This document shows, in pieces, positions 1-55,690 of a stretch of DNA of 55,690 bases. Both the position numbers and the translations under genes were made by a program. The stretch comes from Holosporales bacterium (lineage in GTDB: Bacteria; Pseudomonadota; Alphaproteobacteria; RUG11792), in the NCBI GenBank assembly GCA_031266385.1, contig JAISBC010000045.1:1-55690 (forward strand). Direction: 5' to 3'. Position 1 is the stretch's first letter. The number at the start of each line of letters is the position of its first letter. The notes beneath the pieces are model-generated. The model was not told the origin of the DNA. It saw only the letters and a program-made list of their open reading frames with translations, and did not search any database.

Positions 1-350
1 TCGAATACATCAGTCGGCAAAATGAACCAAAAATTTAACCGATATAGAGAAAATACATCCCATGTGGCATTGGCTTCTGGAATGTCCCAAGTGCTATGTT
101 GGAGCATTTTCAATCTGGCCACAGACGGAAACAGGATGTCTCTGGCCTCCCTTGGAACGTGTTTACCAATCCAAGGTGGTACTCCTTTTAAATTGCCTTC
201 GGCCACGAGGATCCTCTCGCCACCGGGGAGTCGCTGTCCGGGAACCACCACATCAGAATCCCTGAAGACCAAGACCCTATATTTAAGATCGACCGTGGAA
301 TTTTGACTGGCCATTCCATTAAAGGTCAGCAACAAACCTCCAAGAATCAT
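1..350 (-). CDS. hypothetical protein, 5' part only (gene runs off the left edge)
   Basis: Not in the ORF track because there is no stop inside the window. Minus-strand translation from ATG 350-348 gives MILGGLLLTFNGMASQNSTVDLKYRVLVFRDSDVVVPGQRLPGGERILVAEGNLKG... and stays open to position 1. Hydrophobic N-terminus. Lies directly downstream of murE on the same strand. No family recognised. Confidence 0.35.
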   Translation of the reverse strand, partial: MILGGLLLTFNGMASQNSTVDLKYRVLVFRDSDVVVPGQRLPGGERILVAEGNLKGVPPWIGKHVPREARDILFPSVARLKMLQHSTWDIPEANATWDVFSLYRLNFWFILPTDVF

Positions 351-451
351 GAATTGTTTGGCAATAACTTTCAATTCGCCCTCCCCAAGCTACAATGACA
401 CTATGGTGTCAGATTCGAGTATATGGGGATTTCCGCGACTAACTCAACAGA

Positions 452-1825
452 TTAATTATCGAGGATTTCCTTTTGATCGCTGTGATCCAGGACAGATGAA
501 CCATAAGCTTGAGTAGTTTCATGTCCCTTGCCCATGACGACTACGTGATCCCCGGGAAGGGCCGTTCTAATCGAGAATTTAATTGCCTCTTTCCGGTCGC
601 CAATTTCGATAGCCTTCTTGCAGCTCAGCATTATTTCTTCGCGGATTGTGGCCGGATCTTCGGAGCGAGGATTATCGTCGGTAACCACTACGACGTCAGC
701 CAATCTTCCTGCTATTTCCCCCATTTCACGACGCTTGGTTTTATCGCGGTCTCCACCGCACCCAAAAACACAGATCAATTTGCCTTTGGATATGTTTTTG
801 AAGGCCGAAAGTGCCGCCTCGAAGGCAGACGATGTATGCGCATAATCGACGAATATTTTTATTCCATTCGTTTCCTTGATGAGCTCCATTCGACCTTGCA
901 GAGGGCGAATTTTACACATAGCTTCGATGATGTCATGAGGATCTAACCCGCTGCAGTATGCGATCCCAATCGAGCACATCAAGTTCATTAATTGAAATTC
1001 TCCGATCAATCCAACTTCGATATCTTTGAACTTAGTCCCATCTAATACCAAGTCGAAAGTTATACTACTAGCATTATTACGAATCTTCTCGATCGTAATA
1101 CAATTCTTTGAATTCATTCCAAACGAAATAATATTTTTATTATATTTGGTGACACCGTTGTAAACGTCGTCAAAATCTCGAGATACCACGGCCGGAGATT
1201 TTGGATCTAGGATTTCGCTGAATAATTTAAGTTTTGCCTTAAAATAACAATCCCTGGTCATATGATAATCGAGGTGATCAGATTCCAGGTTAGTAAACGC
1301 CGCGGCAGACAAAGAAACGCTATGAAGCCGTTTTTGCTGCAGGGCGTGACTCGAGGCCTCGAAAACAAAATGGTTCACTTCATATGATTTCAATTTTTCC
1401 AGGATTTGGTGGAGAGAAAATTGGTCTGGAGTCGTGAGATCCGGAATACAAATATCATCTAGGGTTTTCGTCAGATCATCATCGACAAAGAGCCCGACGG
1501 TCCCCAAGTTGGCGGCCTTCCTACCACTAGACGTCCAGAATTGCCGAACGAAATGAGCTACTGAGCTCTTTCCGTTCGTTCCCGTGATCGCCACGCAAAA
1601 TTCCGGTTGTTCACTGTGAATAAAGCGGGCCATCTTTGATGCCAGGAGCCTAGCATCTTCGATCCCAATTACCCCCTCCAAATTGGATGCCAATTTTTCG
1701 GCAAATATGAGTGATGCTCCATTTCTCTTTGCCTCTTCGATGTGGTCGGTAATTTTATTGCTCGAAATGGCGATAAATATGTCGCCCTTTTCCACATTCT
1801 TCGAATTTATCCTAACTTTTTTCAT
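452..1825 (-). CDS. murE: UDP-N-acetylmuramoyl-L-alanyl-D-glutamate--2,6-diaminopimelate ligase
   Basis: ORF 452..1939. Mur-ligase P-loop ITGTNGKSSV and the MurE-type C-terminal signature TDDNPRSEDP. Start placed at the internal ATG 1825 (MKKVRINSKNVEKGDIFIAI resembles the usual MurE N-terminus and removes the overlap with divergent waaA). 1939 is the longest-ORF alternative. Confidence 0.9.
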   Translation of the reverse strand: MKKVRINSKNVEKGDIFIAISSNKITDHIEEAKRNGASLIFAEKLASNLEGVIGIEDARLLASKMARFIHSEQPEFCVAITGTNGKSSVAHFVRQFWTSSGRKAANLGTVGLFVDDDLTKTLDDICIPDLTTPDQFSLHQILEKLKSYEVNHFVFEASSHALQQKRLHSVSLSAAAFTNLESDHLDYHMTRDCYFKAKLKLFSEILDPKSPAVVSRDFDDVYNGVTKYNKNIISFGMNSKNCITIEKIRNNASSITFDLVLDGTKFKDIEVGLIGEFQLMNLMCSIGIAYCSGLDPHDIIEAMCKIRPLQGRMELIKETNGIKIFVDYAHTSSAFEAALSAFKNISKGKLICVFGCGGDRDKTKRREMGEIAGRLADVVVVTDDNPRSEDPATIREEIMLSCKKAIEIGDRKEAIKFSIRTALPGDHVVVMGKGHETTQAYGSSVLDHSDQKEILDN

Positions 1826-1886
1826 AATTTCCGATTTCTTTTGTCGCAATGCTAGCGACGTTCTATTATAACGGAATTGACCTGAT

Positions 1887-3242
1887 TTGTTCAAATGGGC
1901 AGAAAGAATGTTCCTAGAGCTTGCCGTCATCGCTGCCATTTACATTTGCATCATATATCACCCCAAGCACGTTTTAAGGGTGGTCGGAGTTATAGCAATT
2001 CCGTTCGTCAAATTATACGTAAACAGGAGAGTCGCGAATGGTCTGGAGGACTCATCCAGAAAGACGGAAAGATTCGGGATCCCATCACATGTACGTCCAT
2101 TCGGAAAGCTGATATGGATTCATGCCGTGAGCGTCGGGGAAGTCTTATCGGTTATTCCGTTCATCGAGGAGTTTAGAGGTATCAACGGGAACGTAAATGT
2201 AGTTCTTACGACGATGACTCTGACGGCCGCCAACCTTATCAAAGAAAGATTTCCTGAGACCATTATTCATCAATTCATTCCGTTTGATATTTTCCAGTGG
2301 GTTCGTAGATTCGTTAAATTCTGGGAGCCGGATGCAGTCTTTTTCGTTGAATCCGAGTTATGGCCCAATACTTTATTTCACCTCGCGGAGATCGGGATTC
2401 CAACTTATCTGCTGAATACGAGGATTTCGAGTAAAACCCTCAAAAGACTACAATTCGCCAAGAAGTTTTTCAATTTTTTACCGTTTAAACCTTTTCGTGA
2501 GGTTTTCGTACCATCGAAAGAAATGAAAATGCGTATCATGGAGCTGGGAGCTCAAAATGTTTCGGTTACCCCGAATATGAAAACTATTTCCAAGATGTTA
2601 CCTTTCGATGACGAGATTGCCGCATCACTGAAATATAAATTCAGGCAGAGGTGTGTTTGGATTGCCGTGAGTACCCACAAAGGGGAAGAAGAGATCATAC
2701 TCGAAGCACACAAAAAAATTAAAAAATCGTGTGAAAATGTCTTGACGGTTATCGCGATTCGACATCCCGAACGGGCTGAAGAGGTAACCGGGCTGTGTGA
2801 TACATTCGGGTTATCATCGATTCGGCATACTGTGGCAAAGGAAGAGAGATTTGAGATTCAAGAGGATATTTATATAATCGATCAAATTGGCTGCCTCGGA
2901 AACTTTTTTGAGGTAATCGACACGGCTTTGATTTGTGGTAGCCTGATCCCAGGAATCGGAGGGCATAATATGCTGGAACCGCTGCATTTCTCGTGTAATA
3001 TCCTAACCGGACAGTTCACTGAGAACTGCGAAGATATTTATCAAGCCGTACAAGCAGTTTGTCCAAAAGTTTCTGGAGTTGACGATTTGAGTGAAAATAT
3101 TATTCAATCGATTAATACATATCGCCGGACAATCGCCGGCAGGAGCAACAAGAATTTTATCAGCAGCTGGCAAAGAGCTATAAAACAAATTTCTCTGACC
3201 GTATACTGGACTCCACAATCAATTTATCGGATGAAAAAATAG
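1887..3242 (+). CDS. waaA: 3-deoxy-D-manno-octulosonic acid (Kdo) transferase
   Basis: 451-aa ORF with an N-terminal membrane anchor and the WIHAVSVGEVLS motif typical of KdtA/WaaA. Length and layout fit glycosyltransferase family 30. Confidence 0.8.
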   Translation: MFKWAERMFLELAVIAAIYICIIYHPKHVLRVVGVIAIPFVKLYVNRRVANGLEDSSRKTERFGIPSHVRPFGKLIWIHAVSVGEVLSVIPFIEEFRGINGNVNVVLTTMTLTAANLIKERFPETIIHQFIPFDIFQWVRRFVKFWEPDAVFFVESELWPNTLFHLAEIGIPTYLLNTRISSKTLKRLQFAKKFFNFLPFKPFREVFVPSKEMKMRIMELGAQNVSVTPNMKTISKMLPFDDEIAASLKYKFRQRCVWIAVSTHKGEEEIILEAHKKIKKSCENVLTVIAIRHPERAEEVTGLCDTFGLSSIRHTVAKEERFEIQEDIYIIDQIGCLGNFFEVIDTALICGSLIPGIGGHNMLEPLHFSCNILTGQFTENCEDIYQAVQAVCPKVSGVDDLSENIIQSINTYRRTIAGRSNKNFISSWQRAIKQISLTVYWTPQSIYRMKK

Positions 3243-3283
3243 CTCCGAACGGCTCGGATATGTGGTAGCATCCCTCCTGGGAT

Positions 3284-3368
3284 GCGGATGTGGTGAAACT
3301 GGTAGACACGCAAGATTTAGGTTCTTGTGACGAGAGTCGTGGGGGTTCGAGTCCCTTCATCCGCACCA
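3284..3368 (+). tRNA. tRNA-Leu (anticodon TAG)
   Basis: GCGGATGTGGTGAAACTGGTAGACACGCAAGATTTAGGTTCTTGTGACGAGAGTCGTGGGGGTTCGAGTCCCTTCATCCGCACCA. Acceptor GCGGATG/CATCCGC, anticodon stem CAAGA/TCTTG with loop TTTAGGT, long variable arm, T-loop GGTTCGAGTCC, encoded CCA. Confidence 0.9.
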
Positions 3369-3400
3369 TAAATGTTCTCGGTTTTTTTCTGTATCTATTT

Positions 3401-3655
3401 TTGGAGAATACTTTGAAGGCAAGTGGAATTTCATCTGTAATAGATCATATCTTGGATAATTTTTTTTTAATCCAAAAAAATGTAGATGATGTTTCCGAGT
3501 TGTATTGGTTTGTTATCCATGAGGTAGAACGCTCCCTTATACAAAAGGCGTTTTACCTGGCCGATAGAAATAAACGCCGCACGGCAAAGATCCTCGGGAT
3601 TAGTCGAAACACATTAAATGCAAAAATTAAAGCCTTAAAAATAGACGTATCGTAA
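3401..3655 (+). CDS. Fis-family small DNA-binding protein (HTH)
   Basis: C-terminal half of ORF 3290..3655: EVERSLIQKAFYLADRNKRRTAKILGISRNTLNAKIKALKI is a Fis/NtrC-type HTH. The ORF's 5' part overlaps tRNA-Leu, so I start at the in-frame TTG 3401 (ENTLKASG...). Start uncertain. Confidence 0.6.
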   Translation: MENTLKASGISSVIDHILDNFFLIQKNVDDVSELYWFVIHEVERSLIQKAFYLADRNKRRTAKILGISRNTLNAKIKALKIDVS

Positions 3656-4548
3656 TGCGTAATATTTTCAATCCAAAAACGACTTCAAAGCGATCGATTT
3701 TTTTCTTAATGTTAAATTTTGCATCGAGAAAAAATGGGGCCGTAATATGGAGATGTTGTTTACCGTGCTTTCTAGCCATCTCGTGTATCGTCGCAGATTT
3801 ATTTCGGTTTAGTCTAATAGTATTACTCAAATCTTCTCTCAGTAACGTAGTTGCTCCCGTCAAGATTTTTGCAAATAATATAGTCGAATTTCCAAAGTTA
3901 ATTTTGGGATTTATTGAAATTCAACAGGAAAATAAAAGACTGCTCGCAGAGATAGACGATCTGAAAATGAAAACTATAGTAGTTACCAATATGAAGCAGG
4001 AACTAGACGAATTAAAAAAATCATTAAATTTCGAATATTCGATATCAAAGTCTAGATCAATAGAAAAGGTTCTGGGATACGATAAATCATTTTGCGAATC
4101 CTTTCTTCTTATTTCGGCGAAATGCGGCGAAACTCATAAATCATGTGTCGTCGTCTCTAATGAGGGGCTCGTTGGAATCGTCTACGAAGTTCACCACAAC
4201 AAAGTCGCCAAGGTTATGACGGTCCTTGATAATCGTCTATCAATTCCAGTCATTTCTAAATCTGGAGAACGTATGATTCTCTCGGGGGATGGTGTAGCTG
4301 GGCTAGAATCGGTCGTAATTTGCGATACTCCGCACTCCGTTAGTGGAAGTAACAAAATTGGAGATATTCTATATACCTCCGGTGAGGGAGGAATATTTCA
4401 GGTTAATATTCCGGTTGCCCAGATAGTGAGCATTGATCCGAAGACAGGTAAAGTTTATGCCAAACCGGTGACCGATTTCACGAGGCTCAGTTTCGTGATG
4501 ATCCTTGGCCCCATCCTGGAATCGACACTAACTTCTGGAACAAACTAA
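3655..4548 (+). CDS. mreC: rod shape-determining protein MreC
   Basis: N-terminal membrane segment, then coiled coil (QQENKRLLAEIDDLKMK, MKQELDELKKSL), then a beta-rich C-terminal domain (GLVGIVYEV..., GDILYTSGEGGIF). This is the typical MreC layout. The true start may be an internal Met. Confidence 0.7.
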   Translation: MRNIFNPKTTSKRSIFFLMLNFASRKNGAVIWRCCLPCFLAISCIVADLFRFSLIVLLKSSLSNVVAPVKIFANNIVEFPKLILGFIEIQQENKRLLAEIDDLKMKTIVVTNMKQELDELKKSLNFEYSISKSRSIEKVLGYDKSFCESFLLISAKCGETHKSCVVVSNEGLVGIVYEVHHNKVAKVMTVLDNRLSIPVISKSGERMILSGDGVAGLESVVICDTPHSVSGSNKIGDILYTSGEGGIFQVNIPVAQIVSIDPKTGKVYAKPVTDFTRLSFVMILGPILESTLTSGTN

Positions 4549-6257
4549 TTCGCTACTTTCTTGAAGGTTGAATGATTCTCTTTAAAACATGTTACAAAAA
4601 TAGATTCGACTTTCATCGACTGATCTCGTTTGAATACAACGCACTCATCAGAGTCGTGGTAGTTTTGGCACATGTTTTTGCTTGGAAATGTATATGTATC
4701 GCCGTTAATGTGATTTAGTTTCGTCTGCATAACTCCATCGCTGAGCATCAGGTCATCCCCCTTTGAAAAAATTGTTACCACTCCATAAATTTCGTTCTCA
4801 TATTTCCCGCTGTATTCCTCGTGGGTTCCAGCAGGGGTTGGATTCGTTTCCGATAAGTCTTTGAGGAAATAATCTTGCTTCCTTTTGAAAAGTCGTCTTG
4901 AATTGAGCTCGGCATCAACCCAATCTATTTTCGAATATGAAAAACATAAATCCAGGAACTGGTGAACCATGTATTCAGCGAATAAAGTATGAGCTGTTCC
5001 ACCGAAGTTACAGACCATGCCGACACCTATATCATCCTCGAGAGAGATGGCAATAAATGCGACTGCTCCGTATATTCCTCCCATGTGAAAAAAGATAGTT
5101 CTGCCGTTTTTTCCATTATCCGAATACACGGCCTTAAAAATCCCGATACCATAGGATACTGTATCCTTCTCGTACCTCGATTTCACGAAAGTAAGATCGT
5201 CGTCCTTTAAATTCTTGGCTACTACGACTGGAGAAGTTAACTTCTCGAATATATTGGCCGGGATGATCGTTGTTCCATTAAAGGTCCCTCTGTTGGTCAG
5301 CATAGAAACCCACTTCGCCAAATCATTCGCTGAAACGTTGATTCCGGAAGTGGCGGGAAATTTATGGTAAATCCCGATGCATGGTCTTTGTTCGATAACT
5401 CCCTTAAAGCTGGAATGCCCTGTGACGACGTGTTGCGGTTTATAGGTAAATGGCAGGGAGATAAGCCTCCATGCCGCCTTGAAAAATCCGAATTTCTCTT
5501 TGTCGTGGCCGAACCTTGAAAGCAGATACTTGAAATATCCATACTTACTATCTATATAAGCCGAGCGAATCGCGCTCGATTCCGTCATCCCCATTTTATC
5601 GAAGATGTATTCCTGTATTAAATCTTCATATTTTTCTCCGGTGGCTGCCTCCAAGACATCGCCGATTATTCCGAATATTATATTTTGATATCCGTAACGT
5701 TTTCTGAATTCGCCGGGTCTTTGCTTAATGAAGCGTAGTGACCTTAAAATCTTGGCCTTATCATAGTCAACCGCTAAAAGAGAATCGCCGTAAAAATGAT
5801 TGAATCCGGAGCTGTGAGAAATCAGATCCGTTATCGTCATTTCCTGCGATAATTCTTCGGTTGATATGAAAAAGTCTGGTAGATATTTTCTGACCTTATC
5901 GTTCCAGTGTAATTTGCCTGCGTCCACCAAAGCACCAACCAGAACGGCCGTAAAATTCTTTGAAACGGAGGACACCGGGAAAACCGTGCTGGGCGTTACT
6001 TCCGTTGGCGATTTAGAATCGAGGGTTGTCTGGCCGATGGCGGCAACATGAATTATCTTATCCTTCCTGGCCACGACGAATGCACATCCAGGAATGCCTG
6101 TTTTTTTTAATCCGTCCTTGATAATTACATCCATTTTTTTTGCGCATTCTGCGACCTTAGAATCCTCTATTTTGCCGAAACTTAGGTTCGCAAGAAGAGG
6201 GAAAACAATCGCAATTGAAAAAACTTTCTTAATCGTTCCTAACATTTCCTTCCCCAA
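4545..6257 (-). CDS. secreted serine hydrolase of the beta-lactamase/PBP (class C-like) family
   Basis: Signal peptide (KKVFSIAIVFPLLANLSFG), SxxK motif in FPVSSVSKNFTAVLVGALV, YxN-like YGYQN, and a ~120-aa C-terminal extra domain. Its 3' end overlaps convergent mreC by 4 nt. Confidence 0.7.
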   Translation of the reverse strand: MGKEMLGTIKKVFSIAIVFPLLANLSFGKIEDSKVAECAKKMDVIIKDGLKKTGIPGCAFVVARKDKIIHVAAIGQTTLDSKSPTEVTPSTVFPVSSVSKNFTAVLVGALVDAGKLHWNDKVRKYLPDFFISTEELSQEMTITDLISHSSGFNHFYGDSLLAVDYDKAKILRSLRFIKQRPGEFRKRYGYQNIIFGIIGDVLEAATGEKYEDLIQEYIFDKMGMTESSAIRSAYIDSKYGYFKYLLSRFGHDKEKFGFFKAAWRLISLPFTYKPQHVVTGHSSFKGVIEQRPCIGIYHKFPATSGINVSANDLAKWVSMLTNRGTFNGTTIIPANIFEKLTSPVVVAKNLKDDDLTFVKSRYEKDTVSYGIGIFKAVYSDNGKNGRTIFFHMGGIYGAVAFIAISLEDDIGVGMVCNFGGTAHTLFAEYMVHQFLDLCFSYSKIDWVDAELNSRRLFKRKQDYFLKDLSETNPTPAGTHEEYSGKYENEIYGVVTIFSKGDDLMLSDGVMQTKLNHINGDTYTFPSKNMCQNYHDSDECVVFKRDQSMKVESIFVTCFKENHSTFKKVAN

Positions 6258-6338
6258 TTAAGGATTCTTTAATCGCTAAATAGTATACCTGCAACATTGA
6301 CGATATGGTGAGATTTTTTGCAAAGGTAGAAAAAATTT

Positions 6339-6785
6339 ATGGTTTATGGCGTAAAAAACACACTCATCATATGCCTCACGATATTGGTGGCCTGCGTTCT
6401 GTTCATTTCGTATAACGAATACACCAACAGGTACGCTCTCGTTGTGACTCAGGATAATTCTTTATATATTTTTGACAAAAAGAGCACGGTTCTGAATAAA
6501 TGCTCAGACAAAGGATGCTCTGTGATCGAGACCAAATTACCTGCCAAAGTTTTCTTCCCGATATCATCCGACAATACTCCCAGCAGATTATTTGGATCCG
6601 AGAAGAGAATGGCCGATGATGTCGTGGAAGCTAAGGCAGAGAAGAAGGAGGATTCTGAGACCAAAACTGAAGGCGCCCAAGAGGAAAAAAAATCTCCAGG
6701 TGAAGAAACTAAAATCTCTGAATCTTCCACTGAAACTAACAAACCCGAGGAAAACAAGAAAGCTGAAGAGGAATTTGTCGAATAG
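6339..6785 (+). CDS. hypothetical membrane-anchored protein with acidic/lysine-rich tail
   Basis: 148-aa ORF. N-terminal TM (LIICLTILVACVLFISY) and a C-terminal low-complexity E/K/T tail (AEKKEDSETKTEGAQEEKKSPGEETK...). No family recognised. Confidence 0.45.
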   Translation: MVYGVKNTLIICLTILVACVLFISYNEYTNRYALVVTQDNSLYIFDKKSTVLNKCSDKGCSVIETKLPAKVFFPISSDNTPSRLFGSEKRMADDVVEAKAEKKEDSETKTEGAQEEKKSPGEETKISESSTETNKPEENKKAEEEFVE

Positions 6786-6814
6786 ATGAGATAGACGGTA
6801 TGAGCCGAGCTTTC

Positions 6815-6890
6815 TGGTGGGCGCCGCAGGATTCGAACCTGCGACCCACTGATTAAGAGTCAGTTGCTCTACCAACTGAGCTAGGCGCCC
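6815..6890 (-). tRNA. tRNA-Lys (anticodon CTT)
   Basis: Reverse complement reads GGGCGCCTAGCTCAGTTGGTAGAGCAACTGACTCTTAATCAGTGGGTCGCAGGTTCGAATCCTGCGGCGCCCACCA. Anticodon stem ACTGA/TCAGT, loop CTCTTAA, encoded CCA. Confidence 0.9.
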
Positions 6891-6925
6891 TCTTTTTTTG
6901 CTTCAAATTAACGAGACTAACTTCC

Positions 6926-7001
6926 TGGCATCTCCTACGGGATTTGAACCCGTGTTGCCGCCGTGAGAGGGCGGTGTCCTAGACCCCTAGACGAAGGAGA
7001 C
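6926..7001 (-). tRNA. tRNA-Glu (anticodon CTC)
   Basis: Reverse complement reads GTCTCCTTCGTCTAGGGGTCTAGGACACCGCCCTCTCACGGCGGCAACACGGGTTCAAATCCCGTAGGAGATGCCA. Anticodon stem CCGCC/GGCGG, loop CTCTCAC, G1-U72 wobble in the acceptor stem, encoded CCA. Confidence 0.85.
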
Positions 7002-7234
7002 AACCACAGCCGATCATTATGAATTAATCTCCTAACCAAGGCAAGACCAATGTTTTCGGCCTTTATTCGTTTCATAATTCTTGTATGCTTTTTTGAGAGT
7101 TTCCAGCCAAAGATAAATGAATCAGCACTCAACTATATTCTTTAGACCCCATCCCTACCCTTCCCCCTTTACTATTCTCTCCGTTTCTGTGCTTCGTGGC
7201 TCCTAGTAATAGGTCCGATTGTGGGAGTTTGTGT

Positions 7235-7250
7235 GGGTGGGGGGGGTGGG
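7235..7250 (+). other. G-quadruplex-capable run GGGTGGGGGGGGTGGG
   Basis: Four G3+ tracts separated by loops of 1-2 nt in the tRNA-Glu/tRNA-Pro spacer. A C-rich tract (ccccatccctacccttccccc, about 7147-7167) lies roughly 70 nt upstream on the same strand. Confidence 0.5.
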
Positions 7251-7384
7251 CTAGCCTGCTCCCGACTGCTAATCTATCGGCGCCCCTCTTATTTCTTAAT
7301 TTTCTAGTTGCACCTGTCGGGAATGGAATTTCAACTAAAATTCTAATGGCCTTATCTGGTCGTCTCATTTAGAATAGGAATTAT

Positions 7385-7462
7385 CGGGAAGTAGCGCAGC
7401 CTGGTCAGCGCACTATTCTGGGGGGATAGGGGTCGGCGGTTCGAATCCGCTCTTCCCGACCA
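7385..7462 (+). tRNA. tRNA-Pro (anticodon GGG)
   Basis: CGGGAAGTAGCGCAGCCTGGTCAGCGCACTATTCTGGGGGGATAGGGGTCGGCGGTTCGAATCCGCTCTTCCCGACCA. Anticodon stem CTATT/GATAG, loop CTGGGGG, encoded CCA. Confidence 0.9.
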
Positions 7463-7845
7463 ACATCTATATAGGTCCGTTACTGCTTATTTTGTGCTGG
7501 GGCTAAGGAAGATCGGGTGTTCTGGCCATGTTGTGTAAACTATCGGCCAGCTTGATGATTTGACAAAAACGGGTGTTTTCGCCCATTTTGCTCTACGAGG
7601 TACTTCTTCCCCGTCGGACTGCTCATTAAAAAAAACCGCTCCCTCAAATCATAAGATCTCGTCGCGTAAATTATAATACAGATAAATTACATTGCAGTAA
7701 GATGGGATGGGCCGCCACATTAACCCTCTCTAAAATTTGCTCTCCTCACCTTCTTAAGTCTTCTTCCAAATTGGTGGTTGATACGATTGGGATACACAAT
7801 TCTTTTTGATTGAGCAGGGAATCTCGGACTCTCCTACTCTTAAAC

Positions 7846-7965
7846 TTATGCGGCGCGGGTATCCGAGATGATCGTTGGAGGAGATGTTTTATGTACCACT
7901 TCCTTATCGATGATGACCTCGATAGCATCCGGTTTATCCGAGATATCGAACATCAGATCCGTCAG
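7846..7965 (-). pseudogene. clpX: displaced 3'-terminal fragment of clpX (39 codons plus stop)
   Basis: The minus strand reads [39 protein letters not shown]-stop, versus [39 protein letters not shown]-stop in the real clpX. An in-frame TGA at 7966-7968 sits exactly where the homology ends, so this is a fragment and not a gene. Confidence 0.8.
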
Positions 7966-8053
7966 TCAGAAGCTCGCTTATCCCCCAATCATATTTACTA
8001 ACAAGAATTCTGGAAAACCAGGGCTAAGTAGACTGGGGGGCTATGGACGCCTA

Positions 8054-8809
8054 TCAATCGTATTCCACTTCGTCTTTGATCTTTGTCCCAGTGGGGCGCT
8101 CCCGGGCTCCCCGGAATGCTATGCAGCTCTTGGTAATGACGGGATGTTGCCCTAGTTTCGGGGACAGTTGATCCACCTTGTTCGCGAAGTGTATCATTCC
8201 TCCTTCCGTTGCTTTGAGTAGCTGCCAAAATGTGATTTCCGATTCCGGATCGGCCTCTGCCAGGGCCTCTCGGAACATGCCGATGTTCACTATTATTGCC
8301 GCTGGGACCCCTTCTGCTGCTCCACACTCCCAATTCCCAAAAACTTCTACTGCCTTTGCCTTCACTTCATTCGTTGAAAGCTTGCTTCCTACTATTACCT
8401 CTTTGTTGAGTTGTTGGGCTGCTGCCCTGTAGGATGGGCGCGACCTATGGACTTTGTCTTTCTGTGTGGCTGCCAGGATTTGTGGATACTGGGTTGTATC
8501 CCGGTGTGGGTTTCCTTCCCAGTTTTCAAAGGCAAGATAGTCCCTTACCTGACAGAATGCTGGGCGGCCTGGGATTGGTGGTAGCGGCTCCATAACCTTT
8601 GGAGCAGGTTTCTTGGCCCTAGGTTGAACCCAGGGAGGCATTGGCATATAAGGCACGTAGTAATATGAGGATTCCTTTCTCTGTTGGTATTCAGCCGCCT
8701 GTATGTTGACCCGGGTGCATGGACTTACCATGATCACGGCGAGGAGGACTAAGTACCTCGTTTTGTGTCTAGGAGACCGGGGATGGGAAATGTGGCTGGG
8801 CTCATTCAT
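8054..8809 (-). CDS. hypothetical secreted protein (island cargo)
   Basis: 251-aa ORF. Signal-like N-terminus (RHKTRYLVLLAVIMVSPCTRVNIQA), Pro/Tyr-rich segment (YYYVPYMPMPPWVQPRAKKPAPKVMEPLPPIPGRP). Sense strand visibly C/A-rich, unlike the neighbours. No family recognised. Confidence 0.55.
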   Translation of the reverse strand: MNEPSHISHPRSPRHKTRYLVLLAVIMVSPCTRVNIQAAEYQQRKESSYYYVPYMPMPPWVQPRAKKPAPKVMEPLPPIPGRPAFCQVRDYLAFENWEGNPHRDTTQYPQILAATQKDKVHRSRPSYRAAAQQLNKEVIVGSKLSTNEVKAKAVEVFGNWECGAAEGVPAAIIVNIGMFREALAEADPESEITFWQLLKATEGGMIHFANKVDQLSPKLGQHPVITKSCIAFRGARERPTGTKIKDEVEYD

Positions 8810-8842
8810 TCTATTGGCCTCTATGTATATGCTATTTACTTC

Positions 8843-8871
8843 ATCTTATCACTTGCATACTGTTTAGTCAA
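8843..8871 (-). promoter_or_regulatory. sigma70-like promoter for ORF 8054-8809
   Basis: The minus strand reads TTGACT-N17-TAAGAT, ending about 30 nt upstream of the ATG at 8809. Confidence 0.4.
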
Positions 8872-9036
8872 CTTTTGGCCCTTCGGATTTATACCATTTC
8901 TCCACATTTTCTATTTATACATTTGTTGTGTACTCGTGAATCTATTTGTTGGGCCAAATACATCCACTGTCCCATTCTCTTGACCTCTCCCTGGGTTGTT
9001 GGGCTTCACGGGAGATCATCCATTCGTTCTGGGCCA

Positions 9037-10278
9037 TTACGCGGCGCGGTCATCAGTTATGATCGTTGGGGGAGATGTCTTGTTTACAACCTCCTTATCG
9101 ATGATGACCTCGGTAGCATCCGGGTTATCCGGGATATCGAACATCAGATCCGTCAGAAGATCCTCAACAATCGATCTCAGCCCCCTGGCTCCAGTTTTCT
9201 TCTCGATGGCCTGCCGGACGACCTCCTTCATCGCATCCTCCTTGAACGTCAACGTTACGTCGTTCATGTCGAATAGACTCGCGTACTGCTTTAATATCGC
9301 ATCCTTCGGCTCGGTCAGCACCCTCAACAAATCATCTTCCTTCAGGTCTTCGAGTGTCGCCACAACCGGTAATCTCCCAACGAATTCTGGGATAAGCCCA
9401 AATTTCAACAGATCTTCCGTTTCGATTTCTTTGAACAGCTCCCCTACCCTTCTATCCTCGGATTTCTCAACGTCGGCTCCAAATCCTATGCCGCTCTTCT
9501 TCCCGCGAGCGGCTATGATCTTCTCGAGACCGCAGAATGCCCCGCCGCAAATGAACAAAATATTCGTCGTGTCGATATGCAAAAAATCCTGTTGAGGATG
9601 TTTGCGCCCTCCCTGCGGCGGGACGAAGGCGACCGTCCCTTCGATCACCTTTAATAGGGCCTGCTGAACTCCCTCCCCCGATACATCTCGGGTAATCGAT
9701 GGATTCTCAGATTTTCTCGTTATTTTATCGACTTCGTCGATATATACTATGCCACGCTGCGCCTTTTCGACGTCATAATCGGCCACCTGTAACAGGTTCA
9801 GGATGATGTTCTCGACATCCTCTCCGACGTATCCGGCCTCTGTCAGAGATGTAGCATCGGCCATCGCGAATGGAACGTCTATACATTTCGCCAGCGTCCT
9901 GGCCAACAGAGTCTTGCCCGATCCCGTCGGCCCAACGAGCAGGACATTCGATTTCGCGATATTTACATCCGGATATTTGTTGGATTTACGCTCCAATCTT
10001 TTATAATGATTATAAACCGCGACCGATAAAGTTCTCTTCGCCTTCTCTTGCCCGATGACGTGTTCATTCAATTTTTTGAATATCTCAGATGGAGTCAGAA
10101 AGCTACCGTCATCGGCCCCAGCAGCCGCCGATTCTTTTTTGATCACATCTGAGCAAAGAGATATGCATTCATCGCAAATGAAGGCCGTTACGCCAGCTAT
10201 TAACTTCTTAACCTCGTTCTGAGACTTCCCGCAAAACGAGCAAAACAGGACTTCATCTTTCGCTGAGTTAACGGACAT
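9037..10278 (-). CDS. clpX: ATP-dependent Clp protease ATP-binding subunit ClpX
   Basis: N-terminal zinc finger [17 protein letters not shown]...ICDECI, Walker [12 protein letters not shown], Walker [19 protein letters not shown] sensor motif. Confidence 0.97.
9041..9156. repeat. direct repeat copy B (functional clpX 3' end), partner of 7850-7965
   Basis: See the island feature. The longest identical block, GATATCGAACATCAGATCCGTCAG (9133-9156 = 7942-7965), lies at the gene-proximal edge, where a crossover core would be expected. Confidence 0.8.
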
Positions 10279-10349
10279 ATAAAACGAACCTAGGCAATGA
10301 AAATACCCACTTTAAAGCCATATTCTGACATAATTCACTGAATAAATCA

Positions 10350-10955
10350 TTAACACGATTCTGTTTGCCTCCTCTCGATAATCTGATCGATGAGACCAAA
10401 TTTCACGGCATCCTCAGCCGACAAGAACTTATCTCGCTCCATGGCCGAATTGATTACCTCGATATCCTGGCCAGTATTCGCCGCATAAATAGCGTTGAGT
10501 TTTTCTCTCAGACTTAATATTTCTCTGGCATGAATCTCGATGTCGGTCGCCTGACCGCGAGCCCCACCAGACGGCTGATGAATCATGATCCTTGAATTAG
10601 GAAGCGAGAACCTTTTCCCCTTCGCCCCAGAACACAGCAAAAGCGACCCCGCCGAACAGGCTTGTCCAATACAGAGTGTAGAAACATCACATTTGATATA
10701 GTTCATGGTATCTAAAATCGACAGGGCGGAACTTACAACTCCTCCCGGGGAGTTTATATAAAAATTGATATCCAGAGTCGAATTTTCCGATTCGAGAAAT
10801 AACAACTGGGCACATACGATCGACGCAACATCATCATCGATACCACCCGTTAGGAATACGATCCTCTCCTTCAGGAGCCTCGAATATATATCGTAGGATC
10901 TCTCTCCTCGACTCGTCTGTTCGACAACAATTGGAACAAAACCAGACATCCACAT
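10350..10955 (-). CDS. clpP: ATP-dependent Clp protease proteolytic subunit
   Basis: [29 protein letters not shown] (active-site Ser region), IMIHQPSGG (His). Classic tig-clpP-clpX order. Confidence 0.95.
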
Positions 10956-10967
10956 AATCTCCCTAAA

Positions 10968-12320
10968 TTAATCCTCAGCACCGACCGGTAGATCCTTTAT
11001 ATCATCTTCTCCTTCGAGTAAATTTTCTCTAAGCTCGTTGACTTCGTCGATGGTTTTCTCGACATCCGTCGTTTTTGCCTGAGACATCAGGAAGTCTATA
11101 ACCTTCCTCTCGATAATCTCAGCTTTTTTGTAGGCAACGGCATTAGGGTTTTTCATATAAAAATCCGTTATCTCTCGAGCTTGATACGGAGATCTTCTAA
11201 TCTCTTCCATGACGGCTCCCTGCAAATCAGCCTGGGAAACGACGATATTGTTCTCCTTTGCAACTTTATTCAAAACATATCCCAAAATGACACGTTTTTT
11301 AATGATATCGGCATACTCGGCCGCAAGCTCCTCATCGGATTCCAATTCCTGTTTCTGCCCGGTTCTTTCCTCTTCCTCGGCCGCATCCGCCTTAATCTCA
11401 GCCAACAAATTTTTCGTCTCATAATCGAAAATACTCTGCGGTACATCAAAATCATACTGATCACTTAGATACTCAAGAATCTGACTCTTATGATACAAAA
11501 ACGCCGTATCAATTATGACATACTCCAGAGACTGCCTTATCTTGGATTCGAAATCGGCGAGATCTTTGACCCCCTTCCGATCGGCGATTTCTTCGGTAGA
11601 CAGCCCAGTAACTGGACATCTGATGGATCTTATCGTAAATTTATATTTTAGATTGATCTGATCACTAGTCACGAAATCGAAACTTTCTCCAGCCTTTTTA
11701 CCGAGAAAATTATTGAAAAAATCGGCACTTTCCCCAAATTCTTCAGGAATCAATAGCTTATTTTGAAAGCTCTTTTTTTTGCTCTCTACACCATCGTTGT
11801 AACATTTTGCGACATATGTAACCTCATCTCCATGCTGTATCTCGTGATCTTTTTGGGCTTTCTCGAGGATTGGAACTAACCTCAGATAACCATCTCGCGC
11901 CTCTTTCACATCATCGTCCGAAACTTTCGGAATGACCCTGGTTACCTCGCACTCGAATGGTTTCAACTCAAATGACGGAGCGATTTCGACGGCAATTACG
12001 ATCGAAACATCCTTTCCCGGTTCATAATTATTTTCGAAACGATAAGCAGGAGTAGTCGCGATCTCGGTCGCAGCAAGCCGTTTTACACATTCATCACAAG
12101 CCCTAGAAATCAATGCATCGAAGGCATCCTTAACGACACTTCCACCGACGCTATTCCTGACGATATCGAGCGGAACATGCCCAGGCCTGAATCCGTGCAT
12201 CCGAAAGGTTTTTGCCTTCTCTTCGACGCACTTAGTTATCTCATCCTCTATCTCCTGCGATTCAAAAATTACCCTAACTTCATGCCGCAGCTTATCGGAA
12301 ACAACGTTCTCGAAAATCAT
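10968..12320 (-). CDS. tig: trigger factor
   Basis: 450-aa ORF directly upstream of clpP. N-terminal ribosome-binding region GFRPGHVP, central PPIase-like region and C-terminal arm. Conserved gene order. Confidence 0.9.
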   Translation of the reverse strand: MIFENVVSDKLRHEVRVIFESQEIEDEITKCVEEKAKTFRMHGFRPGHVPLDIVRNSVGGSVVKDAFDALISRACDECVKRLAATEIATTPAYRFENNYEPGKDVSIVIAVEIAPSFELKPFECEVTRVIPKVSDDDVKEARDGYLRLVPILEKAQKDHEIQHGDEVTYVAKCYNDGVESKKKSFQNKLLIPEEFGESADFFNNFLGKKAGESFDFVTSDQINLKYKFTIRSIRCPVTGLSTEEIADRKGVKDLADFESKIRQSLEYVIIDTAFLYHKSQILEYLSDQYDFDVPQSIFDYETKNLLAEIKADAAEEEERTGQKQELESDEELAAEYADIIKKRVILGYVLNKVAKENNIVVSQADLQGAVMEEIRRSPYQAREITDFYMKNPNAVAYKKAEIIERKVIDFLMSQAKTTDVEKTIDEVNELRENLLEGEDDIKDLPVGAED

Positions 12321-12617
12321 AAAAACTTATCCTTCAATGTTGCTGTAGAGGAATCGTAGAACTTTACGAGAATGGTACCAGATATGGCTGAGAGAATCAA
12401 GGAATCTGAGCTTTTCGAGGTTAACAATTCTATGCGTGATGCCGAAGAAATAAACTCGATTAAAATGGTAATTACAAATAATGAGATGAATTAATAGATT
12501 ATAAAATGCGGTAGAATTTGCATTCTGATTGGAATTAGCAATTGACTTCAGAAGCCAATTGTGTTAATTTTCCGTTAACTGGTGGCCGGAGTGGCTAGAT
12601 CTCTAAAGCGTCGGCTA

Positions 12618-13124
12618 ATGAGTAGTATTGATAGGGGAATCTCTTTTGAAGTGGGGGCGTGGGTTGTTTACCCGTCTCATGGTGTCGGTCTCCTCGATCG
12701 AGTAGATAGAATCGATATCGATGGAACGATCGTTGAGTTTTTTGTTATCTCCTTCCCGCGGAGTAAGTTAGAATTAAAATTACCGGTAAAGAGGGCCGTA
12801 GAGGCGGGATTACGCGGAGTCGTTAGTAAATCGGATATGGAAGAGGTCCTCGGCACCCTTGTGCAGAAGACTAAAAAACGCCGATTAATGTGGAGCAAAA
12901 GGGCCCAGGAGTACGAATCAAAAATAAATTCTGGAGATCCGGTTGCGATTGCAGAAGTCGTTCGTGAGCTCTACAGAGGTGATGGAGAGGTCGCCCAATC
13001 GTTTAGCGAGCGGCAACTATATAAACACGCCCTTGAACGACTGGCCAGAGAGGTATCGGTGATTGACGAAATCGAGGAATCCGACGCCATTAAGAAACTC
13101 GAATCGATCTTACAGGCCGCATAA
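12618..13124 (+). CDS. carD: CarD/CdnL-family RNA polymerase-binding transcription factor
   Basis: FEVGAWVVYPSHGVGLLDRVD...VEFFVISFPRSKLELKLPV matches the CarD_TRCF N-terminal domain. Start placed at ATG 12618 (MSSIDRG...). The track ORF begins at GTG 12582. Confidence 0.85.
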   Translation: MSSIDRGISFEVGAWVVYPSHGVGLLDRVDRIDIDGTIVEFFVISFPRSKLELKLPVKRAVEAGLRGVVSKSDMEEVLGTLVQKTKKRRLMWSKRAQEYESKINSGDPVAIAEVVRELYRGDGEVAQSFSERQLYKHALERLAREVSVIDEIEESDAIKKLESILQAA

Positions 13125-13200
13125 TTCTTGTTCTATAACAATGTTCTAGATCACTTTTTGTTGAAACAATCGAGTTCATATGCCACAATAACTTGAGATA

Positions 13201-13277
13201 GCGCCCATAGCTCAATTGGATAGAGCGTCAGACTACGGATCTGGAGGCTGAGAGTTCGACTCTTTCTGGGCGCACCA
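13201..13277 (+). tRNA. tRNA-Arg (anticodon ACG)
   Basis: GCGCCCATAGCTCAATTGGATAGAGCGTCAGACTACGGATCTGGAGGCTGAGAGTTCGACTCTTTCTGGGCGCACCA. Anticodon loop CTACGGA, encoded CCA. Confidence 0.9.
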
Positions 13278-13308
13278 AGTACTTGGGGAATGGTTTGGGA
13301 ATTTTGCT

Positions 13309-14433
13309 ATGAACATAGTTAAACGCTGCACAATTGGGGTCATTTACTCGCTTTTTATGATGTTTTCGGTCCTGGGTAGTGGCCCCACGTTTCAGGCGCA
13401 ACCAGGAGCAGTCATGACGGCCGCACAAAACCCACCACCACAACCGGCACCGGACCCGCAACAATACGGGCAGCCTGGAATGCCTTCCGGGGCACCAGTC
13501 GTAGGACAATATGGGGTGCCAGCTGGAGGGCAGCCTGCACAATATGTTGCTCCAGGTTTTTCAGCACCTCCTGGGGGACCTCCTGTGGCGCCTCCAGCCA
13601 ATGGAGCTGGTGTCGCTCCGATCGTAGATGCATCCTTAGCTACCCAGACCCTAAACGCCTCTCAACCCCAGGGAAATGGCGGATCTGGTAACACTGTTAG
13701 CCTACCCTGCTTCGAGAGAAATGGAGATGGGCTCGTGAAGGTGGATAAGAATCCCCGGCTAAAGAGGGCCCTCGCCGTTTGCGTCGGAGATTGGTGCCCA
13801 CATTGCGCGAATTTCTTGAGCGTCTTCGCTAGATATATCGAAATCTTGAATATGTATAAAATAAATATTATATTCGTACATATTCCGACTCTCGAGGTTC
13901 TCAGCAATTGGCACGACCCAACCATGGAAGATTATCAGTCTGCCGCCGCGAAGCTGCAGCAATTTGGTATTAAGCTGGATGATCCTGAAGACAAATCGAA
14001 ACAGGCAAGTGTGCAGCTCGTTATGCTAGGCAGTAAAGAGGCCCTCTCAGTGATCGGTGTTTCTGCGCTACCGACCGTATTTGGATCGGTGGATTCGAAG
14101 GAATGTCTGAGGTATGTCGGCGATCAGGTGCTTTCATCTCTCAACCTGGCAGACCCCGCTACCCTAACTAGTTTTTTGAAACTCTTTGATAAGAGCTCAG
14201 ATGACAAGTCTGCGGATGATACCTCCAAGAAGAAAGCCGATAAGAGTGGCGGCTCCAAGACGAAGAAAGGGAAAGGCGGAGCCTCGGCTGGAAAAGCTGC
14301 TGGCAGCCTCAAGGTTGATTTGATCAGCGCTTCCCGTGCTACAGCTATCCTCAATGGAGAGGTTTTCCCGTTTTCCCTGTCTTCTACGCCGATCAAACAT
14401 CGCTCGTCTGGATGCTCATGCCGTCTGCACTAG
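13309..14433 (+). CDS. secreted thioredoxin-fold protein with DsbA-type CPHC motif, P/Q-rich linker and Lys-rich tail
   Basis: Signal peptide (IGVIYSLFMMFSVLGSGPTFQA), ~100 aa of Pro/Gln/Gly/Ala low complexity, then AVCVGDWCPHCANF (CxxC = CPHC) in a ~170-aa domain, then a tail SSDDKSADDTSKKKADKSGGSKTKKGKGG. Confidence 0.6.
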   Translation: MNIVKRCTIGVIYSLFMMFSVLGSGPTFQAQPGAVMTAAQNPPPQPAPDPQQYGQPGMPSGAPVVGQYGVPAGGQPAQYVAPGFSAPPGGPPVAPPANGAGVAPIVDASLATQTLNASQPQGNGGSGNTVSLPCFERNGDGLVKVDKNPRLKRALAVCVGDWCPHCANFLSVFARYIEILNMYKINIIFVHIPTLEVLSNWHDPTMEDYQSAAAKLQQFGIKLDDPEDKSKQASVQLVMLGSKEALSVIGVSALPTVFGSVDSKECLRYVGDQVLSSLNLADPATLTSFLKLFDKSSDDKSADDTSKKKADKSGGSKTKKGKGGASAGKAAGSLKVDLISASRATAILNGEVFPFSLSSTPIKHRSSGCSCRLH

Positions 14434-14497
14434 CCCGGGATTCCTCACGGGTTGTGGAGGAGCTCTGGACGCTGGACGCTCCTTGAGTTTCCCTTAG

Positions 14498-16312
14498 ATG
14501 TGCAGTCTCCGGGATGAAAGGAAGCTCATTACAAGGAGGGCCTTCATTTTCGCCGGAATTAAAACGGCCATCGGGATTGTCCTCGGATCGAGGTTGTTCT
14601 ATCTTCAGATTCTTCAATTTTCTCATTTCAAACTACTATCGGATAAGAATAGGTTGGTCGCGAAAAGGATATTACCTCCAAGAGGAAAAATATTAGCCGC
14701 GAATGGTGAATTACTGGCCAGTAATCAATTTACCTACTCAGCCGTTTTGGATTTATTAGAGATTCCAGAAGAAAATAGAGCCGATGTCATCGATCAGATT
14801 ATAAAAGAAAAACGATTGGATGATAAATCGATTTCAGAATTGCGCAATATTCCTGAAACTATTAATCGCAACAATAAGTTAGTTTTATTGCAAGAAAATC
14901 TAGATTGGGATGATTTGGCGGGATATTATGTTACCTCATCGTTGCTCCCAGGTATCATCATCGAAAAGGTTCAAACCAGGAAATACCTACATGCAGAGGA
15001 GCTTTCTCACGTCATCGGTTATATCGGGGCTCCAACTGAAAAAGACATCGAGAGAACCGAAAATATGGCCCTCACTCTACCGATGGCTAAAATCGGCAAA
15101 ACTGGAATCGAAAAATCGTACGACGAGGAGTTGTTCGGTAAAATCGGAGTTCAACATGTAGAGGTCAATTCGAGGAGGCAATTCGTTCGGTGTGTGAGCA
15201 ATACAGAAAGCACTCCAGGATCCGATATTCACCTTACCATCAATCTTGATCTGCAGTTAGAGGTATACAAAATCTTATCTGAGCATAGTGGGGCCTCCTG
15301 CGTCGTTATGAACGTGCATTCCGGGGAAATCTTAGCGTTCGTCTCGTATCCAGGGTACGATATTAATATCTTTACGAAGAGGATAGATCCGAAGGTTCTC
15401 CGAGAACTGTATGACAATCCGTTTAAACCGGCGATCAATAAGGTAATAAGTGGCCTATATTCTCCAGGATCAGCCTTCAAAATGATTACTGGCCTGGCTG
15501 GGCTTGATGCTGGAGTTATAACCGAGCATACCAGATTCCGATGCACAGGAGTCCACGAACTTGGATCACATAAATTCCACTGTTGGCGATGGAAATATGG
15601 TGGACATGGGTCGATCAATCTGCGACGTGCCCTCGCCGAATCCTGTGACGTATTCTTTTATAACGTCGCCGAAAGCGTGGGGGCCGATAAAATAGTAAAA
15701 ACTGCCAATGATTTCGGTCTGGGGATACCGACCGGAATCGACCTACCCGGAGAAAAGTCCGGCCTCATTCCTACGAGAGAATGGAAAAAAACGACTAAAA
15801 AACAGAAATGGACGACCGGTGACACATTAAACTTGGCGATAGGGCAGGGATTTGCACTGGCTACTCCGCTCCAATTGGTCAGGATGATATCGATCATGGT
15901 CAATGGCCTGAATCCGATAACTCCATATCTAAGACGGAGCAGAGAGATAACATCATCGGATAACCTGCGATATAAACGGGAGCATATCGAGCTGATACTG
16001 GACGGGATGTATGATGTAGTAAATTCAGATACCGGAACGGCGAGAAGATCCGCAACTTTCGACGATAATTTCGAGATGTCCGGGAAAACCGGCAGCTCTC
16101 AAGTTTATCGTATCACTGAGGATCAGCGACTACAAGGGAAAACGGTGTCGGATGATTATTGGCTGAAAGAACACGCCATTTTCGTGGGATATGCCCCAGA
16201 TTCGGATCCAAAATATGGAGTCGTCGTATTGGTTGAGCACGGAGGTGGTGGAGCAAAAACGGCGGCCCCGATCGCTCGAGACGTCCTTTTAGCCACCAAA
16301 CGATTTTGCTGA
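14498..16312 (+). CDS. mrdA: penicillin-binding protein 2 (elongation transpeptidase)
   Basis: N-terminal TM, SxxK (SPGSAFK), SxD/N region, and KTG in MSGKTGSSQV. Length and dimerisation-domain layout fit a class B PBP2. Confidence 0.85.
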   Translation: MCSLRDERKLITRRAFIFAGIKTAIGIVLGSRLFYLQILQFSHFKLLSDKNRLVAKRILPPRGKILAANGELLASNQFTYSAVLDLLEIPEENRADVIDQIIKEKRLDDKSISELRNIPETINRNNKLVLLQENLDWDDLAGYYVTSSLLPGIIIEKVQTRKYLHAEELSHVIGYIGAPTEKDIERTENMALTLPMAKIGKTGIEKSYDEELFGKIGVQHVEVNSRRQFVRCVSNTESTPGSDIHLTINLDLQLEVYKILSEHSGASCVVMNVHSGEILAFVSYPGYDINIFTKRIDPKVLRELYDNPFKPAINKVISGLYSPGSAFKMITGLAGLDAGVITEHTRFRCTGVHELGSHKFHCWRWKYGGHGSINLRRALAESCDVFFYNVAESVGADKIVKTANDFGLGIPTGIDLPGEKSGLIPTREWKKTTKKQKWTTGDTLNLAIGQGFALATPLQLVRMISIMVNGLNPITPYLRRSREITSSDNLRYKREHIELILDGMYDVVNSDTGTARRSATFDDNFEMSGKTGSSQVYRITEDQRLQGKTVSDDYWLKEHAIFVGYAPDSDPKYGVVVLVEHGGGGAKTAAPIARDVLLATKRFC

Positions 16313-16521
16313 AAACGAATCGTCTTTTCTTGCCATCCCATTTAGTTGGGAGTATACTGGGGGCTGAAGTGATTGTGCTCTTTTTTGCCGGTTGAATATT
16401 AATGCTCGGCTTCCAGTCGTTCGGAATTGAAAATCCCGTTTAATATTTGCGTAAAAAGAGGACAAGGATTGGTAGTACGCCGCTTTAGAGCGGTTATTGT
16501 GTTTAAGGAGACGTTCGAAGA

Positions 16522-16728
16522 ATGACGACTGGAAAGGTTAAGTGGTTCAATTTTAGCAAAGGGTATGGCTTTATTCAGCCTGATGATGGAGGAGACGACA
16601 TCTTCGTCCATATTAGCGCCCTCGAAAAATCTGGGATAAATGTCCTCAATGAGGGGCAAAGCGTTGGATACGAAACGATGGCAAGAAATGGAAAAGTTTC
16701 AGCCGTAAATTTGCAATTAAGAGATTAA
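16522..16728 (+). CDS. cspA: cold-shock domain protein
   Basis: [34 protein letters not shown] carries the RNP1/RNP2 motifs of CspA-family proteins. 68 aa. Confidence 0.95.
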
Positions 16729-16753
16729 TAATAAAAAATAAACTGTTCGTAAA

Positions 16754-16786
16754 GGTGAGGAGGTCGTTCCTTCTCACCATTTTTTA
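16754..16786 (+). terminator. rho-independent terminator after cspA
   Basis: GGTGAGGAGG-tcgtt-CCTTCTCACC (one mismatch in a 10-bp stem) followed by ATTTTTTAT. Confidence 0.6.
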
Positions 16787-16801
16787 TACTCATCGGCCTC
16801 A

Positions 16802-17509
16802 ATGGATCATAAAGAAATAACTTGCTCATTCGGTAGCATCTTAAGGGTCGCCGTACCGATGATTTTGCTCGTTCTGTCGCAGAATTTGATGTACTGCGTC
16901 GATCGAGTGATCTTGGCAAAATATTCGGTAGTCGCGATGTATGCGGCCATCGTCTCTGGAAATTTTGTTGCCGTAGTGTCTTGGGTTTTTGTTGGCGTCG
17001 CGACGGCCTCCGAAATTTTCGTCGGGCAGTACAATAGTCAAAAACGGTACGACAAATTGGCGATTCCAGTATGGCAGATGATATGGATGTCCTGTGCTTC
17101 GTCTATAATCGTCTTCATTCCTCTCGGATATTTTTCGGAATACATTCATTTCCTGCCAAAATATGCAGTTCGAGACGGGATCGATTATCAAAAACCGTTG
17201 CTTTATTTTGGTTTTCTTCCGAGCCTCATAGCTGGTCTTTCGGCATTTTTCGTGGGCCAGGGTAAGACGAATATCATCACCATTATTTCCATCCTCGGGA
17301 ATGCCGTCAACGCGGTCTTGTCATATTACCTGGTGATAACGCTCAAAATGGGGGCATACGGTGCGGCCGTTGGAACTGTCATCTCACAAATCTTACAATT
17401 CATCATTCTAGCCGCCATATTTGTGAATTCCAAAAATCGAAGCATGTTCAAAACCATGAAGAGTTATGCGTTTAATAAACGGGTATTTATCGATCGATAT
17501 ATTATATGA
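16802..17509 (+). pseudogene. MATE-family efflux transporter, N-terminal half only (truncated)
   Basis: 235 aa containing roughly six TM segments and a MATE-like N-terminus (ILRVAVPMILLVLSQNLMYCVDRVILAKY). Full-length MATE proteins are about 450 aa. The stop at 17507 is followed 76 nt later by the convergent trmL 3' end, and no continuation appears in any frame. Confidence 0.6.
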
Positions 17510-17585
17510 TTTTATACTCATTTCATTCACGGTTAATTTCATTTTACTCTACAAACGATATAAAAGCAATAAATGGTTCAAATTA

Positions 17586-18026
17586 TTATAACTGCCTGGC
17601 GGCTTCGGCCAGCCCGATCGCCGCGCACATAGCCACATTCAAAGATCGCGCCTCAGGGCTCATGGGAATGATTACCCTCTCGTCGCAGCCAGCAAAAACC
17701 TCGGCCGTTACCCCCGAACTCTCTCTGCCGAACATCATGCAATCTGATTCGAGGAATTGGATATCGAAGTATTTCTTGGTCGCCTTGACATCGAACAGCA
17801 CGATTCTCCCGGCATATGATGCTCTGAATTCCTCGAAGGATTCATACCGAATTAACTTCACCTTCTCGATATAATCCATCCCGGCCCTCTTGAGGGCTCG
17901 ATTATTATCGATGATGAACGATGCGGGTTCGATGATATTAAGCTGGCGCACCCCAAAACACACGCAAAGCCTGGCGATGGCTCCCGTATTCTGCGCAATC
18001 TCTGGTTCGAACAAACAGACTTCCAA
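17586..18026 (-). CDS. trmL: tRNA (cytidine/uridine-2'-O)-methyltransferase, SpoU/TrmL type
   Basis: CLFEPEIAQNTGAIARLCVCFG...LKRAGMDY...GRESSGV...IPM...RSLNVAMCAAI is the TrmL/YibK pattern. 146 aa. Confidence 0.8.
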   Translation of the reverse strand: MEVCLFEPEIAQNTGAIARLCVCFGVRQLNIIEPASFIIDNNRALKRAGMDYIEKVKLIRYESFEEFRASYAGRIVLFDVKATKKYFDIQFLESDCMMFGRESSGVTAEVFAGCDERVIIPMSPEARSLNVAMCAAIGLAEAARQL

Positions 18027-18719
18027 TTACTCACCTCTTTCCATAAGTTTTTTTTCTTCTGTATATTCAATCCCAACGAAAACGACACGCCTTTCTTTAC
18101 AGAAAGCTTCGACGTGCTGAATATTTCTAATGCTATCATCTATGAAAATAATTTTCGACGGATGACAACTAGCGTAACCTAAAAAGGCCTTCAAGCTGTC
18201 ATCCTTACGAGTTCTGCCGCAACAAATGACTCCCTGATCATATGCGCTGTCTGGCTGATTATTTGGCATAGGTAGCCAACAATTTTCCAACGATGGAAAC
18301 GATTTTTCGAAATGATACCCAAGAGATTTCAACGTTTCAATTCTCCATTTTATTGGATTCTGTAATTTCTTGGAAGCCTTCGCTGACAAGGCCGTAAGAA
18401 CAACTGTTTTTATTTCTCTTTGCTGCAGTTCATCCACCAATTGCGGCATTTTTTTATTGACGAGAATAGTCTGCCGATTTGATTTTGCCCGATCCCAAGA
18501 AATAGTGGTCAAAACGCCATCGCAATCGAATACGACGAGAGTATTCTCGTCGGCTCTTTCAAATTCTGCCTCAATATCTTCTATTTTATCGGTGGTGATG
18601 ATTTTTGTGTCTGGATGGTTTTGATTCTGTTCTTGAGTTTGCTTCTTTTCTGCGCCGTCTTCTGTGCAGCCGCACAATAGAAACAAAATCGCAAATAAAC
18701 TAATAAGCTTCGATCTCAT
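18027..18719 (-). CDS. lipoprotein with HAD-like DxDxV motif
   Basis: Lipobox LFLLCGC, then LVVFDCDGVLTT (HAD motif I). Its stop abuts the trmL start at 18026/18027. Confidence 0.5.
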   Translation of the reverse strand: MRSKLISLFAILFLLCGCTEDGAEKKQTQEQNQNHPDTKIITTDKIEDIEAEFERADENTLVVFDCDGVLTTISWDRAKSNRQTILVNKKMPQLVDELQQREIKTVVLTALSAKASKKLQNPIKWRIETLKSLGYHFEKSFPSLENCWLPMPNNQPDSAYDQGVICCGRTRKDDSLKAFLGYASCHPSKIIFIDDSIRNIQHVEAFCKERRVVFVGIEYTEEKKLMERGE

Positions 18720-19517
18720 GTTTCGATTTTTAAAACACTTATAACTGCATACTCTTTTACCACATTTTCGAAATATGCAACAGCGCCCTTAATAGGACTC
18801 TCATATGAAACATAATCATTATTATCATTATTTCAGAAATACTCATTCTCATAGGTTTGTTCCTATTCTTTTTGTAACAGCTTTCTACTGCAAACTCTTT
18901 AATTCTTGCTTTAGATATCTTGCAAAAATCATCAACATAAGTGAAAATCTCAGTTAGCGGGATTATGTAAGTATCTTATGTGTTCCGCTGCTGTTTTTCT
19001 GCAGTTTTCCACGATCCTTACGCGAAACCGAGGATGGTATAGAATTGGCAAGCCGGCTTTTCCTTGGCTTGCTCCTCTTCGTGAAATGTATCATCAATCG
19101 AATACGTCAATTGCTCAAATCACATAGGTTTTTTCGAATCATTTTTCTGCAAAAAGAAAGACACGATTGCCAATTCTTTTTGATGCCTCGTTAAAAAGAC
19201 CACATCCTTAGTCACTGGAATTTCTCTACGACATCCTGGACGACGGTACTAAATCTACTGCTCATGTTGCTACGTTTGGATTTCGGGCTTACGTCTCCCT
19301 TGCTAACTTCCCCTGATTTACACCAACAACTCATGCAGCCTCTTATTTAGTTCCTGTCCGTTACCGCCAATCCATCTCACACCTTAATCTTGGGGGTGGT
19401 AATGGTTCGCTCCAAAAACGCCCGCTACTGATGTCAAATTTTGTGACAAAAAAATGTGCAACGAAACATCAAACACTTCATTATAAATTAAAACTAAATA
19501 TCCCACAAAGCATACTT

Positions 19518-19904
19518 TTAGTAAGTCCTTCGTGTTAGAAGTGTTGAAAATCTGGTGAGATCATTGCGTTTTGGGTAGCAAACGATCTCGAGAGATATTG
19601 TCTGAGTTTCCCTATCAATTTTAACGTCCGTAATCTCCAGATCATCTAGCCTCGGTTCAAAATGTAAGATTGCCCTGCGACACAGAGATCCGAATGCATT
19701 CAGATCTTCTGAGGCCGTATTGATCGATTCCAGATCCTTGGTTCCATACGAAAATGGCGATTCCTCGATGGGGAGAGTCGGATCCAGGCGGCAGGACAAA
19801 ATATTTTCAATTTCTGATATAATCGACTGGACGAAATCTCTATCCGATTTAAAATAAATCGAAGTCTCAGTAAATTTATCCAAAAATAAACGATCTCTCT
19901 TCAA
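19518..19904 (-). CDS. tssE: gp25-like baseplate wedge protein (TssE / contractile injection system family)
   Basis: 128 aa. SIISEIENILSCR...FGSLCRRAILHFEPRLDDLEITDVKIDRETQTISLEIVC shows the GPW_gp25/TssE hallmarks: conserved N-terminal helix, EPRL motif, and a terminal beta pair. The start lies 1 nt after the dnaJ stop. Confidence 0.65.
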   Translation of the reverse strand: MKRDRLFLDKFTETSIYFKSDRDFVQSIISEIENILSCRLDPTLPIEESPFSYGTKDLESINTASEDLNAFGSLCRRAILHFEPRLDDLEITDVKIDRETQTISLEIVCYPKRNDLTRFSTLLTRRTY

Positions 19905-19905
19905 T

Positions 19906-21048
19906 TTAACCTATCCAATCCTTCAATTTTTTAAGGAATTCTGAGGATTTCGGATGATTCTTCTGATCATCCTTCTCTCCGTCGAATTTCTGGAGGATTT
20001 CTCGTTGCCGTTTGGAGAGGGCAACCGGAGTCTCCAGGATGACCTCGACGAAAAAGTCCCCTTTCCTGGAGGAGTTTAGGATCGGCATCCCCTTCCCCTT
20101 GATTTTGAATTTCGTCCCCGTCTGAGTTCCGATTGGAATCTTGACGACATTATCGTTGCCATCGAGATCCGGGACCTTAATCTCACCTCCCAAAGCCGCC
20201 GTCGTGAAGGAAATAGGGACCGTGCAGCACAGATCATTATCCCGCCTGGTCAACACATTATGCGGGCGACTCGTGACGACGACGAACAGGCTCCCGGCTG
20301 GAGCCCCCTTGAATCCGGCCTCTCCCTCGCCGAGAATCCGAATCTGCCCTCCCGATGTTATGCCCGGAGGGATAGTGATCTCAAGATTCTTCTCGCCTCT
20401 GATCCGGCCGCTGCCCGAGCATTTCTTACAGGGATCGGCTAGGACGCTACCACTTCCTCCGCACGTCTGACAGGGCTTTTCGATCGTGATAAATCCCTGA
20501 TTATATCGCATACTTCCACGACCACCGCAGGTCGGGCATGGGGCAGGTTTCTTGCTGCCCTCGCTCCCGGATCCCCCGCATACGGAGCATCGAACTAAAG
20601 TCGAAAAACGGAGCTTTGCCGTGCCGCCTCGGTAAGCCTCCTCCAAAGAGATGGATAAGTCATACCGGATATCAGATCCTGGTTGAGTCGTCCTCTGGTC
20701 GGGCTGTTCCCCATATCCAAAAGCTCCCCCGAACATTTCCTCAAAAATTTCACTAAAGTTCGGGAATCCATCGGTAAAATTGAAGCCTCCGGAATGACCT
20801 CCGGATGATCCATAGCCTCCTCCCTGAAAGGCATCACTACCATATCGGTCGTATGCGGCTCGCTTCTGATCATCCCTCAAAACATCATATGCCTCGTTTA
20901 TTTCTTTGAATTTTTCTTCGGCCGATTTGTCTCCCTGATTCTTATCGGGATGATATTTTACGGCGAGCTTCCGGTAGGCCTTTTTCAGGTCATCCTGAGA
21001 GGCGGTTTTAGGAACGCCTAATGTAGCATAATAATCCTTCTGAGCCAT
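19906..21048 (-). CDS. dnaJ: molecular chaperone DnaJ
   Basis: J-domain with HPDKN, G/F-rich linker, four CxxCxGxG zinc motifs ([32 protein letters not shown]). Confidence 0.97.
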
Positions 21049-21380
21049 ATATATCTCCCGTTTTAAAAACCAGGGTCACTTTCTTTTTTGCAGTCCATCC
21101 CTAGAAAATAGCAAAACTAAGCCCCGATTTCCATTGATTTGGTTTTGAAGATTCGGTTTTCCCCAAAGATTACAGAATTAGAGTTTTTGAGAAGACCGAC
21201 TCTGGAAGGCTGGCTGGGGATGGGATTGTTCAACGCCGGAGTATTATTGTCATTTGGTCTCAAGGGCTGGAAAAAAATCCTCCACTTCTAAGACATTGTA
21301 TAATATGAAATAAGGTGAGTGCTGATTTGTCAGTTCCCTGTAGCTGAAAACTCTCGAATCGATAATGGATATCAGGCTCA

Positions 21381-21404
21381 GAGCATCCAGTAGAAGGGAT
21401 GCTC
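21381..21404 (-). terminator. stem-loop downstream of the Hcp-like gene (possible terminator)
   Basis: GAGCATCC-agtagaag-GGATGCTC, an 8-bp perfect stem 45 nt past the stop at 21449. No U-tract follows, so function is uncertain. Confidence 0.3.
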
Positions 21405-21448
21405 TACTTCGTATCTATGTCCATAAAAATTGTGAGTTGTCTCTGAAT

Positions 21449-22126
21449 CTATGATTGTTTCTTATTATGCGGTGCTTCCAGATCGAATATTGTTTTCTGT
21501 TGAACACCCTTTTTATTTCCGTTCGCTTGATCAATCGCCGCACTTTCCACCTCTATTTGATTGTACACAACCGATACCCCTGCCACATGAGCAGAAGTGA
21601 CAAAATCTATTGCGGTTAATTTCGCTTCTTTCAGGATTATTGTTGTGGTAATCACAGATTTGACCTCGTCCGAATTTGCTCCTGTTCCGGATAACCTGTA
21701 TATTGTTATGTCTTTTAACGTACCACCATGCCCTATGAAGCGAAATATGGAATACAGTTCAGGATGTTGTCTGAAGCCTATATAGAACTGAGAAGCCGTG
21801 AGCCATCCTGGCTTGATCAAATCGGCAACGGGATGATCGTATACGTTAGCTATGAGAGCTCCTGAGATGGAGTATACCACAAAACCTCCTGAAATTTGTT
21901 CGCCTTCAACATCAAAGTTGACTTTAGAATCTGTGTCAGTGATTTTGGCAACTATAGGATGCACGCTCGATTGACTGCCATCCAATCTTACCTGTCTATC
22001 AACGCCAAGGGTAAAGTTTGTTATTGGTGGCAGGAAGGAGCCACCTGACACCTGGTCAGCTGATTGATGAAAATAACTATTTTGAGACGGCACTAGAGTG
22101 TTTCTCTTCTTTTGTCGATTGCTCAT
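21449..22126 (-). CDS. Hcp-like tube protein (T6SS / contractile injection system), with N-terminal extension
   Basis: 225 aa. The C-terminal ~150 aa resemble the Hcp pattern as I remember the family: GTLKDITIYRLSGTGANSDEVKSVITTTIILKEAKLTAIDFV...VSVVYNQIEVESAAIDQANGNKKGVQQKTIFDL (alternating beta strands, x-I-x-L-x-E-A-x-L-x-x-I, then V-x-Y-x-x-I-x-V-E, then a Gly/Lys loop). Not verified by profile search. Confidence 0.5.
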   Translation of the reverse strand: MSNRQKKRNTLVPSQNSYFHQSADQVSGGSFLPPITNFTLGVDRQVRLDGSQSSVHPIVAKITDTDSKVNFDVEGEQISGGFVVYSISGALIANVYDHPVADLIKPGWLTASQFYIGFRQHPELYSIFRFIGHGGTLKDITIYRLSGTGANSDEVKSVITTTIILKEAKLTAIDFVTSAHVAGVSVVYNQIEVESAAIDQANGNKKGVQQKTIFDLEAPHNKKQS

Positions 22127-22433
22127 TAAATATAAGCCGTAAGTGTTAAAAAAGGCTTAATCTGGGCTGCATCTTAATTATCTAAAAAATTCATAAAATA
22201 CTTGGTAATAAAATTGCGTCACATACTTCTAATGTATTGCCGTCGATGTGGTGAATAGCAGCGGATACGTGCCTCTGGGGAGCCGAATAATATTAAATAT
22301 TGTGTTTTGATGAAAAATCAACTATACTGCGAATTATGTGAATTTTTTCAACCATTTGGATATTGCGACTGTGAACTTATAACACTTTTATGGTGTACCA
22401 TGTCGTGGTTCCGCTGGCTTGTTTTTAATTTTG

Positions 22434-23423
22434 ATGGGTGAGTCTAGCCATATGGAAGTTTCAAGAGCGTTCAATGCCATATCAAAATGTTTTACCCTCC
22501 TCGAGAAGTACGTTACTTTTCGTATTCCTTTCGCGATTATTTCCGATTCTCATGATGTACTTTTTAAGTCATCGCGTTTCTGTAATTTAGAAAAATCTCG
22601 CGTAATAAGCGAGAATTCTCTTCTAGACTTAATACCCGAGACGCGAAATAGCTATATCTGTGAATCATCGGATACGACCTATCAGAAGATCGCCACAACG
22701 AAGGATGGAATTGATCTTTTTTGTCTAACGATTGGATCGGCCGGTGATAGCCGCGGAAAAACCCTCTGTGCTCTCCCTAAATTTTATCACGATTCTCAGG
22801 AGCCACTCAGAAATATTTCTAATTTTCTCCAATTAATCAAACTGCAATTATCATCTGATTGTGACAAAGACGTTATGAATTATATAGATTTTTCGCTCGA
22901 AAATGTTGAAACCTTGAGTAATTGGCACAAAAAATTTCTTGATGAATCGATCGGTATGTCTAACCGTATATTCAAGATTCACGATGCCGTCGATCATATT
23001 CGGAGATTAATCAGCTCGCAGATTTCTCGTAGGGGATGTGTCATTCGCTGTGATACTGATATTCCTCCCGTAAATGGCGAATACCTCGAGATTCTTCGAG
23101 TCTTCAAGAATTTGATTGAAAATTCTATAAAACACGCTAATTCTGACGAACTCATCATCAGTATATCCGGCGGCGAAGTATCAGACCGTTTCGTTCGCAT
23201 CATTTTCAGGGATAATGGATCGAGCCTCTCGAAGAAGGATCAGGACAAGATCTGTTCAATTTTAAATGGAAAAACGAGGAGTTTTGGGCTCGAAATATGT
23301 CGCGATATTCTCCTCGATAATGATGGAACAATTAAACTTTTAGAGGATAGTAATGGTTGCTCATACGAAATAATTCTACCGATTGGGATACAACAAAACG
23401 ATGAGGTTAGTTATGAAGGGTAA
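22434..23423 (+). CDS. soluble sensor histidine kinase (PAS-like N-domain, HisKA, HATPase_c)
   Basis: H-box FYHDSQEPLRNISNFLQLI, N-box FKNLIENSIKHA, G1 FRDNGSS, G2 SFGLEICRDIL. No TM segment. First ATG at 22434 (the track uses TTG 22419). Confidence 0.75.
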   Translation: MGESSHMEVSRAFNAISKCFTLLEKYVTFRIPFAIISDSHDVLFKSSRFCNLEKSRVISENSLLDLIPETRNSYICESSDTTYQKIATTKDGIDLFCLTIGSAGDSRGKTLCALPKFYHDSQEPLRNISNFLQLIKLQLSSDCDKDVMNYIDFSLENVETLSNWHKKFLDESIGMSNRIFKIHDAVDHIRRLISSQISRRGCVIRCDTDIPPVNGEYLEILRVFKNLIENSIKHANSDELIISISGGEVSDRFVRIIFRDNGSSLSKKDQDKICSILNGKTRSFGLEICRDILLDNDGTIKLLEDSNGCSYEIILPIGIQQNDEVSYEG

Positions 23424-24144
23424 TATCGCCAACAATTCAGTCTCCATCGAGAAGATCATAGGTAGACACCTAAGAGAAAAACGCCTTAAAAGAGGATTCA
23501 CTTTGGCTGAAGTCGCCTCAAAGATCGGCCTTTCATATCAACAAATTCAGAAATACGAACAGGCGATCAGCAAGATATCCGCCGGTGCCTTGTATAGGTT
23601 ATCGGTTCTATATGGCGTTGGTGTTGAAAAGTTTTTCGATGGATTGGACGGGATGAGTTTAAGTCCATCTGGAACAACGGTTAGTATCTTCGAGAACTCC
23701 GTCGGGAAGAAGATCATCAATCTGCTGTTGGTCGAAGATAATCCGGGAGATGAAACGATAACTCGGAGAGCCTTAAATTCTTTTGGTAATCTTAATATCC
23801 TCTGTGTTCATGATGGTGATCAGATTCTGGAAGTTCTGCGATACAAGACGCTGTGTCCGGATTTTCCTCGACCAGATCTTATTTTTCTCGATATCTATAT
23901 TCCACGTCGAGATGGTATTGCCGTCCTCAAAGAAATTAAAAGAGATCGCGAGATTCAGGATATTCCGGTTATTATTCTGACGAACAATACGAGAACGGAC
24001 CTGATGGCCGAGGCCTATAAAAACGGAGCATCAGGGTATATTTGCAAATCGTTTGATTTTGCGACGTTCAGAGATAACCTTACCGATTGTATCAAATATT
24101 GGTCGAGTGCTGTCATATTGCCATCCGTAGCGAGAAGCCTTTAG
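23401..24144 (+). CDS. response regulator with N-terminal XRE-type HTH and C-terminal receiver domain
   Basis: HTH_3-like IIGRHLREKRLKRGFTLAEVASKIGLSYQQIQKYEQAISKIS. Receiver: LLLVEDNPGD, phospho-Asp in DLIFLDIYIPRRDG, VIILTNN, YICKSF. Overlaps the kinase 3' end. Possible starts at 23383 (TTG), 23401 or 23413 (ATG). Confidence 0.75.
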   Translation: MRLVMKGNIANNSVSIEKIIGRHLREKRLKRGFTLAEVASKIGLSYQQIQKYEQAISKISAGALYRLSVLYGVGVEKFFDGLDGMSLSPSGTTVSIFENSVGKKIINLLLVEDNPGDETITRRALNSFGNLNILCVHDGDQILEVLRYKTLCPDFPRPDLIFLDIYIPRRDGIAVLKEIKRDREIQDIPVIILTNNTRTDLMAEAYKNGASGYICKSFDFATFRDNLTDCIKYWSSAVILPSVARSL

Positions 24145-24167
24145 CAATATACGGGTCAGTGGGTTGG

Positions 24168-24254
24168 TGGTGCCCGGAAGAAGACTCGAACTTCCACGAG
24201 GTTACCCTCTCACGCACCTGAAGCGTGCGCGTCTACCAATTTCGCCATCCGGGC
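24168..24254 (-). tRNA. tRNA-Leu (anticodon CAG)
   Basis: Reverse complement reads GCCCGGATGGCGAAATTGGTAGACGCGCACGCTTCAGGTGCGTGAGAGGGTAACCTCGTGGAAGTTCGAGTCTTCTTCCGGGCACCA. Anticodon stem CACGC/GCGTG, loop TTCAGGT, long variable arm, encoded CCA. Confidence 0.9.
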
Positions 24255-24286
24255 AGAGATTAGTTGTAATTCTTCAAGATCATACC

Positions 24287-24328
24287 ATAACTACAAACCA
24301 TTTTTTTAAAAAAGGTAGTTGTAGTTAT
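24287..24328. repeat. 42-nt AT-rich imperfect palindrome
   Basis: ATAACTACAAACC-ATTTTTTTAAAAAA-GGTAGTTGTAGTTAT. The arms pair over 13 bp with a 2-nt bulge, and the centre T7/A6 is itself self-complementary. Confidence 0.6.
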
Positions 24329-24334
24329 AATATG

Positions 24335-24350
24335 TGATTCACGTGGAAAC
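24335..24350. promoter_or_regulatory. parS-like site
   Basis: TGATTCACGTGGAAAC. Shares the CACGTGGAA core with the two sites below; 12/16 to the TGTTTCACGTGAAACA consensus. Confidence 0.4.
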
Positions 24351-24417
24351 TGGTTTCATCCATTGAATATGGTGTTAATTAGGCATGGTAAAATGTTGTT
24401 GGTAAAACTTGATCGAA

Positions 24418-24426
24418 TGTGGATAA
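24418..24426. promoter_or_regulatory. perfect DnaA-box 9-mer
   Basis: TGTGGATAA is the reverse complement of TTATCCACA. It lies in the 307-nt tRNA-Leu/gatC intergenic region. Only one perfect copy was seen there. Confidence 0.3.
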
Positions 24427-24562
24427 CTATCGGTATGTGAGTATTTCTGTGATCAAAGATGAGTGTATAATATCAGAATTAACAACTTTTTGAGACTTGT
24501 GTCTGGATATATCAGGTGCTACCATGAGCTCCTCTCGTTAAGGTGTTCGAATTGAGGGATTC

Positions 24563-24850
24563 GTGATTGGTGACAAAGATCTGGATAAGGTGTGTAAATT
24601 AGCAAAAATAGAGATTAGTGATGATAATCGAGATGAGTTTTTGAATAAACTGAATTCAATTTTTGATTGGATAAATCAATTGCGTGAGATTGATGTATCT
24701 AGTATCGATGATTCTGGATTATTGGCGGAGAATTCAGATTTTTTGGAGAGATCTGATGATCGGTCGTTGACGGGCTCCAGGGAGACTCTGATGAAGAATA
24801 CAAAGTTTCAGAAGTTTGGTATGTTTTGTGTTCCGAAGGTTGTCGATTGA
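24563..24850 (+). CDS. gatC: Asp-tRNA(Asn)/Glu-tRNA(Gln) amidotransferase subunit C
   Basis: 95 aa; DLDKVCKLAKIEISDDNRDEFLNKLNSIFDWINQLREIDV is the GatC pattern. GTG start. Confidence 0.85.
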   Translation: MIGDKDLDKVCKLAKIEISDDNRDEFLNKLNSIFDWINQLREIDVSSIDDSGLLAENSDFLERSDDRSLTGSRETLMKNTKFQKFGMFCVPKVVD

Positions 24851-24859
24851 GGATAGATT

Positions 24860-26764
24860 ATGCGATTAATTATAATCTCTGAGAGTGGCTCAGATGGCTA
24901 TGGAATTGATGATGGTGCGTCGGCGTTTGATTTGGCCGTAAAGTTAGGTTGCAAGAAGAGCGCTATCGCCGCCGAAATTAACGGAATTAAATCAGATCTC
25001 TCTACAAAACTTAAAGAAAATGATTCAGTATTGTTTATAAATTATTCAGATTGTGATGGTCTGTCGATATTGAGGCACAGTACTGCCCATGTTTTGGCGA
25101 AGGCGTTATTGGAAATTGATGAGACATCCAAGTTGGCGATTGGGCCCGCGATAAGTGATGGGTTTTATTATGATGTTTTAAGTACTCGGATTTTTTCGAC
25201 TGATGATCTCGAGATGATAGAAGGTAAAATGCGTCACGTGATCGATTCTAAGTTAAAATTTGAGAAGTCGATGATGAAAAAATCAGATGCAATTAAGTTG
25301 TTTGAGGCGATGGGGCAGGATTTTAAAGTAGAGTTAATTGATGGTATTGCCGATGAATTTGTTGGGATTTATAGATTAGGTGATTTTGTTGATTTGTGTA
25401 GAGGTCCTCACGTTCCGAGTACGTCTTATATTTCGGTGGATGCGCTGAAACTGACGTCGGTAGCCGGGGCTTATTGGCGAGGAGATAGTTCGAAGGCGGT
25501 TTTACAACGGATTTATGGAACGGCGTTTCCAACTCGCCGGGAGATGGAGTCTCATTTCGTATTTTTATCGGATGCCAAGGCGAGGGATCACAGAAAGATT
25601 GGTCAGGAATTGGAAATATTTCACATAGATGATCATGCTCCGGGTAATATTTTTTGGCTAAAAAATGGGACGATTCTATTTAATCTCGTAAAAAACAAGG
25701 TAGCTGCGATTGCTGAGAAGTATGGCTATTTTTTTGTGCAGACTCCGCAATTATTGGATAAGTCTTTGTGGGAGATTTCCGGACACTGGGAAAAATTTAG
25801 AGAAAATATGTATGTAGTCAATGATGACTGCGATAATACGACGATGGCGATAAAGCCGATGAATTGTCCGGGTCACATCATAGTTTACAAAAATGGGCCA
25901 GTGAAAAGCTACAGGGATTTACCGATTAGGATGGCAGAGTTTGGATTATGCCACAGAAATGAGCCATCTGGATCTCTTCACGGCCTCATGAGGATTAGGG
26001 CTTTTATGCAGGATGATGGTCATGTTTTTTGCTCTTCCGATCAGATCGGGACTGAAACGCAGAATTTTTGCGATGCTTTGCAGGAATTGTATAATGTTTT
26101 TGGTTTTACCGATATTGTCGTCAAATTTTCGGATCGTCCAGAGAAGAGGGCTGGATCAGATGAAGTTTGGGATATTGCTGAGAAATCACTCAAAGATGCC
26201 GCTGATGCTGCTGGGTTGGATTATACGGTAAATCGCGGAGAGGGGGCATTTTATGGGCCGAAGTTGGAGTTTGTTCTAAAGGATAGTCTCGGAAGAGAGT
26301 GGCAATGTGGTACCTTACAAGTGGACTTTGTTTTGCCGACTAGATTTAACACTTATTACATAGATCGAAATGGAAAAAAGCAGACTCCAGTTATGTTGCA
26401 TAGAGCAATCGTCGGTTCGTTGGAAAGATTCATAGGTATTTTGATAGAGCACTATGCCGGTAAATTTCCGTTTTGGCTTGCTCCGGTTCAGATTGTTATT
26501 GCGAGCGTAACGGATGAGTCAGCTGAGTATGCGAAAGATGTTTTTACTAGATTGAGGGATCATGGTTTTAGAGTGATTCTGGATATAGAGAATGAAAAGA
26601 TCACATATAAAATCAGGGAGCATTTTGTGCAGAAGGTTCCGTTTATTGTTGTTGTTGGGAAAAACGAAGCGCAAAACGAGACTGTGAGTGTGCGTGCATT
26701 AGGATCGGATGATACGAAGGAAGTGAGTGTTCTTGATATGTTTTCGTATTTTAGCGTAATGTGA
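24860..26764 (+). CDS. thrS: threonine--tRNA ligase
   Basis: TGS domain, editing-domain HSTAHVLA, class II motifs (FRENMY..., RDLPIRMAEFGLCHRNEPSGSLHGLMRIRAFMQDDGH, GAFYGPKLEF), and a C-terminal anticodon-binding domain. Confidence 0.97.
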   Translation: MRLIIISESGSDGYGIDDGASAFDLAVKLGCKKSAIAAEINGIKSDLSTKLKENDSVLFINYSDCDGLSILRHSTAHVLAKALLEIDETSKLAIGPAISDGFYYDVLSTRIFSTDDLEMIEGKMRHVIDSKLKFEKSMMKKSDAIKLFEAMGQDFKVELIDGIADEFVGIYRLGDFVDLCRGPHVPSTSYISVDALKLTSVAGAYWRGDSSKAVLQRIYGTAFPTRREMESHFVFLSDAKARDHRKIGQELEIFHIDDHAPGNIFWLKNGTILFNLVKNKVAAIAEKYGYFFVQTPQLLDKSLWEISGHWEKFRENMYVVNDDCDNTTMAIKPMNCPGHIIVYKNGPVKSYRDLPIRMAEFGLCHRNEPSGSLHGLMRIRAFMQDDGHVFCSSDQIGTETQNFCDALQELYNVFGFTDIVVKFSDRPEKRAGSDEVWDIAEKSLKDAADAAGLDYTVNRGEGAFYGPKLEFVLKDSLGREWQCGTLQVDFVLPTRFNTYYIDRNGKKQTPVMLHRAIVGSLERFIGILIEHYAGKFPFWLAPVQIVIASVTDESAEYAKDVFTRLRDHGFRVILDIENEKITYKIREHFVQKVPFIVVVGKNEAQNETVSVRALGSDDTKEVSVLDMFSYFSVM

Positions 26765-26770
26765 GTTATT

Positions 26771-27436
26771 ATGAAAATTGGTGGCCTTTTGAAATTTTCT
26801 GTTCTAGATTATCCTGGCAAGTTGTCATGTGTTGTCTTTTGCCAAGGATGTTTTCTTAGATGTACTTATTGCCACAATCCAGAGTTTCAGCCCTGCGAGG
26901 CGAGCGCTGGCGTCGATTTTCAGGAGTTTTTGGATTTTTTAAAATCGCGTTCTGGATGTCTTGATGCTGTTGTATTTAGCGGTGGGGAGCCGTTATTGCA
27001 AACTGACTTGATTCAGGTTATTGAGATCGTGAAAGAGCTTGGTTTTTTTGTTGGGATTCACACTTCTGGTGTTGTCCCAAATATGTTCAAGAAGGTAGTA
27101 TCTTTAGTAGACTGGATTGGTTTTGACATTAAAACTGTATTTCGCAAGTATGATATTGTTACTCAGTTTCAAGGCTCTGGTTTACTTGTAAAAATAGGCC
27201 TAGAGATTCTGTTGAATTCTGGTGTTAGCTATGAGATTAGGACAACGTATGATTCGAGATTTATTTCTCAAGAAGACGTTCTTAAAGTCGCAGAGATATT
27301 GCAAAAATTAGGCGTGCGAGAGTGGACGATCCAGGAGTGTGTAATTCGCGATACTGATGAAGCGTTGTTACTACCGGACAAAAATGTAGTAGAAGAGGCA
27401 TCCAAGTTAGTTAGAGTTAACTTAAGACATCAATGA
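26771..27436 (+). CDS. radical SAM activase of the NrdG2 (anaerobic RNR-activating protein-like) type
   Basis: FSVLDYPGKLSCVVFCQGCFLRCTYCHNPE (CxxxCxxC), VVFSGGEPLLQ, HTSG, DWIGFDIK, YEIRTT. I recognise this pattern as the TIGR02495-type family. Confidence 0.7.
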   Translation: MKIGGLLKFSVLDYPGKLSCVVFCQGCFLRCTYCHNPEFQPCEASAGVDFQEFLDFLKSRSGCLDAVVFSGGEPLLQTDLIQVIEIVKELGFFVGIHTSGVVPNMFKKVVSLVDWIGFDIKTVFRKYDIVTQFQGSGLLVKIGLEILLNSGVSYEIRTTYDSRFISQEDVLKVAEILQKLGVREWTIQECVIRDTDEALLLPDKNVVEEASKLVRVNLRHQ

Positions 27437-27963
27437 TATTATCATGTTTTATCAGGAAAAATACATTCCACGTGGAACATTCGCAATTTTCTTACATATA
27501 TAGAGTTGAAAGTAAGAATGATCTTGGAGACAATGTTGTGAATTTTTTGCATGATACATTATACAACTGTGATTATGGCGATATTACCGAATTGGTGTTG
27601 CAGTCTGATCCATTGCCATTTACTTGCTCTAGAACTGTTTACTCAATAGCAAAAGGGGTTCAGTTATCAAATAAAAATGTAAAAATTACTTTTGTTTCCG
27701 GTTTTTTAACATATTTTGGTATTGTTTCGCAGTGTGTGGATCATGGAGTCATGGTGATTCCATTTATGGGTGGCAAATTTTTTGCATGCAGATATGACAG
27801 TAATGGGTTAATGGATGTAGCTGTACGGTCTTTCGGGGATATTGATGGCGCGATTTATGTAGATGATTACATTAATTCTGATACTAATTTAGCGAAAAGG
27901 CAGAGAGAAGTGCTTAGCGCTGACATTGCTTGTGATAGTTTGTCTCATGTAAGGGTTATGTGA
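27433..27963 (+). CDS. hypothetical protein, possibly a degenerate TsaB (YeaZ)
   Basis: 176 aa, ATGA-coupled to the preceding gene and located directly upstream of rimI (the usual tsaB-rimI order). GDITELVLQSDPLPFTCSRTVYSIAKGVQLSNKNVKITFVSGF loosely parallels the TsaB segment d-i-a-v-x-x-GPGSFTGLRIG-x-x-x-AKGLA...p-l-x-g-V-S-S-L. Confidence 0.35.
   Translation: MILSCFIRKNTFHVEHSQFSYIYRVESKNDLGDNVVNFLHDTLYNCDYGDITELVLQSDPLPFTCSRTVYSIAKGVQLSNKNVKITFVSGFLTYFGIVSQCVDHGVMVIPFMGGKFFACRYDSNGLMDVAVRSFGDIDGAIYVDDYINSDTNLAKRQREVLSADIACDSLSHVRVM
27464..27479. promoter_or_regulatory. parS-like site
   Basis: The minus strand reads TGTTCCACGTGGAATG, 14/16 to the TGTTCCACGTGGAACA parS variant. The core TTCCACGTGGAA is a perfect 12-bp palindrome. 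Confidence 0.5.
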
Positions 27964-27981
27964 GATATTTAATGTTCGCAG

Positions 27982-28434
27982 TTGATGAAGATTAGTATTA
28001 GAAGATTGTCCATTAAAGACCTGCGTGCCTTAAAAATATTTTATACGAGGAGCGCATGTTCTTATTACATATCTGATATGTCGTTTGCTAACTATTTGAT
28101 GCTGTCTCAGTATGTTGTGATGGCTGCCATAAACGTGAATGGGGTTATTTTGGGATATATTATATGCTTAGTGGTAATTGATGAAGCTGATGTAGTATAT
28201 TTGTGTGTTGATGATAAGCACAGGTGTTGTGGAATTGCGACTCAAATTTTCAAGTATTTTATAAATAGTGTTTCTGATTTAAAGAGAGTTCACTTAGAAG
28301 TGAATGTAGATAACGTTAGAGCCATAAATTTTTACAAAAGAAATGAATTTAAAATTATTCGTATTCGCAAAGCGTACTCAAATAGTAATAATTTTTACGA
28401 AATGGTGATGTGTAAAACGCCGAATGCAGATTAA
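27982..28434 (+). CDS. rimI: GNAT N-acetyltransferase, RimI-like
   Basis: 150 aa; the acetyl-CoA motif region VDDKHRCCGIATQIFKYF and NVRAINFYKRNEF fit GNAT. Position after a tsaB-like gene. Confidence 0.6.
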   Translation: MMKISIRRLSIKDLRALKIFYTRSACSYYISDMSFANYLMLSQYVVMAAINVNGVILGYIICLVVIDEADVVYLCVDDKHRCCGIATQIFKYFINSVSDLKRVHLEVNVDNVRAINFYKRNEFKIIRIRKAYSNSNNFYEMVMCKTPNAD

Positions 28435-28507
28435 TATGGTGTTTTTTCGTGTTGTGGAGGTTCAAAAAATTTGTTATCATGTATGTAGTGTTTGTCTCGA
28501 AATTTAG

Positions 28508-29098
28508 GTGGAGGAAGTGGATTCAGATTCTACTATAGATGAGTATGTTCGTCTGTTGGATAGTTGGAATTCGAAAATGAATTTAGTTCGGTCCGATGGT
28601 GCGCTTGATATCGTGGACAGACACGTTAGGGATAGTCAGCAAATTTGTAATTACATCGATTTACGAAGTGCTGTTTTAGATGTCGGAAGTGGAGCAGGAT
28701 TTCCTGGGGTAATTTTATCCATTTGTGGTTTTGAAAGAGTGATTTTGTGTGAAAATAACTTTAAAAGGTCAACCTTCCTGAACGATGTAAAAGAAAGGCT
28801 CGAACTTAAATTTGACATACTTAGTGAGAGCGTGTATAAGCTTCGTGTCGATGATTGTGTTTCACGTGGAATATCATCAGATGTTACGATGGTGTCTAGA
28901 GCGTTTGGTTCCTTAGTGGAATTGATGACTATTATGCATATGCTTGAAATAAGGAATGGTGTATTTCATAAGGGTAGAAATTATTCAGCAGAGGTTCAAG
29001 ATGCTGGTAAGAAGTTTGAATTTGATCTACAGACAGAAAAAAGCGCAACAAGCAATGACGGTGTGATAGTACTTGTCTCTAATCTCGAGAGAAAATGA
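28508..29098 (+). CDS. rsmG: 16S rRNA (guanine527-N7)-methyltransferase
   Basis: WNSKMNLV...RHVRDS...DVGSGAGFPGVILSI is the GidB/RsmG pattern. Immediately upstream of parA-parB. Confidence 0.85.
   Translation: MEEVDSDSTIDEYVRLLDSWNSKMNLVRSDGALDIVDRHVRDSQQICNYIDLRSAVLDVGSGAGFPGVILSICGFERVILCENNFKRSTFLNDVKERLELKFDILSESVYKLRVDDCVSRGISSDVTMVSRAFGSLVELMTIMHMLEIRNGVFHKGRNYSAEVQDAGKKFEFDLQTEKSATSNDGVIVLVSNLERK
28858..28873. promoter_or_regulatory. parS-like site inside rsmG
   Basis: TGTTTCACGTGGAATA, 13/16 to TGTTTCACGTGAAACA (mismatches at positions 12, 15 and 16); the first 11 nt are exact. Confidence 0.5.
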
Positions 29099-29880
29099 TG
29101 GCAGTTATCGTATCTGTTGCTAATCAAAAAGGTGGAGTAGGAAAAACTACAACAGCTGTTAATCTAGCCACAGCTCTTGCAGCCATTGGAAAACGCGTGC
29201 TACTCGTAGATTTGGATCCGCAAAGCAATGCCACGACTGGATTGGGAGTATATTCAGGAACAATGAATACAAGCTATGATCTCTTCGTTAGAGGGATTAC
29301 ATTGTCGGAATCGATGGTTTGTACTAAAATTCCAGGCCTATCACTGATTCCAGCAAGTATTGATCTGGTTGGTGCAGAGATAGAATTAGTCCAGACCAAT
29401 GATCGTGAGAAAATATTGCGAAACTCTATCGATCCGTATATATCCATGTTTGATTATATAATAATAGATTCTCCGCCATCTATGGGGATTTTGACCCTTA
29501 ATGCGCTAGTGGCGGCTGATGGGGTTTTGATTCCGTTGCAATGTGAATACTATGCGCTTGAAGGATTGAGTTATTTATTGGGATCAATTGCTCGTATCAA
29601 ATCAACGAGCAATCCTACGCTGCAAGTTTTTGGAGTTGTACTAACGATGTTTGATAAGAGAAGTGCGTTGTGCCTCTCGGTTGTCAACGATGCAAGGCGC
29701 CATTTGCAAAAAATTGTATTCGATAGTGTTATTCCGAGGAATGTAAAGATTGCGGAGGCGCCATCGCACGGTAAACCAGTTTTACTGCATGATGTTAAGA
29801 GTATTGGTTCAATGGCGTATATGACGCTAGCAAGGGAGTTTTTAGCTAAAGAAAGGAGTGGGGTATGGAACAAAAACTAG
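29095..29880 (+). CDS. parA: chromosome partitioning ATPase ParA/Soj
   Basis: Deviant Walker A NQKGGVGKTTTAVNLA, DLDPQSNAT, IIIDSPPS. Confidence 0.95.
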   Translation: MMAVIVSVANQKGGVGKTTTAVNLATALAAIGKRVLLVDLDPQSNATTGLGVYSGTMNTSYDLFVRGITLSESMVCTKIPGLSLIPASIDLVGAEIELVQTNDREKILRNSIDPYISMFDYIIIDSPPSMGILTLNALVAADGVLIPLQCEYYALEGLSYLLGSIARIKSTSNPTLQVFGVVLTMFDKRSALCLSVVNDARRHLQKIVFDSVIPRNVKIAEAPSHGKPVLLHDVKSIGSMAYMTLAREFLAKERSGVWNKN

Positions 29881-30794
29881 GTCGTGGATTGTCTGCTTTG
29901 TTGGGAGATGGATTGATGCCTGAAGCCCTGAAAAAATCTTCATCGCCAAGAAGCCTCGGGATTGATCTGATCGAATCAAACGAAAATCAACCACGTAAAT
30001 TTTTCGACGAAGATTCCATAGCAGAACTAGCCGAATCAATTGCTAAGCACGGGATATTGCAACCAATAATTGTTAGAAAAAAAGATGAAAGTGGCGAAAA
30101 TTATAAAATAGTAGCTGGTGAAAGAAGATGGAGAGCAGCTAAATTAGCTGGTTTCTCCGAGATTCCGGCACAGATAGTTGAATGCGATGATGCTGAGGTC
30201 GTGACTTTAGCGCTCATAGAAAATATCCAACGAGAGGATCTGAATCCAATCGAAGAGGCAGAAGCTTTAAAAGAGTTGATGAGTAGCTGCGGATGTCGTC
30301 AAGAAGATCTGGGAACAATGATAAGCAAAAGTCGTAGCTACGTAGCGAATGCCCTCAGATTGTTGGCCCTGTCGAGCAGGATCCAAGAATTGATTAGAAC
30401 AGGGAGGATATCGGCAGGGCACGGAAAGTGCCTGATTGGGCTTGTACAGGCCGATAGATTGGCCGAAGATGCGGCGCAATACGGCTGGAGCGTGAGATAT
30501 CTGGAAAAAATTGTGCAATCCATTAAGCGTGGAGAGTTACCGGGAGCGGACAGGCCAGGAAATAGCCGAATGGATATTAATTTTGATAGCAATGAAGCTA
30601 ACGTGACGCAAGAAGCAGCCGAGATTTCAGTTCGTGTAGCAGAAGCCCTGGGAGTTGAGACCAAAATACAATCGAATCGTCGTGGAGGATATATAATCCT
30701 TTCGTGTAAATCATACCAACAGTTGGAGGAACTGATAGGAAAATTGCTGCAAATAGCAGATTTAACTGGCGCCTGTGTTAGATCGGAGGTATAA
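29865..30794 (+). CDS. parB: chromosome partitioning protein ParB/Spo0J
   Basis: LGRGLSALL, NENQPRKFFDEDSIAELAESIAKHGILQPIIVR, GERRWRAAKLAG, and an HTH region. Overlaps the parA end. Confidence 0.95.
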   Translation: MEQKLGRGLSALLGDGLMPEALKKSSSPRSLGIDLIESNENQPRKFFDEDSIAELAESIAKHGILQPIIVRKKDESGENYKIVAGERRWRAAKLAGFSEIPAQIVECDDAEVVTLALIENIQREDLNPIEEAEALKELMSSCGCRQEDLGTMISKSRSYVANALRLLALSSRIQELIRTGRISAGHGKCLIGLVQADRLAEDAAQYGWSVRYLEKIVQSIKRGELPGADRPGNSRMDINFDSNEANVTQEAAEISVRVAEALGVETKIQSNRRGGYIILSCKSYQQLEELIGKLLQIADLTGACVRSEV

Positions 30795-30863
30795 ATCAAA
30801 CAGCGGAGGCGATTGTATAGTAAAAATGCGAGTTCGTCTATTACAAAAATTGTGAGGAAATCA

Positions 30864-31967
30864 TTATCGATCGCAGTCACCCAAGAGGAAATCAAGGGAT
30901 CCAAGGATTGCCGTGCAGTCCGCTAATTTGGCTCCGATCACCAGTCTCGGTATCAGCTGAACGATCCCGAAACTTGTCGCCTTAAAATGCATTCGGTGAG
31001 GTCGAAGGCCATCTCCGTCGGTCATCATGTGGATTCCGAATTCTCCACGTGGTCCCTCGACTGGAGCATATACCGTCGATTTTGGGGGTACCCTGATAAT
31101 AGGATTAAATTCCTCGGCTGAATATCGCCCGGATGGTAGCCCATCCAAGCCCCGCCTTATCAATTCCGAGCTCTGCTGGATCTCCAGGAATCTCAGATAT
31201 ATCCTGGAATAGGAATCTCCAGCCAGAAGGGTCAATGCCTGAAAATTCAGCAAATCGTATACCCCGTAAGGTTGCCGATTTCTAATATCGTAATCTATCC
31301 CGGAGGCCCTGAGATTAACCCCTGAAATACCGCTCGCCAGCGCCAATTCTTCCGATATAATTCCTATACCCTTCGTACGTTTCTGAAATATTCTATTTTC
31401 TAGGGCCAATTTCTGGACGGCCTCATAATATCCATCGAGCCCATCAATAAATTTTTCGATTAATTCGATTGCGTTTTGCTCTAGATCACGCAGGACTCCA
31501 CCGGGAACGTAGTATGCCTGATGCATTCGAGCTCCGGTTATTTCATCGAATATGTCCATTATTTTTTCACGTTCTTCGATGCCGTATAGAAACAAACTCA
31601 GACATCCGAGGTCATATGTCATGGATCCGATCGACATCAGGTGGCTGGATATCCTCGTTAATTCATCTAAAATCGTTCGAATAAATCGCGCCCTTAGAGG
31701 AACTTCTGTATGATTCAATTTTTCTAGGGCGATGGCGTAGGAATGCTCCATAATCAGGGACGATAAGTAATCCAATCTGTCCACATATGGAATAATCGAA
31801 ATAAATTTCTTTTTTTCGATAATTTTTTCGACACCTCTGTGGAGGTATCCAATTACCGGCTCACAGCCTATGACATCTTCGCCGGAAAGAGTCAGAATCA
31901 GGCGCAGAACTCCATGAGTCGATGGGTGATGGGGGCCGTAATTGAGTTCGTAAATCTCATTAATCAT
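30864..31967 (-). CDS. nuoD: NADH-quinone oxidoreductase subunit D (49-kDa subunit), short form, no flanking nuo genes
   Basis: LNYGPHHPSTHGVLRLILTLSGEDV...IGYLHRGVEKIIE...PYVDRLDYLS and the C-terminal LGSLDFLLGDCDR match NuoD. At 367 aa it is about 20-30 aa shorter than usual. Confidence 0.8.
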   Translation of the reverse strand: MINEIYELNYGPHHPSTHGVLRLILTLSGEDVIGCEPVIGYLHRGVEKIIEKKKFISIIPYVDRLDYLSSLIMEHSYAIALEKLNHTEVPLRARFIRTILDELTRISSHLMSIGSMTYDLGCLSLFLYGIEEREKIMDIFDEITGARMHQAYYVPGGVLRDLEQNAIELIEKFIDGLDGYYEAVQKLALENRIFQKRTKGIGIISEELALASGISGVNLRASGIDYDIRNRQPYGVYDLLNFQALTLLAGDSYSRIYLRFLEIQQSSELIRRGLDGLPSGRYSAEEFNPIIRVPPKSTVYAPVEGPRGEFGIHMMTDGDGLRPHRMHFKATSFGIVQLIPRLVIGAKLADCTAILGSLDFLLGDCDR

Positions 31968-32188
31968 GCAATGTTGTCGCTGTCTTCGCCCGATAGCATC
32001 CTAATTTTATTGTGAATTTTTGTTGCCTCGTCCTTTAGTGAGGCAGATTTAAATCGAATGATATCACTAGAAGATTTTAGGGATTCGATAGCCTCTAGTT
32101 CTCGTTTTATCATTTCTTCCTTTTCGATGAGGCCTCTTAGTTCGTTTTTCCCGATCGAGTAGAACGGCATAGAGTGAGCATTCTCCAC
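31964..32188 (-). CDS. hypothetical 74-aa coiled-coil protein, translationally coupled to nuoD
   Basis: ATGA overlap with the nuoD start (31964-31967). Predicted helical, charged sequence (LRGLIEKEEMIKRELEAIESLKSS). It is not NuoC-like. Confidence 0.4.
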   Translation of the reverse strand: MENAHSMPFYSIGKNELRGLIEKEEMIKRELEAIESLKSSSDIIRFKSASLKDEATKIHNKIRMLSGEDSDNIA

Positions 32189-32302
32189 GAAAAGTCAAAC
32201 AATCTAAGTACAATATCGCGCATTTAAATGCGTACTGCAAGAAAAATGTTTAAGGAATCGTTAACTCAGAAGTTATTCATCACATAAATTGATGCTTTTT
32301 AT

Positions 32303-33169
32303 TTAATCGATATTTCCTTTCATAAAAAAATATTCTGGTAATTTTGTTGTTATGCTTATTTTTTTACCATTAGGTTTCCGGAAGGAGATATATCTAGCAT
32401 GTAGGCAGAGGAAATCGTATTTTTTATTTCCGTATTTGGTATCTCCCAGGATCGGGCAATCTATCGATGAAAGATGAACTCGGATCTGATGGGTTCGACC
32501 AGTGATAGGGGTGGCCAAAATCAATGATATACCGCTCATTTCGTCCTTTACTAGAACCTTGAACTTCGTCGTAGATGGTTTACCACTCAGATAATCGACG
32601 ACCACTTTATCGTGGATTTTGAGGAGCGGAGCATCGATTATAAACTCATCGGACGGCAGTTTCCCGTTTACTATTGCCACATAGTTTTTTTCGATTTTCT
32701 TGTTCTGGAAAAGGTATAACATAGCCCTAGCGCTCGCGATATTTTTCGTCAATACCGTAATTCCGCTTGTTTCTTTATCGATTCGATGGGCGAGCCTGGC
32801 ATCCGGGTTATAAGCCCTCGCCATGCCGTCGACGGCCAGTTTTAATTTTGATCCAAGCTGCACGGGCAATCCAGATGGTTTATCGATTATTATTAGCTCA
32901 TCATCTTCGTAGATTATCATTTTCTTGAACTGATCAATATAATCCTTGTAATCAATCTGTTTTTCGTCATTAAAATTAATGAAAATCTCACGAATTTTTG
33001 GGTGCACAAAAATTTTCACATCATCTGAGACCTTATCTGATGCCTTGCCCTTCTGGCCATTAACAAGGATATCTCGGTTTCTGATTGCCTTTTCTATGAT
33101 GGACTGAGGAATCGATTTCCCAAATCTATGCCTGATGAGTTTATCGAGCCTCGTCTCATCGAAACTCAT
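32303..33169 (-). CDS. rluC: RluA-family 23S rRNA pseudouridine synthase (RluC/D-like)
   Basis: N-terminal S4-like domain, catalytic HRIDKETSGI, and GRTHQIRVHL. Confidence 0.85.
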   Translation of the reverse strand: MSFDETRLDKLIRHRFGKSIPQSIIEKAIRNRDILVNGQKGKASDKVSDDVKIFVHPKIREIFINFNDEKQIDYKDYIDQFKKMIIYEDDELIIIDKPSGLPVQLGSKLKLAVDGMARAYNPDARLAHRIDKETSGITVLTKNIASARAMLYLFQNKKIEKNYVAIVNGKLPSDEFIIDAPLLKIHDKVVVDYLSGKPSTTKFKVLVKDEMSGISLILATPITGRTHQIRVHLSSIDCPILGDTKYGNKKYDFLCLHARYISFRKPNGKKISITTKLPEYFFMKGNID

Positions 33170-34569
33170 TGTTCCGGATCAGAGTTGATTTCGAAAATAT
33201 GTAAAATATTGGTGGATCCAGATAACCTGAACGGCATCCCGGCGACGATGGCGACCTTGTCTCCGCTGACGACCCCAAAATGCTCACACAGAACGTCCTG
33301 AGATATCTGTCTCAGCTGTGAAAAGCTGAAGATTTCATCGATAATGAAGGCCGTTACTCCCCAGACTAGATGCAATCTACGTACCGTCTTCGGATTTGGG
33401 GTGAAGGCTATTATCCTGGCATTGAGCCTAGAATTGGAAATTTCGATGGCCGTTCTGCCGGTTTCTGTGAAGGCTATCACCGTCTGGATACGTTCTGTCT
33501 CGACGGCCGTCTTGACGGCCTTGGACATTGCAGTCAGATAGTTATCATCACCCTCCATGAACTTTAAATTGTTTTTCTCCGACTGGAGGGTGATTTTCAG
33601 CATGGTTTCGACGGCATTTACAGGATACTCTCCGGAGGCGGATTCGGCCGAAAGCATGACGGCATCGGCTCCACATCCGACGGCGAAGGCTACATCCGTT
33701 ACCTCTGCGCGGGTCGGTACGTGGCAATGAATCATCGACTCAAGCATCTGAGTTGCTATGATTACCGGTTTCCTGTGGTATCTGGCTCGATTTGTTATGT
33801 GTATCTGGGCCGCCGGAATGGCCTCGAAAGGTATTTCGACTCCAAGATCTCCTCGGGCAACCATGACGGCATCGGTAACCTCTAATATGGAGTCGATGTT
33901 ATCGATAGCAACCGGCTTCTCAATTTTTGCGATGATTCCGAAATCCGGCCCGATGATGGAACGTGCATAGTTTATATCTTCGGCCGATTGAACGAATGAA
34001 ATGGCAACCCAATCGGCCGTGATATTATCGATAATAGATAAATCAGTCCTATCTTTCTCTGTCAGCGCTGAAATTGGCAGGACAATACCCGGGACATTTA
34101 CTCCCTTTTTATTTGAAAGGACTCCTCCTTCCAAAACTTCTGTTTCTATCGAATCTCCGCTATTGCTCAAAACTGCTAGTTTTATTTTGCCATCGTCGAG
34201 GAAAATATGAGTGCCATCGGAAAGAGCCTGGAAGATCTCTGGATGAGGAAGTGAAACACGGGCTGAATTCCCAGCATCTGGGCAGAGATCCAAAACGAAT
34301 CGTGATCCAGTCGTGAGGGAAATTTTTCCATCATCGAAGCAGCCGATACGTAGCTTCGGTCCCTGAAGATCCATCAAAATACTCAGAGAAATTCCGGTGG
34401 ACTGCTCGATCTCACGGATAGTTAGGGCACATTTTTTATGAAAATCATGATGTCCATGAGAAAAATTTAACCGAAAAATTCTACAACCGGCCAAAACGAT
34501 CCTCTTTATAATGTCGTGAGAGCAGCTGGCTGGGCCGATTGTCGCGATAATCGATGAACGAGGCATCAA
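33166..34569 (-). CDS. pyk: pyruvate kinase
   Basis: IIATIGPAS...FRLNFSHG, DLQGPKLR, MVARGDLGVEIP, IIATQMLESM. Confidence 0.95.
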   Translation of the reverse strand: MMPRSSIIATIGPASCSHDIIKRIVLAGCRIFRLNFSHGHHDFHKKCALTIREIEQSTGISLSILMDLQGPKLRIGCFDDGKISLTTGSRFVLDLCPDAGNSARVSLPHPEIFQALSDGTHIFLDDGKIKLAVLSNSGDSIETEVLEGGVLSNKKGVNVPGIVLPISALTEKDRTDLSIIDNITADWVAISFVQSAEDINYARSIIGPDFGIIAKIEKPVAIDNIDSILEVTDAVMVARGDLGVEIPFEAIPAAQIHITNRARYHRKPVIIATQMLESMIHCHVPTRAEVTDVAFAVGCGADAVMLSAESASGEYPVNAVETMLKITLQSEKNNLKFMEGDDNYLTAMSKAVKTAVETERIQTVIAFTETGRTAIEISNSRLNARIIAFTPNPKTVRRLHLVWGVTAFIIDEIFSFSQLRQISQDVLCEHFGVVSGDKVAIVAGMPFRLSGSTNILHIFEINSDPEQ

Positions 34570-34630
34570 TGGCGTAACGAGTTTAAATGACAGGCAATAT
34601 CGTGCGACTATACCAGAGAATACTGCACAA

Positions 34631-35905
34631 TTAAATCTTTTTGAAAATTAGGCATCCATTCGTCCCGCCAAAACCAAACGAATTGCTCATGATGTAGTCG
34701 ATCTCTCGATCCTGAGGGTAATTGGGAGTTAAGTTTAAATCACATCCTTCATCGGGATTGTCGAGATTCAGGGTTGGTGGAGCGACGTTATTTTGCATCG
34801 CCAAAACCGATATGATGGCTTCGACGGCGCCGGCAGCACCAAGGAGATGCCCCATCGAAGATTTAGTCGAAGAAATGTTCAGATGGTAGGCATGTTCCCC
34901 GAAAACCTTCTTAATGGCCTCTATTTCAACGATATCACCAGCCGGAGTCGAGGTTCCGTGGGCGTTGAGATAATCTATTTTATCTTTTGAAATTTGAGCA
35001 TCCGCCAGAGCATTTTCCATGGCCATAATCGCTCCCATTCCGCCCTGATGCGGGGCCGTTATGTGAAAGGCGTCGCATGAAGCTCCATACCCGACGATTT
35101 CCCCATAGATCTGGGCTCCCCTGATCTTTGCGGATTCAGGGGTCTCTAGGGTTAGGATTCCTGCTCCTTCCCCGACGACGAATCCATCTCTGTCTCGATC
35201 CCACGGGCGAGATGCCTTCTCTGGAGTTTCGTTAAATTTAGTCGATAGGGCCCTTGCGGCGGCAAATCCGGCGACTCCTAGCTTACAGACTGCGGCCTCG
35301 GCCCCTCCCACAACGGCAAAATCGGCGTATCCATCTCTGATGGACTTAAACCCCTCTCCAATACTGTGTGTCCCCGAGGAGCAGGCGGAGACGATGCTGA
35401 AATTATATCCTGTTAGCCGGTGACGGATCGCGACATGCCCGGATGCCAGGTTACAAAGCACGGACGGTATAAAAAACGGAGAGACTCGCCTGGCCCCCTC
35501 AGAAGAGAGGGTTACTGAGGTATCATATAATCTGGAGACTCCGCCGATGCCAGATCCGATAAAAACGGATGTCCTCGATCTTTCTTCTTCGCTTAGCGAA
35601 GAAAATCCAGAATCATGAATAGCCTGATCGGCCGCAGCAATCGCGTAAATTATGAATTTATCAATTTTTCTCTGATCGCCGGGAGAAAGATATAAATCCG
35701 GGTTGAAACCACGTTCCGCATCGACGGGAATCATACCGGCAATTTTGGCGGCGATACCAGAGGTATCAAAAGTGTCGATGATCCGTACACCGCTCTTGGA
35801 GGCGATTATTCCCTCCCACAGATGTTCAACGTTTCTGCCGAGCGGAGAGATGGCTCCGAGCCCGGTAATTACGACTCTCCTCCTCAATATCGTACTCCAT
35901 GTCAC
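34631..35905 (-). CDS. fabF: 3-oxoacyl-ACP synthase II
   Basis: RRVVITGLG, active-site ACSSG, HGTSTPAGD, SSTKSMGHLLGAAG, SFGFGGTN. Confidence 0.95.
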   Translation of the reverse strand: MTWSTILRRRVVITGLGAISPLGRNVEHLWEGIIASKSGVRIIDTFDTSGIAAKIAGMIPVDAERGFNPDLYLSPGDQRKIDKFIIYAIAAADQAIHDSGFSSLSEEERSRTSVFIGSGIGGVSRLYDTSVTLSSEGARRVSPFFIPSVLCNLASGHVAIRHRLTGYNFSIVSACSSGTHSIGEGFKSIRDGYADFAVVGGAEAAVCKLGVAGFAAARALSTKFNETPEKASRPWDRDRDGFVVGEGAGILTLETPESAKIRGAQIYGEIVGYGASCDAFHITAPHQGGMGAIMAMENALADAQISKDKIDYLNAHGTSTPAGDIVEIEAIKKVFGEHAYHLNISSTKSSMGHLLGAAGAVEAIISVLAMQNNVAPPTLNLDNPDEGCDLNLTPNYPQDREIDYIMSNSFGFGGTNGCLIFKKI

Positions 35906-36135
35906 TCAATTATCGAATCGAGGTATTTTACCGCATCCGCGATTGTGAGGAGTTTCTCGGCTTTTTCTTCCGGAATTTCACAATCGAACTCTCTTTCAAA
36001 TTCCATGATGAGCTCGGCTTGCTCTAGGCTGTCTAATCCGAGATCATCTTTAAAGTTAGCAGATTCAACGACCTTACTGCTATCAACCTTTAAGCTGTTC
36101 ACGATGATTTCCTTCACTCTCTCGATAGTACTCAT
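35902..36135 (-). CDS. acpP: acyl carrier protein
   Basis: MSTIERVKEIIVNSL...DLGLDSLEQAELIMEFE with the DSL phosphopantetheine site. Start at the internal ATG 36135 of ORF 35902..36204. 4-nt overlap with fabF. Confidence 0.9.
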   Translation of the reverse strand: MSTIERVKEIIVNSLKVDSSKVVESANFKDDLGLDSLEQAELIMEFEREFDCEIPEEKAEKLLTIADAVKYLDSIIE

Positions 36136-36232
36136 TAATGAACTCTTCAAATGTATGGGGAGCAACAACGCTGGATTATACAAAAAAACCAACCACGTGG
36201 GCAACTTGAAAAAAAAAGATCAGAAGATTGTG

Positions 36233-37177
36233 TCATTCTCCTTCTATTTCTCGATCTTTACACAAAAACAGGGGAATAACGAATACCGATATCATAGCGA
36301 TGGATAGGGCACAAGTCATCGGCCAATCTAAATTGTTGAAAAATTCTGTCCATAGAATTCTTCCGAAAGTTACAGAGCCTGCTCCACCAAGGAGCTCGGG
36401 AATAACAAATTCCGCGAGTGAGGCCGTTCCGACCATTAAGCATCCGGTCTTTAGTCCATTAATAGATATCGGTACGATTAATGTCCAGAAGGTTCTGGAT
36501 ATGCTACACCCAAGATTCCACGCCGATTCTATACATGATCTATCGACCTTATCCAAAGCAGAATATATCGGAAATATCATCAATGGTAGATAACAGAATA
36601 TTAGTCCAATACACACCATACAGTAATTACCGATAAAATGAATTGGTTCATCGATTAATCCGATTTTGATGAGGAAGTTATTGACTATTCCATGGGCACT
36701 CAACATGTTGATCCATGAGTATACTCTGATCAAAAATGATGTCCAGAACGACAATGAAACTAGTAATAATAGGGGAGTACGCAGCCCTTCGCGGGTACAC
36801 CGTATTCCATACGCCATCACAAAGCCGAAGGCGGCACACGTGACGGTCGTAATAAAACTGAGCGTCACAGAATTGACGAATGCATGTGCATAATAGGAAT
36901 CGCTCATGATAGTAATATAATTCTGTATATTGAGCGTAATCTCGATAATATTATTCGCGGACCATTTAAAGATTTCGGAAAATGGAGGAATGCCAAATAC
37001 TGCGTTCGCGAAACTAATTTTTAAGATCACCATGACGGGGATTATGAAGAACAAGAAGAGCCACGCAAGCGGCAATAATGCCAAGAAAAACTTCATGTTC
37101 TTCATGCTTTTATATAGCATGCTACCCTTTATCGTCTTTAAGATCTTCGGGATTCCGGGTAATTCTTCCAAGCTCAT
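36233..37177 (-). CDS. potB: ABC transporter permease, PotB (spermidine/putrescine)-like
   Basis: 314 aa with six TM segments. The EAA-loop region CIESAWNLGCSISRTFWTLIVPIS is present. Overlaps the upstream ATPase gene by 4 nt. No potC or potD follows. Confidence 0.65.
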   Translation of the reverse strand: MSLEELPGIPKILKTIKGSMLYKSMKNMKFFLALLPLAWLFLFFIIPVMVILKISFANAVFGIPPFSEIFKWSANNIIEITLNIQNYITIMSDSYYAHAFVNSVTLSFITTVTCAAFGFVMAYGIRCTREGLRTPLLLLVSLSFWTSFLIRVYSWINMLSAHGIVNNFLIKIGLIDEPIHFIGNYCMVCIGLIFCYLPLMIFPIYSALDKVDRSCIESAWNLGCSISRTFWTLIVPISINGLKTGCLMVGTASLAEFVIPELLGGAGSVTFGRILWTEFFNNLDWPMTCALSIAMISVFVIPLFLCKDREIEGE

Positions 37178-38362
37178 GTTGCCAACACCATGCTATTTTC
37201 CGCCCGCCAGAACAAGTATACCTCATCTTCCCACTGAAAATTTCTGTCGTCGAGTCGTAGGAGATTAGGAAGGGTTGCGATTACGGTCTTCCCCGATGCT
37301 ATCCGCACGTAGTATGTCGATATATTTCCAAGGTATGCGATTTCTTTGATGGTCCCTTTGACCCAGTTCCTCGGGTATGCTGGTCTTAATGTCGAGATCA
37401 TGATTTTTTCTGGCCTGACGGCGTAGATTACTCTGGTCCCAACGGGAACCGTCCCGGCATGAGTAGCGTTGCAAACGCAGCCGATCTCTGAGGATTCTAT
37501 TAGAACTTGATCAAGCTGGTGTTCCAGAACGATGCCCTCAAAAAAATTGACCTTCCCGATAAATTCAGCGACATATTTAGAATTCGGGAATTCATAAATG
37601 TCATGAGGAGTTCCTATCTGCCTGATTTTACCTTCTTCCATGACGGCCATTCTGCTCGACATCGTCATGGCCTCTCCCTGATCGTGAGTCACCATAACGA
37701 ACGTGACCCCAATCCGTTCCTGAATATTGACTAATTCGAATTGGGTCAGCTCTCTCAAACTCTTATCGAGGGCGGCCATCGGTTCGTCTAGCAGGAGCAA
37801 CTTAGGCTGCTTAACCAAACATCTCGCCAGGGCAACTCGTTGTTTTTGCCCGCCGGATAATTGGCCTGGGAAACGGTGCTCGAGACCCGAGAGATTGACC
37901 AATCCAGTGATTTCTCTAACCTTATCATTGATCAGAGACTTCGCTAGTTTATCCTGCTTGAGACCGAAGGCTATGTTATCGAAGACGTTGAGATGCGGGA
38001 AGATGGCGTAAGACTGAAACATCATGTTGACGGGGCGCTTAAAAACGGGAATTCCCGTGATATCTACGCCATCAATAAATATTTTCCCGGACGAAGGCTT
38101 CTCGAATCCGGCCAAAATCCTCAGGAAAGTTGTTTTACCGCACCCGGAGCTTCCGAGGAGGGAGAACAACTCATTCTTGTAGATTGAGAGAGAGACGTCC
38201 CTGAGTGTGACGACTCCTCCAAATGATTTCGAAACATTCTTGACGACGACGAAGGGCTCGGCCCCTGGATCCTGCCAAGCTTCTCGGTGCTGAATAGTGA
38301 GCAGGGAGCCCTCCAGATAAAAAAAACGACGGACACCATACGACGATGTTGGATGGTAGCAT
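37174..38362 (-). CDS. potA: ABC transporter ATPase, PotA-like; 5' end unresolved (frameshift at homopolymer or non-canonical start)
   Basis: Walker A GSSGCGKTT, Q-loop MMFQSYA, signature LSGGQKQRVALAR, Walker B LLLLDEP, H-loop VTHDQ, C-terminal TOBE-like domain. The frame stays open and conserved upstream of the track start (EPFVVVKNVSKSFGGVVTLRDVSLSIYKNE) up to TAA 38362-38364, with no ATG/GTG/TTG in it. ATG 38362-38360 lies one frame off, upstream of the A8 run at 38319-38326. Confidence 0.75.
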
Positions 38363-38466
38363 TAGTTAGATCATGGGTCAATCCTGGCGATATCAAGGAA
38401 TCTTTCAACAGTAGTTAGAGATTGAGTTTTTGAGGATTAGAGTGGGAACAAATACAATAAATTTAC

Positions 38467-38495
38467 TTACAAGAGCACGAGAAATATGCTACAAT
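38467..38495 (+). promoter_or_regulatory. sigma70-like promoter for the giant ORF
   Basis: TTACAA-N17-TACAAT, ending 35 nt upstream of ATG 38531. Confidence 0.45.
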
Positions 38496-38530
38496 CAAAA
38501 TATTGAGCACACAAGTTACAAAGAGCATAG

Positions 38531-41500
38531 ATGATTCTAGGCAAAGGGCGCAATAAAAAGGATGTGACTGTTCATAAGATATGTACAATAATCCTCTGGC
38601 CAATAATCATCGTTCAGACAATCCAAACCGAAGTCTACGCATCAGGGCAGCGCCCCAAGGTAGCCGCACCCAAACAACATAGGGAAACATTCACCCTTCC
38701 CGACGCATGGAGATTAAAAATTCAAGACCCAAAATCTGCATTGAAGGCAATTCCTATTCTCAACGCAGCATTTGGGGGGCAAGCGCTCACAGCGCAAAAT
38801 GTCCCTGTACTACACGCCATGCTTAATCCTGCGGATTTCATATTGGCCGCTAAGCATCACGACCCTGACAGCGAATGGGGCGTGCTTGCTCGGCCCGACG
38901 CTAGCGCCATCTTGTCCGATCCAAAAACCCCAAATAGAGTATCTCTTCGTCGATTTGCGATAATACGAGAACTGGTTGCCCAGAATCCATCCTTAGGGGG
39001 CGGAAGGATGACGGTATCACAGTTCTTGGATTTATTGATGAGACCAGCACATCCAAAAGTATCACAACAGATATGGGCGGATTTGTTATCTCTAACGTCT
39101 ACTTGGCTGGGATCAACAGTAGTAGCAAACTTTAGTGCTCGCCTTGGATTATCTGATCCAAGCACAAGCAAGGTCGCAGACGAAATAGCAAGAAATCCTT
39201 TTGTAAGACACGCAGCGCTAGAATTTTTCACTCCAGGTGTATTTCTGTTAAACCCAGAGCTAAGCAAAGCGTCAGAAGATAAAACACCAATTAAGGTACT
39301 AGACTTCGACAGAATAGCAAGAGTCCCCAAGATACTATACGAAAAGTATAAGGCGCTTCCACTTAACAAGGACAACATTTACAGAGCTGCGGCCATCCTG
39401 GATCCCGTATCCCTCGCCACAGCATACGGTAGGCTACCAGATACGCTAGCTCAACTTGGAGACCCAATAAAGCCTGCTACATGGGGACAATGGGAGAAAC
39501 TAGCCTGGCCCACTCTATTCCAAGCCATACAAGAAAACAAGATTTCCAGATCATTAATAGACAGCGCGTTGAGGCCAGCTGTTCCCGGATGGCTTCCCAT
39601 ATTTATCGAGGCCAACGACGGCACCTACACCATAGGAGCATTAACAGAAGCACTATCAGATCACTCCAGCAAACCACAGTACACTCAAATCCGCGAAAAA
39701 ATAACACAAGCCATGGAAAAAACCCCAAGCCTAGCAGGGGTATATCCCCCTAGGCCCACCCAAGTACCAATGGGTGTCCCGGGACACCAGGTAATCGCCC
39801 CCGATAATCCAGCAGAGCTCACGGATGTCAGACAGCAAATGAGGCAAGATCCCGGTTCCCAACAGCTGGTAATGGAGTGCCAGTACCCAGGGATCAAGCA
39901 CATAAAAAGGGACTGGGCCCCCATTCCGCCTCCTCCGCCCTATCAGGCTCCTAAAGATCCTCCTCAAATAGGGCTTTCAAACATCCCAATTGGGGCCCGA
40001 GGTCGTATCAAAAGAGTACCTGAACTAATGCTCAAAGCATATGGGGCCAAACCGATGGGCGAAGTTCCATCAAAGGCCGTACTAGCAATTATGTTCCCCG
40101 ATCAAACTCTGAATGCGGTTCAACAACTAAGGACGGACGCTGGTTTCACCTGGGGTGACTACGTTGCCATTGATTCAATAACAATGGAAGCAATAGAGTC
40201 CAAATTCCCCAATCATCAGATTCCTCTCAGGCTTGACAGGGAAGCAGTGGGATACGGGGACTACCCGGTCACAATTCACTCCCTGAAGGAATTTATAGAT
40301 TCACTAGTCAATCCTTACAAGAATCCCATAAGATCAACAACTCTGTTACAAATCATCCTCCGGCAAATCAGGAAGTCCAGTGAGCCAGAAAGGATGAATC
40401 AACTTAGGAGGCAGTACGGACTAAGTAGTGATCATCTCTACGACATGGCTCGCGAAATCGTTCAAAATAGGCAAAAAATGAAACAGTTTTACGGGGAGTT
40501 TGCTCCAGGATTGTTGCCAATGCTGGCCAAGACTCCTATCCCCCAAACCAACCCAGAAAAAGAGGTAAATCCTCGGAATCCCACACGAACAGCGTTCCTA
40601 TTGCAAAGGGTTCTTGAAAGAATCGGGAGTTTGGGAGAGTCAGGCAGGATGAATCAAATTAGGCAGCGGTACCACCTCCGTAGTGATAGACCATACGACA
40701 TGGCTCGAGAACTAATTCAAGACAAGGACAGACTGACACAATTTTGTGGGGAGTTCGCTCCCGGCCTCTTGCCAGATCTGTCCCGTCCAACTAACTTCAG
40801 CCACGGCCCAGCAAGAGCGATGCCTCCGCAGATACCTATCACCGCTCACGCAAACGAGCTGAACACGGCATTAGTGTCTGATGATTCACAGGTTCCTCAT
40901 CTGGCCAGCACCATCCTGGAACATTACGGAAATCGCGATATAACCCCAGCAACATCCATAATCGTAGCGGCGCTAGTTAGTCCAGAACTAGTCCAATCAA
41001 TCGTAAAACCGACTCCTTTTGGTAAAAAACCCTGGGCATCGCTGCTTACAGATGGGCATCACGCTACACGGCTCTTAAGTAAGTTATTTAAACACCAACT
41101 GCAATGGATTCCCTTGTTTGCAGAACAAGCCGGGAAACAAGTTGGTGGCGTCAAAATCAAAGAATTAGTTCAGGCCCTTACTGTGCCTTCAGCCAATAGA
41201 GAAAAGCACGATCCAATAATTTTTAAGATGACACGAGCAATAGCCCAAAAGCAAGACAGGAAAGTTGAGCAATTTTTTCACAAAATTAAAGAAGAAAATC
41301 CGTGGACTGATCCAGATGTGGAAGTAAGCCTTAAATTCAGAGATTCTAAGTCATGCAGAGCCTTTCGGGACAGATATGCTCCTGGCATTCAGGCAATGCA
41401 AGACAGGGAAGTTCGCGACAGACAAGAAGGAAAAAGTTATCGGTTTAGACCGGTACTAAAGTCAGAAGATCCGAACATTGAGCAATTCTCAAGAGCGCTA

Positions 41501-44500
41501 AGCACAATCGGAATCGAAGATCCCGTCCAAATTCTCCGTCTTCCAGCTGTAGTCATTGAAACATTCGGTAAGACACACATGACTGAGAAAGCACTCGGAT
41601 TGCTCGTGACCATAATGTACCCAGAATCAACTCGAGTTGCTCTCGGCGCAATTATTGGCAATGATCGTAGTAAGTGGGAAGAATTTTTTGTCGAATCGAC
41701 AAGATCAGCTGAAGTGATCAAAGAGATTACCACGGCATTTTCAGGGCCTGAATTACAGATAGTCCAAAATTTATTAAGTTGTACTTCCGGCAGTCCAACT
41801 CTTAACGAGCTAATCACCGGGCTAACGCGACCAGAAGTGGCGCAAGAAAAGTCAGTCTCCATGGTATCTCGGATGCTAAATGCAATTCAACTCGAGGTTG
41901 GTATTGAACCAATCCGAGCATTTGCAGTCCATAACACCATTGCTCACAAGTCGTCAGCCGAGCTAGCACAAGCGCTAGCAAAGCACAAACCCACACTGAT
42001 TGAATTCTATAGGCACTTTGTCCCAGGACTGGTAAATTTGATTGATCCGTCAGACACAACTCCTCACCAAACATATTTTGACGTGATTTCGCAGAGTAAG
42101 GGAGATGCCCCCCCTACTAGCGCGAGAAAGAGAATAACGTTTCCGACGAGCCCCGTCCTCGCGAATTATCCAGGTCCGATTATCGGCAACCTGAAGAAAG
42201 CAAGAGTCAAAGATCCAGAAATGGCATCCCGAGTATCATTGCACATCCAAGAGCGATTCAAAGACCGACAGGTAGGCGAGGTATCCCCAATTATGTTGGA
42301 AGCGATGTTGAACCCAGGAACAATTACCAGCACCGAGGACCGTAGCATTCAGCAAGGGTTCCCGTACACGTGGGACGAACTTGTTCAGATAGCTATCCAA
42401 ATAGATCCAGCTGTCGTGCCGCCCCCAACTAGCCTCGGAGCCCTGGTTAGTGCTCGGATGCACCACTTCGTCCGGCAGCTCCCAGCAGACATAACATTCG
42501 GACAGGTGTACAATTCATTAACATATCCTTCTTGGAACGAGGAATGTTCGAATACCGTATGGTCAGCGATGGCCAAAGCTTTCCATTCTCGTGGCAAAAC
42601 ACCGAAATTTATTAAGGACCACAAATTATCCTGGCCACTCAGTAATGCAGACATACGAGTCATCATGTCCCAACCAGAGGTTCGCCAAGATGTCCTACGA
42701 GCATGGGCTCCTGGTCTGCAACAGGACGACCAAGTAGTATCTAGGCCATCGCATCTTCCTACGAGAAGACTGGAACAAATCCAAATTCAAGATCCAGTTT
42801 ATCTTCCAGAAATTTCCAGGATTGTCCTTGAAACGTACGGATCCGATCAAATGAACGAAGCGGCTATTCCAGTCTTAGCAGCAATAATTGATCCAAAAAC
42901 TATCCAAATATACACTACTCGCACTAGAACACCGCCGTACCACTGGCAGTCATTTATCAACGACTATCGGAATTCAGTTCCACCTCGAGGTATCGAAAAG
43001 CCTTGCGCAGATCTCTTGGATCGCATGAGGTTATTCATCATGAAATGTAACGAAATTAGTCCAGAGAGAACAATCGATCAAGTCATAATGGATCTCACTC
43101 ATCCTATGTTGGATCCAAGACAGACCGCACAAACTCTTAGGGCATACCACGAGTCCCTCGATCTAAGTGACGAATATCTCGCCAGCAACCTTCAAGACGT
43201 CCTTGGAGAATTAGGCGCAGGTTCAGATCTGGTGCTGCGTCTAATCGGGAGCCCACGGTACGCAGACTACCTTGAAGGGGTTGCACCTGGATTGGTGCAG
43301 CTGACCAGAGCTAGAGAGAACAGGTGGCTCAATATTACCCAGCGGGAAAGGGATCGACTTCAGGAATGGATCGAAGGTATAGGAGGTTCTCCATCATCCG
43401 ATACAGAAACGAGCGACAGACTCCTGGCAAAGAAAGTTAGGCTCCCATTCCCCAACGGTTTCACTCAGGCGATTCGACAACGATACGGATCGGTACAAAT
43501 TGAGCCAAGTCAAGGTTTAAAGCTGATGTCCATCCTAGATCCAGACGGTCTTAAGGGCGCCATAGCTAAGAGTGGTCAACCCGAATTGAGTTGGCGACAG
43601 GCACTCGACACCACTGATCAAATATTTGTGAAAGAAGTAGTCTCAAAACTACCCATAAGATCAAAATCTATTCACGCATTTATCACTAGCATACGGCATG
43701 ATCCACCACCAACAATATTACAAATAGTTCAAAGTCTGGAAAACCCCAGAGCAAACCCAGCCCTCGCCACAAAAATATGGGACACATTATTTGGATCAGT
43801 ATCAGGTGTATTCGAGAAATTCCGGTCCTTATATGCCTCATTCCAAGAAGCTACCCCCATCACGTTGGCCAAAGCAGTAGTTGCAGAGGATTCAGTCAGA
43901 CGTGCTGCCATACGAGAATTCTTTCCTGCCTTAGATCAAAGCCCACAGTACAGAATAGGCCAAGCCACCACGTTTCAGCAGCTGGTGGAAGCCGGCATAC
44001 TTCATCCAGATCAATACGTTAGTAAGGAACTTGTCCCCATCCTCCTAAATTTGATAGATTCGCACCAATTTTACTTATTAGTTAGGTCAAACTCTAGGCT
44101 CCTTGATACAAAAGGGGCAGCTCTAACTTTTCAAGAACTCCAAGAGCTTTGGGTGAGTGCATCGGTAGTAAAGGAACAGATCATTCGAGGCTTGTCAGGT
44201 GAGAAAAGGGACCTCGTCAAACAAACCGAAATCGCAATAGAAGCCGGAAGGCGGCAAACTGTGAAACAATGGTTGGAACCATTCCCAACAACGATAGAGC
44301 CAGAAAGAGGGCTGCCGAGACCAATAAATCTAATGGAAGCACAAATGGATAGCCCAGACTTCGATCACCCGCAATTCGGCGAGAAAGCATATCTCGCACT
44401 CAGCAAGCAAGTATATGAGGCGAATAAGGACAAACCACTCGAAAACGTTCCACCCGCGATGGTAATGCTCATGTTCGATCCAGCAGGATACAGGGAATCA

Positions 44501-44890
44501 ATGAAACGATTTCAACATATTACCTGGCAAGAATCTCTTTCTCAGGTGCAAAAGATGCCCATCGACAGAATTTCTTCGACCACAGAGTTGGGTGCATTCC
44601 TGAAATTTCTTCAGGCAATAAAGCAATCCACCATATTCCAAAAGCTACAAACAGCTCCCGTCAGCAAACTGGTTACCCTTGTAGTAAACCCCAACTACGT
44701 TCAGAAGTCGACGATTCTTCTGTTGGCGCTATGGGAGGATGTCAAAACAGCAATACTCACGAAAGAACAAATTCCGACACAACCCAAAAAGATCACCATA
44801 GCAGATATGAAGGCCCAAGTAGAGGATCCGGCCCGCTACAAGGCTTATCTAGCCGAACAGTTCCCTTTTATCGGGAGGGTTTTAGAATAA
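38531..44890 (+). CDS. giant secreted modular repeat protein (2,119 aa), family unknown
   Basis: Uninterrupted 6,360-nt ORF. Sec-type signal MILGKGRNKKDVTVHKICTIILWPIIIVQTIQTEVYA/SG. Nine clear and one degenerate ~155-aa modules, each with the ordered landmarks [ILV]xxx[YF]G, hydrophobic-xP, and [FYW]xPG[LIV]. No catalytic or known repeat signature recognised. Confidence 0.85.
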   Translation: MILGKGRNKKDVTVHKICTIILWPIIIVQTIQTEVYASGQRPKVAAPKQHRETFTLPDAWRLKIQDPKSALKAIPILNAAFGGQALTAQNVPVLHAMLNPADFILAAKHHDPDSEWGVLARPDASAILSDPKTPNRVSLRRFAIIRELVAQNPSLGGGRMTVSQFLDLLMRPAHPKVSQQIWADLLSLTSTWLGSTVVANFSARLGLSDPSTSKVADEIARNPFVRHAALEFFTPGVFLLNPELSKASEDKTPIKVLDFDRIARVPKILYEKYKALPLNKDNIYRAAAILDPVSLATAYGRLPDTLAQLGDPIKPATWGQWEKLAWPTLFQAIQENKISRSLIDSALRPAVPGWLPIFIEANDGTYTIGALTEALSDHSSKPQYTQIREKITQAMEKTPSLAGVYPPRPTQVPMGVPGHQVIAPDNPAELTDVRQQMRQDPGSQQLVMECQYPGIKHIKRDWAPIPPPPPYQAPKDPPQIGLSNIPIGARGRIKRVPELMLKAYGAKPMGEVPSKAVLAIMFPDQTLNAVQQLRTDAGFTWGDYVAIDSITMEAIESKFPNHQIPLRLDREAVGYGDYPVTIHSLKEFIDSLVNPYKNPIRSTTLLQIILRQIRKSSEPERMNQLRRQYGLSSDHLYDMAREIVQNRQKMKQFYGEFAPGLLPMLAKTPIPQTNPEKEVNPRNPTRTAFLLQRVLERIGSLGESGRMNQIRQRYHLRSDRPYDMARELIQDKDRLTQFCGEFAPGLLPDLSRPTNFSHGPARAMPPQIPITAHANELNTALVSDDSQVPHLASTILEHYGNRDITPATSIIVAALVSPELVQSIVKPTPFGKKPWASLLTDGHHATRLLSKLFKHQLQWIPLFAEQAGKQVGGVKIKELVQALTVPSANREKHDPIIFKMTRAIAQKQDRKVEQFFHKIKEENPWTDPDVEVSLKFRDSKSCRAFRDRYAPGIQAMQDREVRDRQEGKSYRFRPVLKSEDPNIEQFSRALSTIGIEDPVQILRLPAVVIETFGKTHMTEKALGLLVTIMYPESTRVALGAIIGNDRSKWEEFFVESTRSAEVIKEITTAFSGPELQIVQNLLSCTSGSPTLNELITGLTRPEVAQEKSVSMVSRMLNAIQLEVGIEPIRAFAVHNTIAHKSSAELAQALAKHKPTLIEFYRHFVPGLVNLIDPSDTTPHQTYFDVISQSKGDAPPTSARKRITFPTSPVLANYPGPIIGNLKKARVKDPEMASRVSLHIQERFKDRQVGEVSPIMLEAMLNPGTITSTEDRSIQQGFPYTWDELVQIAIQIDPAVVPPPTSLGALVSARMHHFVRQLPADITFGQVYNSLTYPSWNEECSNTVWSAMAKAFHSRGKTPKFIKDHKLSWPLSNADIRVIMSQPEVRQDVLRAWAPGLQQDDQVVSRPSHLPTRRLEQIQIQDPVYLPEISRIVLETYGSDQMNEAAIPVLAAIIDPKTIQIYTTRTRTPPYHWQSFINDYRNSVPPRGIEKPCADLLDRMRLFIMKCNEISPERTIDQVIMDLTHPMLDPRQTAQTLRAYHESLDLSDEYLASNLQDVLGELGAGSDLVLRLIGSPRYADYLEGVAPGLVQLTRARENRWLNITQRERDRLQEWIEGIGGSPSSDTETSDRLLAKKVRLPFPNGFTQAIRQRYGSVQIEPSQGLKLMSILDPDGLKGAIAKSGQPELSWRQALDTTDQIFVKEVVSKLPIRSKSIHAFITSIRHDPPPTILQIVQSLENPRANPALATKIWDTLFGSVSGVFEKFRSLYASFQEATPITLAKAVVAEDSVRRAAIREFFPALDQSPQYRIGQATTFQQLVEAGILHPDQYVSKELVPILLNLIDSHQFYLLVRSNSRLLDTKGAALTFQELQELWVSASVVKEQIIRGLSGEKRDLVKQTEIAIEAGRRQTVKQWLEPFPTTIEPERGLPRPINLMEAQMDSPDFDHPQFGEKAYLALSKQVYEANKDKPLENVPPAMVMLMFDPAGYRESMKRFQHITWQESLSQVQKMPIDRISSTTELGAFLKFLQAIKQSTIFQKLQTAPVSKLVTLVVNPNYVQKSTILLLALWEDVKTAILTKEQIPTQPKKITIADMKAQVEDPARYKAYLAEQFPFIGRVLE
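40337..40774 (+). repeat. in-frame tandem duplication inside the giant ORF (255-nt period)
   Basis: aa 603-663 versus aa 688-748, ungapped at an offset of exactly 85 aa, with 33/61 identical by hand (RMNQLRRQYGLSSDHLYDMAREIVQ...FYGEFAPGLLP versus RMNQIRQRYHLRSDRPYDMARELIQ...FCGEFAPGLLP). Confidence 0.85.
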
Positions 44891-45186
44891 AGTGCTCCGA
44901 ATTTACAGGCCGAGTGACACAACCCACAATAGCAACATTTCTTTGGGTCATATGTATGTTTACCTGGTGCATTGATCAGTATCGCGTGGCAAGGGCAGAC
45001 TTCGGAGCACATCCTACATCCGACACATTTATCGCTATCGTAAGTTAAAATCTTCCTGAATTTATCCGATCTCTGGATCCCCTTCAAATCCCTCGTCACC
45101 GGCTTTTTAAAGCAACATTTAAGCCCAATGAAAAGAGCTTTCAAAATATCGATAAGTAGTGCGTTTTTTAAAAATCGTTTAATCAT
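44845..45186 (-). CDS. 2x[4Fe-4S] ferredoxin-domain protein, shortened NuoI-like
   Basis: 113 aa. [18 protein letters not shown] resembles the NuoI N-terminus. Clusters [12 protein letters not shown] and [12 protein letters not shown] (final Pro replaced by Lys). Overlaps lepA by 8 nt, and its 3' end overlaps the giant ORF by 46 nt. Confidence 0.55.
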
Positions 45187-46975
45187 CGGATATCTTCAGG
45201 GCCTCGATGAATGCCTTCTGAGGAATTTCTACGCTCCCGAATTGCCTCATTCGACTTTTACCTTCCCTCTGCTTTTCCAGCAGTTTCCGTTTCCTAGTAA
45301 TATCTCCTCCGTAACATTTTGCCAGGACGTCTTTCCTAAATGCGGAAACGGTTTCCCTGGCTATAACCTTCCCTCCGATGGCCGCCTGGATCGCGATCTT
45401 GAATAGCTGTTTAGGAATGAGATCTTTTAATTTCATGCATAATGCCCGGCCCCTTTTTTCCGCCTTATTTCTATGAACTATAATGGATAGGGCATCAACT
45501 GGCTCGCCATTCACCATGATCGTGACCTTTGCCAAATCCCCGGTCCTGTATCCGGTCGTCTGGTAATCGAAAGAGGCATACCCCTTTGTCGTCGATTTTA
45601 GTCTATCATAAAAATCGAAGACGATCTCATTGAGGGGAAGATGATACTGCACGATCACCCTACTCCCCGTGAAATGAACATCGATCTGCTCACCACGTTT
45701 ATCCTCGCACAGAGCCAGGACGTTCCCCAAGTATGTCTCAGGGACGATGATGGTCGCCTTAATCCACGGCTCTTCCATTTCATCGATTTTAACTTGCTCC
45801 GGCATCTCGGCCGGATTGTGGAGGCTCGTGATTTCTCCATTCGTAAGATGGATGTTATAAACTACGCTCGGGGCCGTCATGATAATATCGATATTAAATT
45901 CTCTCTCCAGGCGCTCCTGGATGATTTCGAGATGCAGAAGACCCAGGAAACCGCATCTAAATCCGAACCCAAGGGCAGCCGATGTTTCCATTTCATAGCT
46001 GAAACTCGAATCGTTGAGGTGCAGCCTTTGAAGGCTCTCCTTCAATTTCTCGAATTCTGAGGCATCTATCGGGAAGATACCACAAAAGACGACGGGTACC
46101 GACGGCTTAAACCCCTTTAATGGGGCATCGCATGGTTTTCTGTCTTCCGTTATTGTGTCACCAACCTGGCAATCCGAAGCATCCTTAATACCGGCCGTTA
46201 TAAACCCTACCTCTCCGGCCGATAACTTTTCAGTCATCGTCTTTTTGGGGAGAAAATGCCCGACATTATCGACGGTATATGTCGCCCCGTTCGACATCAT
46301 CTTGATTTTAGTCCCGGCGATTATTGCTCCATCAAAGATTCTGACCAGAATGACGACCCCGAGATATTGATCATACCAACTATCGACCAAGAGGGCCCGC
46401 AATTTATCGGACTTAGAATCGACTGGAGCTGGTAATTTATTGACGATTGCCTCTAAGACATCGATTACTCCAGTCCCATTCTTCGCGGAAATCGGAATCG
46501 CCTCGGAAGCATCGATTCCGATTACCTCTTCTATCTGACTCTTTGCGGCATCGACGTCGGCTGCCGGTAAATCTACTTTATTCAGGACGACCACGATTTC
46601 ATGGTTACAGTCTATCGCGTGGTAGACGTTGGCCAGAGTCTGAGCCTCGACTCCCTGGGAAGCATCGACGACCAAAATCGATCCTTCGCAGGCGGTAAGT
46701 GATCGGCTTACCTCATAGGCGAAATCGACGTGTCCCGGAGTATCGATCAGATTCAGAATATACGTCTCACCATCGATCGATTTATACGAAAGTCTGACCG
46801 TCTGGGCCTTCACGGTAATTCCTCGTTCACGTTCGATATCCATGGAATCCAAAACCTGGTCTTTCATTTCCCTCTTTTCGAGGCCTCCGCATATTTCTAT
46901 GATCCGGTCGGCCAGAGTAGATTTCCCATGATCGATATGAGCTATAATCGAGAAATTACGTATCTTGTTTCGCAT
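45179..46975 (-). CDS. lepA: elongation factor 4
   Basis: [29 protein letters not shown], and the LepA-specific C-terminal domain. Confidence 0.97.
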
Positions 46976-46981
46976 ATGATC

Positions 46982-47230
46982 TTAGCGTTCCAGAGCTCTC
47001 TTATAAATCTCGAGGAGCTCCTCTTCTTCTTCGACATCCTCCTTCTTCATTTTTCTCATTTTTATGAGTTTCCGCAAGATTGATGTATCTAATCCCTGAG
47101 ATTTTGCCTCGGCTAGTGTATCTTTTATATCGGTCAGAATCTCAGCCTTTTTTTCTTCCAGAGTTTCGAGGCGAGATATGGCCTGTTTTATCAAATCGGC
47201 GGAAATGCTAAATCTGTCTAAGTCGCTCAT
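46982..47230 (-). CDS. gapR: DUF2312/UPF0335 protein (GapR-like nucleoid-associated protein)
   Basis: 82 aa. LIKQAISRLETLEEKKAEILTDIKDTLAEAKSQGLDTSILRKLIKMRK parallels the alphaproteobacterial GapR family. Confidence 0.75.
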   Translation of the reverse strand: MSDLDRFSISADLIKQAISRLETLEEKKAEILTDIKDTLAEAKSQGLDTSILRKLIKMRKMKKEDVEEEEELLEIYKRALER

Positions 47231-47233
47231 TTT

Positions 47234-47389
47234 TTATGAATCTCCTTTATTTTCATCATCTTTTAATCCATCCTTAAAGGCTTTTATGCCCCTAGCTAAG
47301 TCGTTCATTACTTTTGGCAGCTTCCCAGCCCCGAAGATGATGAGAACGATCACCATCACGATTAATAGGTGACTGATGCTAATTCCCAT
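47234..47389 (-). CDS. tatA: twin-arginine translocase subunit TatA/E
   Basis: [42 protein letters not shown]. Start at the internal ATG 47389 of ORF 47234..47479. Confidence 0.85.
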
Positions 47390-47483
47390 AATACTACTCC
47401 CTCGCGATTGGAATAAAAGAAACTGCTCCGATATTCTACATCGAGCATAGCAAACCCAGCAAACTAATTCTTGATACAAGAAA

Positions 47484-47972
47484 TTACTGACTACTGCTCA
47501 TGGCACTAACGACACTGAGGGCTATGGAGTGGCCCAGATCGCTTATTAGTGCGTCTATTGAAGCCTGTCTCGAGGCCTTCCCTGAATACGGGAATTCATC
47601 GCTAACGTCATACATCGCTATGGAATCCACAGAGGTTTCACTAATGAGATTGTTTTCAGCATCGTATATTTCGATTTTGGCCACCATTTTTTTATGTTCC
47701 TTGATAATCTCCATCTCCGAAAAGGCGGCCGGTTCCTCCAGGTCAGTGATCGTTACTTTAATCTTTAGTTTTCGGAGATCGGCACCAAATGTCGCCAAAT
47801 CCCTCTCGATAATTTCTCGCAATTTAAATTGATGATAGGGATCTGCCTTAATATCAATGGCCGGAACCATGGGATTTCCTTTATCATTATCCAGTAGATA
47901 TCGAGTCGACGAACATCCACTCAACAGTAGCGTTAATCCACAGATCGCGTTTTTAATACTATTTCGTAGCAC
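47484..47972 (-). CDS. lipoprotein, LptE-like
   Basis: Lipobox LLLSGC. The two-lobed pattern [11 protein letters not shown]... and [25 protein letters not shown]...[19 protein letters not shown] resembles LptE. Start overlaps the infB 3' end by 40 nt. Confidence 0.45.
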
Positions 47973-50551
47973 TCGATTTGATCGCCCTCTAAAAAGTCAT
48001 TGAACCCATCCGCTAGGATTCCGCATTCATGAGATAGTTTCGACTCCTTGATCTCATCCTTTTCATGTTTCATCGATTTAATCTTACCTTCAAAGATGCA
48101 CTTCCCGCCCCGCATTACCTTTATCCTTGAATCACTACGCTTGACGATCCCATCGGTTACGCAGCATCCAGCGATCGTCCCGATTCGACTGATCGAAAAT
48201 ATCTTTCTAACATCAGCCGTTCCGATGTAATGTTCTTCGGCTATGGGAGATAACATCGATGCCATGATTTCCTTCAGCTCCTCGGTGACTCGATAAATGA
48301 TATTATGATGTAAAGTTTTGACTCCATATAGTTTCGCCAAATTCTTCGCGGCCGCGGTTGCGTTGGTATTAAATCCGATGATAGTTGCCCCGGTATTCTT
48401 AGCGAAATCGACATCACTTTCGCTGATGATTCCAACCCCTCTATCGACGACTTGAACCTTTATCTCGGGATGCTGAATGGCATTAACCGAGGCTACGATT
48501 GCCTCCAGAGAGCCAAACACATCAGCCTTAATGAAGATATTTAGGTTGGAAATACCACTACCTTCCTCACTCATCATCTGATCGATCGATTTAGTGGTCG
48601 CCCTCCTGGCCGCAGACCCAGACGTCACCCTCTGCCGATATTCGGCGATCTCTCTGGCCTTCTGCTCACTATCCAAAACCGATAAAATATCTCCAGGTTC
48701 CGAGGCCGAGTTAAATCCAACTATTTCGATCGGAGCAGATGGAATGGCAGATTCGATGCGATTTCCCTTATCATCATAAATAATCCTAACCTTACCGAAT
48801 GCATCACCGGCCACGAAAATATCACCACTCGACAAGGTTCCGTGTTGAATAACGACTGATGCGATAATTCCGCGCCCTTTGTCTATCCTCGATTCGAGGA
48901 CGGTTCCAACGGCCTTCCTACCTTTATTGGCCTTTAATTCCATCATTTCTGACTGCAGCAAGATAACATCCAACAGGCCATCTAAATTTTTGCCATGAAG
49001 GGCTGAAATCTCCACGCTTAAGACATCTCCGCCAAAATCCTCGAGGATGACGTCGTGAGTCAGCAACTCGGACTTTAATTTCTCAACATTAATGTTCGGC
49101 TTATCGATTTTGTTGATCGCGACGACGATCGGGACGTTAGAATGTTTGGCCTGATGTATGACTTCGATCGTCTGGTCCTTGACACCATCATCCGCCGCGA
49201 CGACGAGGACGATAATATCGGTCAGAACTGCACCTCTCGATCTCATTCCTGAAAATGCAGCATGACCAGGGGTATCGATGCAAGTTATCTTCTTGCCGCT
49301 CTTCGATATTATCTGATATGCGGCAACACCTTGGGTAATACCACCAGCCTCCTTCTTCGCCGTATTCGTATTCCTAAGGGCATCCAGAAGGGTCGTCTTC
49401 CCGTGATCAACGTGCCCCATGATGGCGATAATCGGAGGCCGTACTTCCATCGTCTCTGGATCATCGACAATATTTAAAAGCTCATTTTCGATATCGGCCT
49501 CAGAGATTCTTTTTGGGGTATGGCCAAATTCCTCACAAATTACTTCGGCCGTATCTCCGTCAATTTTTTGGTTGACCGTGACCATGGTCCCGGTAGACAT
49601 TAGGTACTTAACAACCTCGGAAGACCTAACGGCCATCCTATTCGCTAGTTCTCCGACCGAAATACTATCCGGTATGCTGACTTCCCGGACGACCCTCGTA
49701 GCATCATTATTGTGTCCAGAATTTTTCTGCTTCATTCTAGAGCGTTTCAATGATGCCATAGATCTCGAGCGCCCTTCTGGTTCGCTATTCATAACGCGAT
49801 CCAGAATCGTCCTCGAAATACGCCGCCCTCCGCTATCTTTTTTATCGGTGAAATTACTCTTTATCGATATTTTCCCTTTCCTATTGGATGCATCATCATC
49901 AGGTCCGCTCCTTGGTTTTACCCGAGCATTACCCGCGGGAATCGGCTGTGGTTTTTCTCGTGATGTCGCGGGAGACGCTGCGGCCGGTGATGATGAAGGT
50001 TTTTGTGGCTGGGTTCGTTTCCGATCATCATCATACACCCTAAATACTACGGGGCTCGAATTTGCCACTATCTCCTCTACGATTTGTTTCTTCGATTTTT
50101 GAGGGACAGTGGGTTTCCCTCGGATGACGGTCGGTCCACCTCCTTCTTCTTGTGTTTTGCTTTCCTCGGTCGATTGGTCGGCAATATCTGCCGTCTCTCG
50201 TGGTTCTGATTCATCTTCTGGATCTAGCTGTTCCGAACTGGATATATCTTCCTCAGTCTCATCATCTCTCATCGCCTCCTGCAGGGCCTTAACTCGAGCC
50301 TTAAATTCCCGATCTGTGAGATTACCATGAGCCGCTTGCTGTCCAGGGAAATCGATCCCGGGTAAGACTGGGCCCAATTTATCTGGGTCATCAGTTTCGA
50401 TCGTTAATCCGGATCTTTTTCGCTTTATTTCCACCTCGACGGTTCGATTGCCTGTGGAGCCTTTCCTGGAACTAATATCGACTGCAGACTTCAGGGAAAT
50501 AGTCTGCCGACCTTTACCATCGTTAATTTTTTGATCACTACCATCTGCCAT
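47933..50551 (-). CDS. infB: translation initiation factor IF-2
   Basis: Low-complexity N-terminus, then the GTPase domain (IMGHVDHGKTTLLD, DTPGH, NKID) and the C-terminal IF-2 domains. Confidence 0.97.
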   Translation of the reverse strand: MADGSDQKINDGKGRQTISLKSAVDISSRKGSTGNRTVEVEIKRKRSGLTIETDDPDKLGPVLPGIDFPGQQAAHGNLTDREFKARVKALQEAMRDDETEEDISSSEQLDPEDESEPRETADIADQSTEESKTQEEGGGPTVIRGKPTVPQKSKKQIVEEIVANSSPVVFRVYDDDRKRTQPQKPSSSPAAASPATSREKPQPIPAGNARVKPRSGPDDDASNRKGKISIKSNFTDKKDSGGRRISRTILDRVMNSEPEGRSRSMASLKRSRMKQKNSGHNNDATRVVREVSIPDSISVGELANRMAVRSSEVVKYLMSTGTMVTVNQKIDGDTAEVICEEFGHTPKRISEADIENELLNIVDDPETMEVRPPIIAIMGHVDHGKTTLLDALRNTNTAKKEAGGITQGVAAYQIISKSGKKITCIDTPGHAAFSGMRSRGAVLTDIIVLVVAADDGVKDQTIEVIHQAKHSNVPIVVAINKIDKPNINVEKLKSELLTHDVILEDFGGDVLSVEISALHGKNLDGLLDVILLQSEMMELKANKGRKAVGTVLESRIDKGRGIIASVVIQHGTLSSGDIFVAGDAFGKVRIIYDDKGNRIESAIPSAPIEIVGFNSASEPGDILSVLDSEQKAREIAEYRQRVTSGSAARRATTKSIDQMMSEEGSGISNLNIFIKADVFGSLEAIVASVNAIQHPEIKVQVVDRGVGIISESDVDFAKNTGATIIGFNTNATAAAKNLAKLYGVKTLHHNIIYRVTEELKEIMASMLSPIAEEHYIGTADVRKIFSISRIGTIAGCCVTDGIVKRSDSRIKVMRGGKCIFEGKIKSMKHEKDEIKESKLSHECGILADGFNDFLEGDQIECYEIVLKTRSVD

Positions 50552-52072
50552 CTAGAACCACCCCTCGCGGACCTTCATGATGAGGGTCTCGGCCTCACGT
50601 TTGCTCAACAAATCCCCGGTTATATCTAATAGCTCGTCCGTAGATAGGGCCCCCAGATCATCGAGGGTCTTGATGCCCTCATTCACCAATAACTCCAACA
50701 AATCAAGTCTAAGTAATTTATATTCCATCAAATCTTTTGCTACACCTTTCTCTGTACATAATTTCTCGATTTCTGCTTTTTTCCTATCCATTGCGGCTAC
50801 GGCGCGCTGCCTTATTTCGTTCGCTATATCCTCATCGAAGCCTTCGATGGAGGCAAGTTCAGCGGGCGAAGCGCTCACCAGATCCTCGATGCCAGAGAAT
50901 CCTTCTCCCATCAGGAGCCTGGCCACCATATCGTCGACATCGAGATTCTCCATGAACAGACTCCGAATTCTATTGCTTTCTCTCGCCCTATTTTCCGCAT
51001 CGTCTTTCTCGGTCGTAACGCTAATCGTATATCCCGTAAGCTTTGAGGCCAGTCTTACGTTCTGCCCTCTTCGCCCGATGGCCGCGCTCAGCTGATCATC
51101 CGGAACGATGGCATCGACCTTATTCCCAAATTCCTCTATCACGATTCTCGAGACGTTAGCAGGGGCCAAGCTATTCACAATAAAAATGGCCGGATTATCG
51201 GACCATTGGACAATATCGATCCGTTCTCCTCGCAGCTCATCGACGACGGCCTGCACCCTCGATCCTTTCGTTCCGACACAGGCTCCAATCGGATCCAGAT
51301 TTGGATCTGAGGTAGCAACCGCGACCTTTGCCTTGCTCCCTGGATCACGTGCGATCGACACTATCTTTATGATGCCATCGTAAATCTCTGGCACCTCTTG
51401 CTCAAACAATTTCCTTAAAAAATTTGGACTGGTCCTGGAGAGGTGCAGTAACGGCCCGGTCTGATCCTTATTCAGCCCACTCAGCAGGATCTTTATCCTA
51501 TCTCCAGGCTTAAAAATTTCATTCGGAATTAACTCGGATTTCCTGATGACACCCTCCGTCCTTCCAATATCGATGATAATATCAGAAAATTCGATTCTTT
51601 TTACGAGGCCGGTTATGATCTCTCCGACCCTGCCTTCGAATTCTTCATATTGCTTTTTCCTTTCTGCGGATTTTACCTTCTGGACGATGATCTGCCTCGC
51701 CGCATGGGCACCGATCCTCCCGAAATCGATCGCTGGTAACTGGTCATTAACAGTGTCTCCAATTTTTGCATCCGGATCCAACTGAATGGCGTCAGAGAGC
51801 GATATTTCCACATTCCTATCTTCAACATTTTCGACAATTTTTAAGGTCCTATAAATTTCGATATCGCCAGTCTTCCTATTGATCGTTACTTTTAATTCTC
51901 TCTCTTCACCATATTTCATCTGAGCAGTCTTTAAGATTGCGCACTCCATGGCACTCAGGATCTCATCACGATCTATCCCCTTATCCCTCGCGACAATATC
52001 CGCAACCTGCAAAATCTCGTTTTTAGCGGCTACATCATGAACCTTTGATTCTGCTTTTATTTTTTTGCTCAC
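50552..52072 (-). CDS. nusA: transcription termination/antitermination factor NusA
   Basis: N-terminal domain (EILQVADIVARDKGIDRDEIL), S1 domain, two KH domains (GACVGTKGSRVQAV, IGRRGQNVRLAS), C-terminal HhH repeats. Confidence 0.95.
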   Translation of the reverse strand: MSKKIKAESKVHDVAAKNEILQVADIVARDKGIDRDEILSAMECAILKTAQMKYGEERELKVTINRKTGDIEIYRTLKIVENVEDRNVEISLSDAIQLDPDAKIGDTVNDQLPAIDFGRIGAHAARQIIVQKVKSAERKKQYEEFEGRVGEIITGLVKRIEFSDIIIDIGRTEGVIRKSELIPNEIFKPGDRIKILLSGLNKDQTGPLLHLSRTSPNFLRKLFEQEVPEIYDGIIKIVSIARDPGSKAKVAVATSDPNLDPIGACVGTKGSRVQAVVDELRGERIDIVQWSDNPAIFIVNSLAPANVSRIVIEEFGNKVDAIVPDDQLSAAIGRRGQNVRLASKLTGYTISVTTEKDDAENRARESNRIRSLFMENLDVDDMVARLLMGEGFSGIEDLVSASPAELASIEGFDEDIANEIRQRAVAAMDRKKAEIEKLCTEKGVAKDLMEYKLLRLDLLELLVNEGIKTLDDLGALSTDELLDITGDLLSKREAETLIMKVREGWF

Positions 52073-52574
52073 GTAAGGAGTCTCCCTTTTTGTAATCTAA
52101 GAAGCCATCGATGTGTGCACTACTGATCTCGCTGTACTGCAAATCCACCTCTTCGAACCCATCTTGTAATTGCGCCACGGACCTTAAACTTATACCATCA
52201 TCCGTGGCCGATTCCAAGATTCCTTTAAATGTTTTTCGTCCATCCTTAAGAACATACGTCTTAACGACAACATTTTTCCCGCGAAATCTCTTGAAATCAT
52301 CTGGTTTGACTAATGGTCTATCAAGTCCAGTCGACGAGACTTCCAGCGAATAATGTTCCCTAATTGGGTCGAGGATATCTAGTTTTACTGATAGAGCCCG
52401 CCCGACATTCTCGCAATCTTTCATTGTAGCTGGAGTTTCATCCAATTTTTCTATCATTACCTGCAGGGTCTGACTTTTCCCGGATTTCGTGAGGGCCACC
52501 CTCACGATCTTGCAACCGCACGCCTTGACCAAAAACGATAACTCATACTCAATCTTCTCGAGCGAAATGGACAT
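52035..52574 (-). CDS. rimP: ribosome maturation factor RimP
   Basis: 179 aa directly upstream of nusA. LEVSSTGLDRPL motif. Confidence 0.85.
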   Translation of the reverse strand: MSISLEKIEYELSFLVKACGCKIVRVALTKSGKSQTLQVMIEKLDETPATMKDCENVGRALSVKLDILDPIREHYSLEVSSTGLDRPLVKPDDFKRFRGKNVVVKTYVLKDGRKTFKGILESATDDGISLRSVAQLQDGFEEVDLQYSEISSAHIDGFLDYKKGDSLREQKNKSRIKGS

Positions 52575-53118
52575 AAAAAGCGGCCCAACGGAAATACGGA
52601 GATATTGTTAGTCCAATGCATGGAATAAATCAAGCTACATTTTCGCAGGATATTCATTTTACTGCCCTTCCAGATCCAGCTATTGGAGGGAGCGGAGTAA
52701 CATCACAAATGACACAAGATTGAAATCATCTGATGGCGATCCATTATATTCCAACTTCAGATAAATAAAGGGTTCTCCTGAATAGCTCTATGCCTATGAA
52801 AACAATAGAGTACAATTCTGCCGCCCACCCACTTGGGAAAAAACCACAGAAGGACAGCCCATGGCGATAGGGGAATACTACGTGGCCCCCATCCCCTCAA
52901 AAGCAGAGAGTATAGTAATAGGGTAAGACATCGGGAATTCTGTAAAGACTCTAAAGGGAATTTCGAATTATATTTCCTTTATGGAATTAATGATACTTTA
53001 GTTCTCAAATTAAAAGGACTTGCAAATTACTTCCCAATAGTATAAAACAACTCGAGCAAATTTGGTAAAAGGAAGTTAGATCTATATGATGAGTTATCCG
53101 CACCCTCAGAATTAGATC

Positions 53119-54201
53119 ATGAGTAAAATGATGAGCAAAAAATATAAGAGAAAACAATTGTTCAGTGCAGCAAAGAAGGGAATTCTTGTAATTCTCTTGG
53201 CCATGTCTACGGTCAGTTGGGCCTCTGACCATGATGAAGATCGGAGGGGTGAAAACCCAAATGGAAATCCAATTGTCCCACTTGGTCGAATCAATGCGAC
53301 ATTGCGGGCAGCATTAGAGGCAATGCCGTGGTTCTCCTTCGAAGACCCTTTCCGGAAGGTCCGACAGTTGTTTGTCAGCCCTTACGGATTTCCAGTTGCT
53401 AGAGCTAGCATTCGATTGATTGAGCAGCAAAAGGCCGCAACACAGCCAGGCATAGATTATTATACCAGATATGGCATGGCTGCAAGATTACCTACAGATA
53501 TAGATTTTGGATTGCTGCCATCTCTCGAACGGGAAGACGCTTTAAGAGTGTGCCCATATCTCGGTGACCAATTCTTTCGAGATCTACCACCTCAATTAAA
53601 GAACTTTTTCCACATAATAACGTTTGACCCTAATGCTACCCCTGAACAAATGCAGCATTTAGTACAAGAATTAACCCCATTCGCCATCCCGAACTCCCCA
53701 CGCCAGGTTACCAGCTTCTTCCTTTTAGAAAGATACTATCAAGAAAGGGCCATAGAACACGGTCTAGCCCTTCGCATCTTCCAGAGGCACTTCATGTGGT
53801 TAAGAGCCCAATACGAAGCTGGGTGCAGACATTACGTTAGGTCGCAATTCAGACCAGAAAGTCCGTTTGGGCAGTATTTACTCGAGGTACTAGGAGAGAC
53901 TGGATCGTTCGCAGCCCCCGCAGTCATAGCTTGTAGGAGGTTGATGAGCTTAACTCCCAACTACCAACCCTTCCACGAACTATCGGAGTTAGCACGTCAT
54001 GCTGCCGAATTATTTCACATCCGCCAAGATATTCTGGAAGCACAACTCACCAATCTCGCCAGATCAGCGAATCACTATCAAGCACAAAGACCAGATCCAT
54101 ACTCCTCAAGATCACGCTACTTCCATGGAGTCCCTGACAACAACTTCAGATATCCAGGAATCCAGGTCCGAGTAGACGACGTCCATCAAGAGCATCCCTG
54201 A
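53119..54201 (+). CDS. hypothetical secreted protein
   Basis: 360 aa. Signal peptide KKGILVILLAMSTVSWA/SD. Helical-looking, Pro/Gln/Arg/Phe-rich. C/A-rich sense strand like the giant ORF. No family recognised. Confidence 0.55.
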   Translation: MSKMMSKKYKRKQLFSAAKKGILVILLAMSTVSWASDHDEDRRGENPNGNPIVPLGRINATLRAALEAMPWFSFEDPFRKVRQLFVSPYGFPVARASIRLIEQQKAATQPGIDYYTRYGMAARLPTDIDFGLLPSLEREDALRVCPYLGDQFFRDLPPQLKNFFHIITFDPNATPEQMQHLVQELTPFAIPNSPRQVTSFFLLERYYQERAIEHGLALRIFQRHFMWLRAQYEAGCRHYVRSQFRPESPFGQYLLEVLGETGSFAAPAVIACRRLMSLTPNYQPFHELSELARHAAELFHIRQDILEAQLTNLARSANHYQAQRPDPYSSRSRYFHGVPDNNFRYPGIQVRVDDVHQEHP

Positions 54202-54369
54202 TAATCTTCCCCTGGAGTCCTCGCAAGTAACCCTAAGAACAGCGCCCCTCCCCCTAATCTCCCCAGGTTCACATAGCAAAATATTATTAAGAGCTGTAAG
54301 TTCCCCCAAAGAGATCAGTTCGTATTCAACGTATTCCTCTGCTATTTTTTAGGGGCTTGCTCTCGGGCT

Positions 54370-55470
54370 TTAAGAGTAACTGGATCTAATCGTATATCCC
54401 TTTTTGCACCATTTCTTCACGGATTCATAATACTCCTTAAATTCTGAGTCGATCTCTGACAGCCGGACCAGTTTTCCGTCGGTTAGCACCAGAGGATCGA
54501 TCCCCCGGAATTTCGGGCGAAATACTTCCGTTATGAAGGATGGGTCATCGACTTCTTCCTCGTGCTTATCGCAGCGAGCCAGATTAAGCTTAATGATCTC
54601 GTCATCACTGCCGAGTAATTTGTCCAGGATTAAATCATCGGTCGAATAGATATCTTCTTCGGTAATTAACCCCAATTTTATGGCTCTTTTGACGGCATTT
54701 TTCATGTGAATATTCATCATTACGTTCCATTTTGCTCCCCAGAATTCCTGTGTAAATCGCACGGAGAGGGTAGCAAATTTTTTGGCGATGGCAGGATTCG
54801 TGAAGAGCCACTTCCCATCCTTGAACTGTAAGTCATCGACGATATCACGCGCCTCTCGATAGGAGATGAACCTGAATACGAGGCCAGTATGAATGTTATA
54901 TTGAATGCGATCGGCACACATATCCGGCAATGGTTGCTCTAATCTAGTAAATTCTCCACAATCCGGGTCAATATCTTCGACCCTTATTCCTAGTTTTTTC
55001 AGGAGCGTACCGGCCTTATTCTTTAGAAAAGTAAGATGAGTTGAATCCTGGTAGCTCTTTTCTGTGTAATTCATGACCTTCTTCGCGAATAAATAATCCC
55101 CGATGTGAGAGAAGGCCGTGTGGGAAGCATCGTGCAGGAGGCCGCTGATTTGCTCGAGCCTGGAAGCTCCAGTTTTCCGAAGTAAGGCCAGAACACCGAT
55201 TGAATGATCAAACCTCGAAAAGGCCGGAAGTTTGGGGCCAAAATACCTCGGCGGACCGGACTGATCTATTTTTTTTAATCTTTGCATCACGTCGGAATTG
55301 ATGATCTCTTTTAGGACGGCATCATCCTCCAGGACGGTCACCCAGATCGAATTCGGATCCCCCTCAACGATCGTATCTTTGATGCAATTTTTGATGGCCC
55401 AGAGGGCGAAGATACTCAGTATAACCGCCCCGAAGTACGTAATTTTTCTAGAGAATAAGCTCCCTACCAT
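54370..55470 (-). CDS. HD-domain metal-dependent phosphohydrolase with N-terminal TM segment
   Basis: RFDHSIGV...GLLHDASHTAFSH (HD motif), plus an N-terminal hydrophobic helix ITYFGAVILSIFALWAI. Confidence 0.7.
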   Translation of the reverse strand: MVGSLFSRKITYFGAVILSIFALWAIKNCIKDTIVEGDPNSIWVTVLEDDAVLKEIINSDVMQRLKKIDQSGPPRYFGPKLPAFSRFDHSIGVLALLRKTGASRLEQISGLLHDASHTAFSHIGDYLFAKKVMNYTEKSYQDSTHLTFLKNKAGTLLKKLGIRVEDIDPDCGEFTRLEQPLPDMCADRIQYNIHTGLVFRFISYREARDIVDDLQFKDGKWLFTNPAIAKKFATLSVRFTQEFWGAKWNVMMNIHMKNAVKRAIKLGLITEEDIYSTDDLILDKLLGSDDEIIKLNLARCDKHEEEVDDPSFITEVFRPKFRGIDPLVLTDGKLVRLSEIDSEFKEYYESVKKWCKKGYTIRSSYS

Positions 55471-55496
55471 ATATGCCCCAGTCGATCGTAAAAATT

Positions 55497-55690
55497 TTAG
55501 TGGTGATCGGCAGTGTAGTTTATTCGATCCAGCAAATCAACATTTCCCCGAGCTCGTGCATGGCCTGCACCCTTAGCACCCCACATGTCTTGCTTATGCG
55601 AAGAAAACTTATAAAATGCTCCTAAAGTTGTTTGGCCAGAGACATAAATCGTGAGCATTTCATCAGGTAGTATCGTCAACGTTTCAGACA
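55497..55690 (-). CDS. 3' end of an unidentified gene entering from the right edge
   Basis: The frame of ORF 55497..55679 stays open to position 55690 (...SETLTILPDEMLTIYVSGQTTLGAFYKFSSHKQDMWGAKGAGHARARGNVDLLDRINYTADHH-stop). No family recognised. Confidence 0.3.
   Translation of the reverse strand, partial: SETLTILPDEMLTIYVSGQTTLGAFYKFSSHKQDMWGAKGAGHARARGNVDLLDRINYTADHH

Follow-up and report, generated by a model that had tools for sequence, protein, structure and literature searches.

The 3ʹ end of clpX at this locus raises the question of why the terminus of a housekeeping gene is present twice, on either side of a one-gene insert, and of which process could have placed it there. In the window (the whole 55,690-nt contig analyzed), ungapped alignment of positions 7846-7965 with 9037-9156, at a spacing of 1191 nt, gave a direct repeat of 120 nt with 105/120 identical positions (87.5%), each copy comprising the stop codon and the last 39 codons of clpX (Table 1). 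This match is far beyond chance (BLAST E = 7e-38) and the duplication of the clpX tail is real. A recount of the narrower alignment given in a first-pass annotation (7850-7965 with 9041-9156) returned the same 102/116 identities, and its description of the distal copy as a ClpX-like tail that still translates to its own stop, cut off by an in-frame TGA, was also borne out. The gene-attached copy A was shown to keep clpX intact and the distal copy B to be a non-functional fragment; the encoded ClpX is 82-93% identical in aa sequence to ClpX of congeners, and the gene lies downstream of clpP (10350-10955) and tig (10968-12320). The 24-nt identical block at the gene-proximal edge and the increase in divergence toward the stop codon were both found as annotated, the first 24 sense nt being equal in both copies and the successive 40-nt thirds differing at 2, 6 and 7 positions between copies A and B. 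This block is the longest exact match between the two copies; it coincides with LTDLMFDI, the stretch in which the ClpX tail is best conserved, and could be explained by conservation alone.

Table 1. Features at and around the duplicated clpX terminus, in positions of the window.
Feature	Position	Strand	Description and basis
clpX, 413 aa, intact	9037-10278	-	ORF list; Pfam zf-C4_ClpX, AAA_2, ClpB_D2-small
Repeat copy A	9037-9156	-	working clpX terminus, last 39 codons + TAA; repeat search and alignment
Promoter-like site TTGACT-17-TAAGAT, upstream TG	8843-8871	-	precedes cargo ORF
Shine-Dalgarno-like AGAGG	8822-8818	-	8 nt before ATG at 8809
Cargo ORF (ORF251), 251 aa, orphan	8054-8809	-	co-oriented with clpX; signal-peptide-like N-terminus, Pro/Tyr-rich segment
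Lineage-specific insert, 1,071 nt	7966-9036	.	between the repeat copies; homology searches of genome and relatives
5ʹ-truncated poly-G family leader relic	7985-8040	+	...FTNKNSGKPGLSRLGG..., G tract down to 6; adjoins copy B
Repeat copy B	7846-7965	-	orphan clpX tail, 39 codons + TAA; in-frame TGA immediately upstream, without start codon
Unique spacer, 383 nt	7463-7845	.	between copy B and tRNA-Pro; without ORF
tRNA-Pro(GGG)	7385-7462	+	conserved 97-99% in congeners, in other contexts with unrelated flanks
Two dispersed-repeat fragments	7090-7243	.	7090-7134 and 7142-7243

Several origins of the repeat were considered and rejected. Membership in a dispersed repeat family unrelated to clpX, which had been named as an alternative in the first-pass annotation, was ruled out by the presence of exactly two copies of the clpX tail repeat in the whole 862-kb genome. 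A simple tandem segmental duplication was rejected on comparison of 7646-7845 with 8837-9036, which showed no similarity beyond shuffled controls, and homology stopped at both edges of the 120 nt, local alignment of the flanks scoring no higher than shuffled sequence. A variable/template repeat pair of a DGR was also rejected, with A in either copy at only 4-5 of the 15 differing sites; the only reverse transcriptase in the genome is a group II intron maturase on contig C45, a different contig from that of the clpX locus.

Comparison with relatives supported a lineage-specific insertion at the clpX 3ʹ end. The clpX tail DNA gave exactly one match in each of two out of five congeneric genomes (three gave no DNA match), and a second tail copy was not found in the clpX downstream regions of the five congeners. 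In three congeners, clpX is followed by the gene for a signal-peptide protein of 335-376 aa and then by HU, with tRNA-Val and dsbD coming after HU in the two of these for which the fetched stretch extends that far. Here, the ancestral downstream neighbors are located on contig C66, where no clpX tail accompanies them, and copy B is followed instead by the unique spacer and tRNA-Pro. The synteny comparison proposed in the earlier reading showed the duplication and the cargo to be absent from the congener clpX loci examined. The expectation that clpX would otherwise run straight into the tRNA-Pro region was wrong: nothing of that region except the tRNA-Pro is conserved in relatives, where it has a different location. 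Neither the genome nor the congeners contained a homologue of the spacer at 7463-7845, which is not the ancestral clpX downstream flank. Further out, the two dispersed-repeat fragments jointly mark a second synteny break, between tRNA-Glu and tRNA-Pro; the first is often found elsewhere at ~80-130 nt from contig ends and the second has at least 25 copies. An Rfam scan of 6700-9300 returned three tRNAs and nothing else.

The two direct copies around the insert, sharply bounded and with flanks that are otherwise unrelated, resemble the outcome of Campbell-type integration, as in suicide-plasmid insertion duplications. Such integration is RecA-dependent and leaves the gene intact when the segment reaches the gene end. 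The reading favored here, at a probability of about 0.45, is that a RecA-type single crossover of this Campbell-like kind integrated the cargo together with a homologous clpX-tail anchor as a 1,071-nt cassette at the clpX 3ʹ end. The incoming piece of DNA would have consisted of the cargo and a short anchor copy of the clpX tail; its source was probably a related lineage or a population variant with the cargo already positioned directly behind the stop codon of clpX, and it was probably circularized before integrating. A RecA-dependent single crossover inside the anchor would then have produced two direct anchor copies around the cargo, with the stop codon as the limit of donor homology and codon -39 as the limit of the donor fragment accounting for the sharp ends. 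Host homologous recombination would make the joins and no dedicated integrase would be required; the homologous recombination machinery is present, with RecA encoded on C12 and RuvB on C2. A point against this model is that it has to invoke one or more additional rearrangements, the sequence after copy B being other than the ancestral clpX neighbor. It also counts against the Campbell-type reading that public collections yielded neither a donor lineage nor a circular form nor a variant with an empty site, that ORF251 has no counterpart in any other public protein or contig, and that conjugation machinery was not detected (no VirB4). A search of a metagenome contig collection with the exact 24-mer and the ClpX C-terminus returned nothing closer than 57% identity.

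Searches of the rest of the genome and of the relatives covered returned no homologue of any part of the insert other than the leader relic at 7985-8040. The single ORF (8054-8809) and the TTGACT-N17-TAAGAT site noted in the first-pass annotation are both present within it. The product of this ORF (ORF251) is probably exported. It had no Pfam match and no match among the genomes of 40 relatives; a word search of 5.8 billion proteins returned ORF251 alone, phmmer against a library of 1.84 billion representatives gave low-complexity Pro-rich matches only, and a single-sequence AF2 model reached a mean pLDDT of 44.7, too low a quality to support a fold search.

The relic belongs to a poly-G surface-protein family with ~40 copies in this genome and a conserved 5ʹ module of ~170 nt. 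It matched more than 25 family copies by BLAST (30-53 nt at 77-93% identity) and is without the family promoter, ribosome-binding site and ATG. A HMM of the family gave 32 matches here, one in the nearest congener and none in 39 other family genomes; no copy of the 5ʹ DNA module was found in congeners, and a scan with a leader 23-mer across species-representative genomes gave no match. The plus strand of the insert combines this clear relic with a family-like T/G-rich composition. The insert as a decayed plus-strand family gene, with ORF251 as a chance antisense frame, was rejected: translation of the relic in frame +2 is not followed by a family-like protein body, nor was such a body found in any frame (hmmsearch E ≥ 0.086). 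ORF251 has an open frame of 263 codons compared with at most 144 codons for the antisense frames in 30 poly-G family genes, a frame-0 codon score of 0.095 against ≤0.012 in the other five frames, and a G content of 0.325 at codon position 1 against 0.163 at position 2. The missing family body, the frame lengths and the codon periodicity led us to keep ORF251 as a likely real gene.

The occurrence of a truncated leader from a ~40-copy family at the junction of insert and fragment points to recombination among repeats, and bears on the main rival to the Campbell-type reading, a duplicative insertion in situ. According to this, template switching or illegitimate recombination in the course of replication or break repair copied or moved the cargo to the side of clpX, a return switch re-copied 120 nt of the target, and copy B has decayed since, with no foreign DNA involved. 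The genome is rich in repeats (8.5% of it lies within them) and in copies of the poly-G family with its 5ʹ module; the leader relic lies exactly at the insert/copy-B junction, which also shows a CTTCTGA microhomology with a 4-nt CTGA duplication; and the expansion of the family in this lineage only implies an internal copy-and-paste process. On the other hand, a donor copy of ORF251 elsewhere in the same genome was not found, and the divergence between the copies, described below, is a misfit to neutral decay. On balance this rival is considered somewhat unlikely.

The same arrangement of repeat, cargo and repeat was found beside no fewer than five further housekeeping genes, at 5ʹ as well as 3ʹ ends; every one of these loci has its own repeat of 108-267 nt and a different cargo. 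Specifically, poly-G family genes are enclosed at the 5ʹ ends of proS (267-nt repeat, 85% identical) and trkH (112 nt, 87.5%), an ankyrin-repeat gene at the 5ʹ end of an MFS gene (172 nt, 96.5%), a signal-peptide orphan of 170 aa in the region upstream of rpsL (108 nt, 83%) and a family-like gene at the 3ʹ end of ruvB (182 nt, 94.5%). The cargo is co-oriented with the host gene in all six loci, clpX included, and each region homologous to the proS 5ʹ end or the ruvB 3ʹ end that was detected in congeners was a single occurrence. With at least five sites, each with a different repeat, a dedicated integrase for every site is implausible, and this recurrence points to a general recombination process and not to a decayed prophage of the e14 type.

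This bears directly on the interpretation proposed in the first-pass annotation, in which an element of the e14/icd type supplied a clpX-like replacement terminus and has since decayed to one cargo gene. The locus would then be the scar of a site-specific element that integrated by means of an integrase acting at a core inside clpX. In Escherichia coli K-12, e14 inserted at icd supplies a slightly diverged icd 3ʹ end that leaves the gene intact, and icdC is the displaced C-terminal pseudogene (PMC13626634). The topology at clpX matches this order of icd, e14 and icdC, one copy of the terminus keeping clpX intact and the other persisting beyond the insert as a short C-terminal pseudogene; as at icd, recombination between the two copies would give back one chimeric gene (PMC13626634). 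The limits of the homology coincide exactly with the stop codon and the 24-nt identical block, the divergence between the copies is allele-like, and the insertion is missing from the congener loci; to this extent, a lineage-specific insert bracketed by a duplicated clpX terminus, with an intact gene and a dead distal copy, the proposal stands. However, e14 measures 15 kb, encodes its own integrase and, as a prophage, excises site-specifically on SOS induction, whereas the insert at clpX spans only 1.07 kb and contains a single orphan gene but no recombinase. The insert carries no integrase, as already stated in the annotation, nor any mobile-element gene, its sole ORF being the one without a Pfam match. 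In the whole 92%-complete genome, a single PF00589 tyrosine recombinase (Xer-like, on contig C68) was found, together with no rve transposase. The displaced terminus is detached from the ancestral downstream genes, a relic of a poly-G family leader lies at the junction, and the other loci have unrelated repeats, some at 5ʹ ends and one in a promoter region, each of which would need a specific integrase. An element of the e14 type is accordingly regarded as improbable.

The differences between resident and fragment copies were examined over the six pairs. Pooled, 48/77 fall at third codon positions (9/15 for clpX), against ~0.42 expected under neutral in-place decay of one copy (binomial p = 2.6e-4, with an assumed expectation and 77 differences only). 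In the proS pair, non-coding positions are about three times more diverged than coding ones (25/101 vs 14/166). At clpX, neither copy is further than the other from the outgroups (both 88/120 to G001 and both 87/120 to G004). The third-position excess, the proS contrast and the lack of any difference in outgroup distance are in line with fragments that accumulated their changes within working genes, as the Campbell-type reading would have it; the excess suggests that they diverged as working alleles, an interpretation that a mutation spectrum favoring third positions would weaken. The excess and the equal distances are what the in-situ insertion, with its decaying copy B, leaves unexplained. 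In its favor, when changes were polarized against congeners, those derived in copy A were nearly all synonymous and those derived in copy B mostly non-synonymous (P>S, N>H, D>T), as for a dead copy beside a live one; the 39 clpX codons alone hold too few sites for dN/dS to decide.

Allele-like divergence would also be expected from an older whole-gene or segmental duplication, with a second clpX paralogue held under selection and later cut to 39 codons, or from an assembly or binning chimera of two strains, the genome being a metagenome-assembled genome of 68 contigs. For the duplication, the absence of homology outside the 120 nt is unfavorable, and long-lived duplicates of at least six housekeeping genes are unlikely in a genome of 0.86 Mb. 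As regards a chimera, the estimated contamination is 0.03%, and the two copies share a single 55.7-kb contig, in which all four of their flanks are unique sequence. The repeat as an assembly artefact is also unlikely from the alignments, because the copies are 87.5% identical with a longest exact match of 24 nt, compared with contig-end overlaps of exactly 119 nt at 100% identity. Either origin is considered very unlikely.

Campbell-type integration is familiar chiefly from laboratory use and from the integration of plasmids and episomes. If it acted here, it would, in contrast to those cases, be a natural and repeated route for accessory genes to settle beside housekeeping genes in a reduced symbiont genome. 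The p44/msp2 surface-antigen families of Anaplasmataceae offer a second comparison, in that recombination there leaves truncated copies and fragments; unlike p44/msp2, which undergo gene conversion into an expression site, the poly-G family carries a poly-G tract in the leader and is dispersed in the form of separate cassettes, and the relics here include pieces of housekeeping genes.

Taken alone, the clpX duplication is a small scar in the small genome of an uncultured gut symbiont, and its value lies in the wider pattern, in which a 0.86-Mb, apparently integrase-poor genome holds accessory and surface-protein genes repeatedly beside essential genes and between duplicated gene ends, with duplicated pieces resembling working alleles that have diverged. 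A speculative and rather doubtful extension is that the symbiont spreads host-interaction genes, within its genome or between co-resident lineages, without an integrase: members of the phase-variable poly-G surface-protein family, the ankyrin-repeat protein and secreted orphans would travel as cassettes with anchors made of housekeeping-gene ends, and homologous recombination would set each beside an essential gene, co-oriented and borrowing its promoter or transcript, with the duplicated end as the footprint. If the wider pattern holds, reduced host-associated genomes could acquire and shuffle host-interaction genes by homologous recombination alone, and the order gene-end repeat, cargo, gene-end repeat would be a simple footprint for finding such events in other genomes. 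For annotation, short “pseudogene” tails beside intact genes may mark insertions and not gene decay. Under the Campbell-type reading, stray gene-end fragments would be expected if pieces of anchor plus cargo also integrate through the ~170-nt 5ʹ module of the poly-G family, and two such fragments were observed away from their parent genes, a murE-like tail on C20, where poly-G family genes are also present, and a DUF2608 tail on C16.

At the 3′ end of clpX, the genome carries a lineage-specific cargo insertion with a duplication of the gene terminus, which is one instance of an architecture recurring genome-wide (Table). The sole long direct repeat of the region, detected by repeat search as an ungapped match of 120 nt and 88% identity, pairs the terminus of intact clpX (copy A, 9037–9156) with a displaced fragment (copy B, 7846–7965) and comprises, in clpX sense, the last 39 codons and the TAA, with 105 of 120 positions the same (87.5%). 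The first-pass annotation had reported 102/116 identities over narrower coordinates, and a recount gave the same value. Its other descriptions of the repeat also held, namely an identical 24-nt block at the gene-proximal edge (the first 24 nt match fully), a divergence rising toward the stop codon (the 15 differences are distributed as 2, 6 and 7 per successive 40-nt third) and, in copy B, an open 39-codon frame with its own TAA and an in-frame TGA just before it. Comparison of the repeat with the whole genome (861,805 bp, 68 contigs, 92% complete), as had been proposed, returned exactly two copies. Local alignment of the 200-nt flanks on either side scored no higher than shuffled sequence, so that the homology is bounded by the stop codon and by codon −39; a simple tandem duplication was rejected because the flanks lack homology. 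The overlaps between contig ends of this assembly are exactly 119 nt long and fully identical, whereas the two copies share no identical stretch longer than 24 nt, and an assembly join is thus not plausible; chimeric assembly and the decay of an old paralogue are, taken jointly, an improbable origin of the arrangement.

A single long ORF (ORF251, 8054–8809, 251 aa) lies on the clpX strand of the 1,071-nt insert that separates the repeats. ORF251 had no Pfam match, no match in 40 related genomes and, among 5.8 billion proteins, no relatives beyond its own record; an exhaustive phmmer search returned low-complexity Pro-rich matches only and a single-sequence AF2 model (pLDDT 44.7) was uninformative. 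Despite this absence of homologues, ORF251 looks like a real gene, as judged from several features. Under a codon model trained on long genes of the same genome, its frame scored 0.095 bits per codon versus ≤0.012 in the other five frames (the poly-G family genes described below average 0.082). Its G content (0.325 at codon position 1 versus 0.163 at position 2) follows the usual position-specific composition, its sense strand is A+C-rich, like those of two further secreted orphans in the window, and its open frame spans 263 codons, compared with a maximum of 144 for antisense frames in 30 family genes. The promoter-like site proposed upstream of it (TTGACT-17-TAAGAT) was confirmed at 8871–8843, and an AGAGG motif lies 8 nt before the ATG. 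Between the ORF251 stop and copy B lies a truncated leader of the poly-G family, with matches at >25 genome loci and no recognisable family protein body after it. A 95-codon open frame on the plus strand (7868–8155), running from clpX-fragment antisense through this relic into a hydrophobic stretch, is probably a chance fusion frame made by the junction.

Features of the clpX locus and repeat pairs bracketing a single cargo gene in the same genome (C, other contigs)
Feature	Location	Strand	Repeat	Description
tig	10968–12320	−		window ORF
clpP	10350–10955	−		window ORF
clpX	9037–10278	−		413 aa; ClpX zinc finger, AAA_2 and D2-small domains
leader relic	7985–8040	opposite to ORF251		5′-truncated; reads ...FTNKNSGKPGLSRLGG...
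clpX 3′ end	window		120 nt, 87.5%	cargo: ORF251
ruvB 3′ end	C2:10367–11846		182 nt, 94.5%	cargo: family-like 258-aa gene
proS 5′ end + ~100 nt upstream	C27:15127–16569		267 nt, 85%	cargo: family gene
trkH 5′ end	C10:2650–3959		112 nt, 87.5%	cargo: family gene
MFS transporter 5′ end	C6:1970–3452		172 nt, 96.5%	cargo: ankyrin-repeat gene
region upstream of rpsL	C58:18777–19648		108 nt, 83%	cargo: 170-aa signal-peptide orphan
full family copies, examples	C14:32424, C14:33244, C56:270, C56:1098, C27:15591, C10:3541			

The poly-G family module, present in about 40 copies, consists of a ~170-nt conserved promoter and ribosome-binding region, an ATG with the leader MKIFNKFANKNVGKPGLTRRW, a G tract of 10–16, a hydrophobic segment, a hypervariable 190–360-aa body with the motifs GR..A..G.P.P and GYW, a C-terminal transmembrane helix and a basic ...KLKGL tail. 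As assembled, only one in about four copies reads in frame from its ATG, and copies are often in tandem and often at contig ends. A family profile search gave 32 loci in this genome and a single one in the nearest congener, while 39 other genomes of the taxonomic family gave no hit; the leader DNA was not found in congeners or species-representative genomes. The family expansion is very recent and restricted to this lineage, and the family looks like a phase-variable surface-protein repertoire.

Judged by ClpX, the nearest named relative is a ‘Holosporales bacterium’ metagenome-assembled genome (74% identity). A DNA match to the clpX tail was detectable in two of five congeneric genomes, as a single copy each, and not in the other three, and the fetched clpX downstream regions of all five contained no second tail copy. 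The suggestion that clpX in relatives might be followed directly by the tRNA-Pro region was not borne out, as three congeners have instead a fast-evolving 335–376-aa signal-peptide protein and then HU, followed, in the two with a longer fetched stretch, by tRNA-Val, a DsbD-like gene and lspA. These ancestral downstream genes are intact in the present genome but located on another contig (C66), where the 359 nt upstream of the first contain no clpX tail. Copy B is flanked by a unique 383-nt spacer with no counterpart in congeners and then by tRNA-Pro(GGG), the sole conserved part of this flank, which is located elsewhere in those genomes. The tRNA-Glu/tRNA-Pro interval contains pieces of two further dispersed repeats at a synteny break (7090–7243), one (7142–7243) with at least 25 copies and its own G-rich tract, the other (7090–7134) recurring ~80–130 nt from many contig ends. 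These features make 7001–9036 a lineage-specific mosaic. The tRNA-Lys/tRNA-Glu pair (6814–7051) recurs with 95% identity at C10:4052–4291, adjoining a bracketed family cassette.

In a self-comparison of the genome, repeats accounted for 8.5% of bases and included many low-copy pairs, several of which share one architecture: an intact housekeeping-gene end, a fragment copy 0.66–1.14 kb off and one accessory gene between, in the same orientation as the host gene in 6/6 cases. The regions homologous to the proS 5′ and ruvB 3′ repeats were single in congeners wherever detected. Two further gene tails of the window have copies far from the parent, that of a murE-like ligase (gene 452–1939; tail 476–568, 86% copy at C20:9761–9853, on a contig that also holds family genes) and that of a DUF2608 protein (gene 18027–18719; tail 18046–18309, 84% copy at C16:17062–17326). 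With the stop codon taken as zero, the outer repeat boundary falls between −57 and +135 nt across cases, so that the exact ending of the clpX repeat at that codon is not a rule.

The first-pass annotation proposed that the locus is the scar of an e14-type site-specific integration. The topology does match that of icd/e14/icdC (PMC13626634), but the insert is without a recombinase, the genome has no rve transposase and its only tyrosine recombinase is on another contig (C68), the displaced terminus is not joined to the ancestral flank, and dedicated integrases are argued against by the number of targets, which are unrelated to one another and extend to 5′ ends and a promoter region. An e14-like integrase element is poorly supported, and we consider it improbable.

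When the 15 differences were polarised with congeners, changes derived in copy A were nearly all synonymous and most of those derived in copy B altered the amino acid (P>S, N>H, D>T), a pattern that fits a live and a dead copy. The two copies were, however, equally distant from every outgroup (A/B identities per 120 of 88/88, 87/87 and 76/79). Pooled over six repeat pairs, third positions made up 48/77 coding differences (p = 2.6e-4 versus ~0.42 expected under neutral one-copy decay after local duplication), and divergence within the proS pair was three times as high in non-coding as in coding sequence. These last three patterns suggest that most of the divergence arose while both copies belonged to working genes, i.e. 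in different lineages.

Our tentative reading, to which we give a probability of about 0.45, is a homologous (Campbell-type) single crossover of clpX with a fragment of DNA that came from a related lineage. The donor piece would have carried the cargo and a clpX-tail anchor, and a single crossover of the anchor with clpX would leave a direct duplication around the cargo. Its sharp ends would then correspond to the start of the donor cargo (stop codon) and the end of the donor fragment (codon −39), and a donor from a related lineage would explain the allele-like differences between copies. The gene-end fragments stranded on family-gene contigs could have arrived via the conserved 5′ module of the family. 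RecA and RuvB are both encoded in the genome. The main rival is a duplicative insertion from within the genome, by a replicative or illegitimate route. In its favour are the many repeats of the genome and, at the junction, the leader relic and a microhomology of 7 nt; we regard it as the less likely of the two. A small share of the probability is assigned to none of the readings considered. A DGR was rejected, with adenine in either copy at only 4–5 of the 15 mismatches. The 0.86-Mb genome encodes one reverse transcriptase, an intact 441-aa group II intron RT/maturase (C45:169–1494, minus strand; TIGR04416, 332 bits versus a cut-off of 300).

Follow-up and report, generated by a model that had tools for sequence, protein, structure and literature searches.

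Two periplasmic proteins that Holospora obtusa has in its infectious form, the 63-kDa PRP1 and the 89-kDa invasion-tip protein, are novel in sequence, carry putative signal peptides and become exposed to or released into the host (PMC9866348; PMC11909080). Holospora has been described to store periplasmic proteins with signal peptides and novel sequences and to release them later into the host (PMC9866348), and type II secretion is present in the H. obtusa genome (PMC9866348; PMC11909080). The giant protein described here comes from a member of the same order, but PRP1 and the 89-kDa protein are of far smaller size and are not said to consist of repeated modules, and PRP1 contains a D5_N DNA-binding domain, while no Pfam domain occurs in the giant protein. 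Library searches gave no true match to any protein from public genomes and, since no sequence relative was found, the likeness to Holospora concerns lifestyle and export logic rather than family.

Architecturally, the nearest parallels lie elsewhere. Staphylococcus aureus Ebh is a giant rod-like surface protein with a Sec signal, tandem all-alpha FIVAR-GA repeats and no enzymatic motif. The protein studied here would share with Ebh its very large size, a Sec signal, many all-alpha modules per chain and a non-enzymatic character. However, the Ebh modules are ∼126 aa long, near-identical and assigned to Pfam FIVAR/GA, whereas those described here are ∼175 aa, 12–21% identical and unmatched in Pfam, with no FIVAR or GA profile match in protein or modules; a C-terminal cell-wall or membrane anchor is also lacking. 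The talin rod, vinculin and alpha-catenin are beads-on-a-string bundles of 120–170 residues that serve as binding scaffolds, as we propose here, but the talin/vinculin bundles have 4–5 helices, compared with 10–11 predicted per module in the giant protein, and the sequences show no similarity. Rickettsial Sca proteins and other type V autotransporters, as well as RTX or type I adhesins, are likewise large, modular, host-facing and often lineage-specific in intracellular bacteria. The giant protein has no C-terminal beta-barrel, passenger beta-helix, RTX nonapeptides or Ig-like repeats, and its modules are all-alpha in the AF2 models; no beta-barrel profile matched and the C-terminal 174 residues form a helical module, while neither HemolysinCabind nor any other Pfam profile matched and a signal is present at the N-terminus.

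The gene lies in a 55,690-nt stretch of DNA, analysed as a whole and referred to as the window (features are listed in Table 1). We infer, with a probability of roughly 0.55, that it encodes a lineage-restricted, probably acquired, Sec-exported and non-enzymatic scaffold or adhesin. As originally predicted, the 6,360-nt frame is intact; a frame of 2119 codons would stay open by chance with a probability of ∼e^-100 at its composition (an arithmetic estimate). The computed mature product is ∼234 kDa with a pI of 9.0 and, also as predicted, has few cysteines (0.4% of residues). An AAAGAG Shine-Dalgarno-like site lies 5 nt 5' of the ATG at 38531, while the protein database's gene caller chose a GTG at 38564, 11 codons downstream (P0001, 2108 aa). 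The sigma-70-like hexamer pairs further upstream (38430-38458 and 38466-38495) are not above shuffle expectation in match count; CpG o/e in this upstream region is 0.70. The intact ORF stands beside damaged genes, as had been noted: of the MATE gene next to it only a single MatE domain is left, and potA has no ATG, GTG or TTG before its conserved N-terminus.

Table 1. Features of the giant gene and its surroundings (positions in the window; bits for modules 1 to 8 and the ninth full copy are from the leave-one-out HMM)
Feature	Residues	Position	Strand	Remarks
Upstream non-coding DNA		38301..38530	+	two sigma-70-like hexamer pairs, AAAGAG; CpG-poor like the giant ORF
Giant ORF		38531..44890	+	2119 aa, no internal stop; stop codon 44888-44890
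Putative Sec-type signal peptide	1-37	38531..38641	+	by inspection of sequence
Module 1	60-240	38708..39250	+	34.5 bits
Module 2	250-460	39278..39910	+	18.5 bits, N-terminal part only; weakest copy, has insertions
PPPPPY	466-471	39926..39943	+	in the aa 461-484 linker
Module 3	485-665	39983..40525	+	44.6 bits
Half copy	680-748	40568..40774	+	31 bits, profile positions 107-176
Module 4	780-957	40868..41401	+	44.2 bits
Module 5	990-1170	41498..42040	+	55.5 bits; AF2 model
Module 6	1222-1400	42194..42730	+	65.8 bits; AF2 model
Module 7	1415-1592	42773..43306	+	46.8 bits
Module 8	1630-1805	43418..43945	+	45.1 bits
Spacer, 140 aa	1806-1945	43946..44365	+	HMM -1.1 bits, hhalign E 0.28
Ninth full copy ("module 10" of the original prediction)	1946-2119	44366..44887	+	25.2 bits
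Convergent 2x[4Fe-4S] ferredoxin gene (fdx)		44845..45186	-	last 15 codons overlap the giant ORF 3' end

The original prediction described about ten modules of ∼155 aa, nine clear and one degenerate, marked by three sequence landmarks. In order to assess the repeats, an HMM built from eight modules was run against the ninth, with 200 shuffles per module as the control. All nine were recovered, at 18.5–65.8 bits against 2.9–7.3 bits for the best shuffles, so that the internal-repeat score is significant, and module 2 was aligned end to end by the full HMM of all copies. Pairwise BLASTP alignments between modules were in-register and collinear over ∼175 aa (E 4e-8 for modules 3 and 5, E 1e-6 for modules 5 and 7), and the repeat period is ∼175–230 aa. 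All 28 landmark motifs occur exactly at the predicted residues; for eight copies, landmarks 1 and 3 are spaced by 149–158 aa, for the second by 183 aa. The module is nevertheless ∼175 aa rather than ∼155 aa long once the conserved 'DP' helix that precedes landmark 1 is counted. The tenth, degenerate copy placed at aa ∼1802–1957 was not detectable by either the HMM or hhalign, and residues 1806–1945 are best treated as a spacer of ∼140 aa not detectably related to the modules. Instead, there is a half copy that duplicates the four helices at the C-terminal end of module 3 (55% aa and 68% nt identity, dN/dS ∼0.40) and contains the extra FAPGLLP at aa 742.

The prediction that the protein has no recognisable family was borne out by every library searched. 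Pfam and NCBIfam matched nowhere in the giant protein and, even at E up to 10, no family came up for two or more of the nine modules. PHROGs, PADLOC, PDB sequences, and phage and plasmid records contained no relative, nor did genome, metagenome and viral contigs (including IMG/VR). In a word-indexed search of 5.8 billion clusters the giant protein itself was the sole match. An exhaustive profile search of 1.84 billion representative proteins with the modules returned, besides the protein itself, only two matches, both repeat-summing artefacts in which each domain scored at most 4.7 bits over 33–51 profile positions. No relative turned up in six-frame translations of 160 related loci or elsewhere in the window. 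The 24–47-residue repeats TPR, Sel1, ankyrin, HEAT/ARM and LRR do not fit the observed period, and no such family is shared at E ≤10. Judged by these comparisons, the giant protein is a real new protein family.

AF2 models of modules 5 and 6, built from the nine-row alignment of paralogous modules, were confident (pLDDT 86.3, pTM 0.83 and 11 helices for module 5; pLDDT 81.9, pTM 0.82 and 10 helices for module 6). The two models place their helices at matching alignment columns and follow one layout, with 80% helix/non-helix agreement. Foldseek comparison of both models with the PDB gave best E-values of 3.8 and 0.46, with none at E ≤0.001, and module 6 gave a best E of 0.99 against BFVD; among the listed best-E matches, TM did not exceed 0.24. 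Talin R7R8 appeared in the list (E 2.8, TM 0.14–0.15), which is not significant. The models thus show a predicted all-alpha module of ∼175 residues and 10–11 helices without a detectable relative in sequence, solved structures or viral predicted structures, and its status as a 'new fold' holds against the PDB and BFVD only. Aligned with each other by hhalign, the N- and C-terminal halves of the module gave E 0.28. Three alignment columns are invariant across the nine modules (P41, W60 and P173), and D, E, G, A, T, L, P and G occupy columns common to at least six of nine copies. Since the well-conserved residues are only Pro, Trp, Gly and Leu, located at helix ends and turns, and none of the invariant columns holds Asp, Glu, His, Cys, Ser or Lys, the module is most likely non-enzymatic.

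By its neighbouring genes, the contig groups with Holosporales MAGs from termite and ruminant guts: LepA is 90–94% identical to that of termite-gut Holosporales MAGs and 83–84% identical to that of roe deer and rumen MAGs, and the gene order tatA-gapR-lepA-fdx is common to the contig and to these termite- and ruminant-gut genomes. The giant gene is absent from the relatives whose LepA is 90–94% identical. Blastn homology to the closest relative (L001) extends from 47476 to 44890, ending exactly at the stop codon of the giant gene. In relatives spoT follows fdx, and the closest one carries different CpG-poor DNA at the fdx 3' end. The contig has another sequence in place of the ancestral fdx C-terminus (..FGAIKFKP-stop), a change that marks the island's right edge; this boundary is the only one mapped, as the potA region of the relatives was not recovered. 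Atypical composition, lack of the gene in close relatives and a sharp boundary at 44890 are the marks of an acquired island and all are found here. The gene does lie between housekeeping operons, as described originally, but its composition, the synteny breakpoint and its absence from relatives place it outside the conserved backbone. It is a real, intact and lineage-restricted gene of a gut-associated Holosporales-type alphaproteobacterium.

The composition of the giant gene differs markedly from that of the core genes. Its RSCU correlation with them is 0.13 (expected 0.90, minimum 0.81 in 500 resamples), NCG codons make up 14% as opposed to 30% (p = 1e-13), and CpG o/e is 0.79 compared with 1.04–1.42. 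Since CpG o/e between core genes is mostly 1.08–1.46 (one spacer has 0.94), the low value does not simply reflect relaxed constraint. Composition is uneven elsewhere in the window, where the per-codon chi-square of thrS is larger than that of the giant gene; the codon-usage case for a foreign origin therefore relies mainly on CpG. The island would belong to an accessory genome, derived from an unsampled donor or evolving very fast. No donor was found among representative proteins, viral contigs, phages and plasmids; there is no tRNA within 14 kb of the gene and no integrase or transposase among its neighbours.

We also considered capture from an unsampled virus or from a eukaryotic host, either a protist or an animal, the protein then being a host helical-bundle mimic whose signal works in bacteria too. 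The low CpG, the avoidance of NCG and the preference for TAC, CAC, AAC and GAC, a donor-like style of A3- and C-ending codons, would fit such a source, as would the sharp homology break and the recurrence of this signature in other orphan ORFs. Yet a CpG-poor bacterial or plasmid donor fits equally well, the upstream DNA has a Shine-Dalgarno-like site and promoter-like hexamers, there are no intron remnants, and a library with eukaryotic proteins, BFVD, IMG/VR and phage records held no eukaryotic or viral homologue. We regard such a capture as very unlikely.

That there is no functional gene at all, the ORF being an assembly chimera or recently dead and only looking intact, might be suspected from its presence on one contig only in public data, the decay of nearby genes and a composition unlike that of the flanks. 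This is hardly credible given a 6.36-kb open frame in which nine modules keep their helix pattern and Pro/Trp/Gly landmarks, the confident AF2 models and the dN/dS of ∼0.4 for the internal duplicate. Moreover, bacterial core genes flank the gene on both sides of a single contig, the junction falls in the last fdx codons, where the closest relative breaks too, and the gene contains no DNA-level tandem repeats able to mislead an assembler.

By inspection, the Sec-type N-terminus of the original prediction is apparent as a positively charged n-region (KGRNKKD..HK), an h-region (ICTIILWPIIIVQTIQT) and a c-region (EVYA) followed by SG; a positively charged n-region, a hydrophobic h-region and small amino acids at -3 and -1 from the cleavage site characterise Sec-dependent substrates of signal peptidase I, and V-Y-A directly precedes Ser38. 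Residues 17–35 have a mean Kyte-Doolittle value of 1.64, second among all 19-residue windows of the protein after aa 807–825 (1.66). The h-region contains Gln and Thr and could instead act as a signal or membrane anchor; its 17–19 residues are sufficient to cross a membrane. The protein does not have the features of a bacterial lipoprotein: there is no lipobox, within residues 1–40 the sole Cys is C18, after H-K-I, and the +1 residue after VYA is Ser. A C-terminal barrel, anchor or secretion tag is absent because the chain ends with the ninth full module, and Pfam has no match there. The 55,690 nt contain no secretion-system genes, and the route past the inner membrane is therefore a guess.

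The giant product may be a structural protein of the envelope or periplasm without a direct host role, a long helical spacer or scaffold that is Sec-exported or signal-anchored. The membrane-spanning length of the h-region, the lack of nearby secretion genes and, beyond the N-terminus, of outer-membrane targeting, barrel, lipobox or C-terminal signal are all consistent with this. Close relatives normally share their envelope scaffolds, however, and this gene sits in a compositional island and is absent from the MAGs with 90–94% identical LepA and from all other genomes searched; we consider a purely structural role unlikely. For the exported scaffold or adhesin that we favour, Sec would carry the protein across the inner membrane, with the signal peptide cut after Ala37, and the helical bundles would form an elongated beads-on-a-string chain that lies in the periplasm or on the cell surface; the protein may instead be released by a type II system, typical of Holosporales. 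Most likely it would bind host or envelope structures non-enzymatically, as a scaffold or adhesin, and it may face the host, as the original prediction suggested.

Other orphan ORFs in the window, among them 8054..8809 and 53119..54201, are likewise CpG-poor with atypical codons. It is conceivable, but distinctly unlikely, that the module is a genuinely new fold founding an unsampled family of symbiont effectors and that the gene and these ORFs form a mobile or fast-turnover 'secretome' pool inserted at recurring hotspots such as the fdx 3' end, perhaps originating from a eukaryotic host or its viruses.

The PPxY motif noted originally is exactly where it was placed; one occurrence against ∼0.3 expected (arithmetic from the protein composition) is not above chance and is therefore not evidence of anything. 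Of the linkers described as Pro-rich, the one at aa 461–484 is so (38% Pro), while the others have 3–16% Pro.

The ORF at 38531..44890 (+), by far the longest of the window, has a frame that is open throughout its 2119 codons. The sequence AAAGAG lies 5 bases upstream of the ATG at 38531, and the database call of the same protein (P0001) starts at a GTG at 38564. The Sec-type N-terminus claimed in the original prediction can be recognised by inspection: residues 1–37 comprise a basic n-region, a hydrophobic stretch (aa 17–35, Kyte-Doolittle 1.64) and V-Y-A preceding Ser38, features that fit a Sec signal peptide, and the segment could alternatively be read as a signal anchor. Comparable hydrophobicity (1.66) was found at aa 807–825 in module 4, a predicted soluble helical domain, and every other hydropathy window scored at most 1.33. 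Neither a lipobox in the N-terminus nor a C-terminal barrel, anchor or secretion tag was detected. The computed mass of the mature protein is ∼234 kDa and its computed pI is 9.0.

In order to assess the internal repeats, the protein was split into its proposed modules; whole-protein self-BLAST shows the identity match only, nested matches being discarded. Module-versus-module BLASTP gave collinear, in-register alignments over ∼175 residues, with E-values of 4e-8 (modules 3 and 5), 1e-6 (modules 5 and 7), 1e-5 (modules 4 and 7) and 1e-3 (modules 6 and 8). HMMs built from eight modules scored the ninth at 18.5–65.8 bits, compared with 2.9–7.3 bits for the best of 200 shuffles per module, so that the repeats are significant. 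Together, the leave-one-out HMMs and the in-register BLASTP alignments indicate that nine full copies are real.

Modules of the 2119-aa protein and CpG-poor ORFs of the window that have no Pfam family
Feature	Position	Evidence or description
Full copy 1	aa 60-240	Leave-one-out HMM
Full copy 2	aa 250-460	Leave-one-out HMM
Full copy 3	aa 485-665	BLASTP and leave-one-out HMM
Half copy	aa 680-748	Duplicate of module 3 C-terminal part; 55% protein and 68% DNA identity
Full copy 4	aa 780-957	BLASTP and leave-one-out HMM
Full copy 5	aa 990-1170	BLASTP and leave-one-out HMM
Full copy 6	aa 1222-1400	BLASTP and leave-one-out HMM
Full copy 7	aa 1415-1592	BLASTP and leave-one-out HMM
Full copy 8	aa 1630-1805	BLASTP and leave-one-out HMM
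Full copy 9	aa 1946-2119	Leave-one-out HMM
251-aa ORF	8054..8809 (-)	Signal-peptide-like N-terminus by eye
374-aa ORF	13309..14433 (+)	Signal-peptide-like N-terminus by eye
ORF	21449..22126 (-)	
ORF	27433..27963 (+)	
ORF	53119..54201 (+)	Signal-peptide-like N-terminus by eye

All motifs and coordinates that had been read from the sequence were exact, including PPPPPY at aa 466–471 (nt 39926–39943), and eight copies do span 149–158 aa from the first landmark to the last, the second copy 183 aa. The original prediction overcounted in one respect: its tenth, degenerate copy (aa 1806–1945) was rejected, as both HMM and hhalign detect nothing there. Only one of the linkers described as Pro-rich is so, the remainder not. 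The PPxY motif, put forward as a host-binding clue, occurs once compared with ∼0.3 occurrences expected from composition and therefore has no evidential weight.

Identity among the copies is 12–21% (mean 16%), adjacent copies being no closer than distant ones. Invariant columns are limited to P41, W60 and P173 (module 6 numbering); D, E, G, A, T, L, P and G are common to at least six of the nine copies, and no catalytic-type residue is conserved across modules. The module has no shorter repeat inside it, so that an origin of the module by internal duplication was rejected. The rival reading of a dead or chimeric ORF, in a window that does contain damaged genes, has to be set against a gene lacking tandem repeats at the DNA level, from which it follows that the module array is not an assembly artefact. 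In addition, nine copies have retained their helix pattern along with the landmarks of Pro, Trp and Gly, and the half copy and its parent module 3 differ with a dN/dS of ∼0.40 (a rough value from 72 codons, with dS 0.85), which is weak evidence of constraint on the modules.

Pfam, NCBIfam, PHROGs and PADLOC gave no match to the whole protein, and neither the protein nor the module profile matched PDB sequences, in agreement with the earlier statement that no family is recognisable. Single modules compared with family profiles at E up to 10 gave five unrelated one-module matches, none of them shared. A word-indexed search of 5.8 billion clusters returned the protein itself only. The module HMM search that had been proposed was carried out exhaustively (hmmsearch, nine-module profile) against 1.84 billion representatives of ∼15 billion public proteins, and returned the protein itself together with P0002 and P0003 (E 2e-16 and 3e-5). 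These two are Cys-rich, near-identical tandem-repeat proteins whose scores sum 11–21 domains, each of at most 4.7 bits on 33–51 profile positions, and they were rejected as giant relatives. E-values this low from domains this weak are a trap of profile searches against many-repeat proteins. Pattern scans, whose reach is close relatives only, gave no relative among GTDB genome contigs, JGI metagenome contigs and IMG/VR. A tblastn comparison with the phages of GenBank and the plasmids of PLSDB gave none either, and none was seen in six-frame translations of 160 fetched loci or in the rest of the window; a weak tblastn match in one relative's locus (L003, E 0.14) was rejected since it lies inside BamA. 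We conclude that the module domain is undescribed and that none of the public collections searched holds a relative of the gene. The evolutionary puzzle is that nine copies exist at such low identity, yet no relative is seen among representatives of so many proteins, and the gene is missing from the recovered fdx-lepA locus even where LepA is 94% identical.

Two separate AlphaFold2 targets were modelled with the nine paralogous modules as input alignment. Both models, module 6 (pLDDT 81.9, pTM 0.82) and module 5 (pLDDT 86.3, pTM 0.83), are confident and all-alpha, with 10–11 helices in matching alignment columns and 80% helix/non-helix agreement. The accompanying Foldseek comparison matched no structural family: at E ≤0.001, neither model had a match in the PDB, nor did module 6 in BFVD. 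The best E-values were 3.8 and 0.46 against the PDB and 0.99 against BFVD (module 6), and none of the best-E-value matches listed had a TM above 0.24. The models would thus represent a new fold only relative to solved structures and, for one of them, viral models. Membership tests did not place the protein among autotransporters, RTX adhesins, lipoproteins, short-period solenoids and LRR proteins, FIVAR/GA giants or talin/vinculin bundles. It is similar in outline to the rod-like helical-bundle giants, from which it differs in that its domain is new.

The original description of the protein was therefore largely accurate and the finding is real: the gene encodes an intact, long, modular protein, all-alpha in its models and with a Sec-type N-terminus as judged by inspection. 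Such a protein would enter the periplasm by Sec and then either stay there or move outward via a type II secretion system, which is reported to be typical of Holosporales (PMC11724238). It most likely serves as a scaffold or adhesin of elongated shape and without enzymatic activity. A purely envelope role is a rival reading. The nearest biological precedent comes from Holospora obtusa, in which periplasmic proteins of novel sequence, at least one of them bearing a putative signal peptide, are first stored and later exposed or set free in the host nucleus (PMC9866348). The likeness is one of logic, not of family. We rate the protein as one of a known kind, the large, lineage-specific, modular exported proteins of host-associated bacteria, with a domain that is itself new; it is not categorically new, since no new mechanism is shown. 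Orphan genes are common in symbiont MAGs. What is unusual here, and testable, is that great size and deep divergence between copies come together with a lack of relatives, confident models that match nothing and an island edge placed to the base. Giant secreted proteins confined to one lineage often serve intracellular and gut-associated bacteria in handling their hosts. We know of no such factors in the uncultured Holosporales gut clade, for which this gene is a concrete candidate, and the defined domain boundaries and confident models could guide the expression of single modules.

The neighbours of the gene are ordinary alphaproteobacterial housekeeping genes: potB, potA, acpP, fabF and pyk on one flank, a 2x[4Fe-4S] ferredoxin gene (fdx), lepA, gapR, tatA, infB and nusA on the other, and murein, clp, tig, thrS, gidB-parAB and other genes farther out. 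LepA is 94, 92 and 90% identical to that of three termite-gut 'Holosporales bacterium' MAGs and 83–84% identical to that of further termite, roe deer and rumen MAGs; a metagenome scan with LepA gave a closest match of only 68% identity. This origin fits an uncharacterised gut clade of 'Candidatus Paracaedibacteraceae' described from termites and other animals (PMC11909080).

The window and the termite and ruminant gut MAGs have the order tatA-gapR-lepA-fdx in common, and the large gene is absent from every fdx-lepA locus recovered from them, including that of the relative with 94% identical LepA. In two relatives, fdx is followed by spoT and then by rseP and bamA, or by lpxK. The closest relative is L001, contig JAITFF010000020.1 of MAG Nm470_bin96; blastn homology between it and the window begins at 47476 and ends precisely at 44890, the final base of the large ORF's stop codon. 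The break falls within the last codons of fdx, where the ancestral FGAIKFKP* end has been swapped for another tail, giving a product of 113 aa versus 103 aa in L002 and L003, two other relatives; the new tail overlaps the end of the large ORF convergently by 46 bases (44845..44890). In L001 the fdx tail is also replaced, by a third sequence, and the 659 bases past fdx (7033..7691, to the contig end) are unrelated to the window, have no long ORF and show a CpG o/e of 0.58 versus 1.09 for the remainder of that contig. The 3' end of fdx may be a recurrent insertion point.

The GC content of the gene is unremarkable, but its choice of synonymous codons differs from that of its neighbours. Correlated with a pool of 21 core genes, its RSCU gives 0.13, compared with 0.38–0.81 for each core gene against the others and with a mean of 0.90 (minimum 0.81) when the core codon pool was resampled to the gene's amino-acid composition. 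NNA codons plus TAC, CAC, AAC and GAC are favoured, and NCG accounts for 14% of the codons used for Ala, Pro, Ser and Thr versus 30% in core genes (p = 1e-13). CpG o/e is 0.79 versus 1.04–1.42 in core genes; core–core spacers have mostly 1.08–1.46 (one 0.94) and spacers beside orphan ORFs 0.42–0.70. Relaxed constraint was rejected as the cause of low CpG, since DNA between core genes is not CpG-poor. Overall, the gene sits in an accessory and probably acquired island; searches for a donor, for mobility genes and for a tRNA target gave nothing. A less likely rival account has the gene captured from a eukaryote or a virus, and the searches of phage and viral collections speak against it. As a caveat, the composition of the window also varies in other respects: thrS has a large codon chi-square and strong GC skew with normal CpG. 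It lies in 24001..30000 together with a radical SAM gene, a GNAT gene and gidB-parA-parB, a set that usually sits near the replication origin. There, GC skew is +0.26 to +0.30 and third positions are G/T-rich (thrS C3 0.11, T3 0.39); CpG is only slightly below the rest of the backbone, an oddity different in kind from that of the large gene.

Five more ORFs that lack a Pfam family are CpG-poor (o/e 0.57–0.83; see table), and beside three of them the spacers have a CpG o/e of 0.42–0.62. Codon style resembles that of the large gene in four of the five, the exception being the 374-aa ORF. The CpG-poor ORFs may form a shared accessory 'secretome' pool, and their common signature suggests a route, by composition alone, to an accessory and possibly host-directed gene set. 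For the 251-aa ORF, the 5.8 billion clusters searched by word index yielded no relative. It contains a Pro-rich stretch and a segment, VKAKAVEVFGNWECGAAEGVPAAIIVNIGMFREALAE, that hhalign places in register on positions 16–52 of the large protein's module, although only at E 0.18; it may be a small relative of that protein. A long low-complexity region rich in Pro, Gln, Gly and Ala is found in the 374-aa ORF, which also carries a thioredoxin-like WCPHC motif and has no Pfam match at E ≤1e-5. Beside the 251-aa ORF lies a tRNA cluster (6815..7462; Lys-CTT, Glu-CTC, Pro-GGG) within a 1.8-kb stretch that holds no convincing protein gene.

The damage that had been noted in nearby genes was also seen. 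In potA (37174..38300, -), the conserved N-terminus (..FVVVKNVSKSFGGVVTLRDVSLSIYKNE-LFSLLGSSGCGKTT) continues in frame for ∼40 codons upstream of the first TTG, and none of these is ATG, GTG or TTG, indicating that the start codon is lost or non-canonical. The MATE transporter ORF (16802..17509, +; 235 aa) retains one MatE domain only and is followed on the opposite strand by a SpoU methylase gene (17586..18026), so that the transporter has lost its second half.
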